The notes under the pieces were generated by a model that worked only from the letters and a program-made list of their open reading frames with translations, did no database searches and was not told where the DNA came from. From an uncultured Bacilli bacterium (GTDB lineage: Bacteria; Bacillota_I; Bacilli_A; RF39; UBA660): a DNA stretch of 64,000 nt. Numbering within the stretch: position 1 is the first letter of the stretch; each line of letters opens with the position of its first letter. The DNA lies in contig CALVSC010000001.1 of NCBI GenBank assembly GCA_944358855.1, positions 2,385-66,384 on the forward strand, in the 5' to 3' direction. Below are positions 1-64,000 of the stretch, piece by piece. Both the position numbers and the translations under genes were made by a program.

Positions 1-1480
1 TCTTGCTGAACTAGGTTATAAAGTGTCAAAAGAAGAGTTTGATAAATATATGAATATACAAAAAGAATTAGCTAAGAAAAATAGTAAGAATAAAACAAGT
101 ATGGCAAGTCAAAAGAAAGTGTTGTTGGATTTTAAAGAGAAAAGTCAATTTGTATATGGTATCTATCGTTTAAAAACAAGTGTTTTAGCTATTTTTTCTA
201 AAGATAGTATTGTTGATAAAGTTGATCATGATTGTTATATTGCGTTAAAGAGAACTTGTTGTTATGCTGAATCTGGTGGACAAGTTAGTGATACAGGTAT
301 GATTATTGGTAAGAATTTTAAAGCTCGTTTATTAGATTGTTTTAAGGCTCCTAATGGGCAACATATTCATAAAGTAAAGTTATTAGATGGTGTTATTTCT
401 TATGGTGATGAATGTGAAGTTATTCTTGATCGTGATAGACGTAAAAAAATAGAGTGTAATCATTCTAGTGTTCATATGTTACAGTATGCACTACAACAAT
501 GTGTATCATCTCAAATTAAACAAGCTGGTAGTTATGTAGATGAAAATAAATTAAGATTTGATTTTACTTATTCTGGTAAGATGAGTGATGATAAGATTAT
601 TGAAGTTGAGAACTTTGTTAATGATATGATACAAAAACATATTATTGTTTCTACAGAAATTATGCCTATTGATAAAGCTAAACAACTAGGAGCAATGGCG
701 TTATTTAATGAAAAATATGGGGATGTTGTTAGGGTTGTTAAAATTGGTAAGTCTATGGAATTATGTGGTGGAACACATGCTGCTAATACAAAAGATATAG
801 AAAAGTTTGCAATCTATAGTTATGAATCTAAAGGTAGTAATTTATTTAGAATTGAAGCAGCAACTGGTAAAAGATCAGAAGATATTTTATATGATGTTGT
901 GAAACCATATAAAGATGAGATTATTAAATTATTATTAAAAGCAAAAGAAATTATTGAAGAAGCACGTAGTCTTGGTATTAAATTAGATTTTGATGCAGAT
1001 GTTGAACAAACAAAGCCAGAGACTTTTAAAGATATTGTATTTTGTCGTAATGAATTACAATATGTACAAGGTGAAGTTAGAGATTTAGAAAAGAAGTTTA
1101 GAGACTTAAGAGAAAAACAGGTTTTATCTAACTTAGATATTTATCGTGAACATATTAAAGACTATAATGGTACTTTTGGACTTATTATGACAGTTGAGAA
1201 TAAAGATGTTAATTTACTTAAGAGTGTTTGTGATGCAATGATAGATGAAATGGGTACTGGTTTTGTATTCTTTGCTAATATTAAAGACAATGGAAGTATT
1301 AATTTTATTTCTCGTAGTAATTGTCATGCTAATAGTGGTCTTATTGTTAAAGATGCTAGTGTTTCTTCTGGAGGTAATGGTGGAGGTAGTCCTACTTTTG
1401 CTCAAGGTGGAGGTAAGACAAAAGATGCGTTACCAAAGATTTATACACATATTGAGAAAGTGTTAAGAAATGAAGAATAA
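1..1480 (+). CDS. alaS: alanine--tRNA ligase, C-terminal ~490 aa (5'-truncated by window edge)
   Basis: Editing-domain motifs HSSVHMLQYAL and CGGTHA, plus a C-Ala domain with Gly-rich SSGGNGGGSP tail. The ORF is open to the window start. Confidence 0.85.
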   Translation, partial: LAELGYKVSKEEFDKYMNIQKELAKKNSKNKTSMASQKKVLLDFKEKSQFVYGIYRLKTSVLAIFSKDSIVDKVDHDCYIALKRTCCYAESGGQVSDTGMIIGKNFKARLLDCFKAPNGQHIHKVKLLDGVISYGDECEVILDRDRRKKIECNHSSVHMLQYALQQCVSSQIKQAGSYVDENKLRFDFTYSGKMSDDKIIEVENFVNDMIQKHIIVSTEIMPIDKAKQLGAMALFNEKYGDVVRVVKIGKSMELCGGTHAANTKDIEKFAIYSYESKGSNLFRIEAATGKRSEDILYDVVKPYKDEIIKLLLKAKEIIEEARSLGIKLDFDADVEQTKPETFKDIVFCRNELQYVQGEVRDLEKKFRDLREKQVLSNLDIYREHIKDYNGTFGLIMTVENKDVNLLKSVCDAMIDEMGTGFVFFANIKDNGSINFISRSNCHANSGLIVKDASVSSGGNGGGSPTFAQGGGKTKDALPKIYTHIEKVLRNEE

Positions 1481-2408
1481 TTATTTGTTAGAAAGTGAAG
1501 ATAATTATCTGGTTGAGATGAAGATCCAAGAGATTATTAAAAATAATGATTTCTTGGGATCTCCTTATCACGTATATAATATGGATGAAGATAAACTAAG
1601 TCAGGTTTTAGAAGATTTAGATACTTATGGATTGTTTTCTTCTAAAAAAATAATAGAAGTAAATCATATAGAAAATTTAAGTAGTGATACAAGTGATAAG
1701 GATATTAAACATTTTATTCAATACTTTATGAATCCACTAGATACAAATTTAGTTTTTGTTACAGCTAATAAGTTAAATAATACTAAGAAATTAACGAAGG
1801 ATTTAAAGAAGTATTTAGAGGTAGTTAATGTCAGTTGTAATGCTTTAGATTTTGTGAAAGGGCAATTAAAAGATTATAGTTTAGAATCTGGTGTTGCTAG
1901 AAAGTTAGTGGATTTATGTTTAGAAGATATTGGTAGATTATATCAAGAATGTTGGAAGTTAAAGATGTATCGTTATGATACGAAGAAAATATCTTTGGAG
2001 GATGTTAATACTTTAGTAATACGTAAATTGGGAGATAGTAAAGATTTAACGTTTGAGTTTGTAAGAGTTTTAGCTTCTAAAGATAAAAAGGAAGCGTTAA
2101 AGAAGTATCATGAGTTACAAGAGTATTCGATTGATAGTCTTCCTTTAATAGGGTTACTTGCTAGTCAGTTTTTAATTATGTATCAAGTAAAGTTGTTAGA
2201 GAAAAAGAGTCATTCTAATAGTGATATTGCTACTATACTTGGTGAAAAGCCATATCGTATTCAAAAGACGAGAGAGTTAACGAAATATTATAGTTTAGAT
2301 GAGTTAGGTAGTATATTAAGAAGTCTTAGTGATATGGATTTAAAGATTAAGACTACGGATGTAGATGGTAGTTTTTTAATAGAGTTATTTATTTTAAAAA
2401 ATACTTAA
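1470..2408 (+). CDS. holA: DNA polymerase III delta subunit
   Basis: 312 aa with HolA-like N-terminus (GLFSSKKIIEV) and C-terminal clamp-loader delta pattern (EKPYRIQK...LKIKTTDVD...LELFIL). Overlaps the alaS stop by 11 nt. Confidence 0.65.
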   Translation: MKNNYLLESEDNYLVEMKIQEIIKNNDFLGSPYHVYNMDEDKLSQVLEDLDTYGLFSSKKIIEVNHIENLSSDTSDKDIKHFIQYFMNPLDTNLVFVTANKLNNTKKLTKDLKKYLEVVNVSCNALDFVKGQLKDYSLESGVARKLVDLCLEDIGRLYQECWKLKMYRYDTKKISLEDVNTLVIRKLGDSKDLTFEFVRVLASKDKKEALKKYHELQEYSIDSLPLIGLLASQFLIMYQVKLLEKKSHSNSDIATILGEKPYRIQKTRELTKYYSLDELGSILRSLSDMDLKIKTTDVDGSFLIELFILKNT

Positions 2409-2414
2409 AAAAGT

Positions 2415-2440
2415 CAAGAGTTATTGCTCTTGGCTTTTTA
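2415..2440. terminator. bidirectional intrinsic terminator between convergent holA and rarA
   Basis: Hairpin caagag-ttattg-ctcttg, flanked by an A-run upstream and a T-run downstream. Confidence 0.5.
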
Positions 2441-3641
2441 TTTTTTCTAATCTATCATATATTTCTTTTAAATTTTTTTCATATCCTATTTCTTTAGGGT
2501 GATAGTATTTTTTATTTTTTAGTTTATCTGGTAAGTATTGTTGAACTACATATGCTCCTTTATAGTCGTGTGGATATTTATAGTTAGTTGCGTTTGTTTT
2601 TATATGGGCTGGAATACTTCCTACATTTCCTTGTTCAATATCTTTTATGGCTTCATCTAGCGAGGTGTGGGCTGTATTACTTTTTGGTGATAGAGCCATT
2701 TCACAAACAATTTCTCCTAGAGGAATTCTTGCTTCTGGTAGTCCAACTCTTTCTGATGCGTTAATAGCAGCATCTAATCTAGGTCCTATGGCAGGGTTTG
2801 CTAGTCCTATATCTTCATAGGCTATAACGGATAATCTTCTGTAGATTGAGTCAAGGTCTTCTTCTACTAATAATCTTGCTAAGTAGTGTAGGGCAGCGTC
2901 TACATCACTTCCTCTTATTGATTTTTGTAATCCGCTTAGTACATCGTAGTGTCCTTCTCCGTTTTTATCAGAAAAGAATACGGGTTTATTATTTATCTTT
3001 TTAATCTTTTCTTCTGTTATTTTTTTATCGTCTGTAGAGTAGTAAGCAACTTCTAATAGGTTGTAAGCGTATCTTAAGTCGCTTCCAGAGAGTTTTGCAA
3101 TTAGTTCAATACTTTTGTTGTCAATTTCAATTCCTTCTAAATCGGGGTGTTTTATGGCCTTTTTAAGGCCTTCTATGATATCTTGCTCTTCTAGGTCATG
3201 TAATTCGAATATTTGACATCTACTACGTATAGCAGGGTTAATGGCATGATATGGATTAGAAGTTGTCATACCGATTAATGTTATTAATCCACTTTCTAAT
3301 TGTGGTAGTAAGATATCTTGTTTATCTTTATTTAATCGATGTATTTCATCCATAATTAAGATGATTCCGTCATACATTTTGGCTTCTTCTATTACAACAT
3401 CTAAGTCTTTTTTTGTGTTGATAGTAGCGTTTAAAAAACGATATCTTTCTCCTAAATCATTTACAATGGCGTTTGCAATAGAGGTTTTTCCTATTCCTGG
3501 TTTTCCATATAGTATCATGGAAAATAGTTTTTTATTTTTTACTAAGTTTGATAGTATTTTGCCATCTCCAACTAAGTGTTTTTGACCAATTATATCATTT
3601 AGAGTTTTAGGTGCTAATTTTAAAGCTAAAGGTTTGTTCAT
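2421..3641 (-). CDS. rarA: replication-associated recombination protein A (AAA+ ATPase RarA/MgsA)
   Basis: Walker A GKPGIGKTS, Walker B ILIMDEIHR, and a conserved MgsA C-terminal region (HYDVLSGLQKSIRGSDVDAALHYLARLL). Confidence 0.85.
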   Translation of the reverse strand: MNKPLALKLAPKTLNDIIGQKHLVGDGKILSNLVKNKKLFSMILYGKPGIGKTSIANAIVNDLGERYRFLNATINTKKDLDVVIEEAKMYDGIILIMDEIHRLNKDKQDILLPQLESGLITLIGMTTSNPYHAINPAIRSRCQIFELHDLEEQDIIEGLKKAIKHPDLEGIEIDNKSIELIAKLSGSDLRYAYNLLEVAYYSTDDKKITEEKIKKINNKPVFFSDKNGEGHYDVLSGLQKSIRGSDVDAALHYLARLLVEEDLDSIYRRLSVIAYEDIGLANPAIGPRLDAAINASERVGLPEARIPLGEIVCEMALSPKSNTAHTSLDEAIKDIEQGNVGSIPAHIKTNATNYKYPHDYKGAYVVQQYLPDKLKNKKYYHPKEIGYEKNLKEIYDRLEKIKSQEQ

Positions 3642-3662
3642 GTTATCACCATTTCTATTGTA

Positions 3663-4598
3663 TCATATCTTAGGGTTATTTCTTTTTACTTTTTGATATT
3701 GATGGTAGAAGCCTTTGGCGTCTTCTTCATCTGTTGCGATTAGTTCCACTAGTTGATCAAAGTAGTTATCTCTCGGTTGTTGATGGTAATATTCTCCTTC
3801 ATATCTTTTTTTACTTTGTTCTAGTAGTTTATTTACTTGTTGATTTAGTCTGTATCTTTGAAATGTTCCATCACTTATTGCTTGTATTAGTTTTACGGTA
3901 AAGTTAATGTTATTTTGAATGGTCTTTTCTTTTAATGTTCCGTTAGGATAACGAAATTCTATTTGACTTTCACTTGGTCTAATATGTACGGCATCTAAAT
4001 CTGTAAATATATTGGGTAGGCGTCTATGTTCTTCATCTATTATTCCTTGAAAGAATTCTCTTTCTTTTTTACCCGTTAACAATCTTGGCCTTATTAATCT
4101 TGCATAACCATCTAGTGTCTCTCTTTCTTCTCCATAATCTCCCATATAGAAAGCATATATTTCTGGTTCATAGATTGCTAGTATTTGAGCTAGTGTTTCA
4201 TAAAACTCTCTTTTATTTTTTGTGGTTGAAATATCTACCGTAACGTGATTACTACAAGTAGAGGTTATTTGAGCATGCAGTTCTCGTAACATTTTACAAA
4301 TTTTTTTTAATTCTTTCCAATCGTAGGGAACATCATGCATAATTTTACTAGATAGTTCTCCACCTACAAAACGTCTTATACCGGGTATTCCTATCTTTTC
4401 TTTCGTCACAGTTGCATCTTCGTCTAAATACCACACATCATATGGTAGTTTTTTAGCATAATGCCTATAGATATATTCAATTGGTAAATGTTCTTTTTTA
4501 CTTTCTTTTTTTATATCAGCTAATAAAACATCAGCAAATTCTATTTCTACACCAAACGTTTGGTCTTTATTAAATCCTAAATCTGTTCTATATTTCAT
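3663..4598 (-). CDS. hypothetical protein, possibly an amidoligase / glutamine-synthetase-like-fold enzyme
   Basis: N-terminal FGVEIEF motif resembles the GvEiEf start of the putative-amidoligase / carboxylate-amine ligase families. There is no other recognisable motif. From memory only. Confidence 0.3.
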   Translation of the reverse strand: MKYRTDLGFNKDQTFGVEIEFADVLLADIKKESKKEHLPIEYIYRHYAKKLPYDVWYLDEDATVTKEKIGIPGIRRFVGGELSSKIMHDVPYDWKELKKICKMLRELHAQITSTCSNHVTVDISTTKNKREFYETLAQILAIYEPEIYAFYMGDYGEERETLDGYARLIRPRLLTGKKEREFFQGIIDEEHRRLPNIFTDLDAVHIRPSESQIEFRYPNGTLKEKTIQNNINFTVKLIQAISDGTFQRYRLNQQVNKLLEQSKKRYEGEYYHQQPRDNYFDQLVELIATDEEDAKGFYHQYQKVKRNNPKI

Positions 4599-4703
4599 GT
4601 GTCCTCCTTATAGGGAACTTCATTATACTACTTTTCTTTTTTATAGGAAAGTGTAAAGTTGTATTTTTTTGATATTTATTCTATACTAACTATAGGTGAT
4701 ACT

Positions 4704-5609
4704 ATGAAAATAGAGGATGCTATCGAAGATTTTATACAATATTCTTTGTTTGAAAAAGGGTTAACTGATCAAAGTGTTAAGTCTTATCGTAATGATTTAG
4801 ATGTTTATTTAAATTTTTTAAAAAACAAGAATATTTCTGTTGTTTCTGATATTAAAAGTGATGATATAAAAGAGTTTTTAAAGATGCGAAGTAATAGTGA
4901 GACTACAGCAACGATTGCTCATAATTTAACGGTTATTAAGAATTTTCATAAGTATTTAATAAAAGAAAATATTGTAAAAGAAGATGTTTCTTTATTTATT
5001 TCACGACCTAAGTTAAAAAAGAGTATTCCTAGGGCATTAAGTGTCGATGAGGTTGATTTACTCCTTGATATTCCACTATCTACGCCATTTGACTATCGTA
5101 ATAAAGCTATGTTAGAATTAATGTATGGAGCAGGACTTAGAGTGAGTGAATTAGTAAGTCTTAATCTAAATCAAATTGATTTAGAAAATGGAATGATACG
5201 TATTCTTGGAAAAGGAAGAAAAGAAAGAGATATTCCTATAGGAGAATATGGTATTTATTATTTAAAACTTTATTTAGAACATCGTAGTGCTTTAGTTAAA
5301 AATACTTTAGTAGATTCGTTGTTTTTAAATAATCATGGGAAACAGATTACAAGACAAGGATTTTTTAAGATTTTAAAACAATTACTTATCGATAAAGGGT
5401 TAAATCCTGATGTTTCTCCTCACACTTTGCGTCATAGTTTTGCTACTCATTTGCTTAGTAGAGGTGCAGATCTTAGAAGTATTCAAGAGATGTTAGGGCA
5501 TTCTGATATTTCGACTACTAAGATTTATACGCAAGTAAGTTTAGAAAAAGTGGAGGAAGATTATAAGAAATATCACCCTAGGGAGCATAAAGGAGATTGG
5601 AAAGAATGA
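4704..5609 (+). CDS. xerD: tyrosine recombinase XerD (chromosome dimer resolution)
   Basis: HTLRHSFATHLL...GHSDISTTKIYTQV catalytic R-H-R-Y region and ELMYGAGLRVSELVSL box I. The start was moved to the ATG at 4704, which follows an RBS. The gene lies 2.7 kb from the dif site. Confidence 0.8.
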   Translation: MKIEDAIEDFIQYSLFEKGLTDQSVKSYRNDLDVYLNFLKNKNISVVSDIKSDDIKEFLKMRSNSETTATIAHNLTVIKNFHKYLIKENIVKEDVSLFISRPKLKKSIPRALSVDEVDLLLDIPLSTPFDYRNKAMLELMYGAGLRVSELVSLNLNQIDLENGMIRILGKGRKERDIPIGEYGIYYLKLYLEHRSALVKNTLVDSLFLNNHGKQITRQGFFKILKQLLIDKGLNPDVSPHTLRHSFATHLLSRGADLRSIQEMLGHSDISTTKIYTQVSLEKVEEDYKKYHPREHKGDWKE

Positions 5610-6772
5610 GATTTAAACGTATATTTTTAATGGTTTTAGATTCCGTTGGAGTAGGGGAAGCGAGTGATGCACTAAATTATGGTGATGGTGGTGCTAATAC
5701 ATTAGGGCATGTTCGAGATCATTATGATTTGTTTATTCCTAATTTAAAGAAAATTGGGTTTTTAGATACGATTAATATGAATGATAATCCAGATGTTGAA
5801 GCTTATTATACAATAGCTAAGCCAAATAACGCTGGTAAAGACAGTTTAAATGGTCATTATGAGATGATGGGTATTGAAAATGATATTCCGTTTAAGACGT
5901 TTAACCAGGGCTTTACGTTTGATATTTTAAATGGTATTGAACAAGTTACTGGTCGTAGAGTTATAGGTAATAAGTGTTGTCATGATGATTCTATTATACA
6001 AGAACTTGGTGAAAGGCAACAGAATTATGGAGCGTTAATTATTTATACTTCTGCTGATTCTGATTTACAAGTTGCTGCACATGAAGATTGTATTCCGGTT
6101 GCTACATTATATGAGTATTGTGAAAGAATTAGAGCACTTACTTTACGGGATGAGTGGAGAGTTGGTCGAGTAATTGCTAGACCATTTACTGGTACTCCAG
6201 GACATTATAAGTTTATTCATAGTGGTAGAAGAGATTATTCTGTTAAACCTCCGAGAAAGTCTGTTTTGGATAGTTTAGTTGAAAATAAATATAATGTTAT
6301 TGGTATTGGCAAGATTAATGATATTTTTGATGGACAAGGTATTAATAAACAGATGAAGGCTAATAATAATAGTGAAGCTATTAATAAATTTACTGATATT
6401 ATAGATAAAAACTTTACTGGACTATGTATGGTTAATTTATCTGACTTTGATAGTTTATATGGCCATACAAGAGATGTTGAGGGTTATGGTAAAGCCCTTG
6501 AGGAATTAGATGTAGAAATCCCGATTATTTTAAATAAATTAGATACAGGAGATTTGCTTATTATTACAGCAGATCATGGTAATGATCCTACTTTTGCAGG
6601 TAGTGATCATACTAGAGAAAATGTACCAGTTATATTGTATAGTCGTGATTTTTTAGAGCCAAAGCGGTTGGATGCTTTTGATACATTTGCAAATATTGGC
6701 GCAACAATTGCTGATAATTTTGATGTAGAAATGCCACCGATTGGTAAAAGTATATTAGATAGTTTGGAGTAG
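5606..6772 (+). CDS. deoB: phosphopentomutase
   Basis: N-terminal FLMVLDSVGVGE and C-terminal ITADHGNDPT metal-binding motifs typical of DeoB. The ATG overlaps the xerD stop (ATGA). Confidence 0.85.
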   Translation: MRFKRIFLMVLDSVGVGEASDALNYGDGGANTLGHVRDHYDLFIPNLKKIGFLDTINMNDNPDVEAYYTIAKPNNAGKDSLNGHYEMMGIENDIPFKTFNQGFTFDILNGIEQVTGRRVIGNKCCHDDSIIQELGERQQNYGALIIYTSADSDLQVAAHEDCIPVATLYEYCERIRALTLRDEWRVGRVIARPFTGTPGHYKFIHSGRRDYSVKPPRKSVLDSLVENKYNVIGIGKINDIFDGQGINKQMKANNNSEAINKFTDIIDKNFTGLCMVNLSDFDSLYGHTRDVEGYGKALEELDVEIPIILNKLDTGDLLIITADHGNDPTFAGSDHTRENVPVILYSRDFLEPKRLDAFDTFANIGATIADNFDVEMPPIGKSILDSLE

Positions 6773-6776
6773 TTTT

Positions 6777-7751
6777 ATGAATGTCGATAAGCCTATTATT
6801 TCAGTTATTTCTGACCAATACTCAGAAGATGATTACAGTGTGTTAGTAGAAGATGCAATGAAGCAATTAGATCAAGATAAGTCACATCTACCGTTTGTGC
6901 ATCATATTTATGTTCCTTTTTTTGAACAGGGAATTCCTGTTGTTCATATGAGACCTAAAAGGTTTTCAGATGGAACATTATCTTATGTTTTAACAACTTT
7001 TATGCCTAAGAATATTGGATTTCAAAATATGATTGATTTAAAGCATAAAATTAAGGAGTTTGAAGCAGGTTGTGATATTTCTAGAGAAGAAGTAGTGTAT
7101 GTGAAAGATAAGAATTCTTTTGGGGGTTATGATTATGAGTTTTATCCTCCTGTTATTGAAGAGAAAACAACACCTTTAACAGATATATGTGATATGTTTT
7201 ATAGAGATGCAAATGGAATGTCTTCTGATGAAGAAAAAAAGATGTTTTCAAAATTTAGAGAATTTGATTTAAATAGTATGTTTTTTGATGAAAGCTATTT
7301 ATCTTATCCTATTAATCATAATGGTTGTGGCGTTATTTTAATTAATCAAGAGGGTAGAGTAAGGCCTTCTCCTGTTACTAAAAATGTGCATATTGAAACG
7401 TTATCTTATTTACTATCTGAAGAAATAGGAGAGGATGTTACTGGAAAATATACTTTCCCTGAAGTTGTTTCCGATTATAAAATGGGTGTTGTTTTAATAA
7501 GAGATGGTCAAACACAAATGTTTATTCCTTCTCAAATTACAGATGAACAAAAAAAGGGACTTATCGAAGTTTATGAAGATTTGTATGATTCTTCTTGTGG
7601 TGGGGACTTTGGAAACTCTATTACTTGCGCTACATTAGGTGATGATAATCATGTAATAGATGCTGGTTCTAGAAGAGATGATATCTTAGAGATATTTAAT
7701 CGTTTTTCTTCTCATGAGGTAGAAGAGGGGAGCAATAGAAAAAGAGTCTAG
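6777..7751 (+). CDS. hypothetical protein
   Basis: 324-aa ORF with a GGAG RBS and no recognised motif. Confidence 0.5.
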   Translation: MNVDKPIISVISDQYSEDDYSVLVEDAMKQLDQDKSHLPFVHHIYVPFFEQGIPVVHMRPKRFSDGTLSYVLTTFMPKNIGFQNMIDLKHKIKEFEAGCDISREEVVYVKDKNSFGGYDYEFYPPVIEEKTTPLTDICDMFYRDANGMSSDEEKKMFSKFREFDLNSMFFDESYLSYPINHNGCGVILINQEGRVRPSPVTKNVHIETLSYLLSEEIGEDVTGKYTFPEVVSDYKMGVVLIRDGQTQMFIPSQITDEQKKGLIEVYEDLYDSSCGGDFGNSITCATLGDDNHVIDAGSRRDDILEIFNRFSSHEVEEGSNRKRV

Positions 7752-7768
7752 GTTAGGCTCTTTTTTTT
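7741..7768 (+). terminator. intrinsic terminator
   Basis: aaagag-tctaggttagg-ctcttt hairpin followed by T8. It overlaps the stop codon of the preceding gene. Confidence 0.4.
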
Positions 7769-7780
7769 GTTATACTCCCC

Positions 7781-7939
7781 CTACTTTTTTTCTTTAAAAT
7801 TTTCGCAGACAGTCTCTTCTACTTTTTTACAAGAATCGTTATTACAAGTACATCCTACTTTTATTTCTTTTAATTTACAACAATTTGTTTTACAATCATT
7901 ATGCTTACATGTTTCTACATCACACTTAATATTATTCAT
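7781..7939 (-). CDS. small Cys-rich protein, DUF1540-like (52 aa; absent from the ORF track)
   Basis: Hand translation gives MNNIKCDVETCKHNDCKTNCCKLKEIKVGCTCNNDSCKKVEETVCENFKEKK, matching the VKCDV.NC.....C.A..I.V....C....C.TF pattern of DUF1540. A GGAGG RBS sits 8 nt upstream. Confidence 0.6.
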   Translation of the reverse strand: MNNIKCDVETCKHNDCKTNCCKLKEIKVGCTCNNDSCKKVEETVCENFKEKK

Positions 7940-8327
7940 ATAATCCCTCCTTAATCTTAGTATGCGTTTATTTTCTTTTTTTATTCTTTCCTAATTTAAA
8001 TCGAGATGGGTAATTGTTCATCTTTTATTATTTCGATTCATTTTAGAGCATTCTAATATTGGAGTAGTTGTAGTGTAGGCGTTTGTTTCTTATTATATAT
8101 AATATATAATGTAATATAATAAGGTTATCTATAATATAGAAATAAAAAGATATATAATTAATTTATATATCAGTAAAAAAAATAATTTTAAATTGTTGTT
8201 AATTATATAATTTATTATTTAATAAATAATCTATATTAAATATAGTATAATGTAGTAGATATATAAGTTATTAGATAAAAATATATTATTTTTTATTATT
8301 TTTCTTTAATTTTTTATTTTATATCTA

Positions 8328-8355
8328 ACTTCCTATAATTGATATTATGTTAACT
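8328..8355. other. dif site (XerC/XerD chromosome dimer resolution site)
   Basis: ACTTCCTATAATTGATATTATGTTAACT matches 24/28 positions of B. subtilis dif ACTTCCTAGAATATATATTATGTAAACT. It lies in an AT-rich gap where predominant gene orientation converges. Confidence 0.75.
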
Positions 8356-8368
8356 TCTTATAGGAGTA

Positions 8369-8863
8369 CTATTTCGATGGTGGTAAGATAATAGTGTTTT
8401 TCTTTATTTCTTCTTTTATTCTTTTTAATACGTATTGTTGTTCATTAGGATAATTAGTATGAAATGTTAATATAGGAATACTTGCTTTTTTACATATTTC
8501 TTGAACTTTTATGTCACATTGTTTTCTTTTGGGTTGATTATGAGTGTTGTCATTTAATTCTATTAATAATAATAGTTTTTTATAATCTTTGGTAAATATC
8601 GCATAATCAATATTTCTATATAGTTCATTTTGATATTTTATATTACTTTCTTTTTCTATTATAGTTGCGAGATTTATTTGTGGTATTATTTTATATTCTT
8701 CTTCTAGTGGTTTTAGTTTTTGATAAAATTTGTTTTCTTTTTCTGTTAAAAATTCTTTTCTTTTATAATTAACATTAGTGTTTCTTTTTAATTTATTTTC
8801 TGTATAATGACCAATAAATCCTATTATTAAAAAAATAATTAACCACATTAACATGTTGTCCAT
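8369..8863 (-). CDS. membrane-anchored DUF2726-like (restriction-endonuclease-fold) protein
   Basis: N-terminal TM helix followed by a YAIFTKDYKKLLLLIELNDNTHNQPKRKQCDIKVQEICKKASIPILTF core that resembles DUF2726 / NERD-type PD-(D/E)xK modules. Confidence 0.45.
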   Translation of the reverse strand: MDNMLMWLIIFLIIGFIGHYTENKLKRNTNVNYKRKEFLTEKENKFYQKLKPLEEEYKIIPQINLATIIEKESNIKYQNELYRNIDYAIFTKDYKKLLLLIELNDNTHNQPKRKQCDIKVQEICKKASIPILTFHTNYPNEQQYVLKRIKEEIKKNTIILPPSK

Positions 8864-8909
8864 TGTTATCCCCTACTCTTTCTATAGTAAAAAAGATTCC
8901 TTTTGGAAT

Positions 8910-9677
8910 CTATACTTTTCTTGATTGAATTTCTGCGATTTTTTCAAATACTTCTTTGGCATTATCTTCATTGATTTCTGTATATCCTAGTTCTGATAAT
9001 GCTTGTACTTTAGCAGAGTTTAATTCTTGTGTTCTTGATAATTTTTCTTCTTTTTTATGTTCAATATCTTGAACGAAACGTTTATGGGTTTCACTTATTT
9101 TATTTTTAGAAGCTCCACCATTATTATATAATGTCATGGCACTAAACATAATACTTTCAAAGATAAATTGTTTATCATTATTAAAAACAAATTCCATTGG
9201 ATCAGTAAATCCTAGAGCTTTAGACATATAAGCTAATATGTATTTTAATTCTTCTGTTGTTTCCATTGATTGTAAGAAATGATGTAGGTATATATATGTG
9301 TTATATGTTTCTTTTGTTTTATCTGTTGCTAGTTTTTCTTTTAATAAATTAATAATATCTGATAATAGTTCTTGTTCTTTTTTATTAAAACCTTTTAAAT
9401 CAGCAATTACTTCTTTATTAGAAGAATCTTTTACGCCTTCTTTTAATCTATTTTCTACTTCTATAATATATTCACCATTAATTTTTATATCTTTTAATTC
9501 ATCAATACTTTCTATATTTAATAAACTTAGTAATTTGGCTGCTTTTTCTTTTGGCCAGTCATTTAAATTTTCTATAGCTAAATAGTTGTATAACATTTGT
9601 CTAGAAACTCCTAAGTATTTTGCAAGTCTTACTTTACTGATTCCTAGTTCTGTTAGTACTACGTTTAATTCTTTCAT
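8910..9677 (-). CDS. HTH (XRE-like) DNA-binding protein with ~190-aa C-terminal domain of unknown function
   Basis: N-terminal LTELGISKVRLAKYLGVSRQMLYNYL helix-turn-helix. Confidence 0.55.
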   Translation of the reverse strand: MKELNVVLTELGISKVRLAKYLGVSRQMLYNYLAIENLNDWPKEKAAKLLSLLNIESIDELKDIKINGEYIIEVENRLKEGVKDSSNKEVIADLKGFNKKEQELLSDIINLLKEKLATDKTKETYNTYIYLHHFLQSMETTEELKYILAYMSKALGFTDPMEFVFNNDKQFIFESIMFSAMTLYNNGGASKNKISETHKRFVQDIEHKKEEKLSRTQELNSAKVQALSELGYTEINEDNAKEVFEKIAEIQSRKV

Positions 9678-9758
9678 GTTTATTTACCCTCCTAATATAA
9701 TTATAGACATAATAGTGTTAATAATCAAGTGTAAATTGACACATATTTTTTGTTTTGT

Positions 9759-10787
9759 TTACTTTTCAATGATTGCGCCACCTAAACAGATTTTATCTTT
9801 ATTATAAAATACAATATATTGTCCAGGTGTTATGGCTCTAATATTATTTTTAAAAATTACTTCTATTTTATTATCTTTTTCTATTATTTCTTCTACTTCT
9901 TCTAAGGCACCACGTGATCTTATTTTTGCAAATATTGGTTTTGTTATTTCTTCTTTTTCTACTAGATAATTCATGTTGTTTGCTATTAATTTGTGGTGAT
10001 ATAAAGAATTGTTAGGACCTACAATTAAATTGTTTTCTTTTGTGTCTATATCGATTACATAAAGAGGTTCTTTATATGAGATATTTAGGCCTTTTCTTTG
10101 ACCTATTGTATACTGGTATAAGCCGTTGTGTTTACCTAATATAGTGTTGTCTTCTAATATGATATTACCAGGTGTTCTTTTTATTTTATCTTCTAAAAAG
10201 GCTTTATAATTATCGTTTGGTATAAAACAGATTTCTTGACTATCTTTCTTTTTACTTATAGGTAGATGATTTTGTTCTGCAATTTTACGTATTTCGTCTT
10301 TTGATTGATATTTATTTAATGGAAATAATATATGAGGTATTATCTCTTTATTTATTTGACATAAGAAATAAGTTTGATCTTTTTCTAATACATCACTCAT
10401 GATTAAGTGATTGTCTTTTATTTTAGCATAATGACCAGTTGCGATATAGTTTGCGTTTAATTCTTTGGCTTTGTCATAAAATAATTTAAATTTAAAGTTT
10501 TTATTACATAGTACACAAGGGTTTGGTGTTTTTCCTTCTTGATATGATTTTATAAAATTATCGATAACTTCTTTTTTAAATTCTTTTCTTAAGTCCCAGG
10601 TGTAGTGTTTAATATTTAGTATTTTGGCTATGTTTTTGGCATCGTTTATGGCTTTTTTAGTTTCTTCATTATCTAATAGTTGCATAGTAGCTCCTATTAC
10701 ATCGTATCCTGCTTCTTTTAATAATAATGCAGCAACTGATGAGTCTACTCCTCCACTCATGCCAATAATTACTTTTTTTTCTTCCAT
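9759..10787 (-). CDS. mnmA: tRNA-specific 2-thiouridylase
   Basis: PP-loop SGGVDSS, a CxxC pair, and overall MnmA architecture. The start was moved to the ATG (MEEKKV) that follows a GGTGA RBS. Confidence 0.85.
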   Translation of the reverse strand: MEEKKVIIGMSGGVDSSVAALLLKEAGYDVIGATMQLLDNEETKKAINDAKNIAKILNIKHYTWDLRKEFKKEVIDNFIKSYQEGKTPNPCVLCNKNFKFKLFYDKAKELNANYIATGHYAKIKDNHLIMSDVLEKDQTYFLCQINKEIIPHILFPLNKYQSKDEIRKIAEQNHLPISKKKDSQEICFIPNDNYKAFLEDKIKRTPGNIILEDNTILGKHNGLYQYTIGQRKGLNISYKEPLYVIDIDTKENNLIVGPNNSLYHHKLIANNMNYLVEKEEITKPIFAKIRSRGALEEVEEIIEKDNKIEVIFKNNIRAITPGQYIVFYNKDKICLGGAIIEK

Positions 10788-10826
10788 AGTTATCACCAAG
10801 GATATTATATCTTAAAATGGTGTTGT

Positions 10827-11399
10827 TTAAAAGAGTAAAGTAGGTATTAAATATGTTTCTATTATAATAATTATTATTTGGTATATTATGATAAATAGTA
10901 ATAGTTTTAGGTATTCTTTTATATAATTATGCATTATGACATTTTTCTTTTTTATTATTGTTTTATATATAATATTTGATAGTTTTATTGCATAGTAACT
11001 TAGTATTATGGTTCCTAGTATATTTAATAGGTTTGGTAAGCTATATATTAGGCTTATTATCACTCCTTTTATTCCTTTTGTTATCATTATACTTGTTATT
11101 GTAAAACCCGCTATATAGGCCTTTAAAATAAGTATTATGATAATGATTGGTATTCCTATTAGTGATAGTCCTAATAACCATATCGTTATAGCAAGTGGAA
11201 TGTTGTTTAAGGTTGATTGTATTAGTGTTTTCGTGTAATTAATATTTTTTATATTATTTAAATTATCTGTTATTGTCGTTTTAATTAATTCTTTATCTTG
11301 TTCATTTAAAATTGCTGGATATAATAGACCAATTATGATACTTATTATTGTTATGATAGATAGTATAAATAGTAATTTATTCTCTTTTATTTTTTTCAT
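10827..11399 (-). CDS. SpoIIM-like (DUF95) integral membrane protein
   Basis: 190 aa, several TM helices, N-terminal pattern resembling stage II sporulation protein M. Confidence 0.4.
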   Translation of the reverse strand: MKKIKENKLLFILSIITIISIIIGLLYPAILNEQDKELIKTTITDNLNNIKNINYTKTLIQSTLNNIPLAITIWLLGLSLIGIPIIIIILILKAYIAGFTITSIMITKGIKGVIISLIYSLPNLLNILGTIILSYYAIKLSNIIYKTIIKKKNVIMHNYIKEYLKLLLFIIIYQIIIIIIETYLIPTLLF

Positions 11400-11503
11400 A
11401 GGCTCTCCTTTTTATCATTATATTTTCTTTCTTATTTCCTATGAAAAAAACTGTTTTACTTTTTTAGACATTTATTTTATAATTAATAATGAGGTGTTTA
11501 TTA

Positions 11504-11590
11504 ATGAATGAGAAAGTTGTTAAAATCGTAGCCATTGTTTTAGTTGTTGTAATGGTTGTCAGTGTTTTAAGTGTTTTATTATATTTATAA
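11504..11590 (+). CDS. 28-aa hydrophobic single-TM peptide (absent from the ORF track)
   Basis: MNEKVVKIVAIVLVVVMVVSVLSVLLYL. A GAGGTG RBS lies 7 nt upstream and an intrinsic terminator follows immediately. Confidence 0.4.
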   Translation: MNEKVVKIVAIVLVVVMVVSVLSVLLYL

Positions 11591-11620
11591 AAAAACTTCC
11601 GTTTCGGAAGTCTTTTTTTA
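11589..11620. terminator. bidirectional intrinsic terminator
   Basis: A6-cttccg-tttc-cggaag-T7. Confidence 0.6.
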
Positions 11621-11920
11621 TCTATCAATATATCCTTCTAGTTCTGGCATTATGTCTTGAACAATGCCATCTTTTATATAGTATTTATTTACGATATCAT
11701 TTATTCTTTTGGTATCTTTTGCTAGATATAACATCAATATTCCAGCAATTCTATTTGCAGTATATTGATCTAGTAATTTTCTATCTTCTGGTTTTATATG
11801 GTATTTTCTGGTGATATCTACTATAGGACCGTATCCATAATAATAGTTTGTCAATGCTTTCGCAATGGCTTCTACATCTTTATTTTTATCTGTTAGTTTT
11901 ACTTTTGTCCATATTTTCAT
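11618..11920 (-). CDS. hypothetical 100-aa protein
   Basis: Clean ORF immediately downstream of spoIVB, with no recognised motif. Confidence 0.45.
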   Translation of the reverse strand: MKIWTKVKLTDKNKDVEAIAKALTNYYYGYGPIVDITRKYHIKPEDRKLLDQYTANRIAGILMLYLAKDTKRINDIVNKYYIKDGIVQDIMPELEGYIDR

Positions 11921-11980
11921 ATCCTCATCCCCTATCGGTTATATATTTTAACATATTTTTTTATATAAATAAAGGAGAAA

Positions 11981-12973
11981 TTAACTTTCTCCTTGTTCTA
12001 ACATAGTAGTTATAAAGATTCCATATCCTTTTTTTGTATCATTTAATATTACATAGTTAACGGCTCCTATTAATTTATTATTCTGGATAATAGGAGAGCC
12101 ACTCATTCCTTGTATTACTCCTCCTGATGCTTCTAGTAATGTTTTATCTGTTATTTCAAATAAGATGTTTTTACTTTTACTATCATAATCTATATTTAGA
12201 ATATTTATTTCATAGTCTTTTACCACATCTTTTTCGATGTTTGTTCTAATATAGGCTCTTCCCTTTTTTATTTCCTCTTCTTTTCCTACTTCTATTTCTT
12301 CCATGTTGTTTGTTTCTTCTTTATAATCACCAAATATTCCAGCTATTTCGTTTGTATCAATTTCTCCTTCAACTGTTTCTTTATTATAGGTTGCATTTTT
12401 TTCTCCAGCGGTACCATCTCTACTCTTTTCTATTTTTGAAACGTTTGCATTAAATATTTTACCATCTTTTATTTCAAATTTTTTAGCTGTTGTTGTTTCG
12501 ATGATTTCGTGTCCTAGTGCTCCAAATCTTTTGGTGTTAGGATCAATATAGGTTAATGTTCCAATACCATTTATTTGGTCTTTTACATAAAGTCCAGTTT
12601 TAACAACACCTTCATCGTTGGGGACTAAGTTGGTTGTTATTTCTAGTTCTTTATTTTCTCTTTCAACTTTAAATTTAATAGGATTATTTTTATTTTTTAA
12701 AGCGTTTACCATTTCTTCTATTGTATTTATTTTGGTATCATTAATATTTGTTATGACGTCTCCTATTTCAAATCCTGCTTCTTGTCCTATGTTTTTACCA
12801 CCAACTTCGTAAAAGCCAACAATTAAAACACCATTACTGTTTACTTCTATTCCAATTGTTTTACCAGATGCGATTAAATAATCAGAATAAGCAAGTGTGG
12901 GAATGGGAATGATAGTAACAAGTAGAATTAGTAGTAGTATTAGTCTTTTTTTAAATTTTTTCAAATTTATCAC
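11981..12973 (-). CDS. spoIVB: stage IV sporulation protein B, S55 signal peptidase
   Basis: N-terminal TM helix, PDZ region, GTLTY...GALGH and C-terminal QGMSGSPI serine-protease motifs. Confidence 0.8.
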   Translation of the reverse strand: MINLKKFKKRLILLLILLVTIIPIPTLAYSDYLIASGKTIGIEVNSNGVLIVGFYEVGGKNIGQEAGFEIGDVITNINDTKINTIEEMVNALKNKNNPIKFKVERENKELEITTNLVPNDEGVVKTGLYVKDQINGIGTLTYIDPNTKRFGALGHEIIETTTAKKFEIKDGKIFNANVSKIEKSRDGTAGEKNATYNKETVEGEIDTNEIAGIFGDYKEETNNMEEIEVGKEEEIKKGRAYIRTNIEKDVVKDYEINILNIDYDSKSKNILFEITDKTLLEASGGVIQGMSGSPIIQNNKLIGAVNYVILNDTKKGYGIFITTMLEQGES

Positions 12974-13114
12974 CTCTTTTCTTCTACTACATTTATAGTT
13001 TTTGTTATTGATAATTTTTTATGTTAAATAGTTTTTACCATTTACACTAAATATTTACATTTTTTTTGATTTTTTTAAGGTGTTTTGTTATAGTTATACT
13101 AGAGGTGATAATAG

Positions 13115-13969
13115 ATGGCAGATAAAAAAGATGATGATTATTATTATGGGATTCCTGATTTTATGAATAGGACTTCTACTGCTAGACGTGAAATTCGTCC
13201 TACTCCTTTGGCCCAAGCTCGTACACATTCTAGTAGTGGTTCTAGAAGTAGACCACATTTAGATGAAATGGAAGAAGATTTTAGACGAAGTAGAGATCAC
13301 TCTGTTGGAGGAGAAGCTATTCGTGCTAGAAGAAGTACTCGAAAAGTTTCTAAATCTTGGATTCAAAAACTTAAAGAAAAAGCAACTAGTAGAGTTACGA
13401 TAGCAGTTGTTTCTGGTGCTTTAGGTATTGTGATTGGTGCTAGTGTTATGGGAATTGGTCAAGACTATGCTATTAATTCGCAGATTGATAATCTTCCTAT
13501 TGTTCAAGAAATGAGTCAAATTGTTGGTGAAAATGTTCATAGAACAAATAATGGTGAAGGTTATTTTTATGATAATTATGAGATTGCGAAAGAGGCTCGT
13601 GAAAAAATTGAAAATGGTGCAAGTCCTACTGTTGTTTTAGGAAGTATTGCTGAAAGAATGAATGAGGGTTATGCCCAAGACGATTTAGATAGCGTTGTTA
13701 ATAGTATATTTGATGTTCGAGTTGGTGCAGATGAATTTGTAAGACAAATTAATCCAGAGAGATATCAAGATGGTATACATGGAGAGAATTTTATGAATGA
13801 TTATCATGATGCGTTAAAAGCAATGGCTCACGGTGAGAAAGTAGAAGCGAATGATCAACAAATGCGTAATGTTTATGATACTAATCATAATCAAGAACTT
13901 GATGAGATGATTTCTGAATATGATAATGTTTATACTACAAGTCAAGAGAAAGGAATGGGTGGTAAATAA
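13115..13969 (+). CDS. hypothetical single-pass membrane protein with Arg/Ser-rich N-terminus
   Basis: 284 aa with a TM helix at ~aa 95-115 and no recognised motif. Local GC looks higher than the surroundings. Confidence 0.45.
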   Translation: MADKKDDDYYYGIPDFMNRTSTARREIRPTPLAQARTHSSSGSRSRPHLDEMEEDFRRSRDHSVGGEAIRARRSTRKVSKSWIQKLKEKATSRVTIAVVSGALGIVIGASVMGIGQDYAINSQIDNLPIVQEMSQIVGENVHRTNNGEGYFYDNYEIAKEAREKIENGASPTVVLGSIAERMNEGYAQDDLDSVVNSIFDVRVGADEFVRQINPERYQDGIHGENFMNDYHDALKAMAHGEKVEANDQQMRNVYDTNHNQELDEMISEYDNVYTTSQEKGMGGK

Positions 13970-14202
13970 TGGATACTGATACAATTGAAGTACAAGTTTA
14001 TTCCTTTGATGGTAAAGATTATTTCTTAATTGAAAAGATTAAAGATTATCTTTATTTAGTTAACGAAAAAGATTCTCATGATATGATGATTCGTAAAGAA
14101 GATGTGAATGATCCTGATGTATTATTACCACTTGATGATGACGATGAGTTTGAACAAGCGTTACTATTATTAACAAGAAAGAAAATAGAAGCTGAGGAAT
14201 AA
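13969..14202 (+). CDS. DUF1292-family small acidic protein
   Basis: 77 aa. The YFLIEK...YLVNEKD...LLPLDDDDEFEQAL pattern is typical of DUF1292 (YrzB-like). Confidence 0.6.
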   Translation: MDTDTIEVQVYSFDGKDYFLIEKIKDYLYLVNEKDSHDMMIRKEDVNDPDVLLPLDDDDEFEQALLLLTRKKIEAEE

Positions 14203-14234
14203 AAAAAGATATCGAATTTGATATCTTTTTTTTA
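14201..14234. terminator. bidirectional intrinsic terminator
   Basis: A7-gatatcgaatttgatatc-T9, shared by the convergent DUF1292 gene and xseB. Confidence 0.6.
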
Positions 14235-14462
14235 TTCTTCTACTTTAAAGTCTTCTAGTGTACCATCTTCTGCCACAATTTTTGTAATTGCCTCTTCGGC
14301 ATTTTTAAGTTTTTCATCACAAGATTTGGCAAGCTTCATTGCTTCATTAAATTCTTTAATAGCATCGTCTAGAGGTACTTCGCCACTTTCTAGTTTTTTT
14401 ACGATTTCTTCTAGTCGTTCAAGACTTTCTTCAAATGTTAGTTCTTCTTTTTCTTTTGCCAT
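14232..14462 (-). CDS. xseB: exodeoxyribonuclease VII small subunit
   Basis: 76 aa with the XseB pattern (FEESLERLEEIVKKLESGEVPLDDAIKEFNEAMKL). Confidence 0.85.
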   Translation of the reverse strand: MAKEKEELTFEESLERLEEIVKKLESGEVPLDDAIKEFNEAMKLAKSCDEKLKNAEEAITKIVAEDGTLEDFKVEE

Positions 14463-14474
14463 AGTTTTTCCTCC

Positions 14475-15734
14475 TTATATTTTTGTTACTTCTGCATTGA
14501 TTGTTCCATCTGTTAGAGTTATTTCTAGTTCATCATGTATTTTTATATCTTTTGTACTAGTAACTACTTTTCCTTCTTTTTTGGTCATAGAATATCCTCT
14601 TTTTATTGTTAGTAAGGGACTTAGTGTTTCTAGTTTAGAAATAACTTGTAAATACTTGTTTTTCTTAGGTTCTAGTATTTTTAATGGGTTTTCTATAATG
14701 AATGATTTCATAGTTGTTTGAAAAGCTTTTTCTTTATTTGAAATCATGAGTTTACTTGATGATTTTAGTCTTTCTAAAATACTATCAAATTGTAGTTCTT
14801 TTGCCTGGTAGATTGTTATAGGATTTTGAAAGATATATCTACTTTTTATTTCTTCTAGTTTTTGTTTATTTATATTGATTCGATGTTGTATTGTTTTATT
14901 TAATCTTATTTTTAATTGATTTAAATAGTTTTCTACATCTACTTTTTGAGGAACTGCTAGTTCTGCTGCTCCTGTTGGGGTTGGAGCTCTTAGGTCCGCA
15001 ACAAAGTCTGAGATAGTATAGTCTATTTCATGCCCTACAGCACTTATTACGGGTATTTCGCAATCATAAATACTGCGCGCTACTATTTCTTCGTTAAATG
15101 GCCATAAGTCTTCAATAGATCCACCACCCCGTCCTACGATTAAAGTATCAAGGTTAAAGTCTTTCGTTCTTTCTATTTGCTTTACTATATCTTCTTTGGC
15201 ATTTTCTCCTTGAACAAGAGATGGAAATAAAATGATTTCAGCTAGTGGCCAACGTCTTTTTATGGTTGAAATGATGTCTTTAATTGCCGCTCCTGTTGGA
15301 GCAGTAATTACCCCTACTCTAGTTGGTATTTTAGGTATTTCTTTTTTATGTTCTTTTCTAAATAGTCCTTCTGCCTCTAATTTCTTTTTTAGTTGTTCAA
15401 AAGCAACATAAAGATTCCCTACTCCATCTTCTAACATATCATTTACATAAATCTGATATCCTCCATTTGCTTCAAAGACACTTATTTTTCCAGTTACTAA
15501 GACTTTCATACCGTCTTCTGGCATAAATTTAATTTTTTTGGTGTTTGATGCAAACATAATAGCATTGATTCTGGAGTTTTCATCTTTTAATGTAAAATAG
15601 AAATGTCCTCTACTATGTGCTTTAAAATTAGAAATTTCTCCTTTTAAAAACACTTCATTTAGATTTATATCATTATCTATTTTATATTTAATATATCTGG
15701 TTAGTTGGGTGACTGTGATATATTTATCGTTCAT
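14475..15734 (-). CDS. xseA: exodeoxyribonuclease VII large subunit
   Basis: N-terminal OB fold followed by the catalytic domain. 419 aa, co-linear with xseB. Confidence 0.85.
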   Translation of the reverse strand: MNDKYITVTQLTRYIKYKIDNDINLNEVFLKGEISNFKAHSRGHFYFTLKDENSRINAIMFASNTKKIKFMPEDGMKVLVTGKISVFEANGGYQIYVNDMLEDGVGNLYVAFEQLKKKLEAEGLFRKEHKKEIPKIPTRVGVITAPTGAAIKDIISTIKRRWPLAEIILFPSLVQGENAKEDIVKQIERTKDFNLDTLIVGRGGGSIEDLWPFNEEIVARSIYDCEIPVISAVGHEIDYTISDFVADLRAPTPTGAAELAVPQKVDVENYLNQLKIRLNKTIQHRININKQKLEEIKSRYIFQNPITIYQAKELQFDSILERLKSSSKLMISNKEKAFQTTMKSFIIENPLKILEPKKNKYLQVISKLETLSPLLTIKRGYSMTKKEGKVVTSTKDIKIHDELEITLTDGTINAEVTKI

Positions 15735-15748
15735 TTACTCCCCTCTTT

Positions 15749-16150
15749 CTATTTTTCTTCTTCGTGATAAATTTTATCTAATACACCATTTATCATCTTT
15801 GTTACTGCTTCTTCTGAATATTTTTTTGATAGTTCAATTGCTTCGTTTATCGCAACAACACTTGGTGTATCTGTATATACTAGTTCATATATACTAAGAG
15901 ATAAAATTGCTTTATCTACTTTGTTTAGACGATCTATTGTCCAGTTATTCATATATTTGTTAGCTAGTTTATTAATTTCTTTTTGATTTTTGATAATTCC
16001 TTCTACACTAGTTTTTACAAATTCATTTTCTACTTCTAATTGTTCTTTTATTAAATCGTCTGTATTATATTTGTTTTTAGTATTATCTAAAATATAAGTT
16101 TGGTAGATTACTTTCATTATTATTTCTCTTAGTTCGCTTCTATTTTTCAT
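15749..16150 (-). CDS. nusB: transcription antitermination factor NusB
   Basis: 133 aa, NusB fold pattern, in conserved nusB-xseA-xseB order. Confidence 0.85.
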   Translation of the reverse strand: MKNRSELREIIMKVIYQTYILDNTKNKYNTDDLIKEQLEVENEFVKTSVEGIIKNQKEINKLANKYMNNWTIDRLNKVDKAILSLSIYELVYTDTPSVVAINEAIELSKKYSEEAVTKMINGVLDKIYHEEEK

Positions 16151-16153
16151 ATT

Positions 16154-18706
16154 TTATTCCTTTCTATTAACTTCTTTTTTTAGTTCATATAGATAGTTTA
16201 GTGCTTCCATAGGAGTCATTTCTAGTGGATTTATTTGTTTTATTTTTTCTTCTATTTCATTTTTCTTTGGTTCTACTTCACTTTCTGTTAATTCAAATAA
16301 AGAAGTTTGAGTAAATGTTTCTTTTTTGACGTTTTTCTTTTCATAGACATTTAGTATTTCATCTGCTCTTTTAATTAGAGATTCTGGTAGATGAGCAAGA
16401 CTTGCGACATGAATACCATAACTTTTGTCGACAGCACCGTTTTTTACTTTGTGTAGAAAGGTTATTTTTCCTTCTTTTTCGATAGCTGATACATGGACGT
16501 TTTTTAAATGCTTTAAATCTTTCTCTAGGGCTGTTAGTTCATGGTAATGGGTTGAAAACATTGTTTTTGCTTTTATTTTATCGTGAATATATTCTAGTAT
16601 GGCTTGGGCTAGACTCATTCCATCATATGTTGCGGTTCCTCTTCCTAGTTCGTCAAATAGGATTAGGCTGTGTTCGGTTGCTTCGCTGATGGCGTTATTA
16701 GCTTCTTTCATTTCTACCATAAAAGTAGATTCTCCAGATACTAGGTCATCACTTGCTCCTATTCTTGTAAAGATTTTATCAAATATTGGCATGGTACAAC
16801 TTTTACATGGAACAAAGCATCCCATTTGCGCCATAATTACAGTAATAGCACATTGCCTCATATAAGTGGATTTACCAGCCATATTAGGACCAGTTATTAA
16901 TAAAATATCGGTTGTTCTATCCATGATGATGTCATTTGGTATATATTTATCTTTCATTACTTGTTCGACAACAGGGTGACGACAATCTATCATTTTTACA
17001 GTCTTTTCTTCTGTTAGAGTTGGTCTTACATATTTATATTGATCACTTACAATAGAAAATGATTGCAACATATCTACTTCACTGATTACTTTGGCAATTT
17101 TTTGTAGTTTTCCAGTATATCTTTTTACTACCTCACGAATGTCCATAAATATTTTGTATTCTAAGTTGATTATTTTTTCTTCGGCTCCTAGAATGATATT
17201 TTCTTTTTCTTTAAGTATTGGTGTTGTAAATCGCTCACAGTTCGCAAGTGTTTGTTTTCTATCGTATCCATATTCGTCTTTAATTAAATGCGTTTGCCCT
17301 TTCGATACTTCAATGTAATAACCAAATACTTTGTTGAATCCTACTTTTAAGTTTTTGATTCCTGTTCTTTCTTTTTCTTGTTGCTCCAACTCTAGAATAA
17401 AGTCTTTTGATCCACTACTAATTTTCTTTAATTCATCTAATTCTTCGTTGTAACCAGGTTTTATTAAATGTCCTTCATGTAAAGTAAAAGGAGCATCTTC
17501 TAAAATAGTTTTATCTAGTAGTTGGTATAGTTCTTCTAATGTTTCTATTTTTTTATCAAATCCAATTTGTTCTAGAATGTTTTTAATATTTGGTAGGGCT
17601 TGAAGGGATGTCTTTAGCTGCAATAGGTCTTTGGCATTTAAATTACCATAACTAATTCTTCCTGCTAAACGTTCTAGGTCATATACTTTTCCTAGTTCGT
17701 TTATTAAATCGTCTCTTAGAATAAATTCTGTTGAAAGTTTTTCTACCATGTCATAACGTCTTTCGATTGCTTTTTTGTCTGTTAAAGGGTTCTCAATATT
17801 ATATTTTAAATATCTAGAGCCCATGGCTGTTTTATTTTTATCTAATAACCATAATAGACTGTATTGGCGTTCTCTATTTCTAAGGGTTTCTGTTAATTCT
17901 AGATTTCGTTTGGTATTATTATCGAATTCTAGATATTCGCTGTTTCTAATAATTTGACATTTTTGTAAGTGATGTAGGTCTCCTTTTTTAGTATCTAATA
18001 TATAGAATAATAAGTGTTTTATCGTTGTTGTTATTCTAACATCTTCTATGTTTTTATAGATATATTCGTAGTTTTTATCATTGCATTCATCTTTGATAAT
18101 CGTTACTAAGACATTGTAATTGGTTCTTAGGTCTTGAATAATTTCTCTATCGATTTCATCGTTTACAATCACTTCTTTAAATCCATGTTTTGCGACTTGT
18201 TTTTCTACTTTGTCTTTTTCTCCTTCAATTAACATGGCGTATACTTCACCAGTTGAGATGTCTGCAAAACTAATTCCATAACAATAATCAAAACTATAAA
18301 TATTGGCTATATAGTTATTGCTTTTAGAATCCATATTTTCATCGATTCTAGTTCCTTTTGTAACAACTTGAATGACATCTCTTTTTACCATGCCTTTTGT
18401 TAGTTTTGGATCTTCTAGTTGTTCACATATTGCTACTTTATATCCTTTTTCTATTAGGGTGTCTACATAGGATGCATAGGCATGATGTGGGATACCACAC
18501 ATTGGTACTCTTTCTTCGAGACCCGCTTGTTTTCCTGTTAGCGTTAATTCTAAGACACGAGAGGCAATGATAGCATCTTCAAAGAACATTTCGTAAAAGT
18601 CACCAAGGCGAAAAAAGATAATACAATCTTCGTATTTATCTTTTATTTCCATATATTGTTGCATCATTGGACTTAATTTGTTTCTATCTACTTCACTACG
18701 TCTCAT
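16154..18706 (-). CDS. mutS: DNA mismatch repair protein MutS
   Basis: N-terminal mismatch-binding FFRLGDFYEMFFEDA, Walker A GPNMAGKST, and C-terminal dimerisation domain. The start was set at the ATG (MRRSEV) after a GGTGA RBS. Confidence 0.9.
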   Translation of the reverse strand: MRRSEVDRNKLSPMMQQYMEIKDKYEDCIIFFRLGDFYEMFFEDAIIASRVLELTLTGKQAGLEERVPMCGIPHHAYASYVDTLIEKGYKVAICEQLEDPKLTKGMVKRDVIQVVTKGTRIDENMDSKSNNYIANIYSFDYCYGISFADISTGEVYAMLIEGEKDKVEKQVAKHGFKEVIVNDEIDREIIQDLRTNYNVLVTIIKDECNDKNYEYIYKNIEDVRITTTIKHLLFYILDTKKGDLHHLQKCQIIRNSEYLEFDNNTKRNLELTETLRNRERQYSLLWLLDKNKTAMGSRYLKYNIENPLTDKKAIERRYDMVEKLSTEFILRDDLINELGKVYDLERLAGRISYGNLNAKDLLQLKTSLQALPNIKNILEQIGFDKKIETLEELYQLLDKTILEDAPFTLHEGHLIKPGYNEELDELKKISSGSKDFILELEQQEKERTGIKNLKVGFNKVFGYYIEVSKGQTHLIKDEYGYDRKQTLANCERFTTPILKEKENIILGAEEKIINLEYKIFMDIREVVKRYTGKLQKIAKVISEVDMLQSFSIVSDQYKYVRPTLTEEKTVKMIDCRHPVVEQVMKDKYIPNDIIMDRTTDILLITGPNMAGKSTYMRQCAITVIMAQMGCFVPCKSCTMPIFDKIFTRIGASDDLVSGESTFMVEMKEANNAISEATEHSLILFDELGRGTATYDGMSLAQAILEYIHDKIKAKTMFSTHYHELTALEKDLKHLKNVHVSAIEKEGKITFLHKVKNGAVDKSYGIHVASLAHLPESLIKRADEILNVYEKKNVKKETFTQTSLFELTESEVEPKKNEIEEKIKQINPLEMTPMEALNYLYELKKEVNRKE

Positions 18707-18768
18707 ATTTTTCACCACTAGTTCTATTATAGCAAAATCTCCCTTTATTTCCTAGTGAAAAGATGATT

Positions 18769-19773
18769 TTATGTATGTAAAACGGGTATTTTTACGTCTT
18801 TTTGAAATAGGGTTTTTGTTCTTTTATATAATAGATTGAAAAGTTTCATTTTTCGTTTCTTTTTCTGTAGTAATACTGGATTTATATTTGCAGGTATTTT
18901 TTCAATTTCTCCAAATGATATTGCTAGTTTTTCTATTGGAATAAAAGAATTGGTCTTTTGTTCAAAGGCGTTAAGTGATTCTTTTAATATTTCTTTATAG
19001 GAGTCTGTACTTTCATTTAGTTTTATAGATATGATGTCTTTTGGTATCAGGTTTTTAGCGTATTTAATATATAGATATATAGTTTTTGTTTTTAATCCTT
19101 CTTCTTTTAATCTTAGGATGTTAAAGTCTAATAGGTTTTTTAGGGATTTTTTACTTTCTTTTTTGGTTTTTATAGATTTTAATACTAAACAAGATGATAC
19201 TCTTTTTGGGGTTTTATCTTTATTTAATTCTTTTATTGTTGCTGGTTCTAAACCTAGGGCGTGATTAATTAGATTCTCTGCATTATATCCAAATTCTTCA
19301 TATAATAATTTATATGATGCGTTTTTGATATCTTCCATGGTATATATGTTTAGTTTGTGTAGTTTTAACATCATACTATTACTGATTTGATGAAAGTCTG
19401 TAAGTGGTTTATGTTTGGAGCAAAGGGAAATATATTCTAATTCGTCTAAATAAGCAATCTCTACTTTTTTTTCTTTGGTAATGATATCACAAGCGGTTTT
19501 TGCTAAAAATAAATTGGTGCCAAGTCCTATTTTTACTTCTAGGTGATATTTATTAGTAAGGGTGTTTTTTAAGTCTAGTGCTAATTGATAAGTTGATTTG
19601 TTGTATAGTTCTTGATAGTTTGTAATGTCAATAAAATACTCTTTGTTGTTGTAAATATAGATATCTTCATAAAAATAAATGTTTGTTAAGTAGTTATATA
19701 GTTCTTGTTTCTTTTTACTTTTTTTTGATATAAAATCCTTTTCTATTTTTAATACTAAATATTTCTTTTTCAT
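18769..19773 (-). CDS. Y-family (DinB/UmuC-like) DNA polymerase homologue lacking the N-terminal catalytic acidic residues
   Basis: Recognisable EYFIDIT (SIDE-box-like), GLGTNLFLAKTACD (GIGPNKLLAKLAS-like) and little-finger region. The N-terminus VLKIEKDF stands in place of the DMDAFFAS motif. A GGGAGG RBS precedes the MKKKYLV start. Confidence 0.5.
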   Translation of the reverse strand: MKKKYLVLKIEKDFISKKSKKKQELYNYLTNIYFYEDIYIYNNKEYFIDITNYQELYNKSTYQLALDLKNTLTNKYHLEVKIGLGTNLFLAKTACDIITKEKKVEIAYLDELEYISLCSKHKPLTDFHQISNSMMLKLHKLNIYTMEDIKNASYKLLYEEFGYNAENLINHALGLEPATIKELNKDKTPKRVSSCLVLKSIKTKKESKKSLKNLLDFNILRLKEEGLKTKTIYLYIKYAKNLIPKDIISIKLNESTDSYKEILKESLNAFEQKTNSFIPIEKLAISFGEIEKIPANINPVLLQKKKRKMKLFNLLYKRTKTLFQKDVKIPVLHT

Positions 19774-19893
19774 AATTTTTCCTCCCTTTTTCTTATCTGT
19801 TATCAGTATAGTACAATTGTTCGCGTAAAACAATCGAACAGATGAAAAAAATCGAAAAAATTTTCGGGTAAAGAAAAAAGAGGTGTTTCCTCT

Positions 19894-21198
19894 TTATTTT
19901 ATCAAGGTTTTAAACTTGTCAATTAATTTGTCAACATAAGCACAACTTAGAAAACATACGACAGAGTCTTTTTCTTCTTTTAATTTATCGATGGTGTCTA
20001 GACTTATCATTTCTCCATTTTCTAAATTATCTACAATAATATGAGATGTGATTCCCGGATAGTCTTCTTGTCGTTCTCTATTACAATCTATTTCTGTTAA
20101 ATATGTTTTATCTGCTATTTTAAAGGCGTCGATAAATTCATTTTTAAAGTCTTTTGTTCTTGAATATGTGTTTGGTACAAAGACAACAACTAATCGTTTG
20201 TTTGGGTATTTTTGTTTTACTGCTTCTAAGGTTGCTTTTATTTCTGTTGGATGATGTGCATAGTCATCGATGATAACACAGTTATTTATTTTTTCTTCCG
20301 CAAATCTTCTTTTGGCGTTATGGAAAGTTTCTAATAGTTCATGAATTTTTTCATAACTAATTCCTATTTCTTTTAATATTGTTATTGCTGCGGCTGCATT
20401 GGCAACCATATGACGTCCATATAGTGGAATGTCAAAGTGTCCATATAATTCATTATTAATATATAAGTCAAAGACAGAACCTGTTTCTAATAGTTGCATA
20501 TTTTTAATGACGATATCATTATTATCGTTAAATCCGTAGAATAATACGTTGGTTTTATAATTAATTTTTCTTACTTCTTCATTGTCCCCATTTGCTACCA
20601 CTAGTTTTTTTGTTTGATTAGCAAAGATTTCAAAAGTATCTCTGATATCATCTATATCTTTATAACATTCTAGGTGTTCTGCTTCAATATTAGTAATAAT
20701 AGAATATGTCGGATGGTAAGCGGTAAAATGTCTATTAAATTCATCGCTTTCTACGACAAAATATTTATTCTTTTTATCGGCATGTCCATCCCCTGCTCCT
20801 ATAAAGTAGTTGCAACCTACTGTTTCTTCTAAGACATGTCTAATAATAGATGATGTTGTTGTTTTTCCATGTGTTCCACTGACACCGATTGTTTCAAACA
20901 TATCGATGACATCACCCATTAATTCACTATATTTTTTGATTTGTAAACCTAATTTCCTTACTCTTTGCATCTCTTTATGGTCTTCTTTAAAAGCGACACT
21001 ATAGGTAACAATTGTATCTTTATCAATTTCGTGATTTCCATCATAATAAATGGGAATATTTCTCTTTTCTAAGCCATCTTGCGTAAATTTATGTTCTTTG
21101 GCATCGTCATAACCACTTACTTGGTTTCCTAAATCGTATAAGATTTGAGCTAAGGTAGACATTCCTGTTCCCTTAATACCTATACAATAGTACTTCAT
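19894..21198 (-). CDS. murC: UDP-N-acetylmuramate--L-alanine ligase
   Basis: GIKGTGMS P-loop and Mur ligase middle and C-terminal domains. 434 aa. Confidence 0.85.
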   Translation of the reverse strand: MKYYCIGIKGTGMSTLAQILYDLGNQVSGYDDAKEHKFTQDGLEKRNIPIYYDGNHEIDKDTIVTYSVAFKEDHKEMQRVRKLGLQIKKYSELMGDVIDMFETIGVSGTHGKTTTSSIIRHVLEETVGCNYFIGAGDGHADKKNKYFVVESDEFNRHFTAYHPTYSIITNIEAEHLECYKDIDDIRDTFEIFANQTKKLVVANGDNEEVRKINYKTNVLFYGFNDNNDIVIKNMQLLETGSVFDLYINNELYGHFDIPLYGRHMVANAAAAITILKEIGISYEKIHELLETFHNAKRRFAEEKINNCVIIDDYAHHPTEIKATLEAVKQKYPNKRLVVVFVPNTYSRTKDFKNEFIDAFKIADKTYLTEIDCNRERQEDYPGITSHIIVDNLENGEMISLDTIDKLKEEKDSVVCFLSCAYVDKLIDKFKTLIK

Positions 21199-21265
21199 AA
21201 TTTCACTCCTAACTATTTCTTAAAGTATACTCTACTTTTTGTTTTAGGTAAAGATTTATTTTATA

Positions 21266-21886
21266 TTATGCGTATTCTTTTTGTTTTATTTCTTCTCTTT
21301 CTTTCTTAGAATAGATACAACCACAATAATCTTGTCGGTATAGTCCAAATTCCTTTGAAAGTTCAATACTTCTTTTATAACCGTTTTTCTTTTTAAAATC
21401 AGCATATAGATAAGTTGGTCGATATTCTAAATTTAAGTTTTCTCCAATTTCATTTAACCATTTACTATTTTTATAAGGACTAATAGAAAGTGTTGTTGTA
21501 AAGAAGTCAAAATTTAGTTTTTCTGCTACTTTAGCTGTTTCATTTAGTCGTAATTCATAACATTTATAGCAACGTTTTCCTCTTTCTTTTTCTTGTTCTA
21601 AGCCTTTAGCCATCGTAAAGAACTCATCAGGATTATATCTACCATCTAGTATTTTTATATTATCTTTGTGTAGTTTTTTTATAAATGTTTTTATTTCATT
21701 AAGACGTTTTTGATATTCTTTTTCATCTGTAATGTTGGGATTATAATATAGTATTGTGATATCAAAGTAGTCTGATATTCTTTCTAGTACAGCGGAAGAA
21801 CACGGTGCGCAACAAGCGTGTAATAATAGTGTTTTTTTCTCTTTTAGACTATGTATTTGTTTTTCCATTTCTAAATCATAGTTCAT
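21266..21886 (-). CDS. queH: epoxyqueuosine reductase QueH (DUF208)
   Basis: LLHACCAPCS and the C-terminal Cys cluster CGCIYS. Confidence 0.8.
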   Translation of the reverse strand: MNYDLEMEKQIHSLKEKKTLLLHACCAPCSSAVLERISDYFDITILYYNPNITDEKEYQKRLNEIKTFIKKLHKDNIKILDGRYNPDEFFTMAKGLEQEKERGKRCYKCYELRLNETAKVAEKLNFDFFTTTLSISPYKNSKWLNEIGENLNLEYRPTYLYADFKKKNGYKRSIELSKEFGLYRQDYCGCIYSKKEREEIKQKEYA

Positions 21887-21952
21887 ACTGCCACCTCTTA
21901 CAGTATTATATCATACTTTTATTTTGTGTGATATAATTAAAGTGGTGATTTT

Positions 21953-22813
21953 ATGTACGTTATTTTAGGTCATGAAAATCCAGATGTTGATAGTATTGTT
22001 AGTGGTGTGTTGTTAGAGAGGTATTTAAACCGTCATGGGAAGGAAGCAAAGTTTATAATTCCTGATTTATATCTTGATAAAGAAAGCGTTGATCTATGTC
22101 TTTCTTATGGCATTGATCCTAGAGAGCATCAAGAGAGTTTATCTAGTGATAATAATCAATATATCTTAGTTGATCATCATGAAAGAGATGTCTTAGGCGA
22201 TATTGTTGGGGTTATTGATCATCATCCTACTGTTCAAAAGTATTCTTATCCTTATTATCGAAATGAAGAGGCATCTTCTACTGCTTGTTTACTTGTCAAA
22301 GGTATGGAGGAAGAATTTACTAGAGATGAAGTGTTACTTGCTCTTTTAGCTACGATGGTAGATACCATTTCTCTTCATTCTAGTAAAACGAAAGAAGAAG
22401 ATATTAAATGGGTTAAAGAAACGTGTCAAAAATATCAGTTTGATTTTCATAAACTTTATCAAGATGGATTATGTTTAACGGATTTGTCTAGTCCAGATGT
22501 ATATTTAAATCATGGTTTAAAAAATTATAGTTTTGCAGATCAAAAAATCGCTTCTTCTTCTATTTCTCTTTATGATATTAGTAAAAAAGAAAATGATATT
22601 ACATATGCTTCTTCTTTAGTATTTGACTATATGAGGGAAAATAGCCTTGATCAGTTTATTATGGTTATTCATGATATGAAAGATTTTCATTCTACAATCA
22701 TTTATTATAGTCCTAATCGAATTACGTTTTCTAATTATGATAATATTGTTTCTAGGGGTTCTGATATTATACCGCAGGTTGAAAGAAGATGTCTTGTGAA
22801 AGATAGGAAATAA
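21953..22813 (+). CDS. DHH-family phosphoesterase
   Basis: N-terminal HENPDVDS and central LVDHHER...IDHHP motifs. Confidence 0.6.
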   Translation: MYVILGHENPDVDSIVSGVLLERYLNRHGKEAKFIIPDLYLDKESVDLCLSYGIDPREHQESLSSDNNQYILVDHHERDVLGDIVGVIDHHPTVQKYSYPYYRNEEASSTACLLVKGMEEEFTRDEVLLALLATMVDTISLHSSKTKEEDIKWVKETCQKYQFDFHKLYQDGLCLTDLSSPDVYLNHGLKNYSFADQKIASSSISLYDISKKENDITYASSLVFDYMRENSLDQFIMVIHDMKDFHSTIIYYSPNRITFSNYDNIVSRGSDIIPQVERRCLVKDRK

Positions 22814-22846
22814 GTATTTTCTATCTTTTTTTTCATATAGTTTATT

Positions 22847-23596
22847 ATGAATACGATGATTAGTTTTATTATTACAGGAATAGCGGGTTTATCTACTCTA
22901 TTGGGAATTATTCCAATCTATTTTAAAAAGTTTAAGGAAGAAAATATTCTGCCTAATTCTTTTTTGTTTGCTAGTGGGGTTATGTTAACGATATCCTTGA
23001 GTTCTTTGCTTCCGGAAGCGATTGTTTATTTTCTTCATACTTATAATTGTTTTTTATCTTTTTTCTTTACTTTCCTTTTTATTATGATGGGTATTGTCTT
23101 TTCTTTTTTTATTACGAAAAAAATAGATAAAAGAATTGATTCTAATACTTTATACCGTTTAGGAATTGTATCTGTTATAGCGATTATTTTTCATAATATT
23201 CCGGAAGGTATTATGACTTTTTTATCTAGTAATAGTGATTTAAAACTTGGTATTTTATTGTCAATAGGTATATGTTTTCATAATATTCCAGAAGGAATTA
23301 GTGTTGCTTTACCAATTTATTATGCTACGAAAAATAAGAAAATTGCATTTTTTTATACTTTTATTTCTGGTTTTTCTGAATTGTTAGGAGCCATTCTTGC
23401 TTATTTCTTTTTAGCACCTTTTATTACTTCTTTTTTATTAGGTGTTGTTTTAGCAATTGCTTGTGGTATTATGATTTATTTATCTATATTTGAACTTATT
23501 CCAACTGCTTGTTCTTATCCGTTAACGCTATCTTCTATCTTCTTCTTTTTCTTTGGTATTCTTTTAATGATTGGGTGTTTTCTTTTATTACAATAA
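22847..23596 (+). CDS. zupT: ZIP-family zinc transporter
   Basis: Eight TM helices with two HNIPEGI signature repeats. Confidence 0.8.
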   Translation: MNTMISFIITGIAGLSTLLGIIPIYFKKFKEENILPNSFLFASGVMLTISLSSLLPEAIVYFLHTYNCFLSFFFTFLFIMMGIVFSFFITKKIDKRIDSNTLYRLGIVSVIAIIFHNIPEGIMTFLSSNSDLKLGILLSIGICFHNIPEGISVALPIYYATKNKKIAFFYTFISGFSELLGAILAYFFLAPFITSFLLGVVLAIACGIMIYLSIFELIPTACSYPLTLSSIFFFFFGILLMIGCFLLLQ

Positions 23597-23599
23597 AAA

Positions 23600-23619
23600 A
23601 CTAGAGAGTTACTCTAGTT
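23600..23619. terminator. intrinsic terminator at the end of the ABC operon
   Basis: ctagagagttactctag palindrome flanked by A/T runs. It overlaps the stop codon. Confidence 0.4.
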
Positions 23620-25480
23620 CAAAGGCACCTGTATATAGTTGATAATAAGTTCCTTTTTGTTCAATTAATTGGTTGTGGTCTCCTCTTTCAATAATTCTAC
23701 CATGGTCTAGGACCATAATTGCTTTAGAGTTTCTTACCGTTGATAGTCTATGAGCAATGACAAGTACTGTTCTTCCTTCCATTAATTTATCCATACCATC
23801 TTGAACAATTTTTTCTGTTCTTGTATCGATGGATGATGTTGCTTCATCTAGAATCATAACAGGTGGATTATTAATGGCACATCTAGCGATTGCTAGTAAT
23901 TGTCGTTGTCCTTGAGAAAGTTGAGAACCATTTCCGGTTAACATAGTGTCATAACCGTTTGGTAATCTTCTTATGAAGTTATCAGCGTTTGCAAGTTTCG
24001 CTGCTTGGATTACTTCATCGTCTGTGGCGTTAGATTTACCATATTTAATATTATCTTTTATGGTTCCAGTAAATAGATTAGTATCTTGTAATACCATTCC
24101 TAAAGACCTTCTTAAATCATCTTTTTTAATCTTTTCAATATTAATTCCATCATAACGTATTTTACCACTATTAATATCATAGAAACGATTTAATAGATTG
24201 GTTATAGTCGTTTTTCCGGCACCTGTTGCTCCAACAAAAGCTATCTTTTGACCAGGTTTTGCATATAGTGAAATGTCGTGTAATACGATTTTATTTTCAT
24301 TATAACCAAATGTTACATTTTCTAGGTCTATTTTTCCTTTTAATTCAATATACTCTACTCTTCCATCATGATGTGGATGACGCCATGCCCAGGTACCAGT
24401 TTCATCTTTTGTTTCAATCATCGTACCATCTTCTTGTTTATGTACACGTACAAGCGTTACATAACCATTATCTTGTTCTGGCTCTTCATCCATCATAGTA
24501 AAGATTCTACTTGCTCCAGCAAGTGCCATAACAATAGAGTTGAATTGGTTCATTACTTGGTTAATTGGTTGAGCAAAGTTTCTTGTTAATTGTAAGAAAG
24601 ATACGATTGTTCCAATTGTTAAAGAAATCGTTCCGTTTATAGTTAAAACAGTACCGATTAAGGCAATACATACATATTGTAAGTTACCTAAGTTGTTGGC
24701 AATTGGCATTAGGATATTGATAAATTTATGAGCGTGATACATATTGTCGTTTAGTTGTTCATTCAATTTATCAAAGTCTTTTTTTGCTTCTTCTTCATGA
24801 GTAAATACTTTAATTACTTTTTGTCCATTTAACATTTCTTCTATATATCCATTTACTTTACCTAAGGCATATTGTTGTTTTAAGAAGTATTTTGCACTTT
24901 TTGAACTGATGGTTTTTGTTACAATTATTGTTAGTATTGTAAAGATAATAACAAATATTGTTAGTAATGGACTTAAATATATCATAGAACAAAATATTGC
25001 GATAATACTAAATACTGAAGTGATTACTTGTGGTAGACTTTGTGATAATACTTGTCTTAGAGTATCTGTATCGTTTGTATAATGACTCATGATATCTCCA
25101 TGGGTATTTGTGTCAAAATAACGAATAGGAAGTCTTTCCATTTTCGTAAACATTTCATTTCTAATGTCACGTAATACTCCTTGTGAGATTACGGCCATTA
25201 ATCTACTGTATAAGTAAGATGCTAGAATACCGATTATGTAAATAGTTGCCATTACAGTAAGTATTTTTAATAATTCTGTAAATACAGGGTTGGTATCTTT
25301 TAGTAGTGGTGTAATATAATCATCAATTAATGTTTGTAAGAATAATGATCCTGCTACACTAGCAATTGATGAAATGATAATACAGATGAAGACAAAGATA
25401 AATTGTTTTTTATAGTTTTTTAATACATAACTTAATAATCTTTTTAAAGTACCTTTTTTTATCTCATTTTTTTTCATTTG
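23609..25480 (-). CDS. ABC exporter permease/ATPase subunit (heterodimeric, BmrD/LmrD-like, with ~60-aa insertion before the NBD)
   Basis: Six TM helices, then Walker A GATGAGKTT, signature LSQGQRQ and Walker B ILDEATS. Confidence 0.8.
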   Translation of the reverse strand, partial: QMKKNEIKKGTLKRLLSYVLKNYKKQFIFVFICIIISSIASVAGSLFLQTLIDDYITPLLKDTNPVFTELLKILTVMATIYIIGILASYLYSRLMAVISQGVLRDIRNEMFTKMERLPIRYFDTNTHGDIMSHYTNDTDTLRQVLSQSLPQVITSVFSIIAIFCSMIYLSPLLTIFVIIFTILTIIVTKTISSKSAKYFLKQQYALGKVNGYIEEMLNGQKVIKVFTHEEEAKKDFDKLNEQLNDNMYHAHKFINILMPIANNLGNLQYVCIALIGTVLTINGTISLTIGTIVSFLQLTRNFAQPINQVMNQFNSIVMALAGASRIFTMMDEEPEQDNGYVTLVRVHKQEDGTMIETKDETGTWAWRHPHHDGRVEYIELKGKIDLENVTFGYNENKIVLHDISLYAKPGQKIAFVGATGAGKTTITNLLNRFYDINSGKIRYDGINIEKIKKDDLRRSLGMVLQDTNLFTGTIKDNIKYGKSNATDDEVIQAAKLANADNFIRRLPNGYDTMLTGNGSQLSQGQRQLLAIARCAINNPPVMILDEATSSIDTRTEKIVQDGMDKLMEGRTVLVIAHRLSTVRNSKAIMVLDHGRIIERGDHNQLIEQKGTYYQLYTGAFELE

Positions 25481-27212
25481 TATCACTTCCTTTTGTTTGA
25501 GAATCATATATTTCTTTATATATTGCATTTGTTTTTATTAATTCTTCATGAGTACCAATACCATTAATTTCTCCATGATAGATAACGATAATACGATCAC
25601 ATTTCTCAACTGATGATATTCTTTGAGCAATTATGATTTTAGTAGTGTCTGGTATTTCTTCGTTAAAGGCTTTTTGAATTAGACTATCTGTTTTGGTATC
25701 TACTGCAGATGTTGAGTCATCTAGTATTAATATCTTTGGTTTTCTAAGTAGTGCTCTTGCAATACAAAGTCTTTGTTTTTGCCCTCCAGATACATTCGTT
25801 CCGCCTTCTTCAATATAAGTATCATATTTTTTAGGGAATTTTTGAATGAATTCGTCTGCTTGAGCAAGCTTACATACTCTTTTTACTTCTTCTTCTGTTG
25901 CGTTTTCGTCTCCCCAACGAATGTTATCTGTTATTGTTCCTGAAAATAATACATTTTTTTGTAGGACGCAAGCAACTTCTTTTCTTAAAGATTCAAGATC
26001 ATAGTCTTTTACATTTACTCCTCCTACTTTTAATGTTCCTTCCGTAACATCATATAGTCGTGGTATTAAGTTTACTAAACTGGATTTACCACTACCTGTT
26101 CCTCCAATAATACCAATAGTTTCTCCTGATTTAATATGAATATCAATATTTTTAAGACATTCTTTTTCTTTTTTACCTACATATGAGAAACTAACTTTAT
26201 CGAAGTCAATAGAACCATCTTTTACTTCATAAATTGGATTTTTCTTATCTTTTATGGTTGGTTCTTCATCTAATACTTCTACAATTCTTTCAATCGATGC
26301 ACGTGATATTGTAATCATGACAAAGATCATGGATAACATCATTAGGCTTGATAAAATTTGAATACTATAAGTAAACATTGTCATTAATTCTCCTGTTGTT
26401 AAAGCGGTCATGTTGGTTGTTACAATGATTTTTGCTCCAAACCAAGAGATTAATAAAATACAAGTATAGATGGCAAACTGCATTAGAGGTCCATTAAATG
26501 CTAATATTTTTTCAGCTTTACTAAATCCTTGGTAGATTTCATTGGATACATGTTTGAATTTAGATATTTCTTCTTTTTCTAGGACAAAGGATTTTACGAC
26601 ACGAATTGCTCCGACATTTTCTTCTACGACATTATTTAGAGAGTCGTATCTTTTAAATACTCTTTCCATGATTGGATGTACTTTTTTAGAGATAAAAAAT
26701 AGTCCAAATCCAAGGATTGGAATAATTATTAAGAAGATTAGGGATAAACTTTTATTAATTGATAAGGCGAAAAATAAAGAAATAATTAACATTAATGGTG
26801 CACGTACAGCAATTCTTATAATCATTTGATAAGCCATTTGAACATTTGTAATATCTGTTGTTAAACGAGTAACAAGACTACTAGTTGAAAATTTATCAAT
26901 ATTGGCAAAAGAAAATGTTTGTACTTTGTAATATAGGTCTTGTCTTAAATTTTTAGCAAAGCCTGCTGATGCTTTAGCAGCAAACATTCCGGATAACATA
27001 CCAAATATCAATGATAATATGGCACAGATGATTAAAGCGATACCAATTTTATAAACTAAACTTAATTCTCCTTGATAGATTCCATCATCAATTAACTTGG
27101 CCATTAATAGCGGAATGATTACTTCAAGAACTACTTCTAATGATACAAAAACTGGTGTTAATATAGATGGTAATTTATATTCTCTAATTGATTTCATTAA
27201 TTTTTTTATCAT
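25464..27212 (-). CDS. ABC exporter permease/ATPase subunit (partner of the adjacent subunit)
   Basis: TMD plus NBD (GGTGSGKSS, LSGGQKQR, ILDDSTSAVD). Overlaps the downstream partner gene. Confidence 0.8.
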   Translation of the reverse strand: MIKKLMKSIREYKLPSILTPVFVSLEVVLEVIIPLLMAKLIDDGIYQGELSLVYKIGIALIICAILSLIFGMLSGMFAAKASAGFAKNLRQDLYYKVQTFSFANIDKFSTSSLVTRLTTDITNVQMAYQMIIRIAVRAPLMLIISLFFALSINKSLSLIFLIIIPILGFGLFFISKKVHPIMERVFKRYDSLNNVVEENVGAIRVVKSFVLEKEEISKFKHVSNEIYQGFSKAEKILAFNGPLMQFAIYTCILLISWFGAKIIVTTNMTALTTGELMTMFTYSIQILSSLMMLSMIFVMITISRASIERIVEVLDEEPTIKDKKNPIYEVKDGSIDFDKVSFSYVGKKEKECLKNIDIHIKSGETIGIIGGTGSGKSSLVNLIPRLYDVTEGTLKVGGVNVKDYDLESLRKEVACVLQKNVLFSGTITDNIRWGDENATEEEVKRVCKLAQADEFIQKFPKKYDTYIEEGGTNVSGGQKQRLCIARALLRKPKILILDDSTSAVDTKTDSLIQKAFNEEIPDTTKIIIAQRISSVEKCDRIIVIYHGEINGIGTHEELIKTNAIYKEIYDSQTKGSDTNEKK

Positions 27213-27643
27213 GTTATATCCTCCTCTTTTAATGCTTTTTCTATTTTATCTAGTATCATAAATAAATTATTTTGTTCTTCTTCTGTTAAATTAGATTTAA
27301 TCTTATTTTCTACTTGTTCTATTTTGCAATAGTTTTCCTGTTCTAGTTTTTTACCTTTTTCAGTTATTATTATTCTCTTTTTTCTAGCATCTTCTTTATT
27401 TTGTTCCCTTTTTATTAGTTCTCTTTGTTCCATTATATTTAAGATATTTGTTGCAGTTGATCTTCTGATGTATAGTTCTTTTTCAATATCTTTTTGGTAG
27501 ATTGGTGTTTTAGATACATATAGTAGTCTTAAAACCATTCCTTGACTTTTGGTAATGGAGTCTTCCCCTAAAGATTTATCTATTTCTCTTTTGGTTAAAT
27601 TCATAATTCTTTTAAGTTTTGCTCCTATATCTTTTTCAAACAT
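27209..27643 (-). CDS. MarR-family transcriptional regulator
   Basis: Winged-HTH pattern (ITKSQGMVLRLLYVSK...QKDIEKELYIRRSTATNILNIMEQRELI). The start was set at the ATG after an AAGGAGG RBS. The stop overlaps the ABC gene start. Confidence 0.75.
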   Translation of the reverse strand: MFEKDIGAKLKRIMNLTKREIDKSLGEDSITKSQGMVLRLLYVSKTPIYQKDIEKELYIRRSTATNILNIMEQRELIKREQNKEDARKKRIIITEKGKKLEQENYCKIEQVENKIKSNLTEEEQNNLFMILDKIEKALKEEDIT

Positions 27644-27658
27644 ATTGCCTCCTTTATT

Positions 27659-27672
27659 GTTAGTCAACTAAC
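27659..27672. promoter_or_regulatory. perfect palindrome GTTAGTcaACTAAC, candidate MarR operator
   Basis: 14-bp inverted repeat located 8 nt upstream of the marR RBS. Confidence 0.3.
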
Positions 27673-27777
27673 ATTTTAGTTATTTTTAAGATTTTTGTCA
27701 ATAATATAATTTTATTTTTTTTGTAAGTTTTTTATTCCATATCAAAAGAGCAATCATGATGATTACTCTTTTATATA

Positions 27778-29637
27778 TTATCTTTTTACAGCTATTCCAC
27801 CATATGGTGTTAGTAGACTAGTCGTTGATTTTTTTAAGGTGTACACTTTTTTACTACTTTGATATTCTTCTGGAATGGTGATTGGTTCATAGTCTTTGGT
27901 CCTATTAATTAAAAATAACATTTGATTATCGTCTTTTACTCTTTCGTAGGCAAAGTGAGTTGGTGTTATTTCTTTTGGAATTGTATCTGCTTGTTCTAGA
28001 AATTTTTCGGTTGTTCTTATTGGAGCGATAGTTTGTTGGAAGAAAGTTTGTATAGTTCTATCTTCTTGGCCCCAGGGATATGGACATCGATTATTTAAAT
28101 TTCCTATTCCTTGTGCTCCTACTTCATCTCCATAAAAGATTGATAGGGTTCCTGGAAGTCCTGCTAAAGCAAAGACATAGGCCATATACATATCTCTTGC
28201 CTCTGAATATTTGTCGTTTAGTTGATAGTTTCTAATAAAATTTAAATCTTCGTTTTTTAAATTCCAAGGCCACTCTCCATTTTCTTGAAAGATGTCGTTA
28301 TCCCAGAGATTAATTGCTCTTGTCATATCATGAGTTGATGTTGATAACATTGCGGAAAAAAGTGTTGAATCGGGATATTCGTATAATATTTCTTTTAGTT
28401 TTCCTTTTAATTCATCTACATCCCCATATCTAAAGTATTTTATTAGTGAGCTAGTAAAGTTATAATTCATGACAGTATCCATACCTTTCCCACTGGAAAT
28501 GTAGTTTCTTCCTTTTCTTAGTGGACTTTCCCAGACTTCGCCGATAATCAGACCATCCTTTTTATTTCGCCTAACAGCTACTCTAATATCTTCTATCATA
28601 GAATCTGCTAGTTCGTCCGGAACATCTAGTCTTAATCCGTCCACTCCTAAGGCAAACCATTGGTCTATAATGCCATCTTTTCCGGTAATATATTCTCTCC
28701 ATGGTTTACCATCGCTATTACATTTTGGTAAATTTAATTGGCCCCACCAGTATTTAAATTTTGGTTTTCCATCTATTATTTCATAGTCGTAAAATGGTAA
28801 ATATGGTGAGTCTATACTTTGATAGGCTCCTACTGTATCAAAAGTATTATATTCGTTAAAGTATTTACTATCGTTTCCTGTATGGTTAAATACAGCATCT
28901 AGTATCACTTTCATGCCTTTTTTATGGGCTTCGTCACATAGTTTTTTTAAATCTTCTTTATTACCAGCGTAGGGATCAATTTGTTCAAAGTCTGCTGAAT
29001 CATAACGATGGGTAGATTGGCTTAATACAATAGGACTTAAATATAGTATTTCAACTCCTAGGGTTTTTATATAATCTAGATTATCGATGATTCCTTGTAA
29101 GTCTCCTCCGTAAAAATCATTATTCCAAATTCCATCTTGATCTGGGCCTAATTGAACTGGCTCGTTCCATGATGTATGAATATGTCTTTTCGGTATTTCT
29201 ATTAATGGTGCTGTCCTTCCTTTTTTAAATCTATCTACAAAAATATGATACATTATTTTTCCTTTGGCCCAGTCTGGTACGTCAAAGTTGACACTTAATT
29301 TAAAGGCATCACTTAAATCAAAGTCTGTTCTTACGTGATCTTTTGTTATGTTGTAGATTTCGTTATTTGCTTTAAATGATAAAAAGTAATTATATAGTGC
29401 TCTTGTTGGAAGAAAAATATTGCTTGTAAATGTTATTTTTCCACTCTTTTCTTCCTCATATGTTAGAGGATACATAATATTTTCGTCGTTTTCTCTAATG
29501 ATAAAATATACATCTTCTAGCCATCCATATGATGATGGTATTGTTAAGGATAGTGTATATGTACATCCATCTTCTTCTTTATTTGTCTCTTTTATTTCAA
29601 ATTCAATCTCTTTTACTTCTTTTTTCATACCTTCCAC
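27778..29637 (-). CDS. GH13 alpha-glycosidase (neopullulanase / cyclomaltodextrinase-like)
   Basis: N-domain followed by GH13 regions VILDAVFNHTG, GVDGLRLDVPDEL, EVWE and FYGDEVG. Confidence 0.8.
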   Translation of the reverse strand: MEGMKKEVKEIEFEIKETNKEEDGCTYTLSLTIPSSYGWLEDVYFIIRENDENIMYPLTYEEEKSGKITFTSNIFLPTRALYNYFLSFKANNEIYNITKDHVRTDFDLSDAFKLSVNFDVPDWAKGKIMYHIFVDRFKKGRTAPLIEIPKRHIHTSWNEPVQLGPDQDGIWNNDFYGGDLQGIIDNLDYIKTLGVEILYLSPIVLSQSTHRYDSADFEQIDPYAGNKEDLKKLCDEAHKKGMKVILDAVFNHTGNDSKYFNEYNTFDTVGAYQSIDSPYLPFYDYEIIDGKPKFKYWWGQLNLPKCNSDGKPWREYITGKDGIIDQWFALGVDGLRLDVPDELADSMIEDIRVAVRRNKKDGLIIGEVWESPLRKGRNYISSGKGMDTVMNYNFTSSLIKYFRYGDVDELKGKLKEILYEYPDSTLFSAMLSTSTHDMTRAINLWDNDIFQENGEWPWNLKNEDLNFIRNYQLNDKYSEARDMYMAYVFALAGLPGTLSIFYGDEVGAQGIGNLNNRCPYPWGQEDRTIQTFFQQTIAPIRTTEKFLEQADTIPKEITPTHFAYERVKDDNQMLFLINRTKDYEPITIPEEYQSSKKVYTLKKSTTSLLTPYGGIAVKR

Positions 29638-29682
29638 CCTATCCTCATTATAGCATTCTCCTTATAAAATAACAAATTTATT

Positions 29683-29710
29683 CCAAAAAAAATCCAGATA
29701 ACTGGATTTT
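29683..29710. terminator. intrinsic terminator
   Basis: A8-aatccag-ataa-ctggatt-T4. It overlaps the stop of the CMD-cupin gene. Confidence 0.5.
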
Positions 29711-30437
29711 ATAGTTTATTATATTCTTCTTCGTTTACTGGTTCTAGCCATACATTTTCCGTATTTTCTCCTGGTACTTCAATAGCTAGGTGACTAAACC
29801 ATTTATTTTTCTTTGCTCCATGCCAATGTTTTACGTTTGCAGGGATGGTAACTACATCCCCAACAGATAAGCTCTGTGGTGCTTTTCCTTCTTCTTGATA
29901 CCAGCCTTCTCCTTCTACACAAACTAATATTTGTCCTCCACCTGATGTTGCTTTATGGATATGCCAATTATTACGGCATCCTGGTTCGAAAGTAACGTTA
30001 GCAATGGATAGATTATATGTTTTAGCAAGTGGTTTTAAATAAGATGTTCCAATAAAATATTGCTTGTAGGCTTCATTTGGTTCTCCTTGTCCAAATGCTC
30101 CTCCATGTTCTTCTTTTATTTCGTTATCTTCATATACTTCTTCTATTAATGGAAAGGCGCTCCAAGCATTTGGCCATCCTGTATAAAAAGCAAGTTGGGT
30201 AACTATCTCTACTGCTTCTTCTTTGGTAATACCATGTTTTTTCCCTAACTCAAAGTGAGACTTTAATTGAGGATATGCTCCTTTTGCCATTAAAGCAGCA
30301 ATTGTTATCATACTTCTATCTCTTAAGTTTAATTTATCATCTCTTGACCAAATTTCTCCAAATAATACATCATCGTTTAATTCGGCAAACTTTGGTGCTA
30401 ATTTTCCTAATACATTTCTTCCTGCTGTTTGTTTCAT
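29709..30437 (-). CDS. carboxymuconolactone decarboxylase-family domain fused to a cupin domain
   Basis: N-terminal CMD-like helices (IWSRDDKLNLRDRSMITIAALMAKG) and a C-terminal cupin core (GCRNNWHIHKATSGGGQILVCVEGEGWY). Confidence 0.55.
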   Translation of the reverse strand: MKQTAGRNVLGKLAPKFAELNDDVLFGEIWSRDDKLNLRDRSMITIAALMAKGAYPQLKSHFELGKKHGITKEEAVEIVTQLAFYTGWPNAWSAFPLIEEVYEDNEIKEEHGGAFGQGEPNEAYKQYFIGTSYLKPLAKTYNLSIANVTFEPGCRNNWHIHKATSGGGQILVCVEGEGWYQEEGKAPQSLSVGDVVTIPANVKHWHGAKKNKWFSHLAIEVPGENTENVWLEPVNEEEYNKL

Positions 30438-30483
30438 AAAATCACTCCTTATCTATTTCTAAATAAAGTATAATTCTTCAAGT

Positions 30484-31623
30484 TTACTTTAAGTCAATAC
30501 TTTTTTTATTTTTTTTTAGATGAAGTACGGTTAAACATTCTACATGATAAGTTCTTGGAAACATATTGTATGGTCTTATATATTTTATTTCATATTTTTC
30601 TTTTAAATTATTTAAATCTCTTCCTAGTGTAACAGGGTCACAAGATACATATATAATTGTGTTTGGAGTTATTTCTAATAGTTTACTTATTACTTTTTTA
30701 TTAAGTCCACTACGTGGTGGATCTACGATAACGGTATCATACTTTTTGCTTATCTCCTGTGTTAGGTCTTCTACTTTACCAAGTTTAAATGTACAGTTTT
30801 TAGCATTGTTTAACTCTTTATTTTTTTTAGCATCGTCTATTGCTTCTTTACAAGACTCTATTCCTAGTACATGGTTTTTTCTATCGCTTATATAAATTCC
30901 TATGGTACCAGTACCACAATATAAATCTAATATGTTTTTAGCGTTGGAGTTATTTACTTCTTCTTTAATATTATTATATAGTTTTTCTGTTATTGTACTA
31001 TTTACTTGAAAGAAGGATTGTTTTGAGATTTGGTATTTTTTATTACCAATATAAGATATTATTTTATTATCTTTTGTAGAGTCTAATATTTCATTTGTTT
31101 TATTACCAAGTCTTAAGATAACTTCTTGGTTCTTGGTGTTTATATTTTTTAAATAATCGTTTAACTTATTATTTAGTAAATTACATGATTTTATAGGAAT
31201 AATCGTATTGGTTTTCTTTTTATAATAACCAATTTTATGATTTACTTGGTGTAGTGTCACTTTATTTCTATAATGATATGGTTCATCAAATATAATGTCT
31301 TTTATTTCTATTTTATCTATTTTAGCAAATTTACTTATAATTTCTTTTACTTTTTGTTCTTTAAACTTGTTTTCTTCTTTAAATGATAAATGGTCTAGTT
31401 GACAACCTCCACATTCTTGATAATAAGGACATAAAGAATTTATTCTATTTTTACTTGGTGTTATTATTTTGGTAGCGTTTCCTTCTATATATTTTTTATT
31501 TTCTTTTGTTATGGATACTTCTACTATTTCGTTTGGTAAAGCATTTTCAATAAAAGCAATTTTATCATTTATTTTTGTAATTCCTCTACCATAATGATCT
31601 AATTTCGTTATTAGTACTTGCAT
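30484..31623 (-). CDS. rlmD: 23S rRNA (uracil-C5)-methyltransferase RlmD/RumA family
   Basis: TRAM domain, CPYYQECGGCQ Fe-S cluster, SAM-binding LDLYCGTGTIG and catalytic DPPRSG. Confidence 0.75.
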   Translation of the reverse strand: MQVLITKLDHYGRGITKINDKIAFIENALPNEIVEVSITKENKKYIEGNATKIITPSKNRINSLCPYYQECGGCQLDHLSFKEENKFKEQKVKEIISKFAKIDKIEIKDIIFDEPYHYRNKVTLHQVNHKIGYYKKKTNTIIPIKSCNLLNNKLNDYLKNINTKNQEVILRLGNKTNEILDSTKDNKIISYIGNKKYQISKQSFFQVNSTITEKLYNNIKEEVNNSNAKNILDLYCGTGTIGIYISDRKNHVLGIESCKEAIDDAKKNKELNNAKNCTFKLGKVEDLTQEISKKYDTVIVDPPRSGLNKKVISKLLEITPNTIIYVSCDPVTLGRDLNNLKEKYEIKYIRPYNMFPRTYHVECLTVLHLKKNKKSIDLK

Positions 31624-31691
31624 CGTATCACCTCTTTTTTTATTATAGCATAATTTAGTTTTATTTCTAGCATACTAATAATGGTGATAAT

Positions 31692-33095
31692 ATGTCTTTA
31701 TATACGCGTTTAAAAGAAAGTTTAAAGGTCTCTAAAGATTATAAGTTTAGGGAGTTTGTGATTGATAGAAAACGGGTTTATTTTATTTTTAATGAAGTAT
31801 TGTGTTCTACAACAATGATTAATGATTTTATATTAGATAATTTACTATCTTTAAATAAAAAAGAGTTAGATAAACTTTCTTTTTATTTGCCTGATGCGAA
31901 TGTTTTAGTAATTAAAGAAGATGAAGTTTTATCTTATTTAAATCAAGGTTTTGGTATTGTTATTTATAAAAAGATATATGCAATTGAAGTTAGAGAAAGA
32001 TTAGATCGTGGTGTTACAACAGTACAGAGTGAATTATCTATTACAGGACCTAAAGATAGTTTTTGTGAGATGTTTAATACTAATTTAGGACTTATACGAA
32101 GAAGAATTAAAAGTAAGAATTTGGAGTCATTAGATTTAGAGATTGGTAGATATAGTAAGACAAAAGTTAGTATTTTATCAATTCGTGGTATTGTGAAAGA
32201 GAAAATTGTGAGTGATATTTATCGTAAATTAAAGAATATTGATATCGATGGTATTATCGATAATAGTTATATTAAGAGTTATTTAGAGGATAAAACATTA
32301 TTTCCTACGGTGATGTTAACAGAGCGACCTGATAAAGCCAGTCAAGCTTTGTTAGAGGGTAAAGTTGTTATATTGTGTGATTTAAGTCCTTATGCTTTGA
32401 TTTTACCTAGTTTTTTTATGGATTATTTTCATACTGCTGATGATTATTATCAAAAAAATAGTAATACTACTTTTATTAGACTTATTCGAGTGATTGCGTT
32501 TTTTGTGGCGCTCTTTTTACCGGCTTTTTATATTGCGGTTACGACGAGGAATTATGATTTAGTACCGTTTCCGCTCCTTATGATTTTAAAAGCTGGTAGA
32601 ACGTTTGTCCCCTTCCCTGCTTATATTGAGGCGTTATTTATGATATGTTTGTTTGAAATACTAAAAGAAAGTGATTTGCGTATGTCAGCAACTACTGGTA
32701 GTGCTGTTTCTATTTTAGGTGGTTTAATATTAGGGGATGCGGCAGTAAGTGCTGGTATTGTTTCTCCTATTATGATTATTATTATTGCGATATCTTCTAT
32801 TGCAGCCTTAATTTTTCCATCCAATGAGCTTATGAATGCGATTCGTTTTTATAAGATTATTTTGTTATTGCTGGCAGCGTTTTTCGGTATTTATGGAGTT
32901 TTATTTGGAGGAGCCGTTTTATTTATTCATTTAATTTCTATGAAAAGTTTTGGTTTTTCTTATTTATTTCCTATCGTTCCTTTTCACTTTTTAGATTGGA
33001 GTGATAGTTTTTATTTAAAAAAAGATCATATAAAACGTCGTAATTCATATTTAACTAATAATGTTGTTAGAGGGAGGAGTTATGAAAATCATTAA
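31692..33095 (+). CDS. spore germination protein, GerA-family A subunit
   Basis: 467 aa. Soluble N-terminal domain followed by a ~5-TM C-terminal region, with the GerAA/KA-like pattern throughout. Confidence 0.7.
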   Translation: MSLYTRLKESLKVSKDYKFREFVIDRKRVYFIFNEVLCSTTMINDFILDNLLSLNKKELDKLSFYLPDANVLVIKEDEVLSYLNQGFGIVIYKKIYAIEVRERLDRGVTTVQSELSITGPKDSFCEMFNTNLGLIRRRIKSKNLESLDLEIGRYSKTKVSILSIRGIVKEKIVSDIYRKLKNIDIDGIIDNSYIKSYLEDKTLFPTVMLTERPDKASQALLEGKVVILCDLSPYALILPSFFMDYFHTADDYYQKNSNTTFIRLIRVIAFFVALFLPAFYIAVTTRNYDLVPFPLLMILKAGRTFVPFPAYIEALFMICLFEILKESDLRMSATTGSAVSILGGLILGDAAVSAGIVSPIMIIIIAISSIAALIFPSNELMNAIRFYKIILLLLAAFFGIYGVLFGGAVLFIHLISMKSFGFSYLFPIVPFHFLDWSDSFYLKKDHIKRRNSYLTNNVVRGRSYENH

Positions 33096-33486
33096 AATTC
33101 TTATCGTTCTTATTTTGTTTTTGATACCAATTATTTTATTTCCAATTAATAATTATGTTGAATTAAATGATTTGGTTATTATTCAAGGTATTGGATTAGA
33201 TTGTAATAGCAATTATGGTCTTTATTTACAAGAGGTTATTCCTATGAAAAGTGATGGTAGTATTCGTTATCATTATCGTTACTATAAAGCAGAATCTAAT
33301 CAATTGGATAAGGCGTTTTTAAAGATAAAGAAAAATAGTCAAAATAAGTTTTATGTAAAGAAAGCTAAATATGTTGTTACAAATTGTAAAAGTAGTAAGA
33401 AAGTAAGAGATTATTTTCATTTAGAGGATATTACAATTTATCATGAAGATAAAGTTTTAGACAAATTAAAAGAGATTGTTAGTTAA
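33082..33486 (+). CDS. short GerAC-like fragment (possible truncated C subunit)
   Basis: Signal-anchor followed by LVIIQGIGLD, resembling the N-terminus of Ger(x)C lipoproteins. Only ~134 aa where ~370 is typical. A GGGAGG RBS is present. No B-subunit gene is nearby. Confidence 0.35.
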   Translation: MKIIKILIVLILFLIPIILFPINNYVELNDLVIIQGIGLDCNSNYGLYLQEVIPMKSDGSIRYHYRYYKAESNQLDKAFLKIKKNSQNKFYVKKAKYVVTNCKSSKKVRDYFHLEDITIYHEDKVLDKLKEIVS

Positions 33487-34000
33487 TCTCTTCTTCACTA
33501 CATTCAAAGTAACGATTTGTAAAATATAGTTTTTGTTCTATTTGGTCGTCATTAAAATAGTTTTGTTTTAAGTCTGTATTTTCACTATTTTGGTTAATTA
33601 ATTCTTCATTTATTGTTATTAGAGTTCTAGTATCTATTTGATCTATTTGGATACCAGGTAGAGCTTGAAAATAAGCTAATTCTTGAGATGGTAGGATTGT
33701 CTCTTCTTGATTAATTACAGGTTCTTCCATTTCTCTTGTTGCGGCATAAGGTTCATAAGTAATTCTAGTTTGATCAATTTTAGAATTAATATATCTTATT
33801 TCTGCTGTTTCTCTAATACTTTCTGTTGGATAACTTCTAGTACAAGTAATAATTTTAATCGCATCTTGTTGTGTTGGAGTTGCCTCTTCTACTTTTGGAA
33901 ATAATACTCTAAATATTGGTGGTAAAGCAATTAATATTATTAAAATAATCATAATAACAATAGCTCTAATGGGATGAAATTTCTTTTTTTCTTGTTCCAT
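33479..34000 (-). CDS. hypothetical membrane-anchored protein
   Basis: One N-terminal TM helix and no recognised motif. Confidence 0.4.
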   Translation of the reverse strand: MEQEKKKFHPIRAIVIMIILIILIALPPIFRVLFPKVEEATPTQQDAIKIITCTRSYPTESIRETAEIRYINSKIDQTRITYEPYAATREMEEPVINQEETILPSQELAYFQALPGIQIDQIDTRTLITINEELINQNSENTDLKQNYFNDDQIEQKLYFTNRYFECSEEEIN

Positions 34001-34304
34001 TTTTCTTTACTCCTTTACTTTTTTGAAGTTTATTAAAACTATATATTAACATTATTAATGGTACGATTGGTAAGATACAATAGAAAAACATTTTGGATTT
34101 GATACCTTCTAGAGGTTTATACATTTTTATATCGTTAATAATGATACAAGATGTAATTAAAGTAATTATAAATAGAAATAGTAAAAGAATAGTTAGATAT
34201 TTTAAATACTTTTCTTGTTTTTTTCTATTTAAAAAGATAAGTACCATTAGTAGTATTACTATTGGTAAAGCAATAAATATATAGGTGTTTTTCAATGTTA
34301 TCAT
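33966..34304 (-). CDS. hypothetical small membrane protein (3 TM)
   Basis: Hydrophobic segments. Overlaps the upstream gene's stop. Confidence 0.35.
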   Translation of the reverse strand: MITLKNTYIFIALPIVILLMVLIFLNRKKQEKYLKYLTILLLFLFIITLITSCIIINDIKMYKPLEGIKSKMFFYCILPIVPLIMLIYSFNKLQKSKGVKKNGTRKKEISSH

Positions 34305-34335
34305 ATCGTTCTCCTATTATAGATTATCATATTTT

Positions 34336-34902
34336 TTATTTTATTTCAATCTGTAAAAATCTAGAAAAAGCTAATGCTTGTTCTTCATTTACGATTAGTC
34401 CTTTCATACTAGGAATATCTATTTTTATATGATTAATATTACAGGTTCTAATATCTACTCCTTTTAGATTTGTTTCAAAAACATCTACGGCTTCTAGATT
34501 ACAATCTTCTAGTTTTAGTTTTTGTTGTTTTATTTTATAAAGTGTTGCATCTTTTAAATTACAGTTTTTAAAAGTTACTTTTTCTAAATGAGCAGTTGAT
34601 AGATTACTGTAAGTAAAGTTACAGTTTTCAAATGTTATTTCTTTTAGATAAGCGCCAGATAAGTTTGTACCTATAAAGTTACAGTTTTTAAAGTTTGATT
34701 TTATGATACTCTTTTCACTTAAATTAATGTTTGCTAGATTGGAGTTGGTAAGTGTAGAGTTGGTTATTTCAAAATAGTCTACTGTTATGTTTGTTAAATC
34801 AATATTTTTACAGGTACAGTTGGTTATTTCTAGTTCTTCATAGTTGGCAGTTAGGGTTTTATCTTCTATTGTTTCATTTTTAAATGTTTTTATTTCTTTC
34901 AT
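34336..34902 (-). CDS. pentapeptide-repeat protein
   Basis: Tandem A(D/N)LxX-type repeats (NCNFIGTNLSGAYLKEITFENCNFTYSNLSTAHL...). Confidence 0.75.
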   Translation of the reverse strand: MKEIKTFKNETIEDKTLTANYEELEITNCTCKNIDLTNITVDYFEITNSTLTNSNLANINLSEKSIIKSNFKNCNFIGTNLSGAYLKEITFENCNFTYSNLSTAHLEKVTFKNCNLKDATLYKIKQQKLKLEDCNLEAVDVFETNLKGVDIRTCNINHIKIDIPSMKGLIVNEEQALAFSRFLQIEIK

Positions 34903-34903
34903 T

Positions 34904-35488
34904 TTACTTTCCTTCTATTTCTATTCCACATTCTAGTTTATGCTTTTTTCTTCCTTTGTAATAGGCGTTTTTAAAGGTAATCGGTATTCCTTTACTTTTA
35001 TTTGTATCTTGTCCTAATTGTACTTGAAAATGAATATGTGGTCCTTGGGTGTTACCACTATTTCCAACTTTAGCTAAAACTTCTCCTTCTTTTACAAAAT
35101 CCCCTTCTTTTACTTTTATTGTGTTCTTTTCTAGGTGACATATACAAGAATATTCTCCTTTTGGATGTTTTATGATGATATGGTTTCCTCTAGGATCATT
35201 ACAGTCGTTTATTATCTTTCTATCTTTTGTAATATGCGTATTGGGATATTCGTCTACTACTTCTATTACCCAGCCATCTAATGGAGCATAGATATCTTCT
35301 AAATAGGAATAGTAATTTTTACATTGTGTTAAATCATCGTGATATGGTAGATTTTCTTTTCTAATTTCAAAGTCATAGGCATATCTTTGACCTAAAATGT
35401 TCCAGGAATGAGAATTTTTCTTTTTGGTTCCTCCATATTCAATATACCATTTTCCTTTCATTGGTAAATTATATTTATTTTTACTCAT
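34904..35488 (-). CDS. M23-family (LytM) peptidase, no signal peptide
   Basis: HxxxD and the ...GNSGNTQGPHIHFQV zinc-ligand motifs. Confidence 0.7.
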   Translation of the reverse strand: MSKNKYNLPMKGKWYIEYGGTKKKNSHSWNILGQRYAYDFEIRKENLPYHDDLTQCKNYYSYLEDIYAPLDGWVIEVVDEYPNTHITKDRKIINDCNDPRGNHIIIKHPKGEYSCICHLEKNTIKVKEGDFVKEGEVLAKVGNSGNTQGPHIHFQVQLGQDTNKSKGIPITFKNAYYKGRKKHKLECGIEIEGK

Positions 35489-35714
35489 GGTGTTTTAATC
35501 TCTCCATTTTTTCGCGTAGTAGATGCCTTCTTTCTTGTTCTTTGGTAGGACAAGCAATTAATGTTTTATCTTTTTCTATAAACATTGTTCCTTCTTTTAT
35601 AACAAAGGGGAATTCGTCTTTTTGAAAAGTTTTTTGTTCTTTGGTTTCTAGATTTTCGGCTATTACTAAATCATTTTCTATTTTTTCAATTGCATACATT
35701 TTATCACTATCCAT
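35481..35714 (-). CDS. DUF3006-family small protein
   Basis: MYAIEKIENDLVIAEN...FPFVIKEGTMF pattern. It sits in the classic adjacency to an MBL-fold gene. Confidence 0.55.
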   Translation of the reverse strand: MDSDKMYAIEKIENDLVIAENLETKEQKTFQKDEFPFVIKEGTMFIEKDKTLIACPTKEQERRHLLREKMERLKHHE

Positions 35715-36609
35715 TCGTATCAGTTTTTTCTGTTTCTACTTCTATATTTTTACCATCCGTTTTAAAAGTAATTGTTCCATCTGTATCTGTTCGATATGTT
35801 TTTATGTTTTCTTGATTTAATAAATTTATTACTTCATCATGAGGATGACCGTATTGATTGTTGATGCCAGCAGATACTATGGCGTATTGGGGAGATATTT
35901 TTTCTAGTAGTTCTTGATTAGTAGAAGTTACGGAACCATGATGTCCTAGTTTTAGTACAGTGCTTTTTAAATCACTTGTAGAAATTGAGTTTTCTATTTT
36001 TAGTGAGGCATCTCCCGTTAATAAAAAGCTTACATTTTGATCTATTACTTTTAAGATAATAGAAGTATCATTTAAATCACTTTCGCTTTCATCTCCGACA
36101 TATAAAACTTTAATACTTACATCTCCAAGATTAAAAGTATCATTTTCTTTAGGAATGGTTAATTCTATATTTTTATTTTCTAGAGCGTCTAATACTTCTT
36201 CAAAAGTCATTGTTGTTGTGATGACATCAGGCATATAAAAATTTTCAATATTAAAGTTATTAATGATGTTGTCTAGACCTCCGATATGATCTTCATGAGG
36301 GTGTGTACCTACTACATAATCAAAGGTTTCAATATTTTTTTCTTTAAAATAAGATACTAGTTTATCTCCATCTTCATTATTTCCGGCATCTACTAGCATG
36401 TAGTGACCATCATTTTCTAATAGGATAGAATCTGCTTGACCAACATCTATAAAAGATACTTCTAAGGCGGATGTTGTTGTTACAGGTTTGGTTTCTACTC
36501 TTTCTTGAATATTATTTTGATTTGGTATATTTATATTTTGAAATAAATAAAATATTCCTACTATTATAATAGCTAAAATACTTGTTATTAATTTTTTCTT
36601 TTTTCTCAT
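35707..36609 (-). CDS. MBL-fold metallo-hydrolase (ComEC C-terminal-like), membrane-anchored
   Basis: DVGQADSILLE...VGTHPHEDHIGG metallo-beta-lactamase motifs, with an N-terminal TM helix. Confidence 0.75.
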   Translation of the reverse strand: MRKKKKLITSILAIIIVGIFYLFQNINIPNQNNIQERVETKPVTTTSALEVSFIDVGQADSILLENDGHYMLVDAGNNEDGDKLVSYFKEKNIETFDYVVGTHPHEDHIGGLDNIINNFNIENFYMPDVITTTMTFEEVLDALENKNIELTIPKENDTFNLGDVSIKVLYVGDESESDLNDTSIILKVIDQNVSFLLTGDASLKIENSISTSDLKSTVLKLGHHGSVTSTNQELLEKISPQYAIVSAGINNQYGHPHDEVINLLNQENIKTYRTDTDGTITFKTDGKNIEVETEKTDTNG

Positions 36610-36676
36610 ATTCTTACCTCAATTCTATTCTTATCATATCATATTTTTGCTATTAAAAAAAGAAAAGTAAGTTTTA

Positions 36677-37084
36677 TTACTTTTCTTTAAAATTTTCTAA
36701 AAGATGTTTTGTTTTATCATAAATTCCTAATTTATTATCTACTCCTATATTATTTATGATGGTTTTCTTTATTCCTTGATAATGAACATGTAATTCGAAT
36801 CTTGCATCAAATATTTCGATAGTTTCATATTCTTTATTTATAATTTCTTTTTCTATAAAATCTGTTAGTTCTTTATACTCTTCATTTGATAATTTTCTTA
36901 CATTTTTTATATAAGAGTTGGTGGTATCATAATAGAATTGATATTGATATAACTCTTTTTCTTTTGTTACTAATATCCCTTTATATCCACTGGTTCCAAT
37001 TAGTCCACAAGATTCATTTACTTCTATCATACTTGATTTACGAATTTTATTTAATTCAGCTAAATAAACTTCATTTTTATTCAT
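36677..37084 (-). CDS. hypothetical protein
   Basis: 135-aa ORF with no recognised motif. Confidence 0.4.
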   Translation of the reverse strand: MNKNEVYLAELNKIRKSSMIEVNESCGLIGTSGYKGILVTKEKELYQYQFYYDTTNSYIKNVRKLSNEEYKELTDFIEKEIINKEYETIEIFDARFELHVHYQGIKKTIINNIGVDNKLGIYDKTKHLLENFKEK

Positions 37085-37096
37085 GTTTTATCTTCC

Positions 37097-38305
37097 TTAT
37101 TTTTTTACTTTTTCTGGGGATTGTTCTATTTGATTATTACTGATAATTGCAAATTGTTTTTGTAGAGTAGTAAGATATTGGTCTTTATTTTCTAGAATAG
37201 CACTACTTATTTCTTCCGTTGTTCTACCGACTAAGTCTCTAGGAGATAGATCTTCATCTAAGGCGTTTTCTTTGGTTTCAATTTTTTGTTGGAAGTTTTC
37301 TATTCCTTCTTGCATAAGACTAACTATATCGTCTTGTGGTAATTCTATATTTATCCAATCTATTATTCTTTGAAGTTCTTCAGAAGTTATAGCACCTTCT
37401 ACTATATTATTTAATTCTATTTCTTTTTCTTCTAGTATGCTATTTTTTGGTGGTTTTTTACGCCTTGGTAAAGTTGTTTTTTGATATTGAATGGTTGTTG
37501 TGTTATCTTTTTTAAGTACTTTTAATATATGATCTTCCCCTTCTTTCATACCATCGAAAATAAGAACCGCTTTATTACTGGTATCACTTAATTCTGGACA
37601 TTTTGCTGATATAATTACAAAAGCAGAGTTTGGAGTAATTGTATTTTGTTTGTTTTCGATACAGATTCCTGATAAGTTTAAGCATACTCCTGGTACGGCA
37701 ATATTATCTAGTCCATACGTAATATTACCATTAATATTGTGGGTATATTCATACATTCTATCATTATGACTTATAAATTCTTTACCAATTATTGCATAGG
37801 TATACATTTCTTCATATTCTTCTACGCCTGGAATATATTCATATCGTTTGGTAAGGAGTGGTTGAGAATATTTTTTTCCGTTATATGGTACTTTCTTGGC
37901 AAGTCTTACTACTATACTGTTTCCCATATTTGATGTTTCCATTGATATGGAACTTTCTTTTTCTATGATTAATTCATAGTCATCTTTGGTGGTAGTAATT
38001 CTCGTTATGATTGGGGTTTCATCTCCTATATGATAAACTGTCTCTATTTTTTGTCCTTCTTTTTCGGAAACAACGTCAATATATTTTTTGCTACGACTGT
38101 AAATATTTAATAATTCTACTCTTCCAGTATATTTTCCTGTGATGTGGGTGTTTGTTTTCCTGTCGATAATTTCTATAGATGGTGTTTGTTCATCAAAGTT
38201 TGTTATTTGATAATCTTCTAAACGTTCTTCTTCTATAGGAATATGAAATCTACTTGCTAGTTTTAGTATTAGTCCCTTTTTTTCTTCTAATGTTTTATTT
38301 TCCAT
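37097..38305 (-). CDS. hypothetical protein
   Basis: 402-aa ORF with no recognised motif. Confidence 0.45.
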   Translation of the reverse strand: MENKTLEEKKGLILKLASRFHIPIEEERLEDYQITNFDEQTPSIEIIDRKTNTHITGKYTGRVELLNIYSRSKKYIDVVSEKEGQKIETVYHIGDETPIITRITTTKDDYELIIEKESSISMETSNMGNSIVVRLAKKVPYNGKKYSQPLLTKRYEYIPGVEEYEEMYTYAIIGKEFISHNDRMYEYTHNINGNITYGLDNIAVPGVCLNLSGICIENKQNTITPNSAFVIISAKCPELSDTSNKAVLIFDGMKEGEDHILKVLKKDNTTTIQYQKTTLPRRKKPPKNSILEEKEIELNNIVEGAITSEELQRIIDWINIELPQDDIVSLMQEGIENFQQKIETKENALDEDLSPRDLVGRTTEEISSAILENKDQYLTTLQKQFAIISNNQIEQSPEKVKK

Positions 38306-38357
38306 TGCTTGCCTCCTCGACTATATACTTTATCATACTTTTCCTTTTTTGCAAGTT

Positions 38358-39176
38358 TCAGTTTTTGTGCTGGCTTAGTTCAATATTTAGTTGTTTTAAA
38401 AGAGCGGTTTGTCTTGTCGTTCTACTTTGTTCTTTTGGTGATATAGTGTCTTGGTAATTTGCATATTGTATTTCTACTTCTGCTGTTTGCCATTGTTGTT
38501 CTTGTAGTGTTTTAGCAAGTTCTTCTTCTATTTTGGATTTTGGTTTTCTATTACTTCCATTTCTTAGCTCTGTTTGTAATCCTAATCTTTCAAATTCTAT
38601 ATCTAATAATTCGCTACAAGTTGATAAATATGTCTGATAAGCGTTCATTCTAGTCAATTTGTTTTCAAAACTAGAGATAGAAATAATTCCACTTTGGTAG
38701 TTTAGTTTGTCTTGAAAAGCTATTTTCTTAGTTCTCTTTTGTTCTTCTTCCACTAAAAGATGAGCCCAGGTTAATTTTAATTTTTCTATTCTTGCTATTA
38801 AATTAGGGTCTTCTAGAGATTCCATATAAGAAATTTCTTCGGGCATTACTTCTATTAATATTAATCTTAATATATCGTATATATCATATACTGTTTCATC
38901 TTCAATTATGTATGATTGCACTTCGTCCATTAATTCATAGAGTATTTCAGAAACTGTAAAGTCTTCTGCAGAGGGATTTTTTTTGTTATCTTTATTGAAT
39001 ACGGAAGTGCTTTTTAAATAATTTTTGGCATGCTTAATTGTTTTAGATAAAACTTCTTCTTGATCATCTGGTGTTAGAAATTGAAAGTTTTCACTTAATA
39101 GTTCTAACTCTTCTCCTTCGTATTCTCTATCTTCTATTAAAATGTTTATGGCAGAAATTATTTCGTCTTTTAACAT
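38358..39176 (-). CDS. member B of a tandem paralogous family (unknown function)
   Basis: Shares the C-terminal module W..EVxIQYANYQ...IS..E with five other genes in the window. Confidence 0.5.
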   Translation of the reverse strand: MLKDEIISAINILIEDREYEGEELELLSENFQFLTPDDQEEVLSKTIKHAKNYLKSTSVFNKDNKKNPSAEDFTVSEILYELMDEVQSYIIEDETVYDIYDILRLILIEVMPEEISYMESLEDPNLIARIEKLKLTWAHLLVEEEQKRTKKIAFQDKLNYQSGIISISSFENKLTRMNAYQTYLSTCSELLDIEFERLGLQTELRNGSNRKPKSKIEEELAKTLQEQQWQTAEVEIQYANYQDTISPKEQSRTTRQTALLKQLNIELSQHKN

Positions 39177-39231
39177 ATGCTTCCTCTTTTCTTGCCTTTA
39201 GTATAACATTTTTTTCGTAAAAGAAGAAGTT

Positions 39232-40104
39232 TTATCCTTTTTGATTTATTTTTGGTTCTTCAAATATGTTTTGACCTATATTTAAGCTTATGATTTGATC
39301 TAGAGCTTCACCCATTTTCTTTGTTGCTTCTTCTTCAGAAATAGTTCCTTCTAACATTTGTAGTTTTGCTTGATAGATTGTGGTTGTAGATTGATAATAT
39401 GTAATGGCAGTATTGATTTTATCTTGTTCGCTTTCTGGCATTACTGGGCTTCTAGATGATATCGTGTGTAATTTGCCATATTGTAATAGTGTTTCTTGTT
39501 TTTGAGATAGTAATTCCTGTAGATTCTGGTTAGATGTTAAATATTGTCCTCTTGCTTCTTCCGTTTCAAGAATGTGGTGGTATTCTTGGGAAGTGATCTT
39601 ATTTTTTTGATAATCACTTTGAGCTTTTTTTATTGTTTTGGTTGATTGGTTATAAGCTTCTAAGTAAGTAATTGTTTCCTTTTGCATGGTTAGTTTTATT
39701 TTACTTTCAGCTATTTCAATACCTTCTAGTGTTGTTATACTGTGTGCAGGATTATATAAGTTAATTAATTCAATTTGTTGTATTTCTGCTTCAGTTGCGG
39801 CAAGTATAGCAGCATTATATAAAGTAGCAAGTTCATTTATTTCTCCTAATGCAATTGCTTGGCTATTGATATCAAGTAAGTTTTTAGCAAGGATTGTAGA
39901 AAAAGGTGTTGATGTTGTTACAACTTTCCCTTTTTGAAATGGTGTAGATTTTTTTGTTAAATTTAATATATAAGTTATAAAACTTTGTTGTAAACTATCT
40001 AATTCTTCTTTTGATAATTCTTTTATTTTCTCATTTAATTCTTCTATTTTATTTTGATCTAATTCTTCTGTTATTAATATTTTTTTTAATGTTTCATTAT
40101 TCAT
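39232..40104 (-). CDS. member A of the same paralogous family
   Basis: C-terminal IYQAKLQMLEGTISEEEATKKMGEAL matches the family module. An AGGGAGGAA RBS is present. Confidence 0.5.
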   Translation of the reverse strand: MNNETLKKILITEELDQNKIEELNEKIKELSKEELDSLQQSFITYILNLTKKSTPFQKGKVVTTSTPFSTILAKNLLDINSQAIALGEINELATLYNAAILAATEAEIQQIELINLYNPAHSITTLEGIEIAESKIKLTMQKETITYLEAYNQSTKTIKKAQSDYQKNKITSQEYHHILETEEARGQYLTSNQNLQELLSQKQETLLQYGKLHTISSRSPVMPESEQDKINTAITYYQSTTTIYQAKLQMLEGTISEEEATKKMGEALDQIISLNIGQNIFEEPKINQKG

Positions 40105-40190
40105 AATATTTCCTCCCTTTAATTAATTAAAAAACCTATGCTTGTATTGCATAGGTCTATATATTCTATATGATATATTTATGACTTTAC

Positions 40191-40236
40191 GCAGATACAA
40201 GCACGACAATAACACTTGCATCTGCGATTTTTTATC
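40191..40236 (+). terminator. terminator-like hairpin + U-tract inside a divergent intergenic region (candidate leader/sRNA 3' end)
   Basis: gcagat(a)caag-13 nt loop-cttg(c)atctgc, followed by gaTTTTTTat. Confidence 0.4.
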
Positions 40237-40269
40237 GCGTCCTCAAGTGTCTTCGCAATCTACGTCTAC

Positions 40270-40320
40270 GGATAATTGTTGTCATAAATGTCATCATATT
40301 GTCCTTCCTTTCTTTTTTTT
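40270..40320 (+). terminator. second terminator-like hairpin + long U-tract in the same region
   Basis: ggataat-...-attgtcc stem followed by ttcctttcT8. Confidence 0.3.
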
Positions 40321-40427
40321 CACACTATATGTGTGAGTAATGCTGATTTTATCAGATTTTTATTGTTTTGTCAATTTTTTGTTTTTTGTGAAGTATGATA
40401 CAATAGCTTCAAGGAGGGTATCGTAGA

Positions 40428-40916
40428 ATGAACTGTTCTAAAAAAGAAGTTGATGACTTTTTTGGTTGCTTGTTCCAGTATGACGATAGATTAAAAAGTG
40501 TTTTTTTCGGTTCGTTGCTTGATAATAAGACTCCTCAAGAAGGAGTTGACGATGCTTTGAAGTATCTTTCTAGTATTGGTGTACAAATTAGAAGACCTGC
40601 AATTTTAACTGTTGTAGATAATCGTGTTTATAATATTTGTAATCAGCGTTTTGTTGACCTTGGACGAGAAATGATAATTTGTTATGATAATTTAACTAAT
40701 TATTATGATGAATCTAATGCTAGATTAAGATATTTTTCTTATGATGAAAATAAAGAATTAAGTGAAGCTACTGTTTTATTGGTTGTTGATGATCCTGAAA
40801 TTATTTATGCCTGGGAAGACACTCATGTTAGTCAAGAAGAAAGCTCTGATCTAAGTAAGGCTTTTCTTGATCAGTTTAGAGGTAAAACATATACTTTATC
40901 TAACAAAAATCAATAG
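40428..40916 (+). CDS. hypothetical 162-aa protein
   Basis: Clean ORF with an AAGGAGGG RBS. A TGaTACAAT -10-like element lies ~25 nt upstream. Confidence 0.5.
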   Translation: MNCSKKEVDDFFGCLFQYDDRLKSVFFGSLLDNKTPQEGVDDALKYLSSIGVQIRRPAILTVVDNRVYNICNQRFVDLGREMIICYDNLTNYYDESNARLRYFSYDENKELSEATVLLVVDDPEIIYAWEDTHVSQEESSDLSKAFLDQFRGKTYTLSNKNQ

Positions 40917-40923
40917 TTATTTG

Positions 40924-40956
40924 TTAAAAGGACACATATGTGCCCTTTTATTTTGT
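40924..40956. terminator. bidirectional intrinsic terminator between convergent genes
   Basis: ggacacat/atgtgccc near-palindrome flanked by A4 and T4aT4. Confidence 0.45.
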
Positions 40957-40987
40957 TAATAATCTTTTAATAGTTTTTAATTATTTT

Positions 40988-42478
40988 TTATTTATGAATA
41001 TTAGAATTAGATTGTTTGGAAAAATGAAGCTTTGATAATAATTCACTAGTTATTTCTTCTGGGGATTTCTCTTTGGTATATTGAGTGATGGTCTTTAAAG
41101 CGTAATTACAATGACTAGAAAGAAAATGTCTATTATCTCTTTCTTGATTACTACCCTCTTCTATTTTTTTTCTTTGGTTTAGAATTGTTAGCGATTCTTC
41201 TTTATCTGTACTAGGCATTAATAAAACTACATTATGAAATTGTTGTATTAATTGTTGTATTTCTAAAAACATAATAGGATTTTCGTAGATAGAATGTCCT
41301 GCTCCAAAATCTATAATGGTGGGTTCTGATAAATTGGTTAATACGGATCCAGTTAAGAAAAATTCAAATTCTTTATTGTTTTTAAAGTTTTTGCGTTGTT
41401 GATATAGATATGATAGCTGTTTTCTATTGTCTAATGAGATTTTTGGCATATCTAATGTACTGGCTAGATGGTTAGAAATTGTTGATTTACCTGCACCCAG
41501 GGGGCCAATTAAAATAATGGAGTTATTTAGAACATCGTCACTTACTTGTTTATTTACAAGGCTTTCCATTTTTCTAATTGTTGTATATATGTCATAAATA
41601 TCTAAGCCAATTTCAATAAAAGATCTATTATCTTGTAGGCATCGCATTTTTTCTGTTTCTATTAATTCTTGTGGAATATTTTTTATGAACTTAGAATAAG
41701 TGTCAAATAAGAATAAAATTTTTTCTTCTTTTGATTTTTGAAATATTTCTAGTTTTTCTTGTAGTATAGAAGAAAACTCTGGATAATATTTTAGATATTG
41801 CGTTAATGCAGAACTTATAAATTGTTCTTTTGATGGATCTAACATTTGAAGGATAATAAACTTATCAAATATAGTAATTAGGTCTTCTTGACTGAAAGGA
41901 ATAAAGTTTGGATCTTTGGTACAAGCAAGTAAATTTACTTTTTCTAATAGGTTGGGATGTAAGAATAATAGTCTTTCAAATGTTTCATGAGTAAGGGGTC
42001 CTTTTTCTCTATTTGCTTGTCTTACTTCTGTTTCTATTAAATCCGTATCATCTAATGGGATATTTGCTGGTCTGTTAGGATAATGGTAGATTTTAATGAG
42101 TCCTTCTTCTTGGAGTTGTTTTATTTTTTGATAGACGTTTTCTATTTCTTCTTCTCTGATAATGTCTACATCTTTTTTTGAAACCACTTCAACAAAGCCA
42201 GTTTTAATATCTTGAAAACTATCACTACTTAAAGTATAAATAGATGCACTATTATTAAACATTGTTTCTAACCCTCTAGGTATTCGTTCTACTAGTTGCC
42301 ATGGTTGGTCAGAGGTTGTTTTAAATAATGAATAAGTCATATCATCTCCTGCCCTACCTGCAAAGATAATAGCTAGTTCTTTATGAGGTGTTGCGTAAAC
42401 ATAATTTCCATGGGTTGATTTATGAGGTTCTAGTTTCTTGATTCCACTTTTTGCACTTCCATGATATAAATATTCCAT
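40988..42478 (-). CDS. fusion protein: N-terminal Arr/KptA-like ADP-ribosyltransferase-fold domain + C-terminal P-loop small-molecule-kinase-like domain
   Basis: N-terminus LYHGSAKSGIKKL...HGNYVYATPHKELAIIFAG...SASIYTLSSDSFQDI matches the H/aromatic/acidic core of rifampin ADP-ribosyltransferase (Arr) and the Tpt1/KptA NAD-binding lobe. The C-terminus has Walker A IILIGPLGAGKSTIS and hhhhD IIDFGAG. Confidence 0.5.
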   Translation of the reverse strand: MEYLYHGSAKSGIKKLEPHKSTHGNYVYATPHKELAIIFAGRAGDDMTYSLFKTTSDQPWQLVERIPRGLETMFNNSASIYTLSSDSFQDIKTGFVEVVSKKDVDIIREEEIENVYQKIKQLQEEGLIKIYHYPNRPANIPLDDTDLIETEVRQANREKGPLTHETFERLLFLHPNLLEKVNLLACTKDPNFIPFSQEDLITIFDKFIILQMLDPSKEQFISSALTQYLKYYPEFSSILQEKLEIFQKSKEEKILFLFDTYSKFIKNIPQELIETEKMRCLQDNRSFIEIGLDIYDIYTTIRKMESLVNKQVSDDVLNNSIILIGPLGAGKSTISNHLASTLDMPKISLDNRKQLSYLYQQRKNFKNNKEFEFFLTGSVLTNLSEPTIIDFGAGHSIYENPIMFLEIQQLIQQFHNVVLLMPSTDKEESLTILNQRKKIEEGSNQERDNRHFLSSHCNYALKTITQYTKEKSPEEITSELLSKLHFSKQSNSNIHK

Positions 42479-42639
42479 TTTATCACCTACTTTATTACTT
42501 TTATGAGAATTATGTTTTTTAATATATTTACATTTTATTTGCTTGAACCTATTTCTATAAATACTATATCATAAGTAAATACTTTGGCAAATATTTTTAG
42601 TGTGCTTTTGCTTTTATACTAAAAAATTGGTAAAATAAG

Positions 42640-43626
42640 ATGAGAATTATTCTTGGAGAAATACTTTGGTGGTGTTGTAAAATGGATAATTTAGTTTCTA
42701 AAATCAATTTTTTTAGTAATAATGCATTATTTGAGGAAATAAAGGATAGCAATTCTGGAGCTATATTAAAAAAAGTTACAGATAATAATCAAACTTATTT
42801 TTTGAAGATTGTTTTTAAAGAAAATGTAGATGTTGTTAAAATAAAAAAAATAATAGAAATTTATGAAAAATATAATATCAATACTATTAAACTACTTGAT
42901 TATGGATATATCGATAATCAAGTATATTTAATTTATAATTTTATAGATGGCAAAGCTTTAAATACAGTCTATGATCAATATAGTCCAAATGATTATTATC
43001 ATATGGGTTTTAATATTGGTGATGGTTATCGAAAAATTAATTCAACACTTGAGTTTAACAATTATTTTATTAATGATTACAATATAAATGACTTAGTAAA
43101 TTACTATATAAAGTCTTTTCAACAATTGTATAATGGAAAACTATCTTATATAAAAGATATAATTTCAGAAGAAAAAATGAATGATATAATAAAAAGAATG
43201 AAAAGCCTTATTTCTTCCTTTGATAATGAAAAAAAAGTGTATATTCACGCAGATATGCACCCTAAAAATATAATGATTGATTGTAATCATAACTTATATG
43301 TAATTGATATTGAGTCTTTTTGCATTGATTATTTTATCATGAATGTAAGATGGTCTATCGCTGCTGCTTTTAAAAATAAAGAAAATAATGAATTCTTTAA
43401 AGGTTTTGTTAATGGTTATTATAATAATAATATTCCATTAAATTTTAATAAACAATTAATACTTATTTTAATATTTAATTTTATGGAACATACTATTGAA
43501 TTCAGTAAAACGAAAGATAAAGATTTTATTGTCAATTACGTTTCCCGGATAAATAAGATATTTAATAGTATCGATTTGTTTCAGGATGATAATATTTTAG
43601 AGAAGACAACTATATTTGATTCTTAA
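42640..43626 (+). CDS. aminoglycoside-phosphotransferase (APH)/choline-kinase-fold kinase
   Basis: Catalytic loop IHADMHPKNIMID and Mg-binding YVIDIE, plus an N-lobe K (YFLKIVFK). The true start may be the ATG at 42682. Confidence 0.65.
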   Translation: MRIILGEILWWCCKMDNLVSKINFFSNNALFEEIKDSNSGAILKKVTDNNQTYFLKIVFKENVDVVKIKKIIEIYEKYNINTIKLLDYGYIDNQVYLIYNFIDGKALNTVYDQYSPNDYYHMGFNIGDGYRKINSTLEFNNYFINDYNINDLVNYYIKSFQQLYNGKLSYIKDIISEEKMNDIIKRMKSLISSFDNEKKVYIHADMHPKNIMIDCNHNLYVIDIESFCIDYFIMNVRWSIAAAFKNKENNEFFKGFVNGYYNNNIPLNFNKQLILILIFNFMEHTIEFSKTKDKDFIVNYVSRINKIFNSIDLFQDDNILEKTTIFDS

Positions 43627-43645
43627 TTTTTATCTCATAAGGGTT

Positions 43646-44728
43646 TTATTGAATGTTTTTTAAAAATTTGTTTATACTATGATACCATTTAAACATACCT
43701 AATTTTCTTTCTGCATATTTTTGAAATTCTGCTTCGCTATAATTTTTATTAATACTTTTCCATCTTTTTAAAACTCTTTTATAACAAGTTTCTATACTTG
43801 TTCTCATTACTATGATTTGTCCTTTTAATATAGAATAATCCTTTATATTTCTATATTGTGCGGAATCAATAATTATGATTTTATTACTATTTTTAAAATA
43901 TTCTAAAACTTTTAGATAGAATTCATCAAAATTAGTAAACAAATAATCCTTTGGTGTATCTTTAAATATTTCTCGTAATTGAACACACTCTTTATTATTG
44001 GATGGTTTATTACTAAAAACAATATCCGTATCTATTACAATATAATTATCATCATTTATATACTTTTTACTATAATATGATTTTCCACTACCAGATTCAC
44101 CTGTAATATTTATAATTTTGTCTTTAGTTATAGACTTTATATATGGTTTTTTATCTATAAATCTGCTTATCAATAAATCAGACTTTATTTCATATAAATA
44201 GGTTTCAATTTCTTCTACTAGATTATTTTCTTCTTTTTTATTGCTTTTGTTTCCATGCAATATAAAATCATTCCATTCTTCTAATGCTGTATCAATATTT
44301 TCTTTTTTTATTTTATCTTTTAGTATTTGATATGCTGTTTTTTGATAGTTCATAATACTTACTACAGCTAATGTTTTATAATATGATTTTTCTGGTATTT
44401 TCGAAATTTTGTAATAATGAAGAGCTGATTCGTCATTTACTTTTTTGGGATTACTTATCATTATTTTATTTGTTCTATATATTGTTGTGGCACCCTCTAA
44501 TTTAATATTTTCAGCATCTTCAGGTATTGTAACATCATAAATTGTATCTCCTCGATGTAACCATCTTACTATGCAGTCCTCACTACAATAATTAAAACCT
44601 CCGAAGTCTTTAGCTGTTGTAGCGTTGGGCTTCCAATTGGTTGCGATATTTACTTCATTAATTTTATATTGATAATTTGCTTTGGCTCCTGAAGTAGTGC
44701 CATACAAAACTTTTACATATTTTTTCAT
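43646..44728 (-). CDS. paralogous fusion: degenerate Arr-like ART-fold domain (His lost) + P-loop kinase-like domain
   Basis: N-terminus VLYGTTSGAKAN...TIYDVTIPEDAEN parallels Arr FYHGTKANL...YIYIVEPTGPFEDD but lacks the His. C-terminus has Walker A ITGESGSGKS and IIIDSAQ. Confidence 0.4.
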   Translation of the reverse strand: MKKYVKVLYGTTSGAKANYQYKINEVNIATNWKPNATTAKDFGGFNYCSEDCIVRWLHRGDTIYDVTIPEDAENIKLEGATTIYRTNKIMISNPKKVNDESALHYYKISKIPEKSYYKTLAVVSIMNYQKTAYQILKDKIKKENIDTALEEWNDFILHGNKSNKKEENNLVEEIETYLYEIKSDLLISRFIDKKPYIKSITKDKIINITGESGSGKSYYSKKYINDDNYIVIDTDIVFSNKPSNNKECVQLREIFKDTPKDYLFTNFDEFYLKVLEYFKNSNKIIIIDSAQYRNIKDYSILKGQIIVMRTSIETCYKRVLKRWKSINKNYSEAEFQKYAERKLGMFKWYHSINKFLKNIQ

Positions 44729-44761
44729 TTTTATATCCTCTATTCTTTTTTATTAAATATA

Positions 44762-45274
44762 TTAATTATTAAGTTTTTGCAAAAGTTCTTTAATAAATGT
44801 AATTTCTTTTTCATTACATTTTTCTTTTTGTACGATGATAATTTCATGTTTTGTTTTTATATAAAAATTATTTTCTGTTTCGGTTATTTTTTTGATTTTT
44901 GTATATTCTATTTTTTTAATTATATGCTCGGTTTCTTCTATTAAGTAATTGTCATAAAAATTTATAGTGACTTTTTTATCTAATTCACCATCTTTGCAAT
45001 AATCATTATATTGTTTTTTTATAGTTTTCCGATAAGAAATCCTATAATAGATACCACATCCAATGGTTACAGCAAATTCCCAAAAAGCAACGTCTATTAA
45101 TGTACTTTGAAGAATAATACCAGCTAGGGTTGTTACTATAAATATTAAAGCACTAGTAATTATTGTTAAACTAAAACAATATTTATTAACTAATTGCAAT
45201 GAAAAACGATAATACTCTTCAAAATCTAATTCCGTAGTAGTAGAAAATATCTTGTCATTTTTAATGTAATTCAT
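44762..45274 (-). CDS. YcxB-like membrane protein (two TM helices + PH-like domain)
   Basis: FEEYYRFSLQL...two hydrophobic helices...short C-terminal domain. Pattern recalled for the YcxB-like family. Confidence 0.4.
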   Translation of the reverse strand: MNYIKNDKIFSTTTELDFEEYYRFSLQLVNKYCFSLTIITSALIFIVTTLAGIILQSTLIDVAFWEFAVTIGCGIYYRISYRKTIKKQYNDYCKDGELDKKVTINFYDNYLIEETEHIIKKIEYTKIKKITETENNFYIKTKHEIIIVQKEKCNEKEITFIKELLQKLNN

Positions 45275-45474
45275 AATATCACCTTAATATGCTTTTAAAT
45301 ATAGTATATATTCTATCTTTGTAAATGTAAATGACTAAACTTTTTTTACGAAATCTTATTTATGTTTTAATAAATGAGGTGATTGTATTAAGTAGAATTA
45401 CCCTTCTAATGTATCTGTATTACTTTGTAGTATTAATAAACTAGATGTCCTTTTACTCTATGTTTTCCTTCGTA

Positions 45475-45506
45475 TCAAAAAAATCAATCCTTTTACGGAT
45501 TGATCT
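45475..45506 (-). terminator. intrinsic terminator downstream of the tRNA pair
   Basis: On the - strand: aatcaatccg-taaaa-ggattgatt followed by T7. Confidence 0.5.
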
Positions 45507-45553
45507 CTATTTAAAGTGCTTTTCTTTTGGAAAAGTTCAACTGGATTTTCTAA

Positions 45554-45627
45554 TGGTGCCGAAAGACAGAATTGAACTGTCCGCTGATCCTTACCAAGGA
45601 TCTGTTTTACCACTAAACTATATCGGC
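45554..45627 (-). tRNA. tRNA-Thr (anticodon GGU)
   Basis: Hand-folded cloverleaf GCCGATA-TA-GTTT-AGTGGTA-AAAC-A-GATCC-TTGGTAA-GGATC-AGCG-GACAG-TTCAATT-CTGTC-TTTCGGC-A-CCA. There is one U-U mismatch in the acceptor stem. Confidence 0.7.
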
Positions 45628-45638
45628 GTTTTTATTAT

Positions 45639-45713
45639 TGGTGTTCGAGACGGGAATCGAACCCATATCTTCTCCGTCGGAGGAAGAAATTCTATCCGTT
45701 AAACTACTCGAAC
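45639..45713 (-). tRNA. tRNA-Arg (anticodon CCG)
   Basis: GTTCGAG-TA-GTTT-AACGGATA-GAAT-T-TCTTC-CTCCGAC-GGAGA-AGAT-ATGGG-TTCGATT-CCCGT-CTCGAAC-A-CCA. The acceptor stem is perfect. GU pairs occur in the D and anticodon stems. Confidence 0.65.
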
Positions 45714-45755
45714 AACTATATACATTATATAATTTTAAAAATAAAAACACAAGAA

Positions 45756-46631
45756 TTATTTTCTTGTGTATACTTTTCTACTTTCGTTTCTTTGAGCTAT
45801 GATTTGGTGTTTTCTGTTTTCTGCTTGGCCAATTTGTGTAATAGCATCTTGATTGGAAATTCTTCCTTCTGAAAGTAATAACCATGTTTGACTAGAGATT
45901 ACTTCTTGTTCTGCAAGTTGAACTCTATCATAGGCTTCTTGCCATCTTTCGTCTTGTCTTTGTTCGGTAGGAGAAACGTTTGTTCTATTTAACCTATTTT
46001 CTATTTCTTCTTTTTTTGTTCTTTCTTCTCTTAGTGCTCTTTTCGCAAAAACATAGCTTTTTCTTCTAGCTTCTGTTCTGATAATATCTTGTAGGTCATC
46101 ATCCGTTATTAGTCCTTGTGCATGTGCTTCTTTACTATTTGTAAGGGTTCTTTCTATTTGTTCTAAATCTTGTTCTGTTTTTACTTCGTTATGTATTCTA
46201 TCAAGTTTAATTTTTGAGTTTAATAAACTTATAAAACCAGGAGTTTGTTCTTGATGTTTATTACGTCCTTTTATAATTGTTTTTCTAATTAGTTTTCTTT
46301 CTTCTTCGATTACATCTAATTGTACTTTTCTAAGTAATGGTACTATTTTGGCATTTATATTATATTGTCTTACTCTTTTAATGACAGAGTTTAATGCTGT
46401 TAAAGTGGATGGTGTTACTAGTTGGATTCTTGTTTTTTGTTCTAGAGCTGATAAAACAGTACTTCTATTTGCTACATAATGATTGGTATATACTTCTAAG
46501 GCTGCTTTATATATAGCTTTTGTTTTTCCATCTAAGGTATCATAGCTATCGCTTATACTTATGATTTCTTCTGGTTGTAATTCTGTGATGTTATATAATT
46601 TTTTTATTTGTTCTAATAATTTGTCTTTCAT
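45756..46631 (-). CDS. member C of the tandem paralogous family
   Basis: C-terminal ...VQLAEQEVISSQTWLLLSEGRISNQDAITQIGQAE matches the family module. The N-terminal L..YNI..L.PEEI pattern is also shared. Confidence 0.5.
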   Translation of the reverse strand: MKDKLLEQIKKLYNITELQPEEIISISDSYDTLDGKTKAIYKAALEVYTNHYVANRSTVLSALEQKTRIQLVTPSTLTALNSVIKRVRQYNINAKIVPLLRKVQLDVIEEERKLIRKTIIKGRNKHQEQTPGFISLLNSKIKLDRIHNEVKTEQDLEQIERTLTNSKEAHAQGLITDDDLQDIIRTEARRKSYVFAKRALREERTKKEEIENRLNRTNVSPTEQRQDERWQEAYDRVQLAEQEVISSQTWLLLSEGRISNQDAITQIGQAENRKHQIIAQRNESRKVYTRK

Positions 46632-47548
46632 CTATATTCCCCCTCAACTTTGTGCTTGGTATATTCTATTGTTTTTTCATCTGTTGTTGTTTCTATTTTA
46701 AATTGATGTAATAAAGATTCCCCTATTAATTCTTGTGCATCATCATCACTTAACTCCCCTATTGCTACTTGATATTTAGCATATTGAATATTTACTTCTT
46801 CTTGTTGCCATGTAATCATACTTTCGTAAGACTTTAATTCTATTTGTTCTTCATCTGATAGTTTTATTCCTTGTAGTTCTTTTCTACCTTTTTTTAAATA
46901 TAAATCGTTTTGTTCCGATTGTAGATAAGTATAGTAGATAGATGCTGCGATATATTGTGAATAAAGGGTTACTTCTTTTTTCCTTTTTTCGTATTCTGCT
47001 GGTGATATTTTGCCATTATCAAATTCCTTTTCATTTATTGTGTCTTGCATATCAATAATCTCTGTTTGTCTTTGGAGATTTATTATAACCATTTCATATC
47101 CTATTTTATTATAGGCATATGCAAGAGCTAGTTTAACATATGGGTTTTCGGGATTTTGATTTTTTAATTCTTGTATCTTTTTTTGTTCTTCTCTTAGGGC
47201 ATATCTTACAACTCCTCGTAAATATGCAGTTAGAGATTCTACTTTGTATGTTTGACCTAAATAGTCATAGATATCATTTAAATTAAATACGATTTCTGGC
47301 GTGATTGGATTTACTTCAAATACATCTAAATTTGTTTCACTTTCTACATTAAATGGTGAATTAGTAGCAATATATCTATCTACATAATCTTTTAGTCTTT
47401 GTTCTAGATTTTTTCTTTCTTTTTTTGATGTTGAAAAAAATATAGTGCTTAGTTCATCAATTTCATCGTCTGTTATTGGATCTTTAGATAAGGCAATTGT
47501 AAATAAGTCGTATAGACTTTTCTTGGTTTTGTCCATATTATTTATCAT
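46628..47548 (-). CDS. member D of the tandem paralogous family
   Basis: C-terminal WQQEEVNIQYAKYQVAIGELSDDDAQELIGESLL. Its stop overlaps the next gene's start as ATGA. Confidence 0.5.
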   Translation of the reverse strand: MINNMDKTKKSLYDLFTIALSKDPITDDEIDELSTIFFSTSKKERKNLEQRLKDYVDRYIATNSPFNVESETNLDVFEVNPITPEIVFNLNDIYDYLGQTYKVESLTAYLRGVVRYALREEQKKIQELKNQNPENPYVKLALAYAYNKIGYEMVIINLQRQTEIIDMQDTINEKEFDNGKISPAEYEKRKKEVTLYSQYIAASIYYTYLQSEQNDLYLKKGRKELQGIKLSDEEQIELKSYESMITWQQEEVNIQYAKYQVAIGELSDDDAQELIGESLLHQFKIETTTDEKTIEYTKHKVEGEYR

Positions 47549-48434
47549 TCCTTGGTGTTTTTTGATATGTTTTTGGTGTAGGGTTTGGTGTTAGTGCTTT
47601 ATTTTGAATTTCATTACATTGCTCTTCTGATATAATTCCGTTTAAATAATCACAGTATGCTGATTGACATAGTATCGTTCTATTACAATAATCAAGATCT
47701 TTATGCATTTGTTCAATATCGTCTTCTGAAAATGGTTTATCTCTTCCAGTTGATGCACTCATTTCATTTAAAAAGATAGCACGATTATAATTTGTTCTTA
47801 AACTGATTCTTTCTTTTTCTGATAACAGTCTAGTCCTTTCAGCGTTTAATATTTTTACTTCTTTATGATATTCCGCAGCTTCTAAAGAGCGTGTTGTGAA
47901 TCCTTGTTCTAGCTTTTGTTTAGTACCTTCTATTATATATATTCTTGTGTTTATTACTTCTGTATCTAAATCAGATGATAAAGAAAGATCATCTAAAGCA
48001 AGCATTACATAATAATCTGGATAAGTTAGTAAATCTTTTCCTAAAGATTTTCTTCTTTTCTTAATCGTATCTAATTCTTCTTTCATAGCTCTTTGTTTTA
48101 GTGAACTAACTAATAAGTAAACATCCTCACCTGGATGATAATAGTCTAATAAGGTGTCTAGGTTTTTACATATTTTTTTAGATGGAAGATCTTCTTTTAT
48201 AGCTGGCATATAAAATCTATCTTGACCGTTTTCATCACTATAAATACTTTCACTAGCAACTCTTTTTTGTATTACTTGTTCTAATTCAGACATCATTTTT
48301 TGTTTATGAAATACTCTTATTTTAGCAGGTAGTTTTTGATGGGTTAACATAAACTTATAAATTTCTTCAGGGTTTTTCATTGTCATGATGTTTGATAGAT
48401 AAAAAATAATATCATCTTTTTGCATTCTCTTCAC
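47538..48434 (-). CDS. member E of the tandem paralogous family (divergent)
   Basis: C-terminal YLNGIISEEQCNEIQNKAL, with a family-like N-terminus. Overlaps D by 11 nt. Confidence 0.45.
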   Translation of the reverse strand: MKRMQKDDIIFYLSNIMTMKNPEEIYKFMLTHQKLPAKIRVFHKQKMMSELEQVIQKRVASESIYSDENGQDRFYMPAIKEDLPSKKICKNLDTLLDYYHPGEDVYLLVSSLKQRAMKEELDTIKKRRKSLGKDLLTYPDYYVMLALDDLSLSSDLDTEVINTRIYIIEGTKQKLEQGFTTRSLEAAEYHKEVKILNAERTRLLSEKERISLRTNYNRAIFLNEMSASTGRDKPFSEDDIEQMHKDLDYCNRTILCQSAYCDYLNGIISEEQCNEIQNKALTPNPTPKTYQKTPRNDK

Positions 48435-48520
48435 CTCTATTTTTCCATAAATAAAAGTCTTTATTCAAGACTTTACTAATTCATGATACGCTTATATTTT
48501 AACGTTCTTTTCTTATTTTG

Positions 48521-49444
48521 TCAAATATTGCGCTTTGGCAATTTTTGCTTTTTGGAGCCTTCATTGTGTTGAGAAGTTTCAATCATTGCTTGTTCTAGAA
48601 GAGATGCTCCAATTACTTCTCTTCTTTCTTCTTCTGGTAAGTTATGTGATAGAAATTGCCAGTTTGCATAGGTAATTGCAACTTCTTGTCTTAACCATTC
48701 TGCATGGAGTTTTAATTCACGTTCATGTAAGATACAATTAGGATTAATATTGGCACCAAGTAATTCATACTCATTTTGATTAGATAGATGGTAAAATGCA
48801 TAATTTAAATTGTAATCTGTAAATTCTACGATGGTATCCAAGTAGTCCATGTAGGCTTGTTCTTGTTTTAAATAGTCTAGATATTCTTGTTCTGATATAG
48901 CTTTGTGATCATACTGGAATCTTAAGTTGTGTTGTTTATAAATGGTATTATGTTGTTGTTCTGATACTTCTGCTTTCTTTTTATGGGTTTCTAACATTAG
49001 TTTTTTAAATGCTAATAGTCTTTGCAATGATTTGTTATTTGTAATCATTGGTTTTAGTTCTTTCATTTTAGCATTTAAAAAATTTAATTCTTCTTGATAT
49101 CCAATAATATATACACGATTCATTAGGCGTACAATATCATTTTCCGTTTCTTCTTGATCAGGATCTTCTATTACTGTTTTCATGATGGATTCTTGTTTTG
49201 CTAGTAATTGTTCCATGGTGGTGGTTGGTTCTATGTATTGTAATACATCTGTTGGAAGTATAGCAAATTGACTATTGGTTCTAATGTATGATTTCATAAA
49301 ACTTTTTAGTTTTTCTTCTAGTTCTGCTCTTGTATTTGGTGTTTGAGCTAAAAATGTATTGTTGATATCTATAACGGTCTCGGGAGGGATGGGTTCTTTG
49401 GTAAATAATCTTTGTAACATGTGATATAATTCTTGTTTTTTCAT
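48521..49444 (-). CDS. member F of the tandem paralogous family
   Basis: C-terminal WLRQEVAITYANWQFLSHNLPEEERREVIGASLL. N-terminus is similar to D. Confidence 0.5.
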   Translation of the reverse strand: MKKQELYHMLQRLFTKEPIPPETVIDINNTFLAQTPNTRAELEEKLKSFMKSYIRTNSQFAILPTDVLQYIEPTTTMEQLLAKQESIMKTVIEDPDQEETENDIVRLMNRVYIIGYQEELNFLNAKMKELKPMITNNKSLQRLLAFKKLMLETHKKKAEVSEQQHNTIYKQHNLRFQYDHKAISEQEYLDYLKQEQAYMDYLDTIVEFTDYNLNYAFYHLSNQNEYELLGANINPNCILHERELKLHAEWLRQEVAITYANWQFLSHNLPEEERREVIGASLLEQAMIETSQHNEGSKKQKLPKRNI

Positions 49445-49509
49445 ATTATCCTCCTTTTTCTCCTTATTATACCTCTTTTTGACAAAAGAAAAAATCTCTT
49501 TTTTGAGAT

Positions 49510-50055
49510 TTATTCACATTTTGTTCCAACTTTTTCAGCTAATGCTTTCCAGTCTTCTACTTTTACTTTACCATCTACAATAACGTTATCTTCTTCTCCT
49601 TCTATTTCTAGAAGTCTATCTGTATCTATTTTTCCATAATTAATAATTGTATCGTTTGTTACACTATTAGAAGTTCTAACTACAGCGTTATCATAGTATT
49701 TTAGGCCTTTATAATTTTCTCTTATTGTCTTATATGCTGTTTCATATTCATCTAAAACACTTTCATCACTAGATATTACTTCTTCCATTGCATGTAGAAC
49801 TAATAAATAATCCCCATCATAATATAGGTCATAACTTAGATTAGCTTCTCCATTGCTTATTTCTCCTTCTCTTGTACAAGTCATTTTTTCAAGGCCTTCT
49901 ATTTCTTCATTTGATACTACTAATGGTTGTTCAGATGCACCAATCGAATTCGATGCATTTTCTTTTGTAGAGTTTTCTGAATTCCCACAAGCGGTTAATA
50001 GAAATACCGAAAATACGATGGAAAAAGTCATTATATATTTTGATAATTTTTTCAT
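49510..50055 (-). CDS. lipoprotein (possibly YehR/DUF1307-like)
   Basis: Signal peptide with lipobox LLTAC. Start set at MKKLSKY. Confidence 0.5.
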   Translation of the reverse strand: MKKLSKYIMTFSIVFSVFLLTACGNSENSTKENASNSIGASEQPLVVSNEEIEGLEKMTCTREGEISNGEANLSYDLYYDGDYLLVLHAMEEVISSDESVLDEYETAYKTIRENYKGLKYYDNAVVRTSNSVTNDTIINYGKIDTDRLLEIEGEEDNVIVDGKVKVEDWKALAEKVGTKCE

Positions 50056-50081
50056 TGTCATCCTCCTAATAAAAGTATACA

Positions 50082-50960
50082 CTAATCTTCTTTTTTCGCA
50101 ATAAATTTTTTTATTTCTTTTAGTGCTTCTTCTATGGATTCTTCGTCTTTACTATTTAGAAAACCATGAGATGCGAAAGTAATATTTACTCCTTTTGGAG
50201 ACTTATTATCTTTTCTTAGACGAAGAGCTAGTTCTTTTCCTTCATCTCTTAAGGGGTCTAGGTCTCCTGTAATTACTAGTACTTTTGGCCATGATGTATA
50301 ATTATCTAATTTTAATGGTGATATATATTTATCATCTATATATTTTCTTTTTATTTGACCAAGATGTGGTAGCGTTAATAAATCTAGTTTATTGTTTTGT
50401 TCTAGAGATGGATATTTTTCTTTATCTTCTCCTTTTAGATTAAGTGCTGGATATAGAAGTATTTCTCTTGGTAGTTTTATTTTTGATATCATATTGATTG
50501 ATGTTAAAATACTTGCTCCTAGAGAGTCCCCTATTAAAGTAATCTTGTTGTTTTCTATTCCTATTCTATTTAATCCTTCTATAATATATTTTGTTGTTTC
50601 ATAGCAATTATTTACACATTCTGAGTATGTATTTTCTATTTTATAGTCTAAAGCTATTATTAGAATGTCTAGTTTTTTTACTAAGTTTTCTAATACTTCT
50701 GTATAGTTTTTTATTCCTTGTACTAGACGTAGATTACTGCGATAGTAAATAATTACTTTTTCTATTTTAGATATTTTTTTGGGATAAAAGATACGTAATG
50801 GTACTAAGTTATCGTCTAATATAATTTTATAGTTTGATATGTTTCGCTTTGAAATAGCAGGGTGTACTATTTCATAGACACTTCGATATAGTTTATAAGT
50901 ATCAGATGTTCCAAAATCGTCTAAGTTATTTCTTTCTTCCATTCTATCACCTAGTTTCAT
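50082..50960 (-). CDS. alpha/beta-hydrolase-fold esterase/lipase
   Basis: Nucleophile elbow GDSLGAS and a C-terminal GDLDPLRDEG...H region (abhydrolase_3-like). Confidence 0.65.
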   Translation of the reverse strand: MKLGDRMEERNNLDDFGTSDTYKLYRSVYEIVHPAISKRNISNYKIILDDNLVPLRIFYPKKISKIEKVIIYYRSNLRLVQGIKNYTEVLENLVKKLDILIIALDYKIENTYSECVNNCYETTKYIIEGLNRIGIENNKITLIGDSLGASILTSINMISKIKLPREILLYPALNLKGEDKEKYPSLEQNNKLDLLTLPHLGQIKRKYIDDKYISPLKLDNYTSWPKVLVITGDLDPLRDEGKELALRLRKDNKSPKGVNITFASHGFLNSKDEESIEEALKEIKKFIAKKED

Positions 50961-51009
50961 AATAACATAAAAAGAAAGTTAGTTATTTGCTAACTTTCTT
51001 TATTTGACA

Positions 51010-51609
51010 CTATTTACCACTTGTTTTTAGGTTTTCTTTCATTAAATCCCCTACTATTTTTTCTAGTTTTTTATTTTCTTGTTCTAAATCATCTGTTACT
51101 TTGTATGGTTTTCCAAATCTAATTGTTAAGTTTTTACTTCTAAATTTGTAATCTCCTGTAATACCAAAGGGAACGATTGTAGCGTTTGTTTTTTTAGCCA
51201 TAGAGACAGCTCCAAATTTAAATGGTAATAAGAATTCTTTTGTTTTATTTCTAGTTCCTTCAGGGAATAGTCCTAAAGCAAAACCATTTTTTAATACTTT
51301 TAGAGCTTCTTCTGTTGCATGAGGATCTTTTTTACTTCTATCTACGGGAATACAGCCTACCATTTTGAAAAACCAAGCAAATTTGCCATCAAAATATTCT
51401 TTTTTTGCCATATAGTGTATTGGCCTTTTGGTAGAGATAATTGCTAGACATTGGTCATATAAATGTTTGTGGTTTCCAACAATTAAGATTGGGCCTGTTG
51501 TTGGAATGTTTTCTTTTCCAATGATTGTTGGATGATAATACCATTTAAATATAGGACCTAATATCGGTTTTAATATACGATATGGCAACATTTTATCTTT
51601 ATTTTTCAT
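51010..51609 (-). CDS. lysophospholipid (1-acyl-sn-glycerol-3-phosphate-type) acyltransferase
   Basis: HX4D motif VGNHKHLYDQ and the FPEGTRN block. Confidence 0.7.
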   Translation of the reverse strand: MKNKDKMLPYRILKPILGPIFKWYYHPTIIGKENIPTTGPILIVGNHKHLYDQCLAIISTKRPIHYMAKKEYFDGKFAWFFKMVGCIPVDRSKKDPHATEEALKVLKNGFALGLFPEGTRNKTKEFLLPFKFGAVSMAKKTNATIVPFGITGDYKFRSKNLTIRFGKPYKVTDDLEQENKKLEKIVGDLMKENLKTSGK

Positions 51610-53323
51610 CTTTTCTACTTTCTTCTTGTAGTTTTTTAAAGTCTACTTTACCTATTAGAGTTTTTGGTAAAGATTTTCTATATTCGAATTCTTTTGGTAT
51701 GGCATAACTTGCGAGATTTTTCTTACAGTGATCTTTTATACTTTTCTTTACGGTAATTGGACTATATCCATTTTTTAATACGATGTAGGCCTTTGGTACT
51801 TCAATTTTATAGGGGTGTGGTATACCGATTACAGTACATTTTAATACAGCTGGGTGTTCTTCAATAATTTGTTCTACATATGCTGGGTAGATATTGTATC
51901 CACTAGATATAATCATTCGTTTTAGTCTTTGTTTATAATAAATTACACCATCTTCATCCATCATACCAATATCACCAGTATGTAACCAGATAAGTCCATC
52001 TTTATGGATTTGTAACATTTCGTTTGTTTCTTTTTCATTATCTAAATATCCAAGCATTACAGTTGGACCATGAACACATATTTCTCCGTCTTCTCCATAT
52101 GGTACTTCTTCCTGGGTCCCAGGTTTTACAATTTTAATTAAGTTGCTAGGGAAAGGAATTCCGATACTTCCTTGTTTATCAGCATCTCCATAAGCAAGAC
52201 ATACAGCCGCAAGAGATTCTGTCATTCCATATCCTTGAGAAATAGAGATTTTAGCTCCGTGGTTAGCAAGATATACATTAATTCTTCTTTCTAGAGATGG
52301 TGATAGACTATCTCCTCCGGATATCATGTATTTTACCATACTTAAATCTAAGTGTTCGTTTTTGGTATTGATTAAGGCTTCATAAAGCGTTGGTACACCA
52401 AACATGATATTTGGCTTATACTTTTCAATTAGTTTATCAAACTTTTTAGCATTAAACTGTGGTATTAAAATTACTTCACATCCTAAATCTAGTGGAGCAT
52501 TAATAGATACTCCTAGTCCAAAACCATGAAAAACTGGCATAATAGCTAATACTCTTTCTCCAGTACCTAGTTTTGAAAAAATAACTTTTGCTTGTTCTGT
52601 TAAAGCGTTAAAGTTACCGTTTGTTAGTACAATTCCTTTTGGTGAACCAGTTGTTCCTCCACTATGTAAGATTACTGCTGGAGTATCTTTTGTAGTGTGA
52701 GCAACTTCTTTTCCTGGATAAGTTAATCCTTTTCTGATAAAGTCTTTCCAATATACATAGTCTTCACTTCTTTTTGGCTTTTTTACTTTGTACCCTTGTG
52801 TTACTTGATAGCCAAAAGCTAATAGGAAATTCATTGAATCACTAGCAGAAGTAACAATGGTCTTATAGACATCTGTATCCTTTATAATGTTTTTTACTTT
52901 TTCATAACATATATCAATCATTATTAACATAACACTATGAGTTGATGTTAGATAGTGTTTGATTTCTTCTTCTCCTGATAGAGGGTGAATCATATTCGCA
53001 ATGGCCCCTATTTTATTAACAGCATAAAAAGCAACTAATGCTTCTGGTGTATTTGGCATACAGATTGTTACTACATCACCTTTTCTTATTCCTTGACTTT
53101 GAAAAGCACGAGAAGCTTGTTCTATCTGATGGAGAAATGTCTTATAGTCAATTAATTTACCATAATAATTAAGGGCTGTTAGTTTTTCTCTTCCTTCACT
53201 ACATTTTACTAACATTTCATAAATAGAAATGTCTTCTACTTTTATTTTTCGATCTTCTTTTTTGTAATATTTTAACCAAGGTGCTTTAATTAATTTTTGT
53301 CTAATCAAATTAATTACGTTCAT
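51599..53323 (-). CDS. AMP-dependent acyl-CoA/acyl-ACP synthetase
   Basis: AMP-binding motifs LHSGGTTGSPKG, GYGMTE, TGD and the IISSGYNIYP region. Confidence 0.75.
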   Translation of the reverse strand: MNVINLIRQKLIKAPWLKYYKKEDRKIKVEDISIYEMLVKCSEGREKLTALNYYGKLIDYKTFLHQIEQASRAFQSQGIRKGDVVTICMPNTPEALVAFYAVNKIGAIANMIHPLSGEEEIKHYLTSTHSVMLIMIDICYEKVKNIIKDTDVYKTIVTSASDSMNFLLAFGYQVTQGYKVKKPKRSEDYVYWKDFIRKGLTYPGKEVAHTTKDTPAVILHSGGTTGSPKGIVLTNGNFNALTEQAKVIFSKLGTGERVLAIMPVFHGFGLGVSINAPLDLGCEVILIPQFNAKKFDKLIEKYKPNIMFGVPTLYEALINTKNEHLDLSMVKYMISGGDSLSPSLERRINVYLANHGAKISISQGYGMTESLAAVCLAYGDADKQGSIGIPFPSNLIKIVKPGTQEEVPYGEDGEICVHGPTVMLGYLDNEKETNEMLQIHKDGLIWLHTGDIGMMDEDGVIYYKQRLKRMIISSGYNIYPAYVEQIIEEHPAVLKCTVIGIPHPYKIEVPKAYIVLKNGYSPITVKKSIKDHCKKNLASYAIPKEFEYRKSLPKTLIGKVDFKKLQEESRKDEK

Positions 53324-53894
53324 AATAGTCCTCCAATTTTTTATTAATTTCTTTTTGAAATTTTTTATTTTCTTCTTCTAGATTATTTGTTATAGTTCTT
53401 GGTTTTAAAAATTCTATTTGTATACTTTTTCCAATAATACGATATTTTTCTGTGATAACTAAGGGTACGATTGGGGTTTTTGTTTCATAGGCCATCTTGA
53501 TTGCTCCCATTTTAAAAGGTAGTGTTTCTTTCCTTGTTTTTCTATTGATTGTCCCTTCTGGAAATATTCCTATTACCTTTTTTTCTTTTAATGTTTTTAT
53601 TGCACTTTCTAAGGCTTCATGGTCATGTATTTTTCTATTGACAGGTATTGCACCTGCTCCTATTAAAAATGGCTTTGTAATGCCTTTAAATAAGGAATCT
53701 TTGGCTAAAAAGTGTACTTGTCTTGGAGATAGTGCAATTAACATAATAGGATCTAACCATTTTGTGTGATTTCCTGCTAAAATATAGTTTCTATCCTTTG
53801 GTATATTTTCTATTCCTATTACCTTAGGATGAAATAATATTTTAAATAATATTGTCACTATAGGTTTTATTATTTTATAAAACGTCGTATCCAT
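53310..53894 (-). CDS. second PlsC-family acyltransferase
   Basis: AGNHTKWLDP (HX4D) and the FPEGTIN block. Confidence 0.7.
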   Translation of the reverse strand: MDTTFYKIIKPIVTILFKILFHPKVIGIENIPKDRNYILAGNHTKWLDPIMLIALSPRQVHFLAKDSLFKGITKPFLIGAGAIPVNRKIHDHEALESAIKTLKEKKVIGIFPEGTINRKTRKETLPFKMGAIKMAYETKTPIVPLVITEKYRIIGKSIQIEFLKPRTITNNLEEENKKFQKEINKKLEDYYERN

Positions 53895-53943
53895 ATTATC
53901 ACCTTATTTCATTATATTATAGGATAGTGATTAAGTAAACTAA

Positions 53944-54648
53944 TTATGATTTAATATATTCTACTAAAGCATTTCCCTCTTCGTTTAAAAGGTTATGTAG
54001 TTCTAGTTGATGTTTTACTTCTTTCGCTACTCCGTAGTTGCCATCTAGTAGTTTTATATTCGGAAATATTTTACTTATTTCTTCTTTTATTAAAGAATAA
54101 TGTGTACAACCTAAGACAATTGAGTCTATTTCTTTTTCTTTTACTTGTTCTTTTATATCTAATAAAATATCCTCTATTTCTTTCAAACTATGTCTTTCTA
54201 TGGCGTTTGCTAGAGTCGGACAAGATATTAGCGTGATTTCTTGATTATTTCTTTTATTGTCTCTTATTAATTCACTTGTTCTTTCTGAGTCGATTGTCGA
54301 TGGAGTTGCAAGTACTAGTGTATGTTTAGAATTATGATCACAAGCTACTTTTATCGCTGGTACCGTTCCTACAAATAGTGTATTGGGATATTCTTCTTTT
54401 AATTTTTTCATACATCTTGTAGTTGCAGTATTACATGCTAGTACAATTATTTTACAGTTTTTATCTATTAAAAATTCTACTATGTTTTTTACTATTTTAT
54501 ATATTTCCTGTGGTGTTTTTTCTCCATAAGGATTGTTTTTACTATCAGCATAGTATATGTAGTTTTCTTTGGGTAATAATTTTTTAATTTCTTCTAAAGT
54601 AGAGGTTCCACCTATACCAGAATCTAAAATACCTATTTTTTGATTCAT
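53944..54648 (-). CDS. murI: glutamate racemase (Asp/Glu racemase family)
   Basis: GILDSGIGG near the N-terminus and two catalytic Cys regions (VLACNTAT, LGCTHY). Confidence 0.75.
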   Translation of the reverse strand: MNQKIGILDSGIGGTSTLEEIKKLLPKENYIYYADSKNNPYGEKTPQEIYKIVKNIVEFLIDKNCKIIVLACNTATTRCMKKLKEEYPNTLFVGTVPAIKVACDHNSKHTLVLATPSTIDSERTSELIRDNKRNNQEITLISCPTLANAIERHSLKEIEDILLDIKEQVKEKEIDSIVLGCTHYSLIKEEISKIFPNIKLLDGNYGVAKEVKHQLELHNLLNEEGNALVEYIKS

Positions 54649-54693
54649 GTTTTCACTCCTTTCTATTATTATATCACAAATAAAAAAAGGTTT

Positions 54694-55206
54694 TCACCTT
54701 TTTACTCCATAGAATTTATAGTATGTATCTTTATCGTTTCTTTGATAATAGTCGATTGCTAAAGAAATATTTATGTTATTAGGAAAGCGAGTTAGTATTT
54801 GCTCTATTTCATTATTTTCTAGTTTATAATCTCTTATAAATGTTAAGAGATTTGCTCCTGGTGTTGTTAACATATGAGTAAGTATTTCTTCTCTTGTCAT
54901 AATGTGGTCTATTCTTAAAGTGTCTGTTGCACAGATATCGTAAAATCCATAGTATTCAAATGGATCGTTAAAAGTAACAACTTTTCCTAGTGCTGACACT
55001 CTAGCGACTTTAACTGGTTGTTGTATAGCTTCAAAATAGTGAAAAGCATCTTCTAGATGTAGTGTAAAGTGTATTCCTGTACCTTTCGTTCCAGCAGTTA
55101 GTTTTTTATCACTAGGGATTCGGTAAATTTCATTTTCTTTAAATGGTTGTCCATATAAGTTTGTCATGTCGGCATTAAATGCTTTAAATCCTTTTACTTG
55201 TTCCAT
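54694..55206 (-). CDS. hypothetical 170-aa protein
   Basis: No recognised motif. Co-directional with and immediately downstream of the CinA-C and ARH genes. Confidence 0.45.
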   Translation of the reverse strand: MEQVKGFKAFNADMTNLYGQPFKENEIYRIPSDKKLTAGTKGTGIHFTLHLEDAFHYFEAIQQPVKVARVSALGKVVTFNDPFEYYGFYDICATDTLRIDHIMTREEILTHMLTTPGANLLTFIRDYKLENNEIEQILTRFPNNINISLAIDYYQRNDKDTYYKFYGVKR

Positions 55207-55225
55207 GTGTTGCCACCAATCTTTA

Positions 55226-55699
55226 CTATTTTATTATGTCTTCTAGGGTTTTAATAATGACATTTATTACTTCTTGTTTTGCTTCTTCTCGAGGAGAAAA
55301 TGATACTTTTATTGTGTTGTTGGTGTAGGTTGTGTTGTTTTTATTATAAATACTAATAAACACTACATTATCTTCTCCTGTTAGGTTTTTAGGATCAATT
55401 TTATTTAGTTTTCCGGTTATTCCTACTCCATAATCGCTTTCTGTAAAATCTGATATTGTTTTTGCCATAGCTTGAGCAGTTTCTATACTATATACAGTAT
55501 ATTTATCAATTATTTTTTTATCTACTCCCATTTTTATTTTGTATTCATTAGAATAGGTAACGGCACTAAATTTTATTACTTTACTAGAACCATCACAGTT
55601 GGTAATGGCGTTAGCTACTCCTCCTCCAGTACAAGATTCCATAGTAGATAGGGTTTCTTGTCTTTCTTTTAGTTTTTTTATTATGTTATTAAAGTTCAC
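55226..55699 (-). CDS. CinA C-terminal-domain protein (PncC-like NMN deamidase / ADP-ribose-processing family)
   Basis: TMESCTGG signature. 157-aa stand-alone CinA_C. Confidence 0.7.
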   Translation of the reverse strand: MNFNNIIKKLKERQETLSTMESCTGGGVANAITNCDGSSKVIKFSAVTYSNEYKIKMGVDKKIIDKYTVYSIETAQAMAKTISDFTESDYGVGITGKLNKIDPKNLTGEDNVVFISIYNKNNTTYTNNTIKVSFSPREEAKQEVINVIIKTLEDIIK

Positions 55700-56543
55700 G
55701 TTTTAGCCTCTTTTCATCTTTATATACTTGTTTTAATAAGTTTTTTCCGTTATCGTCTAAACGGTTTAGTGCTTGTTGTTTTAACTCTTCGGGGATAGGA
55801 TAAATTGTCTCAGCAATTGCTCCTGTAATACTAGCAATTGTATCACTATCTCCTCCTATCGATATGGCTTTTCTAATGCAGTCTTCAAAATCGTTTCCTT
55901 GGAAGAATGCATATATTGCAATTGGTACAGAGTTTTTAGCACGAGATGTAAATTTATAATTGTGTCTTAGTTCTTCTAAGTTGTAATTTAGTGGATAGTA
56001 GTGTTCTTTTATATAGTTTTCTACTTCTTCTTTGGAATGCCCTGTTCTTAGTAAATAAATTGTTGTAGCAACGGCTTCGGCACTTTTAATGGCTTCTGGA
56101 TGGTTATGAGTAGGAATTGTTGCGAGATATGATTCTTCTTTTATTTCTTCTAAATCATCAAATAAATAAGCAACTGGACTTATCCTCATGGCGGCACCAT
56201 TGCCATAACTATCTCCTTTTTTCTTTCCTTCTATCCAAAGAAGAGAACCTCTTCCAAAACGTGGACGTCCAAAAATATCATTTCCTTTGGCTATTTCTCT
56301 TAGACCATAATCTTTTAAATAGGTTTCATAGTCTCTGTTTCCATTTATTATGGCATCTATCATTGCTAGAGTCCAACAAGTGTCGTCTGTTGGGATGGAG
56401 CAGTCTTGAAATAATGGCGTTTTTTTATCCATTATATCCATTCTTTCTTCATATGGACTTGGTGCATGGTAATTTAGAAAATATTTCACTTCTCTTATTT
56501 CATATGTAGATCCAACCATATCTCCTATAATAGCTCCTAGCAT
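55689..56543 (-). CDS. ADP-ribosylglycohydrolase (DraG/ARH family)
   Basis: N-terminal MLGAIIGDMVGSTYE and C-terminal GGDSDTIASITGAIAE di-metal motifs. Confidence 0.8.
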   Translation of the reverse strand: MLGAIIGDMVGSTYEIREVKYFLNYHAPSPYEERMDIMDKKTPLFQDCSIPTDDTCWTLAMIDAIINGNRDYETYLKDYGLREIAKGNDIFGRPRFGRGSLLWIEGKKKGDSYGNGAAMRISPVAYLFDDLEEIKEESYLATIPTHNHPEAIKSAEAVATTIYLLRTGHSKEEVENYIKEHYYPLNYNLEELRHNYKFTSRAKNSVPIAIYAFFQGNDFEDCIRKAISIGGDSDTIASITGAIAETIYPIPEELKQQALNRLDDNGKNLLKQVYKDEKRLKREL

Positions 56544-56558
56544 TATAAATCACTCCTT

Positions 56559-57593
56559 TTAATCGTTATGTCTATTTAGAAGAACTTGTTTACGATATGA
56601 TTTTTGTTCTTCTGATAAGCGTTCTTTTGTTATTTGAGTAGGATATTGTGTTAGTATTGATGAATCAAGGTGAGCTCTTTGATTTTTTAATATTCTAAGT
56701 ACTTCGTTGCCTAGAGAGATTGCTTGTTCAAGTCCTTCTCCAATAGATGGTTGGTGAAGATTTCTTAAACGAGAAGTTAGCATAAATAAATCATCTTCAT
56801 AATCTTCAATTGCGGAAGCTAAGACACAAGAGCTTTCGATATCTCGATATAAATCTTCCTTTTTCATTTCTTTTAGTTCTTCTAATCTTTGATTAGGATT
56901 TAATTCTTCTGGTAATATCATTATTGGTATATTTAACGTTGTTAAAGTGATAGAAGTGGATTGTGTTTCTAAGACAGGTTGATGTGTTACTAATGGTTGC
57001 TTTATTTGATATCTAGAAGAGTTTGTTTTATATTCTATTTCTCTATGGTAAGTTGGTACTATCGTAGTGTCTTCAAAATAATAAACATAGTTTTCTAGTT
57101 GAGATGGTAAACTGTGTTGTTGCGTGGTAAAATTGGCTTTTTTATCTAGTGTTATTTCATCGATATCTAATTTTGCCATTTTTTCTACTAATGCACTTAT
57201 ATTATCTAATGAGTCTTCATTTTCTTTTAAATATTCATAAAATCTATGAAAACTTGTATCTTTTTTACTACCATCATTTTGATTATAATTATCGATTAAA
57301 AATCCTTTTATTATTGTTACTTTACCAATATGAGTAGGATGTTTTTTTTCGTAACTTTCTTTTATTGTTCTAAATAAGTCTTTATGTTTTTCATAAAACT
57401 CTTTTATGTCTTGAGGTATAAAATGTTTTTTTGCTATTGTATCTTTTTCTTTTGATAATAATTCTATTTGTAATGGTATATCTTTTTTAGGGTATTTTTG
57501 TATTAAATTTTTTAATTCTTTACTAAATTCATCGAAGGTATCTAAATAATTAATTAATATTTTTAATTTGTCTGTTGTAATTGTTTGCCTCAT
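56559..57593 (-). CDS. hypothetical protein
   Basis: 344-aa ORF with no recognised motif. Confidence 0.45.
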   Translation of the reverse strand: MRQTITTDKLKILINYLDTFDEFSKELKNLIQKYPKKDIPLQIELLSKEKDTIAKKHFIPQDIKEFYEKHKDLFRTIKESYEKKHPTHIGKVTIIKGFLIDNYNQNDGSKKDTSFHRFYEYLKENEDSLDNISALVEKMAKLDIDEITLDKKANFTTQQHSLPSQLENYVYYFEDTTIVPTYHREIEYKTNSSRYQIKQPLVTHQPVLETQSTSITLTTLNIPIMILPEELNPNQRLEELKEMKKEDLYRDIESSCVLASAIEDYEDDLFMLTSRLRNLHQPSIGEGLEQAISLGNEVLRILKNQRAHLDSSILTQYPTQITKERLSEEQKSYRKQVLLNRHND

Positions 57594-57602
57594 CTTTACC
57601 TC

Positions 57603-58454
57603 CTATCCTATTATTTGGTTATATAATTCTTTTTTATATACTTTTACTGGTTGTGGTGTTTTAGTTTTTTGAATAATGGGAATTCCTCTTTCAAAGTTAT
57701 CGCTCCATTCTTCTCTTGGTACATTTCCTTGTACTTCTAAACTGTTATTGGTAAGTCCTAGTAAAAATAATATGTCCATTAGAGTGTCGTTAGCAGTCCA
57801 AATACTTCCGTCTTGTCTAATTCCTATATCAAAAAGTTTTATTCCTTCATCAATGCCTTTTACTTCTTGTATCATGGATATTATATCGGCTGCATGCTCT
57901 TTGGCTTTTTTAGCTTTGATTAAGCATGTTTGGTAAAGACTTGAAGGAAATAGGAAATCTTCATTTGGCATTTCTTCTGTAAAATCATTAGCCCAAAAAC
58001 ATATATCGCGATAAACAGATCTTACATTTCTTGCTGTTAATGGAGTTTTATTTAGTCTTGGGAAAACATGAAGACTGCGATCTCGACAATCTTCTTCATC
58101 TAAGATATAGAGTTCGTTTTTCTTATCCTCTTCTATTATTTTCTCAATAAATGGAAAAATGTCTTGTTGAATGATGTTTATGTCTTTTTCATTTATTGGC
58201 ATATTGGTCATTTTTCTTATCAGTTCTATTAGTTTATTATTTCTTACAATATCAAGAAGAACAGATGCATCTTTTTCTTGCTCATAGAGGATAATGGCAA
58301 AAGTAAACATTTCTTCTGGGAATTGATGAAAACAAGTTGTTAAAAGCTTTTCTTCTCCCTGGGTATAAATACAGTTTGCGTTATTTAACCATATAGATAA
58401 AAGTTGTGTTTCTGTTACTTTTTCAAGTGGTAATATTTTTTTCATAGTTTTCAC
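57603..58454 (-). CDS. hypothetical protein
   Basis: 283-aa ORF with no recognised motif. Confidence 0.45.
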   Translation of the reverse strand: MKTMKKILPLEKVTETQLLSIWLNNANCIYTQGEEKLLTTCFHQFPEEMFTFAIILYEQEKDASVLLDIVRNNKLIELIRKMTNMPINEKDINIIQQDIFPFIEKIIEEDKKNELYILDEEDCRDRSLHVFPRLNKTPLTARNVRSVYRDICFWANDFTEEMPNEDFLFPSSLYQTCLIKAKKAKEHAADIISMIQEVKGIDEGIKLFDIGIRQDGSIWTANDTLMDILFLLGLTNNSLEVQGNVPREEWSDNFERGIPIIQKTKTPQPVKVYKKELYNQIIG

Positions 58455-58509
58455 TTCCGGTACTTTTATTGTAACGTATTTTTTATAAATGTAAAGAAAA
58501 AAGAGAGAA

Positions 58510-58893
58510 TTATCTCTCTTCTGTAATTACGATGATATGTTTTCCTACTTTACCAAGTATTGGAATGTTCTTATTACTTCCTTTGGTTTTTTCTCCTGTT
58601 GCGGTATCAGGTACATCTACACTTGTTCCAGTATCTGGTGTTGCAACATTTTCTGTTTCAGAAGTAGAAGCAGGTGTTTGTTGTTCTTCTGTTGTTGACT
58701 CTTCTGTTTGGTTATCTTCTCCGGCTGTTGGCTCTAATACTTCTACAGCTGGTTTATTTTCTTTTTGTTCTGTTTGAGAATTATCTACTTTTGTCTTGTC
58801 TGGTTCTGTAAATTTATTTACAACTGATATTAATAATAAACCTCCAGCAATGATTAATACTAATATAACGATATATCTAATATAGTTTCTCAT
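58510..58893 (-). CDS. membrane-anchored protein with T/E/P-rich low-complexity linker
   Basis: N-terminal TM helix, acidic Thr/Glu/Pro-rich region, and a short hydrophobic C-terminus. Confidence 0.4.
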   Translation of the reverse strand: MRNYIRYIVILVLIIAGGLLLISVVNKFTEPDKTKVDNSQTEQKENKPAVEVLEPTAGEDNQTEESTTEEQQTPASTSETENVATPDTGTSVDVPDTATGEKTKGSNKNIPILGKVGKHIIVITEER

Positions 58894-58954
58894 ACTTCCA
58901 CCTCTTTTTCCCCTCTATTATACTTATTTTTTTTATTTTTGCAAGGGATTTTCT

Positions 58955-59530
58955 TTATTTTCCTCCTCTTAATGTTCTTAAGCTATCTTTCATACTGATA
59001 CGATAGGATTTTCCTTGTTGTTGTTCTCTTGTTTTTGGTATTTCTATTTTTTGTCTTACTTCCTCTTCTAAAGTGGGACTTATTGCTTCTGGGTCGTCTT
59101 TTGCTAAGGCAATCAATTCTTGTGTTACATCAAAACAACTGATTAGGGCTGTTTCTAGTCTAATAATATCTGTACCTCTTATAAAGATGCCATCTAAATC
59201 GTCCCAGGGTAAATAAGTTGGTAAAATATCGCTTTCTTCTAGTAATCTTTCCATTTTTTCGTCTTGTTCTTCTTGCTTTGGTACAGGATATCTTGAAGGG
59301 TAATTCGCTATATAAGATACTAATTGACAGTAATCTTGGCCTTTTGTTCTAGCGAGATGAAGAGCATTTTTTACGATACTATTATCACTTATACCGTTCT
59401 TTTTACCTTCTTTTTCACAGTTTGCAAAATATTCTTCTAATTGACCTATATAAGGAATTTCTTTTGTTATTGCACTATTATTGTATATCATAAAATCTTC
59501 TACTATCATACTACACCTCTTTATTAACAT
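58955..59530 (-). CDS. hypothetical protein
   Basis: 191-aa ORF with no recognised motif. Confidence 0.4.
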   Translation of the reverse strand: MLIKRCSMIVEDFMIYNNSAITKEIPYIGQLEEYFANCEKEGKKNGISDNSIVKNALHLARTKGQDYCQLVSYIANYPSRYPVPKQEEQDEKMERLLEESDILPTYLPWDDLDGIFIRGTDIIRLETALISCFDVTQELIALAKDDPEAISPTLEEEVRQKIEIPKTREQQQGKSYRISMKDSLRTLRGGK

Positions 59531-59563
59531 ACTCTATATTTTTATTTTTGGCAAGAAAAGAGC

Positions 59564-60589
59564 CTAATGAGACTTAGACTCTTTTATGCTTTTGATTATT
59601 TTTTTGGCTGGGCGTTCTTTCTTTAACGTTTCTAGTCTTTCTTTTAGTTCTTCTGTTGACATAGAAAATAGTGGTTCTGGATCTTCTTCTCCTAGATTGG
59701 AGCAAGCATATATTAAGGATATAGGATAAATTGCTTCATTACCTTGTCCAAGAGAGTCACTTTCTAGGGCTGCATATGCCTCTGTTCTAATTGCGTTCAT
59801 TAATGTTAGTAGACGACTTCCATTTTTTTCTTGAAATCTTTTAACAATTGCTTTTGCTGTTTTAGTATCTACTACTTGTTCAATATTAAATAAACTATAA
59901 GGGTCATTATTATTTTCTCCATAGAAAAGATTGTTTAAGCAAATAAGAATTTCATGTCCTACTAGTCTTGCTTCTACTCTTTCTTCAATACTATTGGCTT
60001 TTGTCTTACCACAGGCGATACTATATGGTAGGACTTTTTCTACTACGCTTCTAGCATTTCCTGATTTGGTTGCGGCATATTTATTTTCAAAGTTTATAAA
60101 ATCTAAGTCTTTTAGACAAGATAACATATTTAGGGTATTTGGTATTGCTTCATCTATAAAGCCAAATCGATCCTGAGTCTTTAACATCGCATAAAGAATT
60201 CTATTTAGGTCTTCTCTTCTATCTTTTACTTGATGTGTTTTTACGGCCTTTATTATTTTTTCTATCTCTTCTTTTGTTAAAAGCCTATACGTCTTTCTAG
60301 TACTTGGATTATCTTCTTTTTCGTGTATCTTAGGTATTTTTTTACTTCTTAAAATAGTATCTTCTAATGGTTCAATAAAGTATCCTTGGTTATCTGCTCT
60401 AGAATTTATGATATATCCAATATATATTAATTTTACAAACATCAAATAATAGTCTCTTTTGGTTTTTAACATACTATCTAGTTTTTTAAAGTAATCTTCT
60501 GCAAGTAGATGATTATCTATTGCATATTTTTTTAATTGTTCTGGAGTTGGTAATTTTAAAATATTATCCAGATATTGTTTCAAATTCAT
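59564..60589 (-). CDS. hypothetical protein
   Basis: 341-aa ORF with no recognised motif. Confidence 0.45.
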   Translation of the reverse strand: MNLKQYLDNILKLPTPEQLKKYAIDNHLLAEDYFKKLDSMLKTKRDYYLMFVKLIYIGYIINSRADNQGYFIEPLEDTILRSKKIPKIHEKEDNPSTRKTYRLLTKEEIEKIIKAVKTHQVKDRREDLNRILYAMLKTQDRFGFIDEAIPNTLNMLSCLKDLDFINFENKYAATKSGNARSVVEKVLPYSIACGKTKANSIEERVEARLVGHEILICLNNLFYGENNNDPYSLFNIEQVVDTKTAKAIVKRFQEKNGSRLLTLMNAIRTEAYAALESDSLGQGNEAIYPISLIYACSNLGEEDPEPLFSMSTEELKERLETLKKERPAKKIIKSIKESKSH

Positions 60590-60642
60590 GTTATTTTCCT
60601 CTTCATTCTAACGGTTTTTGTGATTACTATAGCACCAGGTTA

Positions 60643-61587
60643 TTACCTTGTCAATTTTTTTGAATTACTTTGTTTTCTTTCTTCAGAACTTAAATATTCT
60701 TCTAAAGTTTTTGGCGATGTTCCGCCAGATAAAGCGTGACTATTTTTCAATATATTGTCTAGTGTTGATAGTAAATGTTTTATTTCTCTTTCATTTTCTT
60801 CTAGTTGTTGTTCTGTTTTTCTTTCTTTTAAGGATAGATATTCTGGTATTTGACATTCTTCTTCATTCATTCTTGTGTTAGTAGGCATCTTGGAAAAGTC
60901 TCCTCCTAGGTCGTAAATATCTATTTTTTTATTAACATAAGAAAAGTTCCTTTTGGCAACTAAAGAATAATAAGTACCTCTTCTTGTCTTTATTACATAA
61001 GTAGGATTTTCTATACTTACTTGTATTGTATCTTTTTGCTCTACGACATCATATAGTCTATCTGTAAAAATATTTTCTTCGTAGGGATCTTTTCCTTTTG
61101 GAAAAGTATTTGGTGTTGGAGCAAGATAGTTTAGAGTATAATTTTTTGTAGGTCGTGATCTTACTATAACAGCAATTGTTGTGAAGGGTATCTTTTTTAT
61201 AAGAGTAATATTTTTTAACACTTGTTCTAAGTAGTCTATTTTTTCTTCTTTTATTTTTCCTTTGGTTTTTGATAATAAGTCTTTTATAATATCAAAATAC
61301 ATTTCATTGTTATTATAGAAGTCTTTGGCATTTTCTTCTTGTGACAGACTTTTTAAATAGTTTAGTATTTTTTGATATTTTTCTCTTAATTGTTTTTGTT
61401 CTGGTGTTAAACTTTTATCATCCGCAAAGATTAAAGGCCTTAATTCTTTTCCTTCTATCTCCTCTAAGAAACTTTCTGTTTCTTCTATATTTTCTTTTGT
61501 AAAAGCAATCAGGTCTTCTAAGAAGATATCACAGGGATCTATTTCATATCTTTCTTCTCTTTTTCTTTCTTTTTTTCTTTTTTTCAT
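60643..61587 (-). CDS. hypothetical protein with K/R/E-rich N-terminus
   Basis: 314-aa ORF with no recognised motif. Confidence 0.45.
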   Translation of the reverse strand: MKKRKKERKREERYEIDPCDIFLEDLIAFTKENIEETESFLEEIEGKELRPLIFADDKSLTPEQKQLREKYQKILNYLKSLSQEENAKDFYNNNEMYFDIIKDLLSKTKGKIKEEKIDYLEQVLKNITLIKKIPFTTIAVIVRSRPTKNYTLNYLAPTPNTFPKGKDPYEENIFTDRLYDVVEQKDTIQVSIENPTYVIKTRRGTYYSLVAKRNFSYVNKKIDIYDLGGDFSKMPTNTRMNEEECQIPEYLSLKERKTEQQLEENEREIKHLLSTLDNILKNSHALSGGTSPKTLEEYLSSEERKQSNSKKLTR

Positions 61588-61596
61588 GTTTTTTAC

Positions 61597-61923
61597 CTAC
61601 TTATTACTATATATTTCTATTTTATAGTTTAAGAAGTTTAATGTTTCTTCTTTTTCTTTTATTTCTTTTAATAATTCTTCTTTTTGGTTTAATAACATTT
61701 CTAATCTTTTCGTTTTATCTTCTTTCATATACTCTATAATATCTTCTAATTTAAACCCTGATTTTTTCATACATAGAATAAAATGAATAGTATTTAAGTC
61801 TTCTTCTGTATAGTTTCTTATTCCATGTTTCTTCTCAATATTTTTTAATAGGCCAATTTTTTCATAATAACGAAGGGTGGCACTAGATAACTTGTATTTT
61901 TTACTTACTTCACTAATTTTCAT
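61597..61923 (-). CDS. MerR-family transcriptional regulator
   Basis: MKISEVSKKYKLSSATLRYYEKIGLL HTH and a C-terminal coiled-coil. Start moved to the internal ATG. Confidence 0.7.
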   Translation of the reverse strand: MKISEVSKKYKLSSATLRYYEKIGLLKNIEKKHGIRNYTEEDLNTIHFILCMKKSGFKLEDIIEYMKEDKTKRLEMLLNQKEELLKEIKEKEETLNFLNYKIEIYSNK

Positions 61924-62395
61924 GTTTTGTCTCCTTATTATTACTTTCATAAATAATTGCTTCATATAGTAAGTCTACTAAATGATTACTTGGTGCAAGA
62001 TTATATTTTTTCATTATTTTGTTGAACACATCATAGGAGTGTTCCATATTTAGATATGGATAAATTAATTCTTTTTTGTTATCTAAATCTTTTAAATAAT
62101 CTAGGGTATAACTATCTTCTATTAATAATAATGGATAGTCTTTAGACCAGGATTTAAATTTTTCTGGTATAAAGTTTGGATTGTCTACATACGTAAAAGA
62201 TGATTTATCGTATTGTATTACTTCTCTTAAGTCTTTGTTTTCAATTAATTCATCTTTTAGTCGATAATCAAATCTATCTTTAAGTTTTAATCCTTCTAAT
62301 TTTAAGGCTGATATTTGAGCAATCATTCCTTTATCAGCATTAGAATGAGTTGGTATTATTTCTACAATTATATAGTTGTCTTTTTCTAAATTCAT
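61913..62395 (-). CDS. hypothetical protein, possibly a degenerate DnaQ-like (DEDD) exonuclease-fold domain
   Basis: IVEIIPTHS (Exo I-like, with D replaced), LLLIEDSYTLDYL (Exo II-like) and HSYDVF (Exo III-like). Resemblance is weak. Confidence 0.3.
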   Translation of the reverse strand: MNLEKDNYIIVEIIPTHSNADKGMIAQISALKLEGLKLKDRFDYRLKDELIENKDLREVIQYDKSSFTYVDNPNFIPEKFKSWSKDYPLLLIEDSYTLDYLKDLDNKKELIYPYLNMEHSYDVFNKIMKKYNLAPSNHLVDLLYEAIIYESNNKETKHEN

Positions 62396-62443
62396 GTTTT
62401 CACCTCGCTTTTATTATAGCACAAAGCATGAGAAAGAGGAGTT

Positions 62444-63400
62444 TTAGTTCCTCTTTAGAGTTAATACCATTCTTTTTGCTTCAGCAATGTCTCCTCTTGA
62501 AATTCCGGGGTTTAATTTTAAAGGTATTCTTGGCTCTTTTGGCTTTGATATGGTTTGCGAAAGATGTTTTAATTGTTCAAGAGTATATTTATTAATAGGA
62601 AGGTCAATAATATCTACTCTATAATTATCTGGGCTTATAAAATTAACTCCATGATATTGTAGTGTCATGTCATCTCCCTTGGATTTTAATATTATTGCTT
62701 TGCCACCTTTTACTGGATAATTAAATTTCATACCCTCTAATCTTGGAATGCTTTGTTCTACAAAATCTAAAAATAGTGGAGGCTCTGATAAGTTCCAACC
62801 AATTGCTGATGAAACGTTTTCATCTATGCAAGATCTTAATTCACCCATGTTTTTGGCAAGTTGGGAAGAAATAGAAGCACAAATTCTCTCCTCACTTGGT
62901 AGAGGACGTTTTATTCCAACATCGATAGAATCATCATCTAAATATACAATATATTTTTTCTCCTCACCATTTGACTGGGAATTAAACATCTCCTCTACTT
63001 CTTCTCTATTAGCATAAACTTTTCTTAAATTACCTCTTAAGATTGTATTAATAATTAAAGCATCATTATTATCTTTAATCGCAAAGCTTTCAAAAATTCT
63101 ATTATCACCAATTCCAATATATGGTTCTTCAAAATTTAATAATTGGTTTGTATGATTGATTCTACCTGAGAATCCATCTCTAGAATAATGTGTTGGAATA
63201 TTTGAGTATGGAAATTGTTTTCTTCTTTCATCAGACATATATTGATTAGTGGAAATGTGGGATCCATCTCTATGTGAATAAACGATACCATCTGAATTTA
63301 TAATAGCAAGAGATGTTCTATAAGGAACCATTATTTGAACGCAATCCTCTCCAACATAATGACTTGCTATTCTTTGGACCACTTCTTCTGTATTTTTCAC
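62444..63400 (-). CDS. hypothetical protein
   Basis: 318-aa ORF with no recognised motif. Confidence 0.45.
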   Translation of the reverse strand: MKNTEEVVQRIASHYVGEDCVQIMVPYRTSLAIINSDGIVYSHRDGSHISTNQYMSDERRKQFPYSNIPTHYSRDGFSGRINHTNQLLNFEEPYIGIGDNRIFESFAIKDNNDALIINTILRGNLRKVYANREEVEEMFNSQSNGEEKKYIVYLDDDSIDVGIKRPLPSEERICASISSQLAKNMGELRSCIDENVSSAIGWNLSEPPLFLDFVEQSIPRLEGMKFNYPVKGGKAIILKSKGDDMTLQYHGVNFISPDNYRVDIIDLPINKYTLEQLKHLSQTISKPKEPRIPLKLNPGISRGDIAEAKRMVLTLKRN

Positions 63401-63483
63401 TTATGTAATCACTCCTTAATTACCTAGTATTATAGCATAGATTATAAAAATTAATATTTATTTTTTATGGTCATTTTTTCATA

Positions 63484-63508
63484 ATAAAAACCGTTATAAA
63501 CGGTTTAT
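63484..63508. terminator. intrinsic terminator hairpin
   Basis: aaaccgtt-ataa-acggttt perfect 8-bp stem, flanked by an A-run. Confidence 0.5.
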
Positions 63509-63546
63509 TACATAAATGGTGTCCCCTGGCAGAGTTGGACTATCAA

Positions 63547-63900
63547 CTATTGCTTAATATGTTCTATGATATATAATATTTTTTTTCCATCTCTGCCAAC
63601 TTCAATACCATTGTTTTTAAAAATAATTCTTTGCATTTTATAATTATCAAATGAAACAGAGCACATAACTGTATCATTAACTTTTGACAATAATAATTTA
63701 AATATAATACTACCATATCCTTTATTTTGATATTTTTTAGCAATTGCCAAAAATAATCTATCGTTTACTTTCTGTCGTATAATCGCATACCCTATTTTTA
63801 TATCATTTAAATAACACTCATATAATTGATCTTCTTTAACTAACTTAAATTTTTGTATTAAATCATCGGTTATTTCATTTACTTTAATTAAATCTATCAT
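63547..63900 (-). CDS. GNAT-family N-acetyltransferase (small)
   Basis: Acetyl-CoA-binding motif LAIAKKYQNKGYGSIIF (Q/R-x-x-G-x-G). Confidence 0.6.
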   Translation of the reverse strand: MIDLIKVNEITDDLIQKFKLVKEDQLYECYLNDIKIGYAIIRQKVNDRLFLAIAKKYQNKGYGSIIFKLLLSKVNDTVMCSVSFDNYKMQRIIFKNNGIEVGRDGKKILYIIEHIKQ

Positions 63901-64000
63901 AATTTAATACCTTCCTTACTCTTTGAATCGAATTTACTTACTACATCAGGTATGTATGTATCTACAAAACTGTGAAATGAATCAAGCGTATTATAATAGC

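Follow-up and report, generated by a model that had tools for sequence, protein, structure and literature searches.

A predicted chromosomal dif site with a 31-nucleotide core in an uncultured gut Bacilli lineage, placed at a gene-orientation switch and apparently apart from the meeting point of the replication forks

An experimentally defined site of this kind is dif of Bacillus subtilis, a 28-bp sequence laid out as two 11-nt arms around a 6-nt centre, of which the left half-site is bound by CodV and the right one by RipX (PMC5357621). The sequences of B. subtilis dif (ACTTCCTAGAATATATATTATGTAAACT) and Escherichia coli dif (GGTGCGCATAATGTATATTATGTTAAAT) used below are those given in PMC3025954. 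According to published remarks, no form of dif is conserved more widely than the Firmicutes type. Xer sites also serve as entry points for integrase-less mobile elements (IMEX), whose classes have been reviewed (PMC5357621). The IMEX of Vibrio cholerae (CTXphi, VGJphi and TLCphi) and the GGI of Neisseria sit at dif and are flanked by one functional dif and one hybrid site, and in TLCphi and the GGI the XerC arm is kept while the XerD arm has diverged (PMC5357621). A further group consists of single-recombinase systems, namely XerS/difSL of streptococci, XerH/difH and XerL of Legionella, in which the recombinase gene is linked to its site throughout a clade; in Legionella a mobile element was used to authenticate the dif site (PMC9765430). 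Replication generally terminates near dif and not at it, with offsets of 0-1.39% of genome length (1 sigma) and outliers below 3% (PMC3025954).

In the window, by which we mean the whole stretch of 64,000 nucleotides analysed, positions 8328-8355 of the + strand read ACTTCCTATAATTGATATTATGTTAACT. This 28-mer is identical at 24 of 28 positions to the experimentally defined B. subtilis dif, with one mismatch in each 11-nt arm and two in the 6-nt centre. A sequence-only reading of the window had proposed a 24/28 dif match with both arms present, and the comparison with B. subtilis agrees with it, giving 10/11 for each arm. The 11 + 6 + 11 layout is shared as well; the centre is TATATA in B. subtilis, whereas here it is TTGATA and an extra, invariant TCT follows the right arm. 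A search of the window with B. subtilis dif at three mismatches or fewer returned no match, because the site has four, and the second-best site found by a custom scan of the window has seven. Only one copy of the 28-mer is present in the window, and likewise in an 82-kb composite of conspecific contigs. The parts of the site are as follows, the arms being assigned by analogy with B. subtilis:

8328..8338, + strand: dif left arm ACTTCCTATAA, CodV/XerC-type half-site by analogy, 10/11 to the B. subtilis left half-site
8339..8344, + strand: dif central region TTGATA, putative strand-exchange region, where insert homology starts or stops in two other contigs (L002 and L124)
8345..8355, + strand: dif right arm TTATGTTAACT, RipX/XerD-type half-site by analogy, 10/11 to the B. 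subtilis right arm
8356..8358, + strand: TCT on the 3' side of the XerD arm, invariant in 35 of 35 species among the matches listed

The right arm also agrees with the E. coli XerD arm (TTATGTTAAAT) at 10 of 11 positions.

The site lies in an AT-rich spacer between genes, and a tyrosine recombinase gene is found close by:

4659..5609, + strand: xerD/ripX-type tyrosine recombinase gene (NCBIfam PRK00283, 326.8 bits, cut-off 279)
7781-7939, - strand: DUF1540 gene, 52 aa, left border of the spacer
7940..8368, no strand: AT-rich spacer holding dif, 429 bp, devoid of credible ORFs and of Rfam matches
8369..8863, - strand: DUF2726 gene adjoining the XerD arm (Pfam PF10881, 7e-16)
8910..9677, - strand: gene for a 255-aa conserved protein (p255), with no family assignment beyond a weak N-terminal HTH match

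The measured 429 bp (7940-8368) bear out the gene-free gap of about 400 bp proposed from the sequence, and the distance from xerD to dif, which had been put at 2.7 kb, is 2.72 kb, with dif downstream of the gene. An Rfam search of the window returned only two tRNAs, neither of them at the spacer, and a search for repeats around the site gave nothing beyond AT-rich noise. The recombinase scored 325 bits with the XerD equivalog model (cut-off 329.6), 292.6 with XerC and 111 with XerS, and its best solved structure was E. coli XerD (1a0p, 1.4e-65). Neither a second tyrosine recombinase (the XerC/CodV partner) nor a translocase was seen in the 64-kb window. Linkage of xerD to dif is kept in relatives (mapped loci, among the matches listed), which recalls the single-recombinase systems; unlike them, this locus has a classical asymmetric 28-mer and a protein of XerD type (325 versus 111 bits for XerS). 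As in B. subtilis, a RipX/XerD-type gene is present and the site lies where gene orientations converge. The present locus differs from B. subtilis in that the recombinase gene is tightly linked (2.7 kb) throughout the clade. The adjacency of xerD and deoB appears to resemble the ripX-drm neighbourhood of B. subtilis (deoB = drm).

To the left of the spacer stand the C-terminal part of alaS (cut by the start of the window), holA, rarA (-), an amidoligase-like gene (-), the XerD-type recombinase gene, deoB and a gene of 324 aa; alaS, holA, xerD and deoB are all on the + strand. To the right, p255, mnmA, spoIIM, spoIVB, xseAB, nusB and mutS are nearly all on the - strand. The p255 protein is 52-96% identical across about 40 species among the matches listed and is encoded by the closest conserved gene on that side, an occasional DUF2726 gene aside; its adjacency to dif may reflect nothing more than synteny with mnmA, or else the gene may be functionally tied to the site. 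The DUF2726 gene, in a region with a GC fraction of 0.22, was present in seven mapped loci of related species (among the matches listed) and is possibly accessory. No second dif or half-site remnant, such as an old IMEX would leave, was found around it in the window.

To see how the site is kept in other genomes, we searched a single genome of each species for the pair of arms, whatever the centre between them, which gave at least 119 loci. Since loci were fetched by the arm pattern, independent evidence comes from the centre, the TCT and synteny only. The matched taxa comprised Bacillus and its relatives, metagenome-assembled genomes labelled uncultured Bacilli, Tenericutes, Erysipelotrichaceae and Izemoplasmatales, as well as Omnitrophota and Planctomycetales, a spread that agrees with the wide conservation of the Firmicutes-type site. 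Each of these loci, at least 119, has a single copy, with the lone exception of contig L085, whose two copies are separated by a run of N and were set aside as a scaffolding artefact. The centre TTGATA was shared by 39 site copies in low-GC Bacilli-type contigs among the matches listed, four of them from the window's own species. Among the matches listed, the 28-mer together with the TCT was identical in 35 species whose GC content ranged from 23 to 34%, and in the same 35 species the 40 nt on each side were unconserved. The TCT lay outside the search pattern, yet it was constant, which on comparative grounds lengthens the conserved core to 31 nt. In about 50 loci among the matches listed, the site stands between xerD-deoB(-DUF1540) and (DUF2726-)p255-mnmA, with flanking proteins 40-96% identical to those of the window. 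A 31-nt island conserved without a change in a drifting AT-rich spacer, held at one syntenic position, is strong comparative evidence of function.

A chance resemblance with no function has in its favour that the DNA is very AT-rich and that TATA-like words are common in it. Against this, only 1.2e-4 sites with four mismatches or fewer are expected in 64 kb on both strands at the window's composition, and perfect conservation across species between unconserved flanks would be left unaccounted for. We regard a chance match as so improbable as to be negligible.

The closest relatives among the matches listed were contigs L017 (508 kb), L119 (Candidatus Faecimonas gallistercoris, Bacilli incertae sedis), L095, L049 and L100. 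The host lineage is an uncultured group of low-GC gut Bacilli, kin to Candidatus Faecimonas and Clostridium sp. CAG:417, and exact-protein look-ups showed that the window's species has been assembled repeatedly from gut-type metagenomes of animals and humans (ONAT22, BRZ and Logan runs). Two side observations came out of the same scan. The 28-mer has the same orientation relative to its flanking genes as in the window in about 16 loci and is inverted in about 30 (among the matches listed); the site has been flipped repeatedly with its flanks undisturbed, and with no obvious link to the skew classes described below. Five contigs from genomes labelled uncultured Muribaculaceae (L012, L013, L016, L085 and L099) show the Bacilli-type xerD-deoB-dif-p255 synteny at a GC content of 23-30% and are probably mis-binned or mislabelled.

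Insertions at the site were found in two contigs, the first of them from the window's own species and the second from a relative. Contig BRZ_KM NODE_1151 (recorded as L002, L129 and L143) matches the window at 99.9% identity on its flanks and carries 4,640 bp of additional DNA inserted precisely at the site. The window aligns with it over positions 1-8361 and again over 8339-13111, which gives the following features:

L002 11552-11579: full dif, from the scan for the site
L002 11580-16191: inserted element, whose insertion point corresponds to window 8339-8358
L002 16192-16219: hybrid site AGATTCTTTTT-TTGATA-TTATGTTAACT, followed by the window's right flank
window 8339..8358, + strand: 20-nt repeat TTGATATTATGTTAACTTCT flanking the L002 element, crossover interval from the alignment

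The site is empty in eight other conspecific contigs that cross it. A misassembly at dif was considered and rejected, as the same junction is present in independent assemblies (L001, L128, L142, L146 and L147).

Among the predicted products of the element are a rolling-circle Rep (Rep_OBD, 4.5e-39; RepB_C) and an Arc-like repressor. It also codes for a protein of 224 aa whose Zot-like and P-loop matches are weak (phrog_197, 3e-6), a secreted, membrane-anchored protein of 436 aa and several hydrophobic proteins of 40-114 aa, one of which, of 66 aa, is laid out like a major coat protein. No recombinase match was obtained for the element (nine ORFs compared with PHROGs and four with Pfam; the rest are shorter than 115 aa). 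Judged by its gene plan, it appears to be, or to derive from, a small inovirus (filamentous phage), and it is a putative IMEX relying on the host's Xer recombinases. It resembles the V. cholerae IMEX and the Neisseria GGI in being integrase-less, in its place at dif and in its flanking dif and hybrid sites, and in a filamentous-phage-like gene content with a rolling-circle Rep, a Zot-like ATPase and small coat-like proteins. Unlike these, its host belongs to a Gram-positive-type Bacilli lineage. Arm conservation is also opposite to that of TLCphi and the GGI: in the attP as reconstructed, centre and XerD arm are preserved, whereas the XerC arm is poor (5/11). The attP side has the TCT too, and the degenerate XerC arm lies inside a perfect 28-nt terminator-like palindrome at the end of the repressor gene. 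The circular attP junction AGATTCTTTTT-TTGATA-TTATGTTAACT-TCTGATTTTCG was not found in viral contigs or metagenome contigs. Relatives of the Rep were found in three IMG/VR contigs of 4-7.6 kb (L137-L139; 37-40% identity), which carry no copy of the window's dif. One of them (L138, 4.6 kb, Rep 39% identity) has at 4484-4511 a different dif-like near-palindrome, ACTTCGCATAA-TGTATG-TTATGCGATTT, which may be an attP aimed at the dif of another host.

The second insertion, of 1.8 kb, lies next to dif in contig L124 (1805-3640) and encodes an HTH/DnaD-like protein of 145 aa and a protein of 164 aa. One border is a full dif; at the other, 85 nt of the left flank recur together with XerC arm and centre, and the similarity breaks off directly after TTGATAT. 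The insert has the look of another type of Xer-site element, in which the opposite arm is preserved. In the first case, an insertion polymorphism between conspecific contigs, the 20-nt repeat starts at the central hexamer. In both contigs the break lies at the central region, where exchange of strands by Xer recombinases would put it, and this is indirect evidence that site-specific recombination takes place there. As in Legionella, a mobile element thus reveals the site.

That mobile elements occupy the site, that a possibly accessory DUF2726 gene adjoins it and that the neutral-site skew switches elsewhere (see below) could also be read to mean that the 28-mer is itself a relic or attachment site of a mobile element and that the real dif lies elsewhere. 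Such a relic would have to be identical in the 35 species listed and keep one syntenic position with or without elements, as a single copy per genome locus. It would also have to differ only slightly from the dif proven by experiment in B. subtilis and have genes converging on it in at least 119 loci of several phyla; moreover, IMEX by definition target a real dif. We consider the relic reading very unlikely. Conservation and IMEX insertion together back the identification of the site as a genuine, classical XerCD (CodV/RipX) dif, as judged from sequence comparison.

By homology with known systems, the XerD/RipX-type recombinase encoded 2.7 kb away would bind the right arm, TTATGTTAACT, and a partner recombinase encoded outside the window would bind the left arm, ACTTCCTATAA. 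Strand exchange across the TTGATA centre would then resolve chromosome dimers at division. The comparison of contigs shows in addition that integrase-less mobile elements (IMEX) use this site for attachment.

The sequence-only reading had gone further and placed the replication terminus itself at the site. We examined this in a composite of conspecific contigs reaching from -8.5 to +74 kb relative to dif. The convergence of gene orientations is found at

7751..7781, no strand: gene-orientation convergence, where the last + gene ends (7751) and the first - gene begins (7781)

so that the switch is about 550 bp from dif. Among ORFs of at least 100 aa, 10 are on the + strand and 3 on the - strand to the left of dif, versus 9 and 59 to its right; the proposed pattern of mostly + genes on the left and mostly - genes on the right is therefore present. 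At nearly all of the loci, at least 119 in several phyla, the genes on the two sides point toward the site. The raw GC skew, 0.28 to the left of dif, is about 0 to its right, with a sharp break in slope. A maximum of the cumulative GC skew had been expected at dif; over the 82 kb examined, the raw cumulative G-C peaks instead at 43,670 (43.7 kb).

On the leading strand, G exceeds C and T exceeds A at neutral sites. We therefore measured skew at fourfold-degenerate sites, always on the + strand and separately for each side of dif and each gene orientation:

left of dif, + genes: fourfold-site GC skew 0.54 [0.44, 0.65]
left of dif, - genes: fourfold-site GC skew 0.40
right of dif, + genes: fourfold-site GC skew 0.42 [0.19, 0.53]
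right of dif, - genes (59 genes, 5,180 sites): fourfold-site GC skew 0.46 [0.39, 0.53]

Fourfold-site AT skew was -0.31 to -0.47 throughout, the + strand being T-rich on both sides, and third-position skew, per gene and in 10-kb bins, was positive from -8.5 to +74 kb. No switch in fourfold-site skew was found over this range. In this the site differs from B. subtilis dif. Because both gene orientations show the same + strand bias, the skew is an effect of the strand and not of coding or transcription. Codon usage and transcription were rejected as its cause on this ground and because the signs of orthologues differ by species. To the right, the raw skew is flat, since the coding strand is rich in purines and the strand effect offsets this. 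Between genes, the skew to the right of dif is slightly below zero (-0.14), for which ribosome-binding sites on the - strand may be responsible. With the + strand leading on both sides, the rightward fork would pass dif and continue for at least 65 kb. Of the proposal that the terminus is at the site, the gene-orientation switch and the break in raw skew stand, but the neutral-site skew does not reverse there. Taken broadly, the window does belong to the terminus region.

The two lines of evidence can be brought together in one reading, which we think likely: the 28-mer is the chromosomal dif and the architectural terminus, and the forks meet at least 65 kb to its right. As judged from the skew, the rightward fork would habitually run through dif before it encounters the other fork, at a distance of at least 65 kb. 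A fork passing dif in this way would make about 60 mostly low-expression genes be transcribed head-on to replication. The genes right of dif are low-expression housekeeping, sporulation, germination and transporter genes and many hypothetical ones, among them mutS, dinB, a Mur ligase gene, ABC transporters, an amylase gene, GerA and two tRNAs; ribosomal-protein and rRNA operons are absent from this stretch. A block of at least 65 kb in which 87% of genes are head-on is unusual for Bacillota, and fork direction deduced from skew could be missing something. On a whole-genome plot, the break in raw skew would roughly resemble a terminus at dif.

Under the canonical alternative, the forks do meet at dif and the unreversed neutral skew is left over, for example from a recent shift in origin or replichore balance. 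It fits the orientation switch within 550 bp of dif, the break in raw slope at the same place and published surveys, in which dif and the skew shift lie no more than about 1.4% of genome length apart, with outliers below 3% (PMC3025954); the modest rightward fall in GC3 amplitude on the + strand, from about 0.55 to about 0.2-0.3, would fit it too. A leftover skew is at odds with the fourfold-site values, as strong on the right arm as on the left (0.46 versus 0.54). The closest relatives, at about 80% nucleotide identity (L017, L095 and L119, among the matches listed), moreover show the same skew class as the window, so the state is old and no recent perturbation. We hold the canonical alternative to be improbable.

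The skew classes come from a comparison of the coding-strand third-position skew of flanking-gene orthologues, given as xerD side/p255 side. Among the matches listed, eight loci were +/- (including the window, L017, L095 and L119), four were -/+ and three were +/+, the canonical state. Since skew signs of orthologues are opposite between species, gene-specific codon usage is excluded as their source. In an 8-kb analysis, most loci of Bacillus and related genera, and the low-GC Bacilli contigs L047, L057, L069 and L086, flip sign at dif. In the clade comparison, the skew switch usually lies outside the 8-kb frame, on either side of dif. A switch away from the site accords with the published finding that forks terminate close to dif without coinciding with it. 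A circular relative has a genome of 1.52 Mb. If the genome of the window's species is about 1.5-2 Mb, an offset of at least 65 kb amounts to at least 3-4%, which is at or beyond the published range, fourfold sites being measured here and raw skew in the survey (PMC3025954).

A stable uncoupling of dif and the orientation switch from the fork meeting in this reduced-genome gut Bacilli clade is a tentative idea that we think doubtful; strongly unequal replichores or near-unidirectional replication could be its cause. Oligomers with strand polarity were looked at in the same stretch, since motifs that guide a translocase (KOPS/SRS) would point to dif from both arms. GAAGAAG points toward the site 57 times and away from it 5 times on the right arm, and 7 and 6 times on the left arm, counts that are confounded with the coding strand. 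AGAACAA, which overlaps GAACAAG and ACAAGAA, was seen 74 times on the - strand versus 2 on the + strand (8356-64000 and a 10-kb extension); this polarity is far above that of gene orientation and may reflect protein motifs in paralogous hypothetical genes at 56-64 kb.

The region around the site had also been described as one that accumulates accessory DNA. This holds loosely, for one DUF2726 gene and one strain-specific phage-like insert. Farther to the right, from 56000 to the end of the window at 64000 and through the extension to 74 kb, stand co-oriented genes of 117-685 aa with no Pfam match, one of which (62444-63400) differs in length by strain (318, 295 or 181 aa; L131-L134). This block is variable and possibly accessory.

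For a large lineage of uncultured gut Bacilli that has no experimental genetics, the analysis provides a firm dif with a 31-nt core, a landmark for orienting and closing the genomes of this lineage. It also brings to light an apparent filamentous-phage-like IMEX in a Gram-positive-type host, with an arm conservation in attP opposite to that of TLCphi and the GGI. For genome scans there is a caution, in that the orientation switch and the raw skew break indicate dif, while the neutral skew says that forks pass. If the offset holds, about 60 genes are head-on in a Bacillota chromosome, which would bear on the strength of selection for co-orientation in weakly expressed genes. Were the uncoupling true, tens to hundreds of kilobases would be transcribed head-on over evolutionary time, and the architecture around dif would be kept by segregation and translocase polarity and not by the avoidance of conflicts between replication and transcription.

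Follow-up and report, generated by a model that had tools for sequence, protein, structure and literature searches.

Six diverged all-alpha paralogues in an uncultured Bacilli bacterium, two of which appear to be controlled by an arginine-sensing leader

Six genes, here called A to F, within a 64,000-nucleotide stretch of DNA from an uncultured Bacilli bacterium (contig CALVSC010000001.1; the whole stretch is referred to as the window) belong, as diverged paralogues, to a single lineage-specific family of cytoplasmic proteins that are soluble and all-alpha. An arginine-sensing leader appears to turn on two of them, B and A, as judged from modelling of its RNA. All six reading frames lie on the minus strand, at the coordinates first assigned to them (Table 1).

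Table 1. Coordinates of the paralogues, the B-A leader and the neighbouring features in the window
Feature	Position	Strand	Remarks
Paralogue F	48521..49444	-	307 aa; first gene of the upstream array; strong RBS AAGGAGGA
Paralogue E	47538..48434	-	298 aa from GTG; most divergent member
Paralogue D	46628..47548	-	306 aa; 302 aa from alternative start 47536; tightly coupled to E and C
Paralogue C	45756..46631	-	291 aa; start overlaps D stop in ATGA
Terminator-like hairpin with T-run	45747..45769	-	overlaps end of C
tRNA-Arg(CCG)	45639-45713	-	tRNA pair spans 45554..45713
tRNA-Thr(GGT)	45554-45627	-	paired with tRNA-Arg(CCG)
Variable island	40381..45553	.	between tRNAs and B leader; not part of the paralogue family
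YcxB-like gene	44762-45274		within variable island
P-loop protein	43646-44728		within variable island
APH-like kinase	42640-43626	+	within variable island
496-aa protein	40988-42478		C-terminal shikimate-kinase-like P-loop; within variable island
162-aa orphan	40428-40916	+	within variable island
B-A operon leader	40105..40374	-	conserved across species
Leader promoter	-35 40374-40369; -10 40351-40346	-	TTGACA-17-TAAAAT
Leader 5' hairpin	40336-40320	-
Leader uORF	40297-40232	-	21 codons, MMTFMTTIIRRRRLRRHLRTR then stop; eight Arg codons; preceded by RBS GAAAGGAAGG
Leader segments	1 40251-40238; 2 40225-40211; 3 40204-40191; 4 40148-40138	-
Leader intrinsic terminator	40158-40133	-	followed by U-tract, then RBS of B
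Paralogue B	39232..40104	-	290 aa; first gene past leader; 2 Arg (0.7%)
Paralogue A	38358..39176	-	272 aa; starts 55 nt downstream of B
Orphan X	37097-38305	-	402 aa; directly after A
Orphan Y	36677-37084	-	135 aa; after X

Within the window, pairwise BLASTP linked D to F (57 bits), A to F (42), A to D (41.6) and B to D (30.8), and C and E were weak in these comparisons. When the 109 stop-to-stop reading frames of at least 80 aa were searched with an HMM built from A, B, D and F, C was recovered at E=7.7e-12. Paralogue E stayed below significance with window-only profiles (E=0.05; hhalign P=0.005) and was brought in by a profile of 13 sequences, foreign homologues among them, on which it scored 17.7 bits (E=8.5e-6 across the ORFs of the window). 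In a shuffle test it reached 19.1 bits, against 9.3 bits for the best of 2000 shuffles, and its orthologue in L003, which is 36% identical to it, scored 66 bits on the 13-sequence profile. The six-member family proposed in the initial annotation is borne out in this way, with A, B, C, D and F placed by direct profile scores and E via the orthologue-enriched profile; the six proteins are collinear across approximately 290 alignment columns, and their shared ancestry is supported.

The C-terminal module and motifs described with the family are present as quoted, but the N-terminal '(D/E)PI' pattern occurs in D and F only and is missing from the remaining paralogues. Translational coupling of three genes had also been proposed; the ATGA overlap between C and D stands, whereas the 11-nt overlap between D and E exists only if D starts at 47548, and the alternative ATG at 47536, the start used in database gene calls, leaves a gap of 1 nt. 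For E, the ATG at 48425 (295 aa) is a more likely start than the GTG, and a promoter-like site (48524-48496) lies within the F-E gap. In agreement with the signal peptides said to be absent, a Kyte-Doolittle scan of the family proteins found no hydrophobic or transmembrane segment and no signal peptide (highest 19-residue mean at most 1.12; GRAVY -0.5 to -0.8). Pfam and NCBIfam returned no significant match, consistent with the earlier failure to recognise a domain, and PADLOC and PHROG searches were equally blank for the family.

AlphaFold models of D (m92d2adc1a110, pLDDT 74) and of B (m3aefc25f161c, pLDDT 83.8 and pTM 0.79, the best of the models) are all-alpha, and in them the family architecture reads as an N-terminal helical domain followed by an elongated C-terminal antiparallel helix bundle. 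A structural search with Foldseek matched generic long helical bundles only, none of them significantly; these matches, at 3-10% identity over about 125 aligned residues, are of a kind that any long helix bundle would give. In the model of B, the 'G-x-I-S/T-x-x-E' motifs sit at helix-hairpin corners, both copies forming loops (approximately 167-171 and 253-256) between long helices inside the bundle, and we read them, from this model, as a helix C-cap formed by Gly, with an S/T-x-x-E N-capping box after it. The helix-turn-helix corner 'G-x-I-S/T-x-E-E-(Y/F)', repeated twice, is similar to the consensus of the SHOCT domain (Pfam PF09851; PMC3581485), but SHOCT is short, free-standing and usually C-terminal, whereas the family motif is embedded in a large bundle. 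Only one of the 14 members scanned matched PF09851, even at E<=5, namely D over residues 176-192 (E=0.0063; 16.7 bits, where the gathering threshold is 27 bits). SHOCT membership was rejected on the basis of this score and of the position of the motif, which is not a free C-terminal two-helix module, and the likeness is most readily explained by a helix-capping corner of a common type.

One Glu is invariant across the family and one Tyr nearly so (89%), the other conserved positions being mostly hydrophobic; with a single invariant Glu and this hydrophobic pattern, we read the proteins as putative non-enzymatic binding or scaffold subunits. At approximately 300 aa, all-alpha and present as multiple paralogues, they could also be taken for RNPP/Rgg-type regulators or peptide receptors, or for helical proteins that a type VII-like system exports, and PrgX is indeed among the Foldseek matches, but at E=3.4 and a probability of 0.04. 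We regard this as barely plausible, since HTH, TPR, WXG100 and LXG gave no match in the 14 members scanned (no HTH_3, and a TPR_20 match in D that is sub-threshold and not significant, E=0.11), the structural search gave no significant match, and secretion-system or EssC-like genes are absent from the regions examined.

A profile search of 1.84 billion (1.84e9) representative proteins returned 17 matches, and all of those that can be interpreted come from a few uncultured low-GC gut Bacilli. Carriers of the family are two uncultured MAGs, UMGS1700 ('Tenericutes') and bin73 (Bacilli), as well as human-gut metagenome contigs. The family is narrowly distributed. Its homologues are named only 'hypothetical protein' at source, and no member was found in viral contigs. 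In related genomes the genes fall into six orthogroups, with 3-6 copies per species and a copy number that is constant within species. The array has a fixed locus there, between a lipoprotein gene and the tRNA-Arg/tRNA-Thr pair, which is its conserved downstream boundary in the other lineages examined; neighbours in conserved synteny are the lipoprotein gene, acyltransferases, an acyl-CoA ligase-type enzyme and an esterase. In the two other lineages in which B and A are visible, the array is contiguous and lies upstream of the tRNAs, and its split in two is therefore probably secondary. The enzyme-rich unit that the arrays had been said to flank does consist of genes lying between them, but it proves to be a variable island at the tRNA pair, which is a hot spot of insertion and recombination: in a conspecific contig (L001) the island contains 2.2 kb more, and other species have different islands at the same position. 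For the terminus-proximal location given in the initial annotation, the GC-skew profile offers no confirmation, as it has no turning point.

Between species, family proteins are 25-50% identical, as compared to 52-91% for flanking proteins. For A, orthologues from the UMGS1700-like group share 50% identity and that from bin73 28% (dN/dS 0.11), and those of B share 38-47% (dN/dS 0.22-0.26); with dN/dS at 0.11-0.26 overall, both groups evolve under purifying selection. Identities are 40% for the C orthologue P0010, 38% for the D orthologue P0007 and 25-26% for the members of orthogroup F (bin73_3, ERZ162_3, SRR219_3). The tRNA-proximal copy has been replaced wholesale between strains, with 32% amino acid identity beside genes that are 96-97% identical and breakpoints approximately 75 nt into the gene; F-type alleles have a dS of 0.87, versus 0.09-0.11 for their neighbours, and a dN/dS of 0.78.

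The initial annotation had taken the arrays for immunity-protein or decoy genes. As such, they would belong to a fast-evolving conflict system, each paralogue acting as immunity protein, antitoxin or decoy that neutralises or mimics a different effector, with the tRNA-proximal copy tracking incoming toxins or phage. Tandem diverged paralogues whose number varies between 3 and 6 among species, orthologues far more diverged than the flanking genes, the wholesale allele swap between strains 96% identical next door, and the adjoining tRNA-linked variable island all speak for it, and orphan immunity-gene arrays of LXG, Rhs and CdiA loci share the tandem diverged paralogues and the fast evolution and perhaps the strain variation of the terminal copy. 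The present locus differs from such arrays, however, in its conserved chromosomal position and stable orthogroups, in having no toxin next to it and in its larger, two-domain proteins; typical immunity proteins are smaller than the roughly 300 aa in two domains of this family. A scan of window ORFs beyond approximately 21 kb and of 22 related loci revealed no polymorphic toxin near the arrays, and toxin, LXG, Rhs, CdiA-like and mobility genes are likewise absent beside the arrays in the window and those loci. Searches of PADLOC, PHROG, Pfam and NCBIfam yielded no immunity- or defence-family match, and the absence from viral contigs, the constant copy number within species, the stable one-to-one orthologues and the purifying selection on A and B also argue against it. 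The high dS of the swapped allele points to an old allele imported with the hot spot, and not to local positive selection, and the amino-acid-type attenuator in front of B-A is a metabolic or stress-type regulation that is unusual for immunity genes. On balance, the immunity or decoy reading is not borne out, and we consider it unlikely. Rapid divergence and allele replacement are, taken alone, equally compatible with a conflict role.

Approximately 240 nt 5' of B are almost invariant across species, with about 95% DNA identity next to proteins that are 38-50% identical. This leader, newly described here, has at the level of its sequence the layout of a classical leader-peptide attenuator, that is, a promoter, an RBS with an Arg-rich ORF, mutually exclusive helices and a terminator. 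The Arg codons of the uORF are of mixed type (CGU, AGA, CGA, AGG), and its differences between species are mostly synonymous. The leader has a fold z-score of -4.9, and calculated hairpin energies are -14.8 kcal/mol for helix 1:2, -15.9 for 2:3, -21.2 for 3:4 and -12.5 for the terminator, all four being able to pair in 6/6 sequences. Changes in the switch helices are one-sided only (G-U to A-U), with no double compensatory change, and shuffle controls were not exceeded; the leaders are very similar to one another. The same leader precedes an ArgE/DapE-family deacylase and a GNAT gene in a related genome, and F-E-D-C do not stand behind it in this one. The orphans X and Y are not members of the family and are missing from related species, and they may be co-transcribed with B-A.

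Switching was evaluated in six sequences with an equilibrium partition-function model in which the ribosome masks the RNA and its footprint is assumed to be A-site +12 nt. The antiterminator has a probability of 0.71-0.98 when Arg codons 1-3 occupy the A-site; with the ribosome further along the ORF, the terminator has a probability of 0.88-1.0, and with no ribosome, of 0.71-1.0. In 5/6 sequences (not L008) the antiterminator is obtained for a ribosome standing at the stop codon as well. On this model, ribosome stalling at the first Arg codons of the uORF would leave segment 1 free, which would allow helices 1:2 and 3:4 (the antiterminator) to form and transcription to read through, while a ribosome moving on would cover segment 1, so that helix 2:3 and the terminator form; the terminator is likewise predicted without a ribosome. 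Given this ribosome-position switching, B-A is predicted to be induced by read-through when charged tRNA-Arg is scarce.

In enterobacteria, trpL, hisL and leuL are ribosome-mediated leader-peptide attenuators. The Leu-rich ilv-leu attenuator peptide of S. aureus is another (cited in PMC13009471), and Arg codons are sensed by the uORFs orf34 of Salmonella speF, whose action involves Rho and RNase G (PMC6386406), and, in S. aureus, rbfL, which works by RBS occlusion (PMC13009471). Like leader-peptide attenuators, the B-A leader has a short translated ORF with a run of codons for one amino acid and overlapping exclusive helices, the last element being an intrinsic terminator immediately 5' of the regulated genes, and, as we propose for it, ribosome position determines which of the helices forms; like orf34 and rbfL, it would read arginine availability via Arg codons. 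It differs from the latter two in its five-segment layout (1:2, 2:3, 3:4 antiterminator, terminator), and from these systems generally in its eight mixed-type Arg codons in 21, in having no match in Rfam 15, and in its regulated genes, an orphan helical family here and an ArgE/DapE-type deacylase in the related genome. The likeness concerns the B-A leader only, and not the family proteins themselves.

Members of the B orthogroup contain 0.3-1.3% Arg and the leader-linked deacylase 0.8%, versus a window mean of 3.8%, and C is Arg-rich (8.9%). On this basis the proteins could form an abundant structural or membrane-associated helical lattice, such as a BAR-, phasin- or ESCRT-III-like scaffold or, in an organism that encodes GerA, a sporulation-associated layer, with subunits adjusted to the nutrient state so that Arg-poor B replaces Arg-rich paralogues at low arginine. 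The contrast between B and C, the conservation of the bias in all B orthologues and the Arg-codon attenuator before B fit such a lattice, as do the lipoprotein and lipid-metabolism neighbours in conserved synteny and the GerA and GerAC genes within the window. However, A is co-transcribed with B and is not Arg-poor, and conserved gene order in close relatives says little about a functional connection. The structural matches are generic as well: I-BAR/IMD and BAR bundles (IRSp53 2ykt, MIM 2d1l) are 8-9% identical to the family, no BAR/IMD Pfam profile matched in the 14 members scanned, and unrelated bundles (GPCRs, designed proteins, colicin Ia) score nearly as well. A lattice of this type is, in our opinion, distinctly unlikely.

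The explanation that we tentatively favour is that the family consists of non-enzymatic helical-bundle subunits, with a B-A module coupled to arginine status. The paralogues may act together as hetero-oligomers, as suggested by the tight coupling of E-D-C and of B-A and by the retention of distinct orthogroups. The ancestral locus would have lain between the lipoprotein gene and the tRNA-Arg/tRNA-Thr pair, at the edge of the hot spot, which would explain the changes in copy number, the replacement of the tRNA-proximal copy and the secondary array split in this species. What the analysis shows directly is the paralogy, the narrow distribution, the synteny, the evolutionary rates, the all-helical models and a conserved leader with alternative pairings; the assembly into hetero-oligomers, the lack of an enzymatic activity, the way in which regulation runs and whatever the proteins do in the cell are inferred. 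Counted against the favoured explanation are homology searches that give no link to a function, the non-specific fold matches and the fact that only B is Arg-poor.

A more far-reaching version of these ideas, which we judge very unlikely, is that the family is the building block of a new cytoplasmic helical assembly whose subunit make-up is reprogrammed by amino-acid supply. The Arg-codon attenuator would turn on the near-Arg-free B, together with A, at low Arg-tRNA, to replace or supplement the Arg-rich C and E, and strains would freely swap the tRNA-proximal subunit among themselves. If this were true, a structural protein would be under an amino-acid-sparing paralogue switch, comparable with the zinc-sparing paralogues of ribosomal proteins but governed by attenuation instead.

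Six open reading frames, A to F, were confirmed on the minus strand at the positions proposed in the initial annotation, as two arrays (B-A and F-E-D-C) separated by a tRNA/kinase cluster. Pairwise BLASTP related D to F (57 bits), A to F (42), A to D (41.6) and B to D (30.8), with weak scores for C and E against the other paralogues. The window contains 109 stop-to-stop reading frames of at least 80 aa; searched with a profile built from A, B, D and F, they yielded C at E=7.7e-12. With profiles made from window members only, E ranked as the best non-member (E=0.05), and hhalign gave it P=0.005 across 258 collinear columns. Once the profile included eight foreign homologues, E scored 17.7 bits (E=8.5e-6 among window ORFs); it reached 19.1 bits in a shuffle test, versus a best of 9.3 bits among 2000 shuffles, and its orthologue in the related locus L003 scored 66 bits on the foreign-homologue profile. 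Thus, all six proteins form one family, as had been proposed; they are mutually about 15-25% identical, collinear end to end, and carry the shared motifs quoted at the time. Translational coupling holds for C and D, which share an ATGA overlap; at the D/E junction, one choice of start codon gives the proposed 11-nt overlap and the other a 1-nt gap. The paralogues share no DNA-level repeats, so this genome shows no trace of recent duplication or gene conversion, and neither the window nor the variable islands of related loci hold further members.

Coordinates of the features discussed (window positions unless a locus is named)
Feature	Position	Strand	Remarks
F	48521-49444	minus	307 aa
E	47538-48434	minus	298 aa
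D	46628-47548	minus	306 aa
C	45756-46631	minus	291 aa
B	39232-40104	minus	290 aa
A	38358-39176	minus	272 aa
Leader upstream of B	40105-40374	minus	
Sigma-70-type promoter	40374-40346	minus	
Leader 5' hairpin		minus	sequence varies between species, pairing kept
RBS and 21-codon ORF	40297-40232	minus	encodes MMTFMTTIIRRRRLRRHLRTR; eight Arg codons
Four overlapping complementary segments	leader	minus	
Intrinsic terminator with U-tract	40158-40133	minus	25 nt before RBS of B
Second leader copy module	L021 4840-6925		human gut metagenome contig ORPF01000027
Extra DNA in L001	L001 12007-14200		2.2 kb; window equivalent about 45530
Shikimate-kinase-like P-loop protein	40988-42478	minus	496 aa
X and Y	36677-38305	minus	402 and 135 aa
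PlsC-type acyltransferases	51010-51609, 53310-53894		43% identical paralogues
GerA and GerAC-like spore-germination gene	31692-33486	plus	GerA E=1e-135
Eight ORFs	56559-63400	minus	344, 283, 127, 191, 341, 314, 160, 318 aa
MerR-type regulator	61597-61965		interrupts the eight-ORF run

Scans of the six proteins, together with the orphans X and Y, against Pfam, NCBIfam, PADLOC and PHROG gave no significant match, in line with the earlier failure to recognise a domain, and when 14 members were scanned individually against Pfam no family was matched by more than one of them. A HMMER search of 1.84 billion representative proteins with a five-sequence profile yielded 17 matches: five window proteins, eight full-length foreign homologues, three fragments and one repetitive protein, which is probably noise. 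Source databases name family members 'hypothetical protein' at best. A word-indexed search with D, X or a 17-sequence profile recovered only near-identical proteins resembling the window's own, a genome scan using D alone gave no matches, and no relatives of the B subfamily were present in viral contigs or JGI metagenome contigs. A to F are soluble helical-bundle proteins whose family evolves fast, has a very narrow distribution and belongs to no known family; they are hydrophilic and carry no transmembrane or signal segment, the latter as previously noted.

Comparison of 14-21 members showed a single invariant Glu (E121 of D and E107 of B) and a Tyr shared by 89% of members; the remaining conserved columns are largely hydrophobic. 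Since conserved polar residues are few, we infer that the proteins are non-enzymatic. In the model of B, the 'G.IS.EE' motif, which occurs twice per protein, lies at corners between long helices; the preferred reading is a Gly C-cap and, after it, an S/T-x-x-E N-capping box. This helix-capping motif resembles SHOCT, which accounts for a sub-threshold SHOCT match in D only. An internal repeat marked by the two motifs was discarded, as the profile self-alignment was not significant (P=0.18).

The carriers of the family are uncultured low-GC Bacilli, including the 'uncultured Tenericutes' MAG UMGS1700 and the 'Bacilli' MAG bin73, and human-gut metagenome contigs; one family-carrying contig measures 1.42 Mb, and the locus is present on roughly 70 contigs. 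In a tree of 21 members, A to F formed six separate orthogroups, with a divergent 282-aa protein outside them. Every window paralogue is matched by orthologues in other species, at identities of 50% for A, 45-47% for B, 39% for C, 38% for D, 36% for E (in L003) and about 26% for F. Tight coupling of the genes and retention of distinct orthogroups suggest that the proteins act together as hetero-oligomers.

The locus is conserved and borders a tRNA hot spot. In UMGS1700-like strains the order is lipoprotein genes, the 282-aa member, B, A, an F-type gene, tRNA-Arg and tRNA-Thr, followed by a variable island, a metallo-beta-lactamase-fold gene and an M23 peptidase gene; bin73-like genomes show lipoprotein genes, B, A, F-type and tRNAs, and L003 shows E, D, C and tRNA-Arg. 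The window reads lipoprotein, F, E, D, C, tRNAs, island, B, A, X, Y, metallo-beta-lactamase-fold gene and M23. The two-array arrangement described initially is thus probably a rearrangement specific to the species of the window, the array being contiguous upstream of the tRNAs in UMGS1700-like and bin73-like orders. X and Y, directly downstream of A, are absent from related species, and among 5.8 billion proteins X has only near-identical copies.

The tRNA-Arg/tRNA-Thr pair, which provides the only Rfam families in the 36-51 kb region, is an insertion hot spot. The conspecific locus L001, part of a 154-kb contig, carries extra DNA directly after the pair, encoding, among others, a 280-aa protein that starts MGTWGPGLYQDD, and L009 and L010 carry a 2.8-kb insert (ABC ATPase and others) between the two tRNAs. 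The kinase cluster of the window is one of several alternative islands at this site. Its 496-aa protein has a C-terminal shikimate-kinase-like P-loop domain (residues 328-484) and roughly 300 unrecognised N-terminal residues, which start MEYLYHGSAKSG; next to it are an APH-like kinase and a 360-aa protein whose P-loop is C-terminal.

Between species, flanking proteins are 52-91% identical, versus 25-50% for the A-F family. Purifying selection acts on B and A in the UMGS1700-like group, with dN/dS of 0.22-0.26 and 0.11, respectively, at a dS of about 0.1. The third, F-type gene of this group is only 32% identical (dS 0.87, dN/dS 0.78), and its DNA identity collapses about 75 nt into the gene and recovers partially near the 3' end. 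This pattern represents the replacement of an allele or paralogue along with the hot spot, not fast local evolution alone. Between the window and L001, F, E and B together show eight synonymous and no non-synonymous differences, and D and C one synonymous and seven non-synonymous, numbers too small to interpret.

The two PlsC-type acyltransferase genes flank an AMP-binding acyl-CoA-ligase-type gene, in a block with 86-91% amino acid identity in related species. The eight ORFs near the end of the window have no significant Pfam match, no mutual relation by BLASTP and no relation to the A-F family. The GerA and GerAC-like genes suggest that this Bacilli lineage is spore-forming, or formerly was, which deserves mention because a related genome was deposited as 'uncultured Tenericutes'.

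The B-A module lies behind a conserved Arg-codon leader. About 240 nt upstream of B are almost invariant across three species in which the adjacent proteins are only 38-50% identical; the comparison extended to nine distinct copies. Differences between species in the 21-codon ORF are mostly synonymous, and one strain lacks its first four codons and uses an internal ATG. The fold of the complete leader is far more stable than those of its shuffled versions (z=-4.9), with calculated hairpin energies of -14.8 (segments 1:2), -15.9 (2:3), -21.2 (3:4) and -12.5 kcal/mol (terminator). All four helices can pair in 6/6 aligned sequences, and since changes within them are one-sided G-U/A-U only, covariation is not demonstrable. 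The leader matched no Rfam family, no earlier description was found in Rfam or the full-text literature, and nhmmer revealed no copies beyond one per locus in the window and related loci.

In order to model the ribosome, partition functions were calculated for six sequences with the RNA masked to 12 nt past the A-site codon. The antiterminator was favoured with the A-site on the first three Arg codons (probability 0.71-0.98), and the terminator with the ribosome further along the ORF (0.88-1.0) or with no ribosome (0.71-1.0); with the ribosome halted on the stop codon, five of the six sequences (not L008) gave the antiterminator as well. This per-codon footprint model replaced a first version, in which segment 1 was masked for any stalled ribosome and stalling led to termination, and gives the opposite outcome for the first Arg codons. 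The predicted logic is that of a classical biosynthetic attenuator: scarcity of charged tRNA-Arg would allow read-through into B-A, and the equilibrium model suggests induction of these genes under arginine limitation.

The same leader occurs once more, in the human-gut contig L021, which shares its assembly with UMGS1700. Here the genes that follow it encode an M20 deacylase of the ArgE/DapE family and a GNAT acetyltransferase of 243 aa, and the module interrupts a tsaE-tsaB-rimI-tsaD cluster between rimI and tsaD. Arginine makes up 0.8% of this deacylase and 0.3-1.3% of the B orthogroup in every species, compared with 3.8% for window proteins and 8.9% for paralogue C, and the low values fit expression under arginine limitation. 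The leader looks like an arginine-responsive leader-peptide attenuator. Known uORFs that sense Arg codons are, in Salmonella, orf34 of speF (PMC6386406) and, in S. aureus, rbfL (PMC13009471); these act through other read-outs. Of leader-peptide attenuators, the Leu-rich ilv-leu leader is already an example in Firmicutes, and ours may be a new, arginine-responsive member of this mechanistic class.

The initial annotation had called such arrays typical of immunity-protein or decoy arrays. Allele swapping and fast divergence agree with such a role, but in the scanned parts of the window and 22 related loci no toxin was seen, a match to any family and within-species presence/absence variation are lacking, and an Arg-codon leader on B-A is not a fitting mode of control for it; we consider it unlikely. 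If true, A to F would define a new immunity family, which the present data do not favour. A role as a structural or membrane scaffold that also spares amino acids would extend this picture attractively, although it is based on generic fold matches and composition.

Tandem arrays of lineage-specific paralogues next to tRNA hot spots are in themselves a familiar phenomenon; at the tRNA-Arg/tRNA-Thr hot spot described here, islands and the adjacent family member are both exchanged. A to F represent a clean case of a lineage-restricted, fast-evolving family that neither sequence nor fold libraries can place, hosted by uncultured small-genome gut Bacilli, a poorly known group. Through the shared leader, the orphan B-A genes are linked with the operon of an ArgE/DapE-type deacylase from a related genome, and the putative attenuator offers them a concrete, testable regulatory input, arginyl-tRNA supply. 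The finding is solid and gives a testable handle, but it is confined to a small uncultured clade.

Follow-up and report, generated by a model that had tools for sequence, protein, structure and literature searches.

Enzymes of the ART fold play central parts in antibiotic resistance (Arr), RNA repair (Tpt1), toxins, anti-CRISPR activity and phage defence. Two described systems frame the protein examined here: Arr, the rifampin ADP-ribosyltransferase (2hw2, 9iaf and ARR-2 9iba) with its triad H19-Y49-D84, and Tpt1/KptA, in which an N-terminal RNA-binding lobe precedes a YHGT motif at residues ~92–98 and position 2 is a His (the H-H-h signature). For the other end of the protein the reference is shikimate kinase (SK), where the Arg of FRxxE and the Arg of the LID bind shikimate. 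The window, a 64,000-nucleotide stretch from an uncultured Bacilli bacterium, carries on its minus strand (40988..42478, from the list of open reading frames) a gene for a 496-aa protein in which an ART-fold domain, a helical domain and an SK-like kinase are fused. All features given below lie on the minus strand.

The open reading frame starts with ATG and its stop codon is at 40988–40990. An AGGTGA Shine-Dalgarno sequence was read before the ATG (42483–42488), and a consensus scan, which shows sequence resemblance only, placed a promoter-like site at 42563..42590 (TTGCCA-16 nt-TATAGT, the −10 being extended by a TG). The gene lies on the chromosome and is monocistronic. An identical protein (P0001) is found on 5–6 metagenomic contigs, and ~40 clusters of full-length homologs share 40–63% identity with it. 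Because of these homolog clusters and the invariant key residues in both end domains, the reading frame is not a chance one, and the three-domain architecture is real and conserved. Split reading frames in L083, L087, L137 and L174 were considered as a sign of an alternative genetic code and are actually one frameshifted pseudogene. The full-length AF2 model has a pLDDT of 93.5 and a pTM of 0.84, read as a rigid arrangement of the three domains; since the protein is small, soluble-looking and modelled with confidence, it is directly testable. The strings on which the first-pass annotation had based its reading of a fusion between an Arr- or Tpt1-like domain and a P-loop kinase are all present in the protein: LYHGS at residues 4–8, HGNYVYATPHKELAIIFAG at 23–41, SASIYTLSSDSFQDI at 77–91, the Walker A string IILIGPLGAGKSTIS (GPLGAGKST, 325–333) and IIDFGAG at 388–394.

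The N-terminal domain has the split β-sheet of the ART fold and belongs to the ADP-ribosyltransferase superfamily at the fold level. Its core, residues 1–131 (42086..42478), has strands at 3–8, 24–30, 49–52, 60–64, 78–84, 98–100, 104–112 and 128–131. Conservation and alignments identify ART catalytic position 1 in the motif Y5-H6-G7-S8 (42455..42466), where H6-G7-S8 ends strand 3–8 as an HG[ST] motif, and position 2 in V27-Y28-A29-T30 (42389..42400), where Y28 lies within strand 24–30, with F39 following 11 residues past it. Across the superfamily the conserved positions are H6, Y28, E64-R65, Y81, F88 and E97. In 109 distant members H6 is kept in 98%, S8 in 94%, Y28 in 96% and A29 in 94%, and Y81 and F88 are also conserved among them. 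The most conserved pair in the superfamily is E64-R65 (100% and 90%; 42284..42289), which on conservation are candidate catalytic or NAD-binding residues. E97 (42188..42190), conserved in 96% of the distant members, is placed by the model at the start of strand 98–100 (E-V-V-S) and is a candidate position-3 Glu. There are thus two candidates for position 3, E64 being favoured by an alignment with Arr that is not significant and E97 by its strand context, and a catalytic role for either is something we infer. Y5, G7, S8, F39, E64, R65, Y81, F88, E97 and E109 are each present in all 40 of 40 fusions, where H6, Y28 and A29 are likewise invariant. Residues 132–188 (41915..42085) form a C-terminal extension of the ART module, consisting of YPNRPxxIPxDDxDL and two helices that end in LHPxL; the extension is kept in stand-alone relatives of ~190 aa, with P134, D146 and the HPxL motif conserved. 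This is a previously undescribed ADP-ribosyltransferase-fold domain which, judging from its motifs, is predicted to use NAD+.

The resemblance to Arr and Tpt1 that had been proposed for this domain stands for the fold and for the His and Tyr positions, and does not extend to sequence membership of either family. A Pfam scan at E ≤ 10 returned only DUF6886 (PF21820), at 20.1 bits against a cutoff of 27 and over residues 52–121 only. No match to the Pfam Arr-ms model was found, Arr was absent from the results of the PDB profile searches, and hhalign gave the superfamily a 2.3% probability against authentic Arr sequences, so that Arr membership was rejected. The proposed equivalence of SASIYTL..SFQDI with Arr YIYIVEPTGPFEDD was not reproduced; the sole collinear alignment pairs Arr IVEP with LVER (E64), and in a relaxed alignment E64-R65 likewise match the Arr VEP just ahead of the D84 loop. 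In these alignments with Arr, which are not significant, YHGS pairs with LHGT and Y28 with Y49, giving the His and Tyr of the triad counterparts, but the D84 loop falls opposite the non-conserved stretch after E64 and has no conserved counterpart in the family. Unlike Arr, the family has the ER motif and a conserved 55-residue extension. Tpt1 aligns through its YHGT motif and through its second His, which faces Y28. Tpt1 chains were the only matches of the broad profile to the PDB that were not artefacts, with an E of ~0.5 that is not significant, via YHG[ST] and V[YH]; a single-sequence search and two profiles gave no significant match to the PDB for this domain. Membership of Tpt1/KptA also fails, as there is no RNA lobe and no match to the Pfam PTS_2-RNA model. 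Here the ART strand begins at residue 3, position 2 is Tyr in place of the Tpt1 His, and the domain differs from the Tpt1/KptA NAD+ lobe in carrying conserved E64-R65 and E97. Compared with ARTs of the H-Y-E clade, such as PARP catalytic domains and diphtheria toxin/exotoxin A, it is much smaller, is free of helical regulatory or targeting domains and has no detectable sequence similarity to them.

The N-terminal domain belongs to a superfamily of 813 clusters (50% identity) that has no name and in which every cluster is annotated as hypothetical. Its members are mostly stand-alone proteins of ~190 aa and are concentrated in uncultured low-GC gut Bacilli. The only Pfam families that recur in it, both weakly, are DUF6886, matching 13 of 82 members (best 2.8e-8), and ART-PolyVal (PF18760), matching 2 of 82; most members match nothing. 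The 13 matches indicate that DUF6886 is related but not the same family, and no papers on DUF6886 were found. The architectures comprise ART-MID (61 clusters; MID being the helical middle domain described below), ART-MID-KIN (39) and MID-KIN (9), and the three-domain fusion is found only in uncultured gut Bacilli, at 15 of 39 species loci. As separate genes, ART and kinase modules are both widespread and do not lie side by side, and no ART neighbour was found for stand-alone kinase genes. In other proteins the ART-like domain has different fusion partners: GNAT acetyltransferases (P0151, P0185 and P0201), GrpB (P0215), ThiF (L132) and, in P0213, a second type of P-loop kinase. A literature search on ARTs fused with a P-loop kinase or a shikimate kinase found nothing relevant.

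Between the two ends, where a helical linker of ~180 aa had been described, the model (pLDDT 93.5) has nine helices over residues 146–308, in keeping with that description, but the first ~40 residues of the linker are part of the conserved ART-superfamily module. What remains is MID, residues 189–310 (41549..41914), a family-specific domain that is all-helical in the AF2 model with high pLDDT, in which D283 and R285 are nearly invariant. Searches of Pfam and the PDB found no relative of MID, which occurs with either head, ART or kinase. A BLAST overlap with cyanobacterial tandem kinases suggested that MID could be a degenerate kinase, which was rejected at an hhalign probability of 1.3%.

The C-terminal domain, residues 311–496 (40991..41548), is an SK-like P-loop kinase. 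Its motifs had been likened to those of kinases of the chloramphenicol-phosphotransferase, zeta-toxin and gluconokinase type; neither chloramphenicol phosphotransferase nor zeta toxin is its closest family, and the Pfam match is to SKI (PF01202), at 27.8 bits against a cutoff of 22.1, covering residues 328–484 and profile positions 2–158 of 159. Walker A is GPLGAGKST (41480..41506), with K331 in 37 of 37 family members. It is followed by ISLD at residues 347–350 (41429..41440), where S348, L349 and D350 are each present in 36 of 36 and D350 aligns with the second Asp of the SK DxD motif (4y0a, 2pt5), and by IIDFGAGHSIYE at residues 388–399 (41282..41317), which holds a Walker-B-like Asp and GAGHSxYE. 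In this last segment F391, G392, H395 and Y398 are invariant, and together with N449 they are kept in 36–37 of 36–37 fusions. GAGHSxYE is family-specific and replaces the SK GGG motif, aligning with the SK STGGG; it is shared with cyanobacterial tandem kinases, which along with unassigned stand-alone kinases are the closest relatives of the domain. The family is set apart from AroK/AroL by its own DFGAGHSxYE, PS and NxHF motifs, and the AroK/AroL equivalogs of NCBIfam reach at best 23.6 bits against a cutoff of 195, with the P-loop region alone matched. Against the Aquifex aeolicus SK (2pt5), the FRxxE Arg falls opposite a gap and the LID Arg (KERPLL) is not conserved. Lacking these shikimate-binding arginines, the kinase should phosphorylate a hydroxyl of another low-molecular-weight compound.

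The genomic surroundings vary. An APH kinase gene is among the neighbours within the window. At L055 the neighbours are two APH genes, an ADP-ribosylglycohydrolase and tandem-ABC ATPases, and at other family loci they include NUDIX, His_Phos_1 with ASCH, and GNAT genes. In a neighbour census GNAT was counted in 5–8 of 150 and rSAM/SPASM in 9 of 150; a radical-SAM neighbour that could have been the housekeeping HemW beside lepA is instead an rSAM/SPASM enzyme resembling peptide maturases. No conserved operon was found among the 39 species loci, and no conserved neighbour, immunity and antitoxin genes included, among these and 41 dereplicated stand-alone loci; related loci were sought with a degenerate DNA motif. 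A 690-aa gene translationally coupled to a stand-alone ART-MID has no relative in Pfam or PDB, and a neighbouring 360-aa P-loop protein considered as a paralog of the kinase head proved on comparison not to be one. One stand-alone member of the superfamily adjoins a ParE/Phd pair, and Fic and integrase genes lie near some members. PADLOC defence models gave generic P-loop matches only (E ≥ 7e-4), and PHROG families gave no match past generic P-loop similarity. Since the ART strand of the protein starts at residue 3, a signal or delivery domain would have no space ahead of it.

The reading that we favour, and hold tentatively, is a cytoplasmic two-headed enzyme, one head ADP-ribosylating and the other phosphorylating a small molecule or peptide. 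Head 1 (1–188) is a minimal His-Tyr-acid ART-fold domain from an unnamed superfamily distantly related to DUF6886; it would bind NAD+ via H6-G7-S8, Y28 and F39, and E64-R65 and/or E97 may help the transfer of ADP-ribose onto the acceptor. Head 2 (311–496) is an SK-fold P-loop kinase, with the Walker A lysine and the putative substrate-hydroxyl Asp D350 intact, and should phosphorylate a hydroxyl of a low-molecular-weight compound other than shikimate. MID (189–310) would fix the arrangement of the heads and probably add to substrate binding, and both heads may act on one small molecule or peptide, or on related ones, in xenobiotic, antibiotic or metabolite modification. The GNAT, GrpB, ThiF and SK-like kinase partners point to small-molecule or peptide chemistry, and so to a presumed substrate class different from the usual protein or nucleic-acid targets. 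The APH, NUDIX, His_Phos_1 with ASCH, GNAT and rSAM/SPASM neighbours fit the same theme. Against this reading, the neighbour associations are anecdotal, none is conserved across the family, and GNAT and APH genes are frequent among Firmicutes; moreover, certain proteins of the ART fold act as NADases or are pseudoenzymes. Since ART and kinase modules are usually separate, non-adjacent genes, coupling of the heads on one substrate is not required, and we would regard any such coupling as conjectural.

Several other explanations were weighed against this one. The idea that the ART resemblance is coincidental, leaving a kinase with an unrelated N-terminal domain, is very improbable. Sequential chemistry in the style of Tpt1 is unlikely. 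Here the kinase would phosphorylate a hydroxyl, whether at the end of an RNA or DNA or on a nucleotide or metabolite, and the ART would then add ADP-ribose to the phosphomonoester, ending either in a phospho-ADP-ribose cap or in removal of the phosphate as ADP-ribose cyclic phosphate. The Arg/His tetrad of Tpt1 is missing along with its RNA-binding lobe, because the ART domain begins at residue 1; position 2 is Tyr and not the His of H-H-h, and the conserved Glu residues hint at chemistry of the H-Y-E type; the kinase is nearest to small-molecule and not polynucleotide kinases; ART-MID occurs with no kinase within 5 kb in ~20 of 39 species; and the surveyed loci have no RNA-ligase, 2H or Macro neighbours. 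A broader two-step phospho-ADP-ribosylation, of a kind not described before, combined with the view that the 813-cluster superfamily is a new clade of ARTs acting on small molecules or peptides, is a still more speculative proposal that we think rather improbable. With MID holding a small molecule, a peptide or the end of a nucleic acid, the SK-like head would phosphorylate a hydroxyl of this substrate and the Tpt1-like head would attach NAD+-derived ADP-ribose to that phosphate, or, in the reverse order, ADP-ribosylation would come first and the ADP-ribose would be phosphorylated. Were the clade real, the superfamily members in rSAM/SPASM peptide-maturase clusters would imply ADP-ribosylated RiPPs.

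An ART that targets macromolecules (protein, RNA or DNA) as a regulator or toxin-like effector, with the kinase and MID serving target recognition or regulation, would fit the fact that proteins or nucleic acids are the targets of most characterised relatives by fold (PARPs, bacterial toxins, AcrF11 and Rhs TreX), as well as the ParE/Phd, Fic and integrase genes noted above. Even so we find it doubtful, since the 80 loci hold no conserved antitoxin, immunity or Macro/ARH partner (the ADP-ribosylglycohydrolase at L055 being the sole exception), the protein has no secretion or delivery domain, its gene is chromosomal and monocistronic with no PADLOC match to a defence system, and the fusion partners are metabolic-type transferases. 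Just as doubtful is a non-transferase role, in which the ART domain would sense NAD+ or ADP-ribose by binding it, hydrolyse NAD+ as a glycohydrolase, or serve as an enzyme related to NAD salvage and paired with a ribosyl or nucleoside kinase. NadR, in which an NAD-pathway domain is joined to a nicotinamide-riboside kinase (NRK) of the same P-loop fold, offers a precedent, but shikimate kinases clearly outscore NRK for this domain, the strict H-Y-E-type conservation argues for catalysis over binding alone, and no NAD-biosynthesis genes lie nearby in the inspected neighbourhoods.

Whichever chemistry applies, the gene exposes a large, unnamed and strongly conserved ART-fold superfamily. If the protein is active, it could stand for a so far unrecognised class of gut-microbiome enzymes that modify drugs or metabolites, for a novel modification derived from NAD, or for the first kinase coupled to an ART within one polypeptide. 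For the two-headed enzyme that we favour, the most likely role by analogy would be like that of Arr and of bifunctional antibiotic-modifying enzymes. AAC(6')-Ie/APH(2'')-Ia is such an enzyme, and like the fusion it unites in one polypeptide two group-transfer domains that are autonomous and are also encoded by genes of their own; its folds are different, and the likeness between the two is a functional analogy only.

The fusion gene (40988..42478, − strand) starts at an ATG and encodes 496 aa, and all strings quoted in the first-pass annotation were found in it: LYHGS (residues 4–8), HGNYVYATPHKELAIIFAG (23–41), SASIYTLSSDSFQDI (77–91), the Walker A motif GPLGAGKST (325–333) and IIDFGAG (388–394). 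A Shine-Dalgarno sequence, AGGTGA, lies 4 nt ahead of the ATG, and a promoter-like TTGCCA-16-TATAGT with extended TG (42590-42563, −) was identified by consensus match only. On its flanks, an APH-family gene (42640-43626, +) is transcribed divergently and a 162-aa ORF convergently, so the gene seems to be monocistronic. The window, which carries MutS, AlaRS, MurC, XseA, a GerA spore-germination protein, ABC exporters and two tRNAs, is low-GC (~28%) Firmicute chromosome and not phage or plasmid. A search of 5.8 billion proteins returned an identical copy of the fusion protein on several metagenomic contigs and ~40 clusters of full-length homologs at 40–63% identity; the protein is real and conserved.

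The N-terminal domain (residues 1–188) had been assigned to the ADP-ribosyltransferase (ART) fold, and fold comparison showed this to be correct, with RES, DarT and MbcT also matching at lower Z. Its sole Pfam match was DUF6886, below threshold, NCBIfam gave nothing (the fusion protein's NCBIfam matches all lie in the kinase P-loop region), and PDB sequence searches found no significant match. The only non-artefact PDB matches of a broad N-domain profile were Tpt1 chains at E about 0.5, aligning YHGS with YHGT and VYA with VHV, and among 82 superfamily members 13 matched DUF6886 (best E 2.8e-8) and two matched ART-PolyVal. These signals are weak but independent, and agree with the fold result; apart from the distant DUF6886 link, the family is outside Pfam. 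The sole strong viral structural match was BFVD A0A5J6VI63 (Foldseek E 5.7e-9, TM 0.63), an uncharacterised protein of 317 aa that comes from an environmental sample of Megaviridae.

When 1.84 billion representative proteins were searched, the N-domain profile collected 813 clusters (314 at E ≤ 1e-10), mostly stand-alone proteins of ~185–200 aa without Pfam family or name. An alignment of 109 divergent members keeps Y5, H6 (98%), S8, H23, V27, Y28 (96%), A29, F39, E64 (100%), R65, Y81 (98%), F88 (100%), E97 (96%) and E109, and the superfamily also shares a C-terminal extension, YPxRPxxIPxDDSDL...HPxL. Among fusion homologs, Y5, G7, S8, F39, E64, R65, Y81, F88, E97 and E109 are present in 40/40, H6 in 40/41 and Y28 in 39/40. 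Since HG[ST] ends strand 1, a Tyr sits in strand 2 with an aromatic 11 positions past it, and a Glu enters a hydrophobic strand, this conservation is the pattern expected of a His-Tyr-acid ART; the spacing of 11 is that of PARP1 Y896/Y907. One stand-alone ART-like gene is frameshifted at the conserved VER motif, the same copy occurring in four metagenome samples (L083:2449-2915, L087:3038-3504, L137:1395-1861 and L174:3452-3918). It is a fixed pseudogene of one lineage and not a sign of an alternative genetic code.

The domain is a member of neither Tpt1 nor Arr, the families to which it had been compared, as family tests failed for both. Tpt1 has an N-terminal RNA lobe, whereas the ART strand of the fusion protein runs from residue 3, and position 2 is His in Tpt1 but Tyr here. 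Against authentic Arr sequences the profile-profile probability was 2.3%; a relaxed alignment, at that probability, keeps the same order in both (H6=H19, Y28=Y49, LVER=IVEP, then a C-terminal helix-strand that looks alike). SFQDI had been offered as the equivalent of the Arr D84 loop, but this alignment puts the loop past E64 instead, so E64 and E97 are both candidates for the catalytic acid.

Of the ~180-aa helical linker proposed between the heads, the helices stand, nine being predicted across residues 146–308, but its first ~40 residues are part of the conserved ART-superfamily module. The middle domain proper (MID, 189–310), with D283 and R285 nearly invariant, has no detectable relative, and was rejected on comparison as a degenerate kinase. 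It combines with the ART head (ART-MID, 61 clusters), with the kinase (MID-kinase, 9 clusters) or with both (ART-MID-kinase, 39 clusters), and the high pTM of the model suggests a defined packing of the three domains. In two species (L032:4968-6508 and L047:4989-6488) the fusion gene is interrupted, leaving two or three neighbouring ORFs (such as an ART-MID of 205 aa and a MID-kinase of 291 aa), so some database MID-kinase proteins may derive from disrupted fusion genes.

The kinase head (311–496) proved to belong to neither the CPT nor the zeta-toxin family. Its Walker A and an Asp matching the second Asp of the shikimate kinase DxD motif are invariant in the fusion family, and K331, S348-L349-D350, F391-G392, H395, Y398 and N449 are kept in 36–37/36–37 homologs. 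In the shikimate kinase alignment no residue stands opposite the 'FRxxE' arginine, which meets a gap, the LID arginine is missing as well, scores against AroK and AroL of NCBIfam fall far short of the cutoffs, and the family has motifs of its own (DFGAGHSxYE, PS, NxHF). By these features it is a shikimate-kinase-fold kinase that should act on another hydroxyl-bearing substrate. The family is common as stand-alone proteins of ~185–260 aa and also forms cyanobacterial tandems auto-annotated 'shikimate kinase'. For P0111-P0120 (~370–385 aa) this label is probably wrong, because these proteins are kinase-kinase duplications sharing the DFGAGHSxYE of this non-AroK family.

Directly upstream of the fusion gene are two more genes of kinase type. 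42640-43626 (+) codes for a phosphotransferase of the APH family (PF01636, 35 bits), and 43646-44728 (−) encodes 360 aa with a ~190-aa unrecognised N-terminal domain and a P-loop AAA_18/AAA_22-like domain; the latter was rejected on comparison as a paralog of the kinase head. The trio is kept together on other contigs of the source species. Paralogous ORFs of ~270–307 aa surround the locus (38358-39176, 39232-40104, 46628-47548 and 48521-49444, all −), probably with 45756-46631 and 47538-48434 as further members; they are Glu/Lys/Gln-rich and weakly related (21–28% identity, E down to 1e-12), with no Pfam, PHROG or PADLOC match. A tRNA-Thr(GGT) adjoining a tRNA-Arg(CCG) (45554-45713, −) sits amid this island of unannotated genes, which may be a variable region.

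Among species-representative genomes, the close family occurs only in MAGs of uncultured host-associated Bacilli, 'Tenericutes' and Erysipelotrichales (e.g., Ca. Ventrenecus, Ca. Fimihabitans, CAG:582 and CAG:956). Across 39 species loci, 15 carry the full fusion, ~20 carry ART-MID without a kinase within 5 kb and three are disrupted, with no conserved neighbour beyond local synteny; stand-alone kinase genes had no ART neighbour. Elsewhere the ART-like domain occurs as GNAT-ART (three independent fusions, P0151, P0185 and P0201), ART-GrpB (P0215), ThiF(E1-like)-ART (L132:4555-5799) and ART joined directly to a different P-loop kinase (P0213). Scattered neighbours include the APH kinase of this window, NUDIX, ASCH with His_Phos_1, and GNAT, and the stand-alone member P0163 lies in a co-directional cluster (L055:582-8561) with two APH kinases, an ADP-ribosylglycohydrolase, a YbaK-like tRNA_edit protein, two tandem-ABC ATPases and a methyltransferase. 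These partners and neighbours, together with an rSAM/SPASM peptide-maturase-like gene, hint at the substrate class.

In 7/41 dereplicated groups, an rSAM/SPASM peptide-maturase-like gene, nearest DynA and anSME but under all cutoffs, stands co-directionally just upstream of a stand-alone ART-like gene (L136:3832-5727, L164:877-2572, L063:361-3063 and L169:7830-9487). An overlapping 81-aa ORF precedes it and C39-peptidase ABC exporters recur further downstream in 3–4 loci. The arrangement resembles a RiPP-type cluster holding an ART-fold protein. In Ca. Ventrenecus-like genomes, the stand-alone ART-MID gene overlaps an upstream 690–698-aa gene by 4 nt (L010:3932-6927) or abuts it (L012:3904-6930), and the two may thus be translationally coupled. 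Neither Pfam nor PDB has a relative of the upstream gene; next come a 73-aa ORF and a gene for an ATP-grasp protein (ATPgrasp_ST).

The fusion protein is outside the Arr, Tpt1, AroK/AroL, CPT and zeta-toxin families, and a literature search for an ART-kinase fusion architecture found nothing. Its anatomy is solid, the fusion is an unusual one, and the N-domain belongs to a large family that has no name; the protein's function we can only infer. Our tentative preference is for a cytoplasmic two-headed group-transfer enzyme, with NAD+ as the cosubstrate of the H-Y-acid ART head and ATP as that of the shikimate-kinase-like head. The two would modify identical or related peptides or substrates of low molecular weight, and the helical domain would be a shared scaffold or binding module. 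Tpt1-style chemistry, with the kinase making a phosphate that the ART then attacks, seems unlikely to us. We also doubt a regulator or effector aimed at a macromolecule: the 39 species loci and 41 stand-alone groups showed no conserved immunity or antitoxin partner, the protein has no secretion domain, and PADLOC and PHROG gave nothing beyond generic P-loop similarity. An ART domain serving in NAD binding, NADase activity or salvage, with no transferase role, is improbable beside the conserved His-Tyr-acid pattern. A coincidental resemblance of the N-domain to ART is hardly credible. As a two-headed group-transfer enzyme, the fusion would have analogues in Arr and in bifunctional enzymes that modify antibiotics.

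Follow-up and report, generated by a model that had tools for sequence, protein, structure and literature searches.

Three adjacent genes in a 64,000-nucleotide stretch of DNA from an uncultured Bacilli bacterium (the window) encode an ADP-ribosylglycohydrolase (ARH), a stand-alone CinA C-terminal domain (CinA-C) and a protein of 170 aminoacids. What do these genes do together? The sequence-only reading suggested a reversible ADP-ribosylation system, where Arr-like ADP-ribosyltransferase (ART)-kinases about 12 kb away write, the ARH erases, CinA-C processes and the 170-aa protein could be the target or an antitoxin-like partner, as in DarTG or Tre1/Tri1. We favour a different answer, to which we give a probability of roughly 55%: the locus would be a pared-down version of a conserved gene cluster for NAD homeostasis, with ARH and CinA-C (PncC) as an NAD-recycling module and the third protein, a member of the DUF7666 family, as a separate component.

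Genes of the locus and predicted transcription unit

The three open reading frames (ORFs) lie on the minus strand, where the sequence-only reading had placed them, and each has many homologues, so they are real genes. The ARH gene (55689-56543, 284 aa) matches PF03747 with an E-value of 9e-38 and 131 bits (cutoff 26.2), residues 1-244 covering profile positions 3-275 of 287. Its motifs T52-D53-D54 and G230-G231-D232-S-D234-T235 are intact, invariant in 30 homologues, and align with those of Lmo0067 and MJ1187. The vicinal Asp pair and the GGDxDT motif presumably form the acidic di-metal catalytic site, as in ARH1, ARH3 and DraG. The closest solved relatives are Lmo0067 (8za7), MJ1187, ARH3, Tri1 and DraG. 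Judged by its sequence, the protein belongs to the ARH/DraG family and is a putative ADP-ribosyl hydrolase. Literature searches on Lmo0067, and on CinA plus ARH, returned nothing relevant.

The CinA-C gene (55226-55699, minus strand, 157 aa, GTG start) matches PF02464 (E-value 1.6e-27; 96.5 bits, cutoff 23.5) and TIGR00199 PncC_domain (82 bits, cutoff 68.9). With profile matches above cutoff for ARH and CinA-C, both earlier domain calls were right. Alignments to TtCinA and AtCinA place the Ser22/Lys54 dyad in the protein, together with E21-S22-C23-T24-G25-G26, Y49, K54 and T95-G96. The AtCinA counterparts are S31, K63, Y58 and T105-G106, with residue roles taken from PMC5384747. The A108-G109-P110 loop of AtCinA (xAGP in the family) is not present in the alignment of the window protein, which reads T95-G96-KLNKID-P, a 3-residue insertion compared to TGVAG-P in TtCinA. 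One relative (L130) carries the same KLNKIDP-type variant. Since KLNKIDP replaces the xAGP loop, the specificity of the enzyme could differ. We predict that CinA-C is a PncC-type NMN amidohydrolase. Enzymes of this type recycle NAD by-products, and in many cases they form one protein with an ADP-ribose pyrophosphatase (PMC3680494). The earlier proposal that ARH and CinA-C act on NAD-derived products is supported, the exact substrates being presumptive.

The ARH gene overlaps the start of CinA-C, as first noted, by 11 nt, and this overlap is found in 17 of 18 related loci while the flanking genes vary. The 170-aa gene (54694-55206, minus strand) does follow CinA-C, but at a gap of 19 nt, not 20, and it is not family-less, matching DUF7666 (PF24703) above the gathering score. 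On the other side, 15 nt separate the ARH start from ORF344 (56559-57593, minus strand, 344 aa), and another 9 nt lie between ORF344 and ORF283 (57603-58454, minus strand).

The closest strong terminator and promoter-like site upstream of ARH are at 58522-58468. The terminator hairpin of the preceding gene (58499-58522, minus strand; -16.7 kcal/mol, z -4.07) had no equally stable counterpart among 200 shuffles in the fold computation, and is followed by a promoter-like site, TTTACA-16-TACAAT (58495-58468, minus strand). The two are the likely 5' boundary. At the other end, a modest hairpin with a U7 tract (54660-54700, minus strand; -8.9 kcal/mol, z -2.6 in the fold computation) straddles the stop codon of the DUF7666 gene and is the likely 3' boundary. 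A sequence scan located an extended -10 promoter-like site for murI at 54697-54668 of the minus strand. The murI gene itself (glutamate racemase; 53944-54648, minus strand) matches TIGR00067 at 185 bits, above cutoff.

Because of the short gaps to ORF344 and ORF283 and the signals at 58522-58468, the layout suggests a transcription unit of five genes, ORF283-ORF344-ARH-CinA-C-DUF7666 (58454 to 54694), and not of three as previously described. ORF283, its first gene, has no Pfam or NCBIfam match. Relatives keep it beside their NAD clusters: a homologue lies directly upstream of ARH in L094-96 (272 aa, E-value 1e-20), and another upstream of the cluster in L134. ORF344 is lineage-specific: it has no family match in Pfam, NCBIfam, PADLOC or PHROGs and no homologue in any fetched locus, appearing only in contigs of the same species. 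Neither upstream ORF showed paralogy with other genes of the window.

The layout also bears on a plainer explanation, that the adjacency is functionally meaningless, a product of inherited order and deletions, and that DUF7666 is a non-enzymatic accessory of excision repair that binds DNA or protein, with no tie to NAD. In agreement with this explanation, which assumes a small and gene-dense genome, all genes of the 45-63 kb stretch of the window run in one direction and are tightly packed. The ARH-CinA overlap, conserved though the flanks vary, argues against it, and we consider it unlikely.

The window context is chromosomal, with alaS, mutS, xseA, a murC-like gene and gerA. A defence or phage origin of the genes was considered and rejected, as PADLOC gave no match and PHROGs only the generic ARH, CinA and DUF7666 families.

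The gene pair in the NAD clusters of relatives

In related uncultured gut Bacilli and Mycoplasmatota the cluster has the order (pncA-pncB-nadE or prs-pnuC-nadR)-nadD-ARH-pncC-nrtR-nadK-DUF7666-(uvdE)-murI, where the identities of NadD, NadR and NrtR were confirmed. ARH-CinA-NrtR, usually with NadK, and with NadD or PncA/PncB/NadE upstream, was found in L001-4, L087-88, L093, L094-96 and L099, as well as in four GTDB species (L007-L010). A link of ARH homologues to housekeeping functions had been named beforehand as grounds for refuting the first reading, and every relative that has the ARH-CinA pair carries it inside an NAD salvage cluster. The pairing is narrow: of the 80 closest ARH loci in GTDB, just 4 have a link to CinA.

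In these relatives nrtR, with or without nadK, separates CinA from the DUF7666 gene. The two nearest relatives bracket the deletion: L093 (ARH 68% identical) has the order ARH-CinA-NrtR-NadK-DUF7666, and L092 (DUF7666 69% identical) the order NadK-DUF7666-MurI. Downstream, the synteny murI-plsC-fadD-plsC-abhydrolase is common to the window and its relatives. The window has no nrtR (Nudix + WHD_NrtR) and no other NAD gene in its 64 kb. The three-gene adjacency is derived, not ancestral: nrtR and nadK are gone, as are the operator and the NAD genes that stood upstream, and ARH, PncC and DUF7666 now abut.

The candidate operator is a palindrome, TGTTATTAA-N7-TTAATAACA, found with 0-2 mismatches, mostly as tandem pairs, upstream of the first cluster gene of relatives, while the prs site in L001/L087 has 3 mismatches. 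This 25-bp pattern is our own prediction. In the window it has just 2 matches, at chance level (0.6 expected), with 2-3 mismatches and inside ORFs. Two other candidates were discarded, TTATTAA-N7-TTAATAA, too AT-rich to inform, and perfect palindromes upstream of pncA, which are terminators of preceding genes. We predict that the tandem operators before the ancestral cluster are binding sites of NrtR, an ADP-ribose-sensing repressor. The effector of NrtR is ADP-ribose, and a linkage of nrtR to draG, an ARH, is already reported for the nrtR-draG locus of Streptomyces (PMC2330246).

Since the pair sits in the NAD clusters of relatives, the best reading of ARH-PncC is that of a module for the recycling of NAD by-products, coupled at translation. 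For the window, which has no other NAD gene in 64 kb, this role rests on orthology with relatives. NAD-dependent ligase and other enzymes that consume NAD leave NMN behind, which PncC would deamidate to NaMN; this may return to NAD via NadD and NadE. The coupled ARH would hydrolyse ADP-ribosyl conjugates, for example O-acetyl-ADP-ribose, and so salvage the other half of the consumed NAD as ADP-ribose; in relatives, the ADP-ribose released may serve as the inducer of NrtR. The ARH, PncC and DUF7666 genes are probably co-transcribed with the two upstream ORFs.

The relatives resemble the NrtR-controlled NAD salvage operons of Rodionov et al. 2008 (PMC2330246), having ARH and PncC strung with nadD, pncA/B, nadE, prs, pnuC/nadR, nrtR and nadK, likewise behind a palindromic operator with outer GT...AC. 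The window copy differs in having no nrtR, nadK, operator or biosynthetic genes. The pairing also appears to parallel the common fusion of PncC to a COG1058 ADP-ribose pyrophosphatase. In two-domain CinA (PMC3680494, PMC4246079) an ADP-ribose-processing enzyme is likewise joined to an NMN deamidase, whose Ser/Lys dyad is kept here, so that both halves of consumed NAD would be handled. The difference is that the pyrophosphatase is fused, whereas the window has a separate gene for an ARH-fold glycohydrolase, and KLNKIDP for xAGP. We found no description in the literature of an ARH translationally coupled to a stand-alone PncC. The ARG-centred conflict systems (Aravind lab 2022, PMC9503650) also place an ARH/ARG with no coupled ART by an ADP-ribose-sensing Nudix-HTH regulator. 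Those systems, hosted by Actinobacteria, Planctomycetes and Proteobacteria, include phosphatases, chaperones and restriction-type nucleases, in contrast to the genes of core NAD biosynthesis that accompany the ARH here.

Synteny largely refutes the first model, in which Arr-like ART-kinases are the writers. The conserved partners of ARH are CinA, NrtR and NadD, and no ART is among them. The two ORFs proposed as writers (40988-42478 and 43646-44728) gave no Arr (PF12120) match in Pfam at E-values up to 10, no ART family match other than a sub-threshold DUF6886, and an E-value of 10 in BLASTP against Arr-2, and none of the 176 related loci that were fetched carries a homologue. Against the DUF7666 profile, hhalign was insignificant, aligning only a 13-residue motif, GGFNYCSEDCI, at 0.4% probability. 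A DUF7666- or Arr-like N-domain in the 360-aa and 496-aa ORFs was likewise rejected, since unfiltered family HMM, hhalign and BLASTP searches were all insignificant. Some features did speak for the model. The start of ORF496, MEYLYHGS...YVYAT, recalls the H-G-[ST] and Y-x-[ST] strands of ARTs, and the protein ends in a P-loop kinase. Immunity proteins of the ARH type do exist, and one of them, Tri1, is among the weaker matches. Taken with the DUF7666 distribution described below, we regard the model as highly improbable.

Predicted fold and genomic context of DUF7666

The DUF7666 protein is predicted to have a beta-rich, ART-like N-terminal domain (residues 1-104; 54895-55206, minus strand) and a C-terminal five-helix bundle (residues 105-170). 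AlphaFold (AF2) models reached a pLDDT of 92.1 at full length and 89.9 for the N-domain alone. In Foldseek, all PDB matches of the N-domain with TM of at least 0.40 belong to the ADP-ribosyltransferase superfamily, at weak E-values of 0.009-4. They are Arr (TMq 0.57-0.58), PARP13 (0.54), Tpt1 (0.46-0.49), and further cholera toxin A1, PltA, PltC, PARP12 and BC2332. Arr again ranked first with the full-length model, its match probability being 0.87-0.99 across the full-length and N-domain searches.

Sequence comparison gave no parallel to this fold. Pfam searches at E-values up to 10 for ART families found only DUF7666 itself; hmmsearch of the PDB with the DUF7666 profile gave nothing relevant, its sole match, uS11 (E-value 0.02), being taken as spurious; and hhalign against Arr-2 reached a probability of 0.2%. 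The ADP-ribosyltransferase-like fold of the N-domain is thus predicted from the model, with no sequence or profile support. The literature search on DUF7666 found nothing relevant.

Invariant residues of the family are K8, N16, Y18, Y28, G44, H46, E52, D53, D81, R105, F123, L129, E133 and Y153. The spacing of K8, H46 and D81 (38 and 35 residues) resembles that of H19, Y49 and D84 in Arr (30 and 35), and an ungapped stretch, H46-F-T..L-E..A...N-D81-P, appears to line up with Y49-I-T..L-D..A...D-D84-P of Arr. By order and spacing, K8, H46 and D81 would fall on the strands where ARTs have their H-Y-[EDQ] or R-S-E triad, as non-canonical residues. The minimal ARTs Arr, Tpt1/KptA and BC2332 are the only meaningful structural matches of the N-domain and are of similar size, and both Arr-type enzymes and DUF7666 have a helical C-terminal part after the beta core. 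Arr-type enzymes differ in their H-Y-D triad, against the putative K-H-D here, and in context, which is antibiotic resistance or RNA repair for them and NAD metabolism or excision repair for DUF7666.

The family is large: at 50% identity it comprises at least 1545 clusters, and almost all of its members stand alone, with lengths of 150-190 aa. Of 78 lineages, 20 have the gene behind NAD genes. The gene directly downstream is visible in 64 lineages, and in 19 of these it is uvrA (17) or uvdE (2), with an overlap in all 22 DUF7666/uvrA loci. Upstream genes are unrelated in 38 of the 78 lineages. Just 5 of the 78 have ARH and DUF7666 in one cluster; where a gene upstream of CinA is visible, ARH is present in 5 of 12 NAD-context clusters, and it is found in none of the uvrA-context loci. 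Around the ARH-CinA clusters of L007-L010, no DUF7666 gene lies within 10 kb. Partnership with ARH is thus not a conserved trait of the 170-aa protein. As a large, independently distributed family, mostly found with no ARH and with no match to a PADLOC defence model, DUF7666 is not a dedicated target or antitoxin, the role first suggested for it.

The genes uvrA and uvdE are non-homologous UV-repair genes. Viral copies of the domain are fused to repeat proteins. Among the phage and giant-virus proteins with the domain are some annotated as RIIB. T4 RIIB itself has no DUF7666 Pfam match and no significant hhalign match; the RIIB likeness in BFVD is structural only and concerns RIIB-annotated proteins of other phages.

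In an altered form the writer/eraser idea survives, because of the Arr-like fold predicted for the 170-aa protein: DUF7666 would be the writer and not the target, an active minimal ADP-ribosyltransferase acting on the proteins of excision repair, on DNA ends or on DNA with damage, with ARH as eraser and PncC, NadD, NadE, NadK and NrtR replenishing and sensing the consumed NAD. A repair target would explain the translational coupling of DUF7666 to uvrA and uvdE, and ADP-ribosylation of DNA is known to be a lesion that nucleotide excision repair takes out (PMC7003065). The ART-only structural matches, the three invariant residues, both gene contexts and the five shared clusters are in line with this idea. 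On the other hand, the triad is non-canonical and drawn from order and spacing, the fold E-values are weak and a profile link is lacking, ARH is missing from most DUF7666 settings and DUF7666 from L007-L010, and the viral repeat-protein fusions fit a binding module as well as an enzyme. We judge this version quite unlikely.

The same data return to the possibility of a meaningless adjacency. Unrelated upstream genes in almost half of the lineages, a linkage to NAD genes in related clades that could be inherited synteny, and a C-terminal helical bundle with viral fusions suggestive of a binding module all agree with it. Against it, the adjacency of CinA, NrtR or NadK to DUF7666 was kept through several rearrangements (in 4 lineages CinA and DUF7666 are immediate neighbours), and an ART-like fold would be a direct biochemical link to NAD.

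In the reading that we favour, DUF7666, a widespread protein of two domains, is most likely one that binds or uses NAD or ADP-ribose, and may have been recruited beside NAD genes or uvrA/uvdE, depending on the lineage.

A possible ART-fold protein and a hydrolase in one operon recall DarT-DarG, DarT-NADAR, Tre1-Tri1 and DraT-DraG. Unlike DarTG and Tre1-Tri1, DUF7666 and ARH are not a conserved adjacent pair, the conserved partner of ARH being PncC, and the window genes show no mobile-element or defence-island features.

Meaning for NAD metabolism and the DUF7666 family

Read as an NAD-recycling module, the ARH-PncC pair is a natural, genetically separable counterpart of the COG1058-PncC fusion. 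With it, an NAD operon that NrtR is predicted to control, in gut Bacilli that are abundant but uncultured, contains an ADP-ribosyl hydrolase. The removal of ADP-ribose would then supply the recycling of NAD as well as the ADP-ribose signal.

The DUF7666 result weighs more, as a family of more than 1500 clusters gains a testable hypothesis, that of an NAD-using protein with an ART fold, backed by two independent genomic links, to NAD metabolism and to the UV-repair genes uvrA/uvdE. At its strongest, a form we hold to be rather improbable, the family would be an unrecognised group of minimal, Arr-sized ARTs with a K-H-D site, working at the interface of NAD homeostasis and UV-excision repair with ARH as eraser. 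Its targets would then be, for example, damaged DNA, DNA ends or UvrA, and its domains in phage and giant-virus proteins, including those annotated as RIIB, would point to NAD-dependent chemistry there. Confirmation of the hypothesis of an NAD-using ART-fold protein would connect ADP-ribosylation with excision repair in bacteria.

Gene unit and genomic setting

The window is ordinary chromosome from a spore-forming, Bacilli-type organism of low GC content (about 29%) and carries alaS, mgsA, xseA, mutS, a Mur ligase gene, gerA, murI and plsC. On the minus strand lie an ADP-ribosylglycohydrolase gene (ARH, 55689-56543, 284 aa; PF03747, E 9e-38), a stand-alone CinA C-terminal-domain gene with a GTG start (CinA-C or PncC, 55226-55699, 157 aa; PF02464 CinA, E 1.6e-27, and NCBIfam PncC_domain above cutoff) and a 170-aa gene (54694-55206). 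The sequence-only reading described these as a three-gene unit, and its ORFs, strand and coordinates are confirmed. The overlap of ARH with the CinA-C start is also correct (11 nt), and the third gene does follow closely, with a gap of 19 nt rather than 20. Its product, regarded as uncharacterised, scores above the gathering threshold of PF24703 (DUF7666).

The boundaries of the unit are wider than proposed, with two more ORFs upstream. A 344-aa ORF (ORF344) ends 15 nt before ARH and is preceded, after 9 nt, by a 283-aa ORF (ORF283). On the upstream side, the first convincing terminator hairpin (-16.7 kcal/mol, z -4.1) and a promoter-like site together occupy 58522-58468, and a hairpin of modest stability plus a U7 tract lies 3' of the 170-aa gene. 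Based on these short gaps and positions, we predict a single five-gene transcript, from 58454 to 54694.

ORF283 matched no Pfam or NCBIfam model. In three or more lineages, members of its uncharacterised family (window 57603-58454; L094:8954-9772, E 1e-20; L134:651-1598, E 8e-10) adjoin the NAD cluster. Elsewhere in the window, an AMP-dependent ligase gene lies between two PlsC-type acyltransferase paralogues (51010-51609 and 53310-53894, 43% identical), an arrangement kept in relatives along with abhydrolase and DUF1003 genes. Three proteins of unknown function, each about 270-310 aa (38358-39176, 46628-47548 and 48521-49444), are distant paralogues of one another (22-28% identity, E 5e-12 to 4e-7), set among consecutive ORFs without a family match at 45.7-49.4 kb.

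A probable reduced NAD recycling cluster

ARH homologues are very numerous: of 8000 scored candidates, 7985 reach E <=1e-20. An alignment scan using one genome per GTDB species gave 80 loci, onto which reference proteins were mapped for gene-order comparison; the closest belong to MAGs of uncultured Bacilli of animal and human gut origin. Of these 80, only the closest clade (L007-L010, 49-58% identity) has CinA after ARH. All four have the order nadD-ARH-cinA-nrtR, with or without nadK, and pncA, pncB and nadE upstream (nadR-pnuC in L008). Metagenomic contigs with closer ARH homologues show the same pattern: ARH-CinA-NrtR-NadK-DUF7666 in L093 (ARH 68% identical), PncA-PncB-NadE-272aa-ARH-CinA-NrtR-DUF7666-UvdE-MurI-PlsC-FadD-PlsC-abhydrolase in L094-96 (62%, a 1.42-Mb contig), and Prs-NadD-PnuC-NadR-128aa-rSAM-ARH-CinA-NrtR-NadK-DUF7666-UvdE-MurI and onward in L001-4 and L087-88 (61%). 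NadD, NadR and NrtR identities were verified with NCBIfam and Pfam, and the ARH-CinA overlap is present in 17 of 18 loci.

The 64-kb window shares with these relatives the downstream flank murI-plsC-fadD-plsC-abhydrolase and, as an upstream marker, ORF283, whose homologue immediately precedes ARH in L094-96. It has no NAD gene beyond the ARH-CinA pair, and nrtR and nadK are absent. Given the shared flanks and the missing genes, the three-gene adjacency reflects the collapse of a conserved NAD cluster, and the locus is best classed as a reduced form of an NrtR-type NAD recycling cluster.

Upstream of the first gene in the relatives' NAD clusters we found the palindrome TGTTATTAA-N7-TTAATAACA, mostly as tandem pairs about 55 bp apart and with 0-2 mismatches (3 at the prs site in L001/L087). 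It overlaps a TTGACA-17-TATAAT promoter, often with the -10 box inside its spacer. Sites are located before pncA (L008, L009, L094-96), nadD (L007, L009) and prs (L001, L087), and are also present in L010, L099 and L134. Known NrtR sites are of a 21-bp, GT-N7-AC style (PMC2330246), which the palindrome fits as a candidate NrtR-type operator. The window has chance-level matches only, all inside ORFs.

As for function, CinA-C retains ESCTGG (with Ser22), Tyr49, Lys54 and Thr95-Gly96; mutating the corresponding residues of AtCinA abolishes or lowers NMN deamidase activity (PMC5384747). KLNKIDP replaces the usual xAGP loop. In ARH, the vicinal Asp pair and the GGDxDT metal-site motif are intact, and are invariant in 30 homologues. 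PncC recycles NMN produced by non-redox NAD consumption and is usually fused to ADP-ribose pyrophosphatase (PMC3680494), and ADP-ribose is the NrtR inducer (PMC2330246). Read most economically, the two would be a coupled pair that recycles by-products: ARH would release ADP-ribose from its conjugates, and PncC would send NMN back to the NadD/NadE route. The proposal that both enzymes act on NAD-derived products holds.

Linkage of nrtR to draG was previously known in Streptomyces (PMC2330246), and the present loci suggest that ARH-NrtR linkage recurs outside Bacilli. More distant ARH homologues (L050 and L060 in Bacteroidota, and L038) lie beside an NrtR-like gene, immediately so in the Prevotella locus L060, or near prs. 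Some close ARH homologues (loci L012, L016 and L075, and proteins P0068, P0104, P0117, P0118, P0121, P0127) are longer, about 380-403 aa, with an additional C-terminal region of ~100 residues without annotated domain.

DUF7666 and the proposed ADP-ribosylation scheme

The sequence-only reading had also suggested that ARH is the eraser in an arrangement with "Arr-like ART-kinase" genes ~12 kb away, with the 170-aa protein as a possible target or antitoxin-like partner. ORF496 (40988-42478) has an N-terminal MEYLYHGS...YVYAT motif and ends in a shikimate-kinase-like P-loop; its sole family match, DUF6886, is sub-threshold. ORF360 (43646-44728) has an N-domain without known family and a P-loop at its end. 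Between them, on the opposite strand, is an APH-type phosphotransferase gene (42640-43626), and the region 40988-44728 resembles a small group of genes that may modify small molecules. Neither ORF matched Arr or any ART family, with pairwise and profile comparisons insignificant, and no fetched locus carries a homologue. No link between these genes and ARH emerged.

DUF7666 is widespread (at least 500 matches in a word-indexed search; at least 1545 clusters at 50% identity). With few exceptions its members are stand-alone proteins of 150-190 aa. K8, N16, Y18, Y28, G44, H46, E52, D53, D81, R105, F123, L129, E133 and Y153 are invariant. We tabulated 98 loci, or 78 clusters at 85% identity. The upstream gene is NadK in 14 clusters, radical-SAM in 9, signal peptidase in 6, CinA in 4, NrtR in 2 and other in 38. 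Downstream, UvrA is found in 17, PlsC in 6, MurI in 4, UvdE in 2 and other genes in 35, with 14 contig ends. DUF7666 overlaps uvrA in 22/22 loci. ARH occurs in 5 of the 12 NAD-context clusters with a visible gene before CinA, and in none of the uvrA-context loci. From these counts, the DUF7666 protein is not a dedicated ARH partner. The writer/eraser/target scheme as specified is not upheld; the earlier interpretation is partly supported overall. DUF7666 recurs beside NAD genes and beside uvrA and uvdE, two UV-damage repair genes that are not homologous to each other.

Another Bacilli lineage (L115-L117, L126, L131, L143-144, L150, L152, L159-160, L171) carries a conserved gene string made up of a 246-aa unknown, a radical-SAM/SPASM-like gene (273 aa), DUF7666, UvrA and a 129-aa unknown, with 1-5 nt between the radical-SAM gene and DUF7666, which overlaps uvrA.

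The AlphaFold2 model of the 170-aa protein (63-sequence alignment; pLDDT 92.1, pTM 0.86) combines a beta-rich N-domain (residues 1-104) with a five-helix C-domain. Foldseek against PDB placed the Arr rifampin ADP-ribosyltransferase on top (2hw2, E 9e-3, probability 0.99), with Tpt1 and diphtheria toxin further down. For the N-domain alone (pLDDT 89.9), all matches with TM >=0.40 belong to the ADP-ribosyltransferase superfamily: Arr (0.57-0.58), PARP13 (0.54), five Tpt1 entries (0.46-0.49) and cholera toxin A1 (0.45), further ART matches being PARP12, PltA, PltC and BC2332, the last assigned by SCOP to the ADP-ribosylation superfamily. Non-ART matches stay below TM 0.27. Across these fold searches the E-values are weak, and the relationship is invisible to the sequence and profile methods tried. 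Strand order and spacing lead us to place K8, H46 and D81 tentatively at the three classical ART positions. Starting at H46, 37 residues align without gaps to Arr Y49 to P85, with x-T, L-[DE], A and D-P in common.

Matches among viral structures (BFVD) comprise DUF7666 proteins of phages and giant viruses, along with RIIB-annotated proteins (probability 1.0, E 1e-4 to 1e-2 for the 54694-55206 model). Some viral proteins fuse this fold to pentapeptide, ankyrin or DUF4116 repeats. T4 RIIB itself has no DUF7666 match or sequence-level similarity, Pfam showing a weak N-terminal HTH only.

That DUF7666 is an active transferase paired with ARH seems unlikely. The predicted structure and gene contexts give a new lead: DUF7666 may be an NAD-linked protein of ART fold with ties to excision repair.
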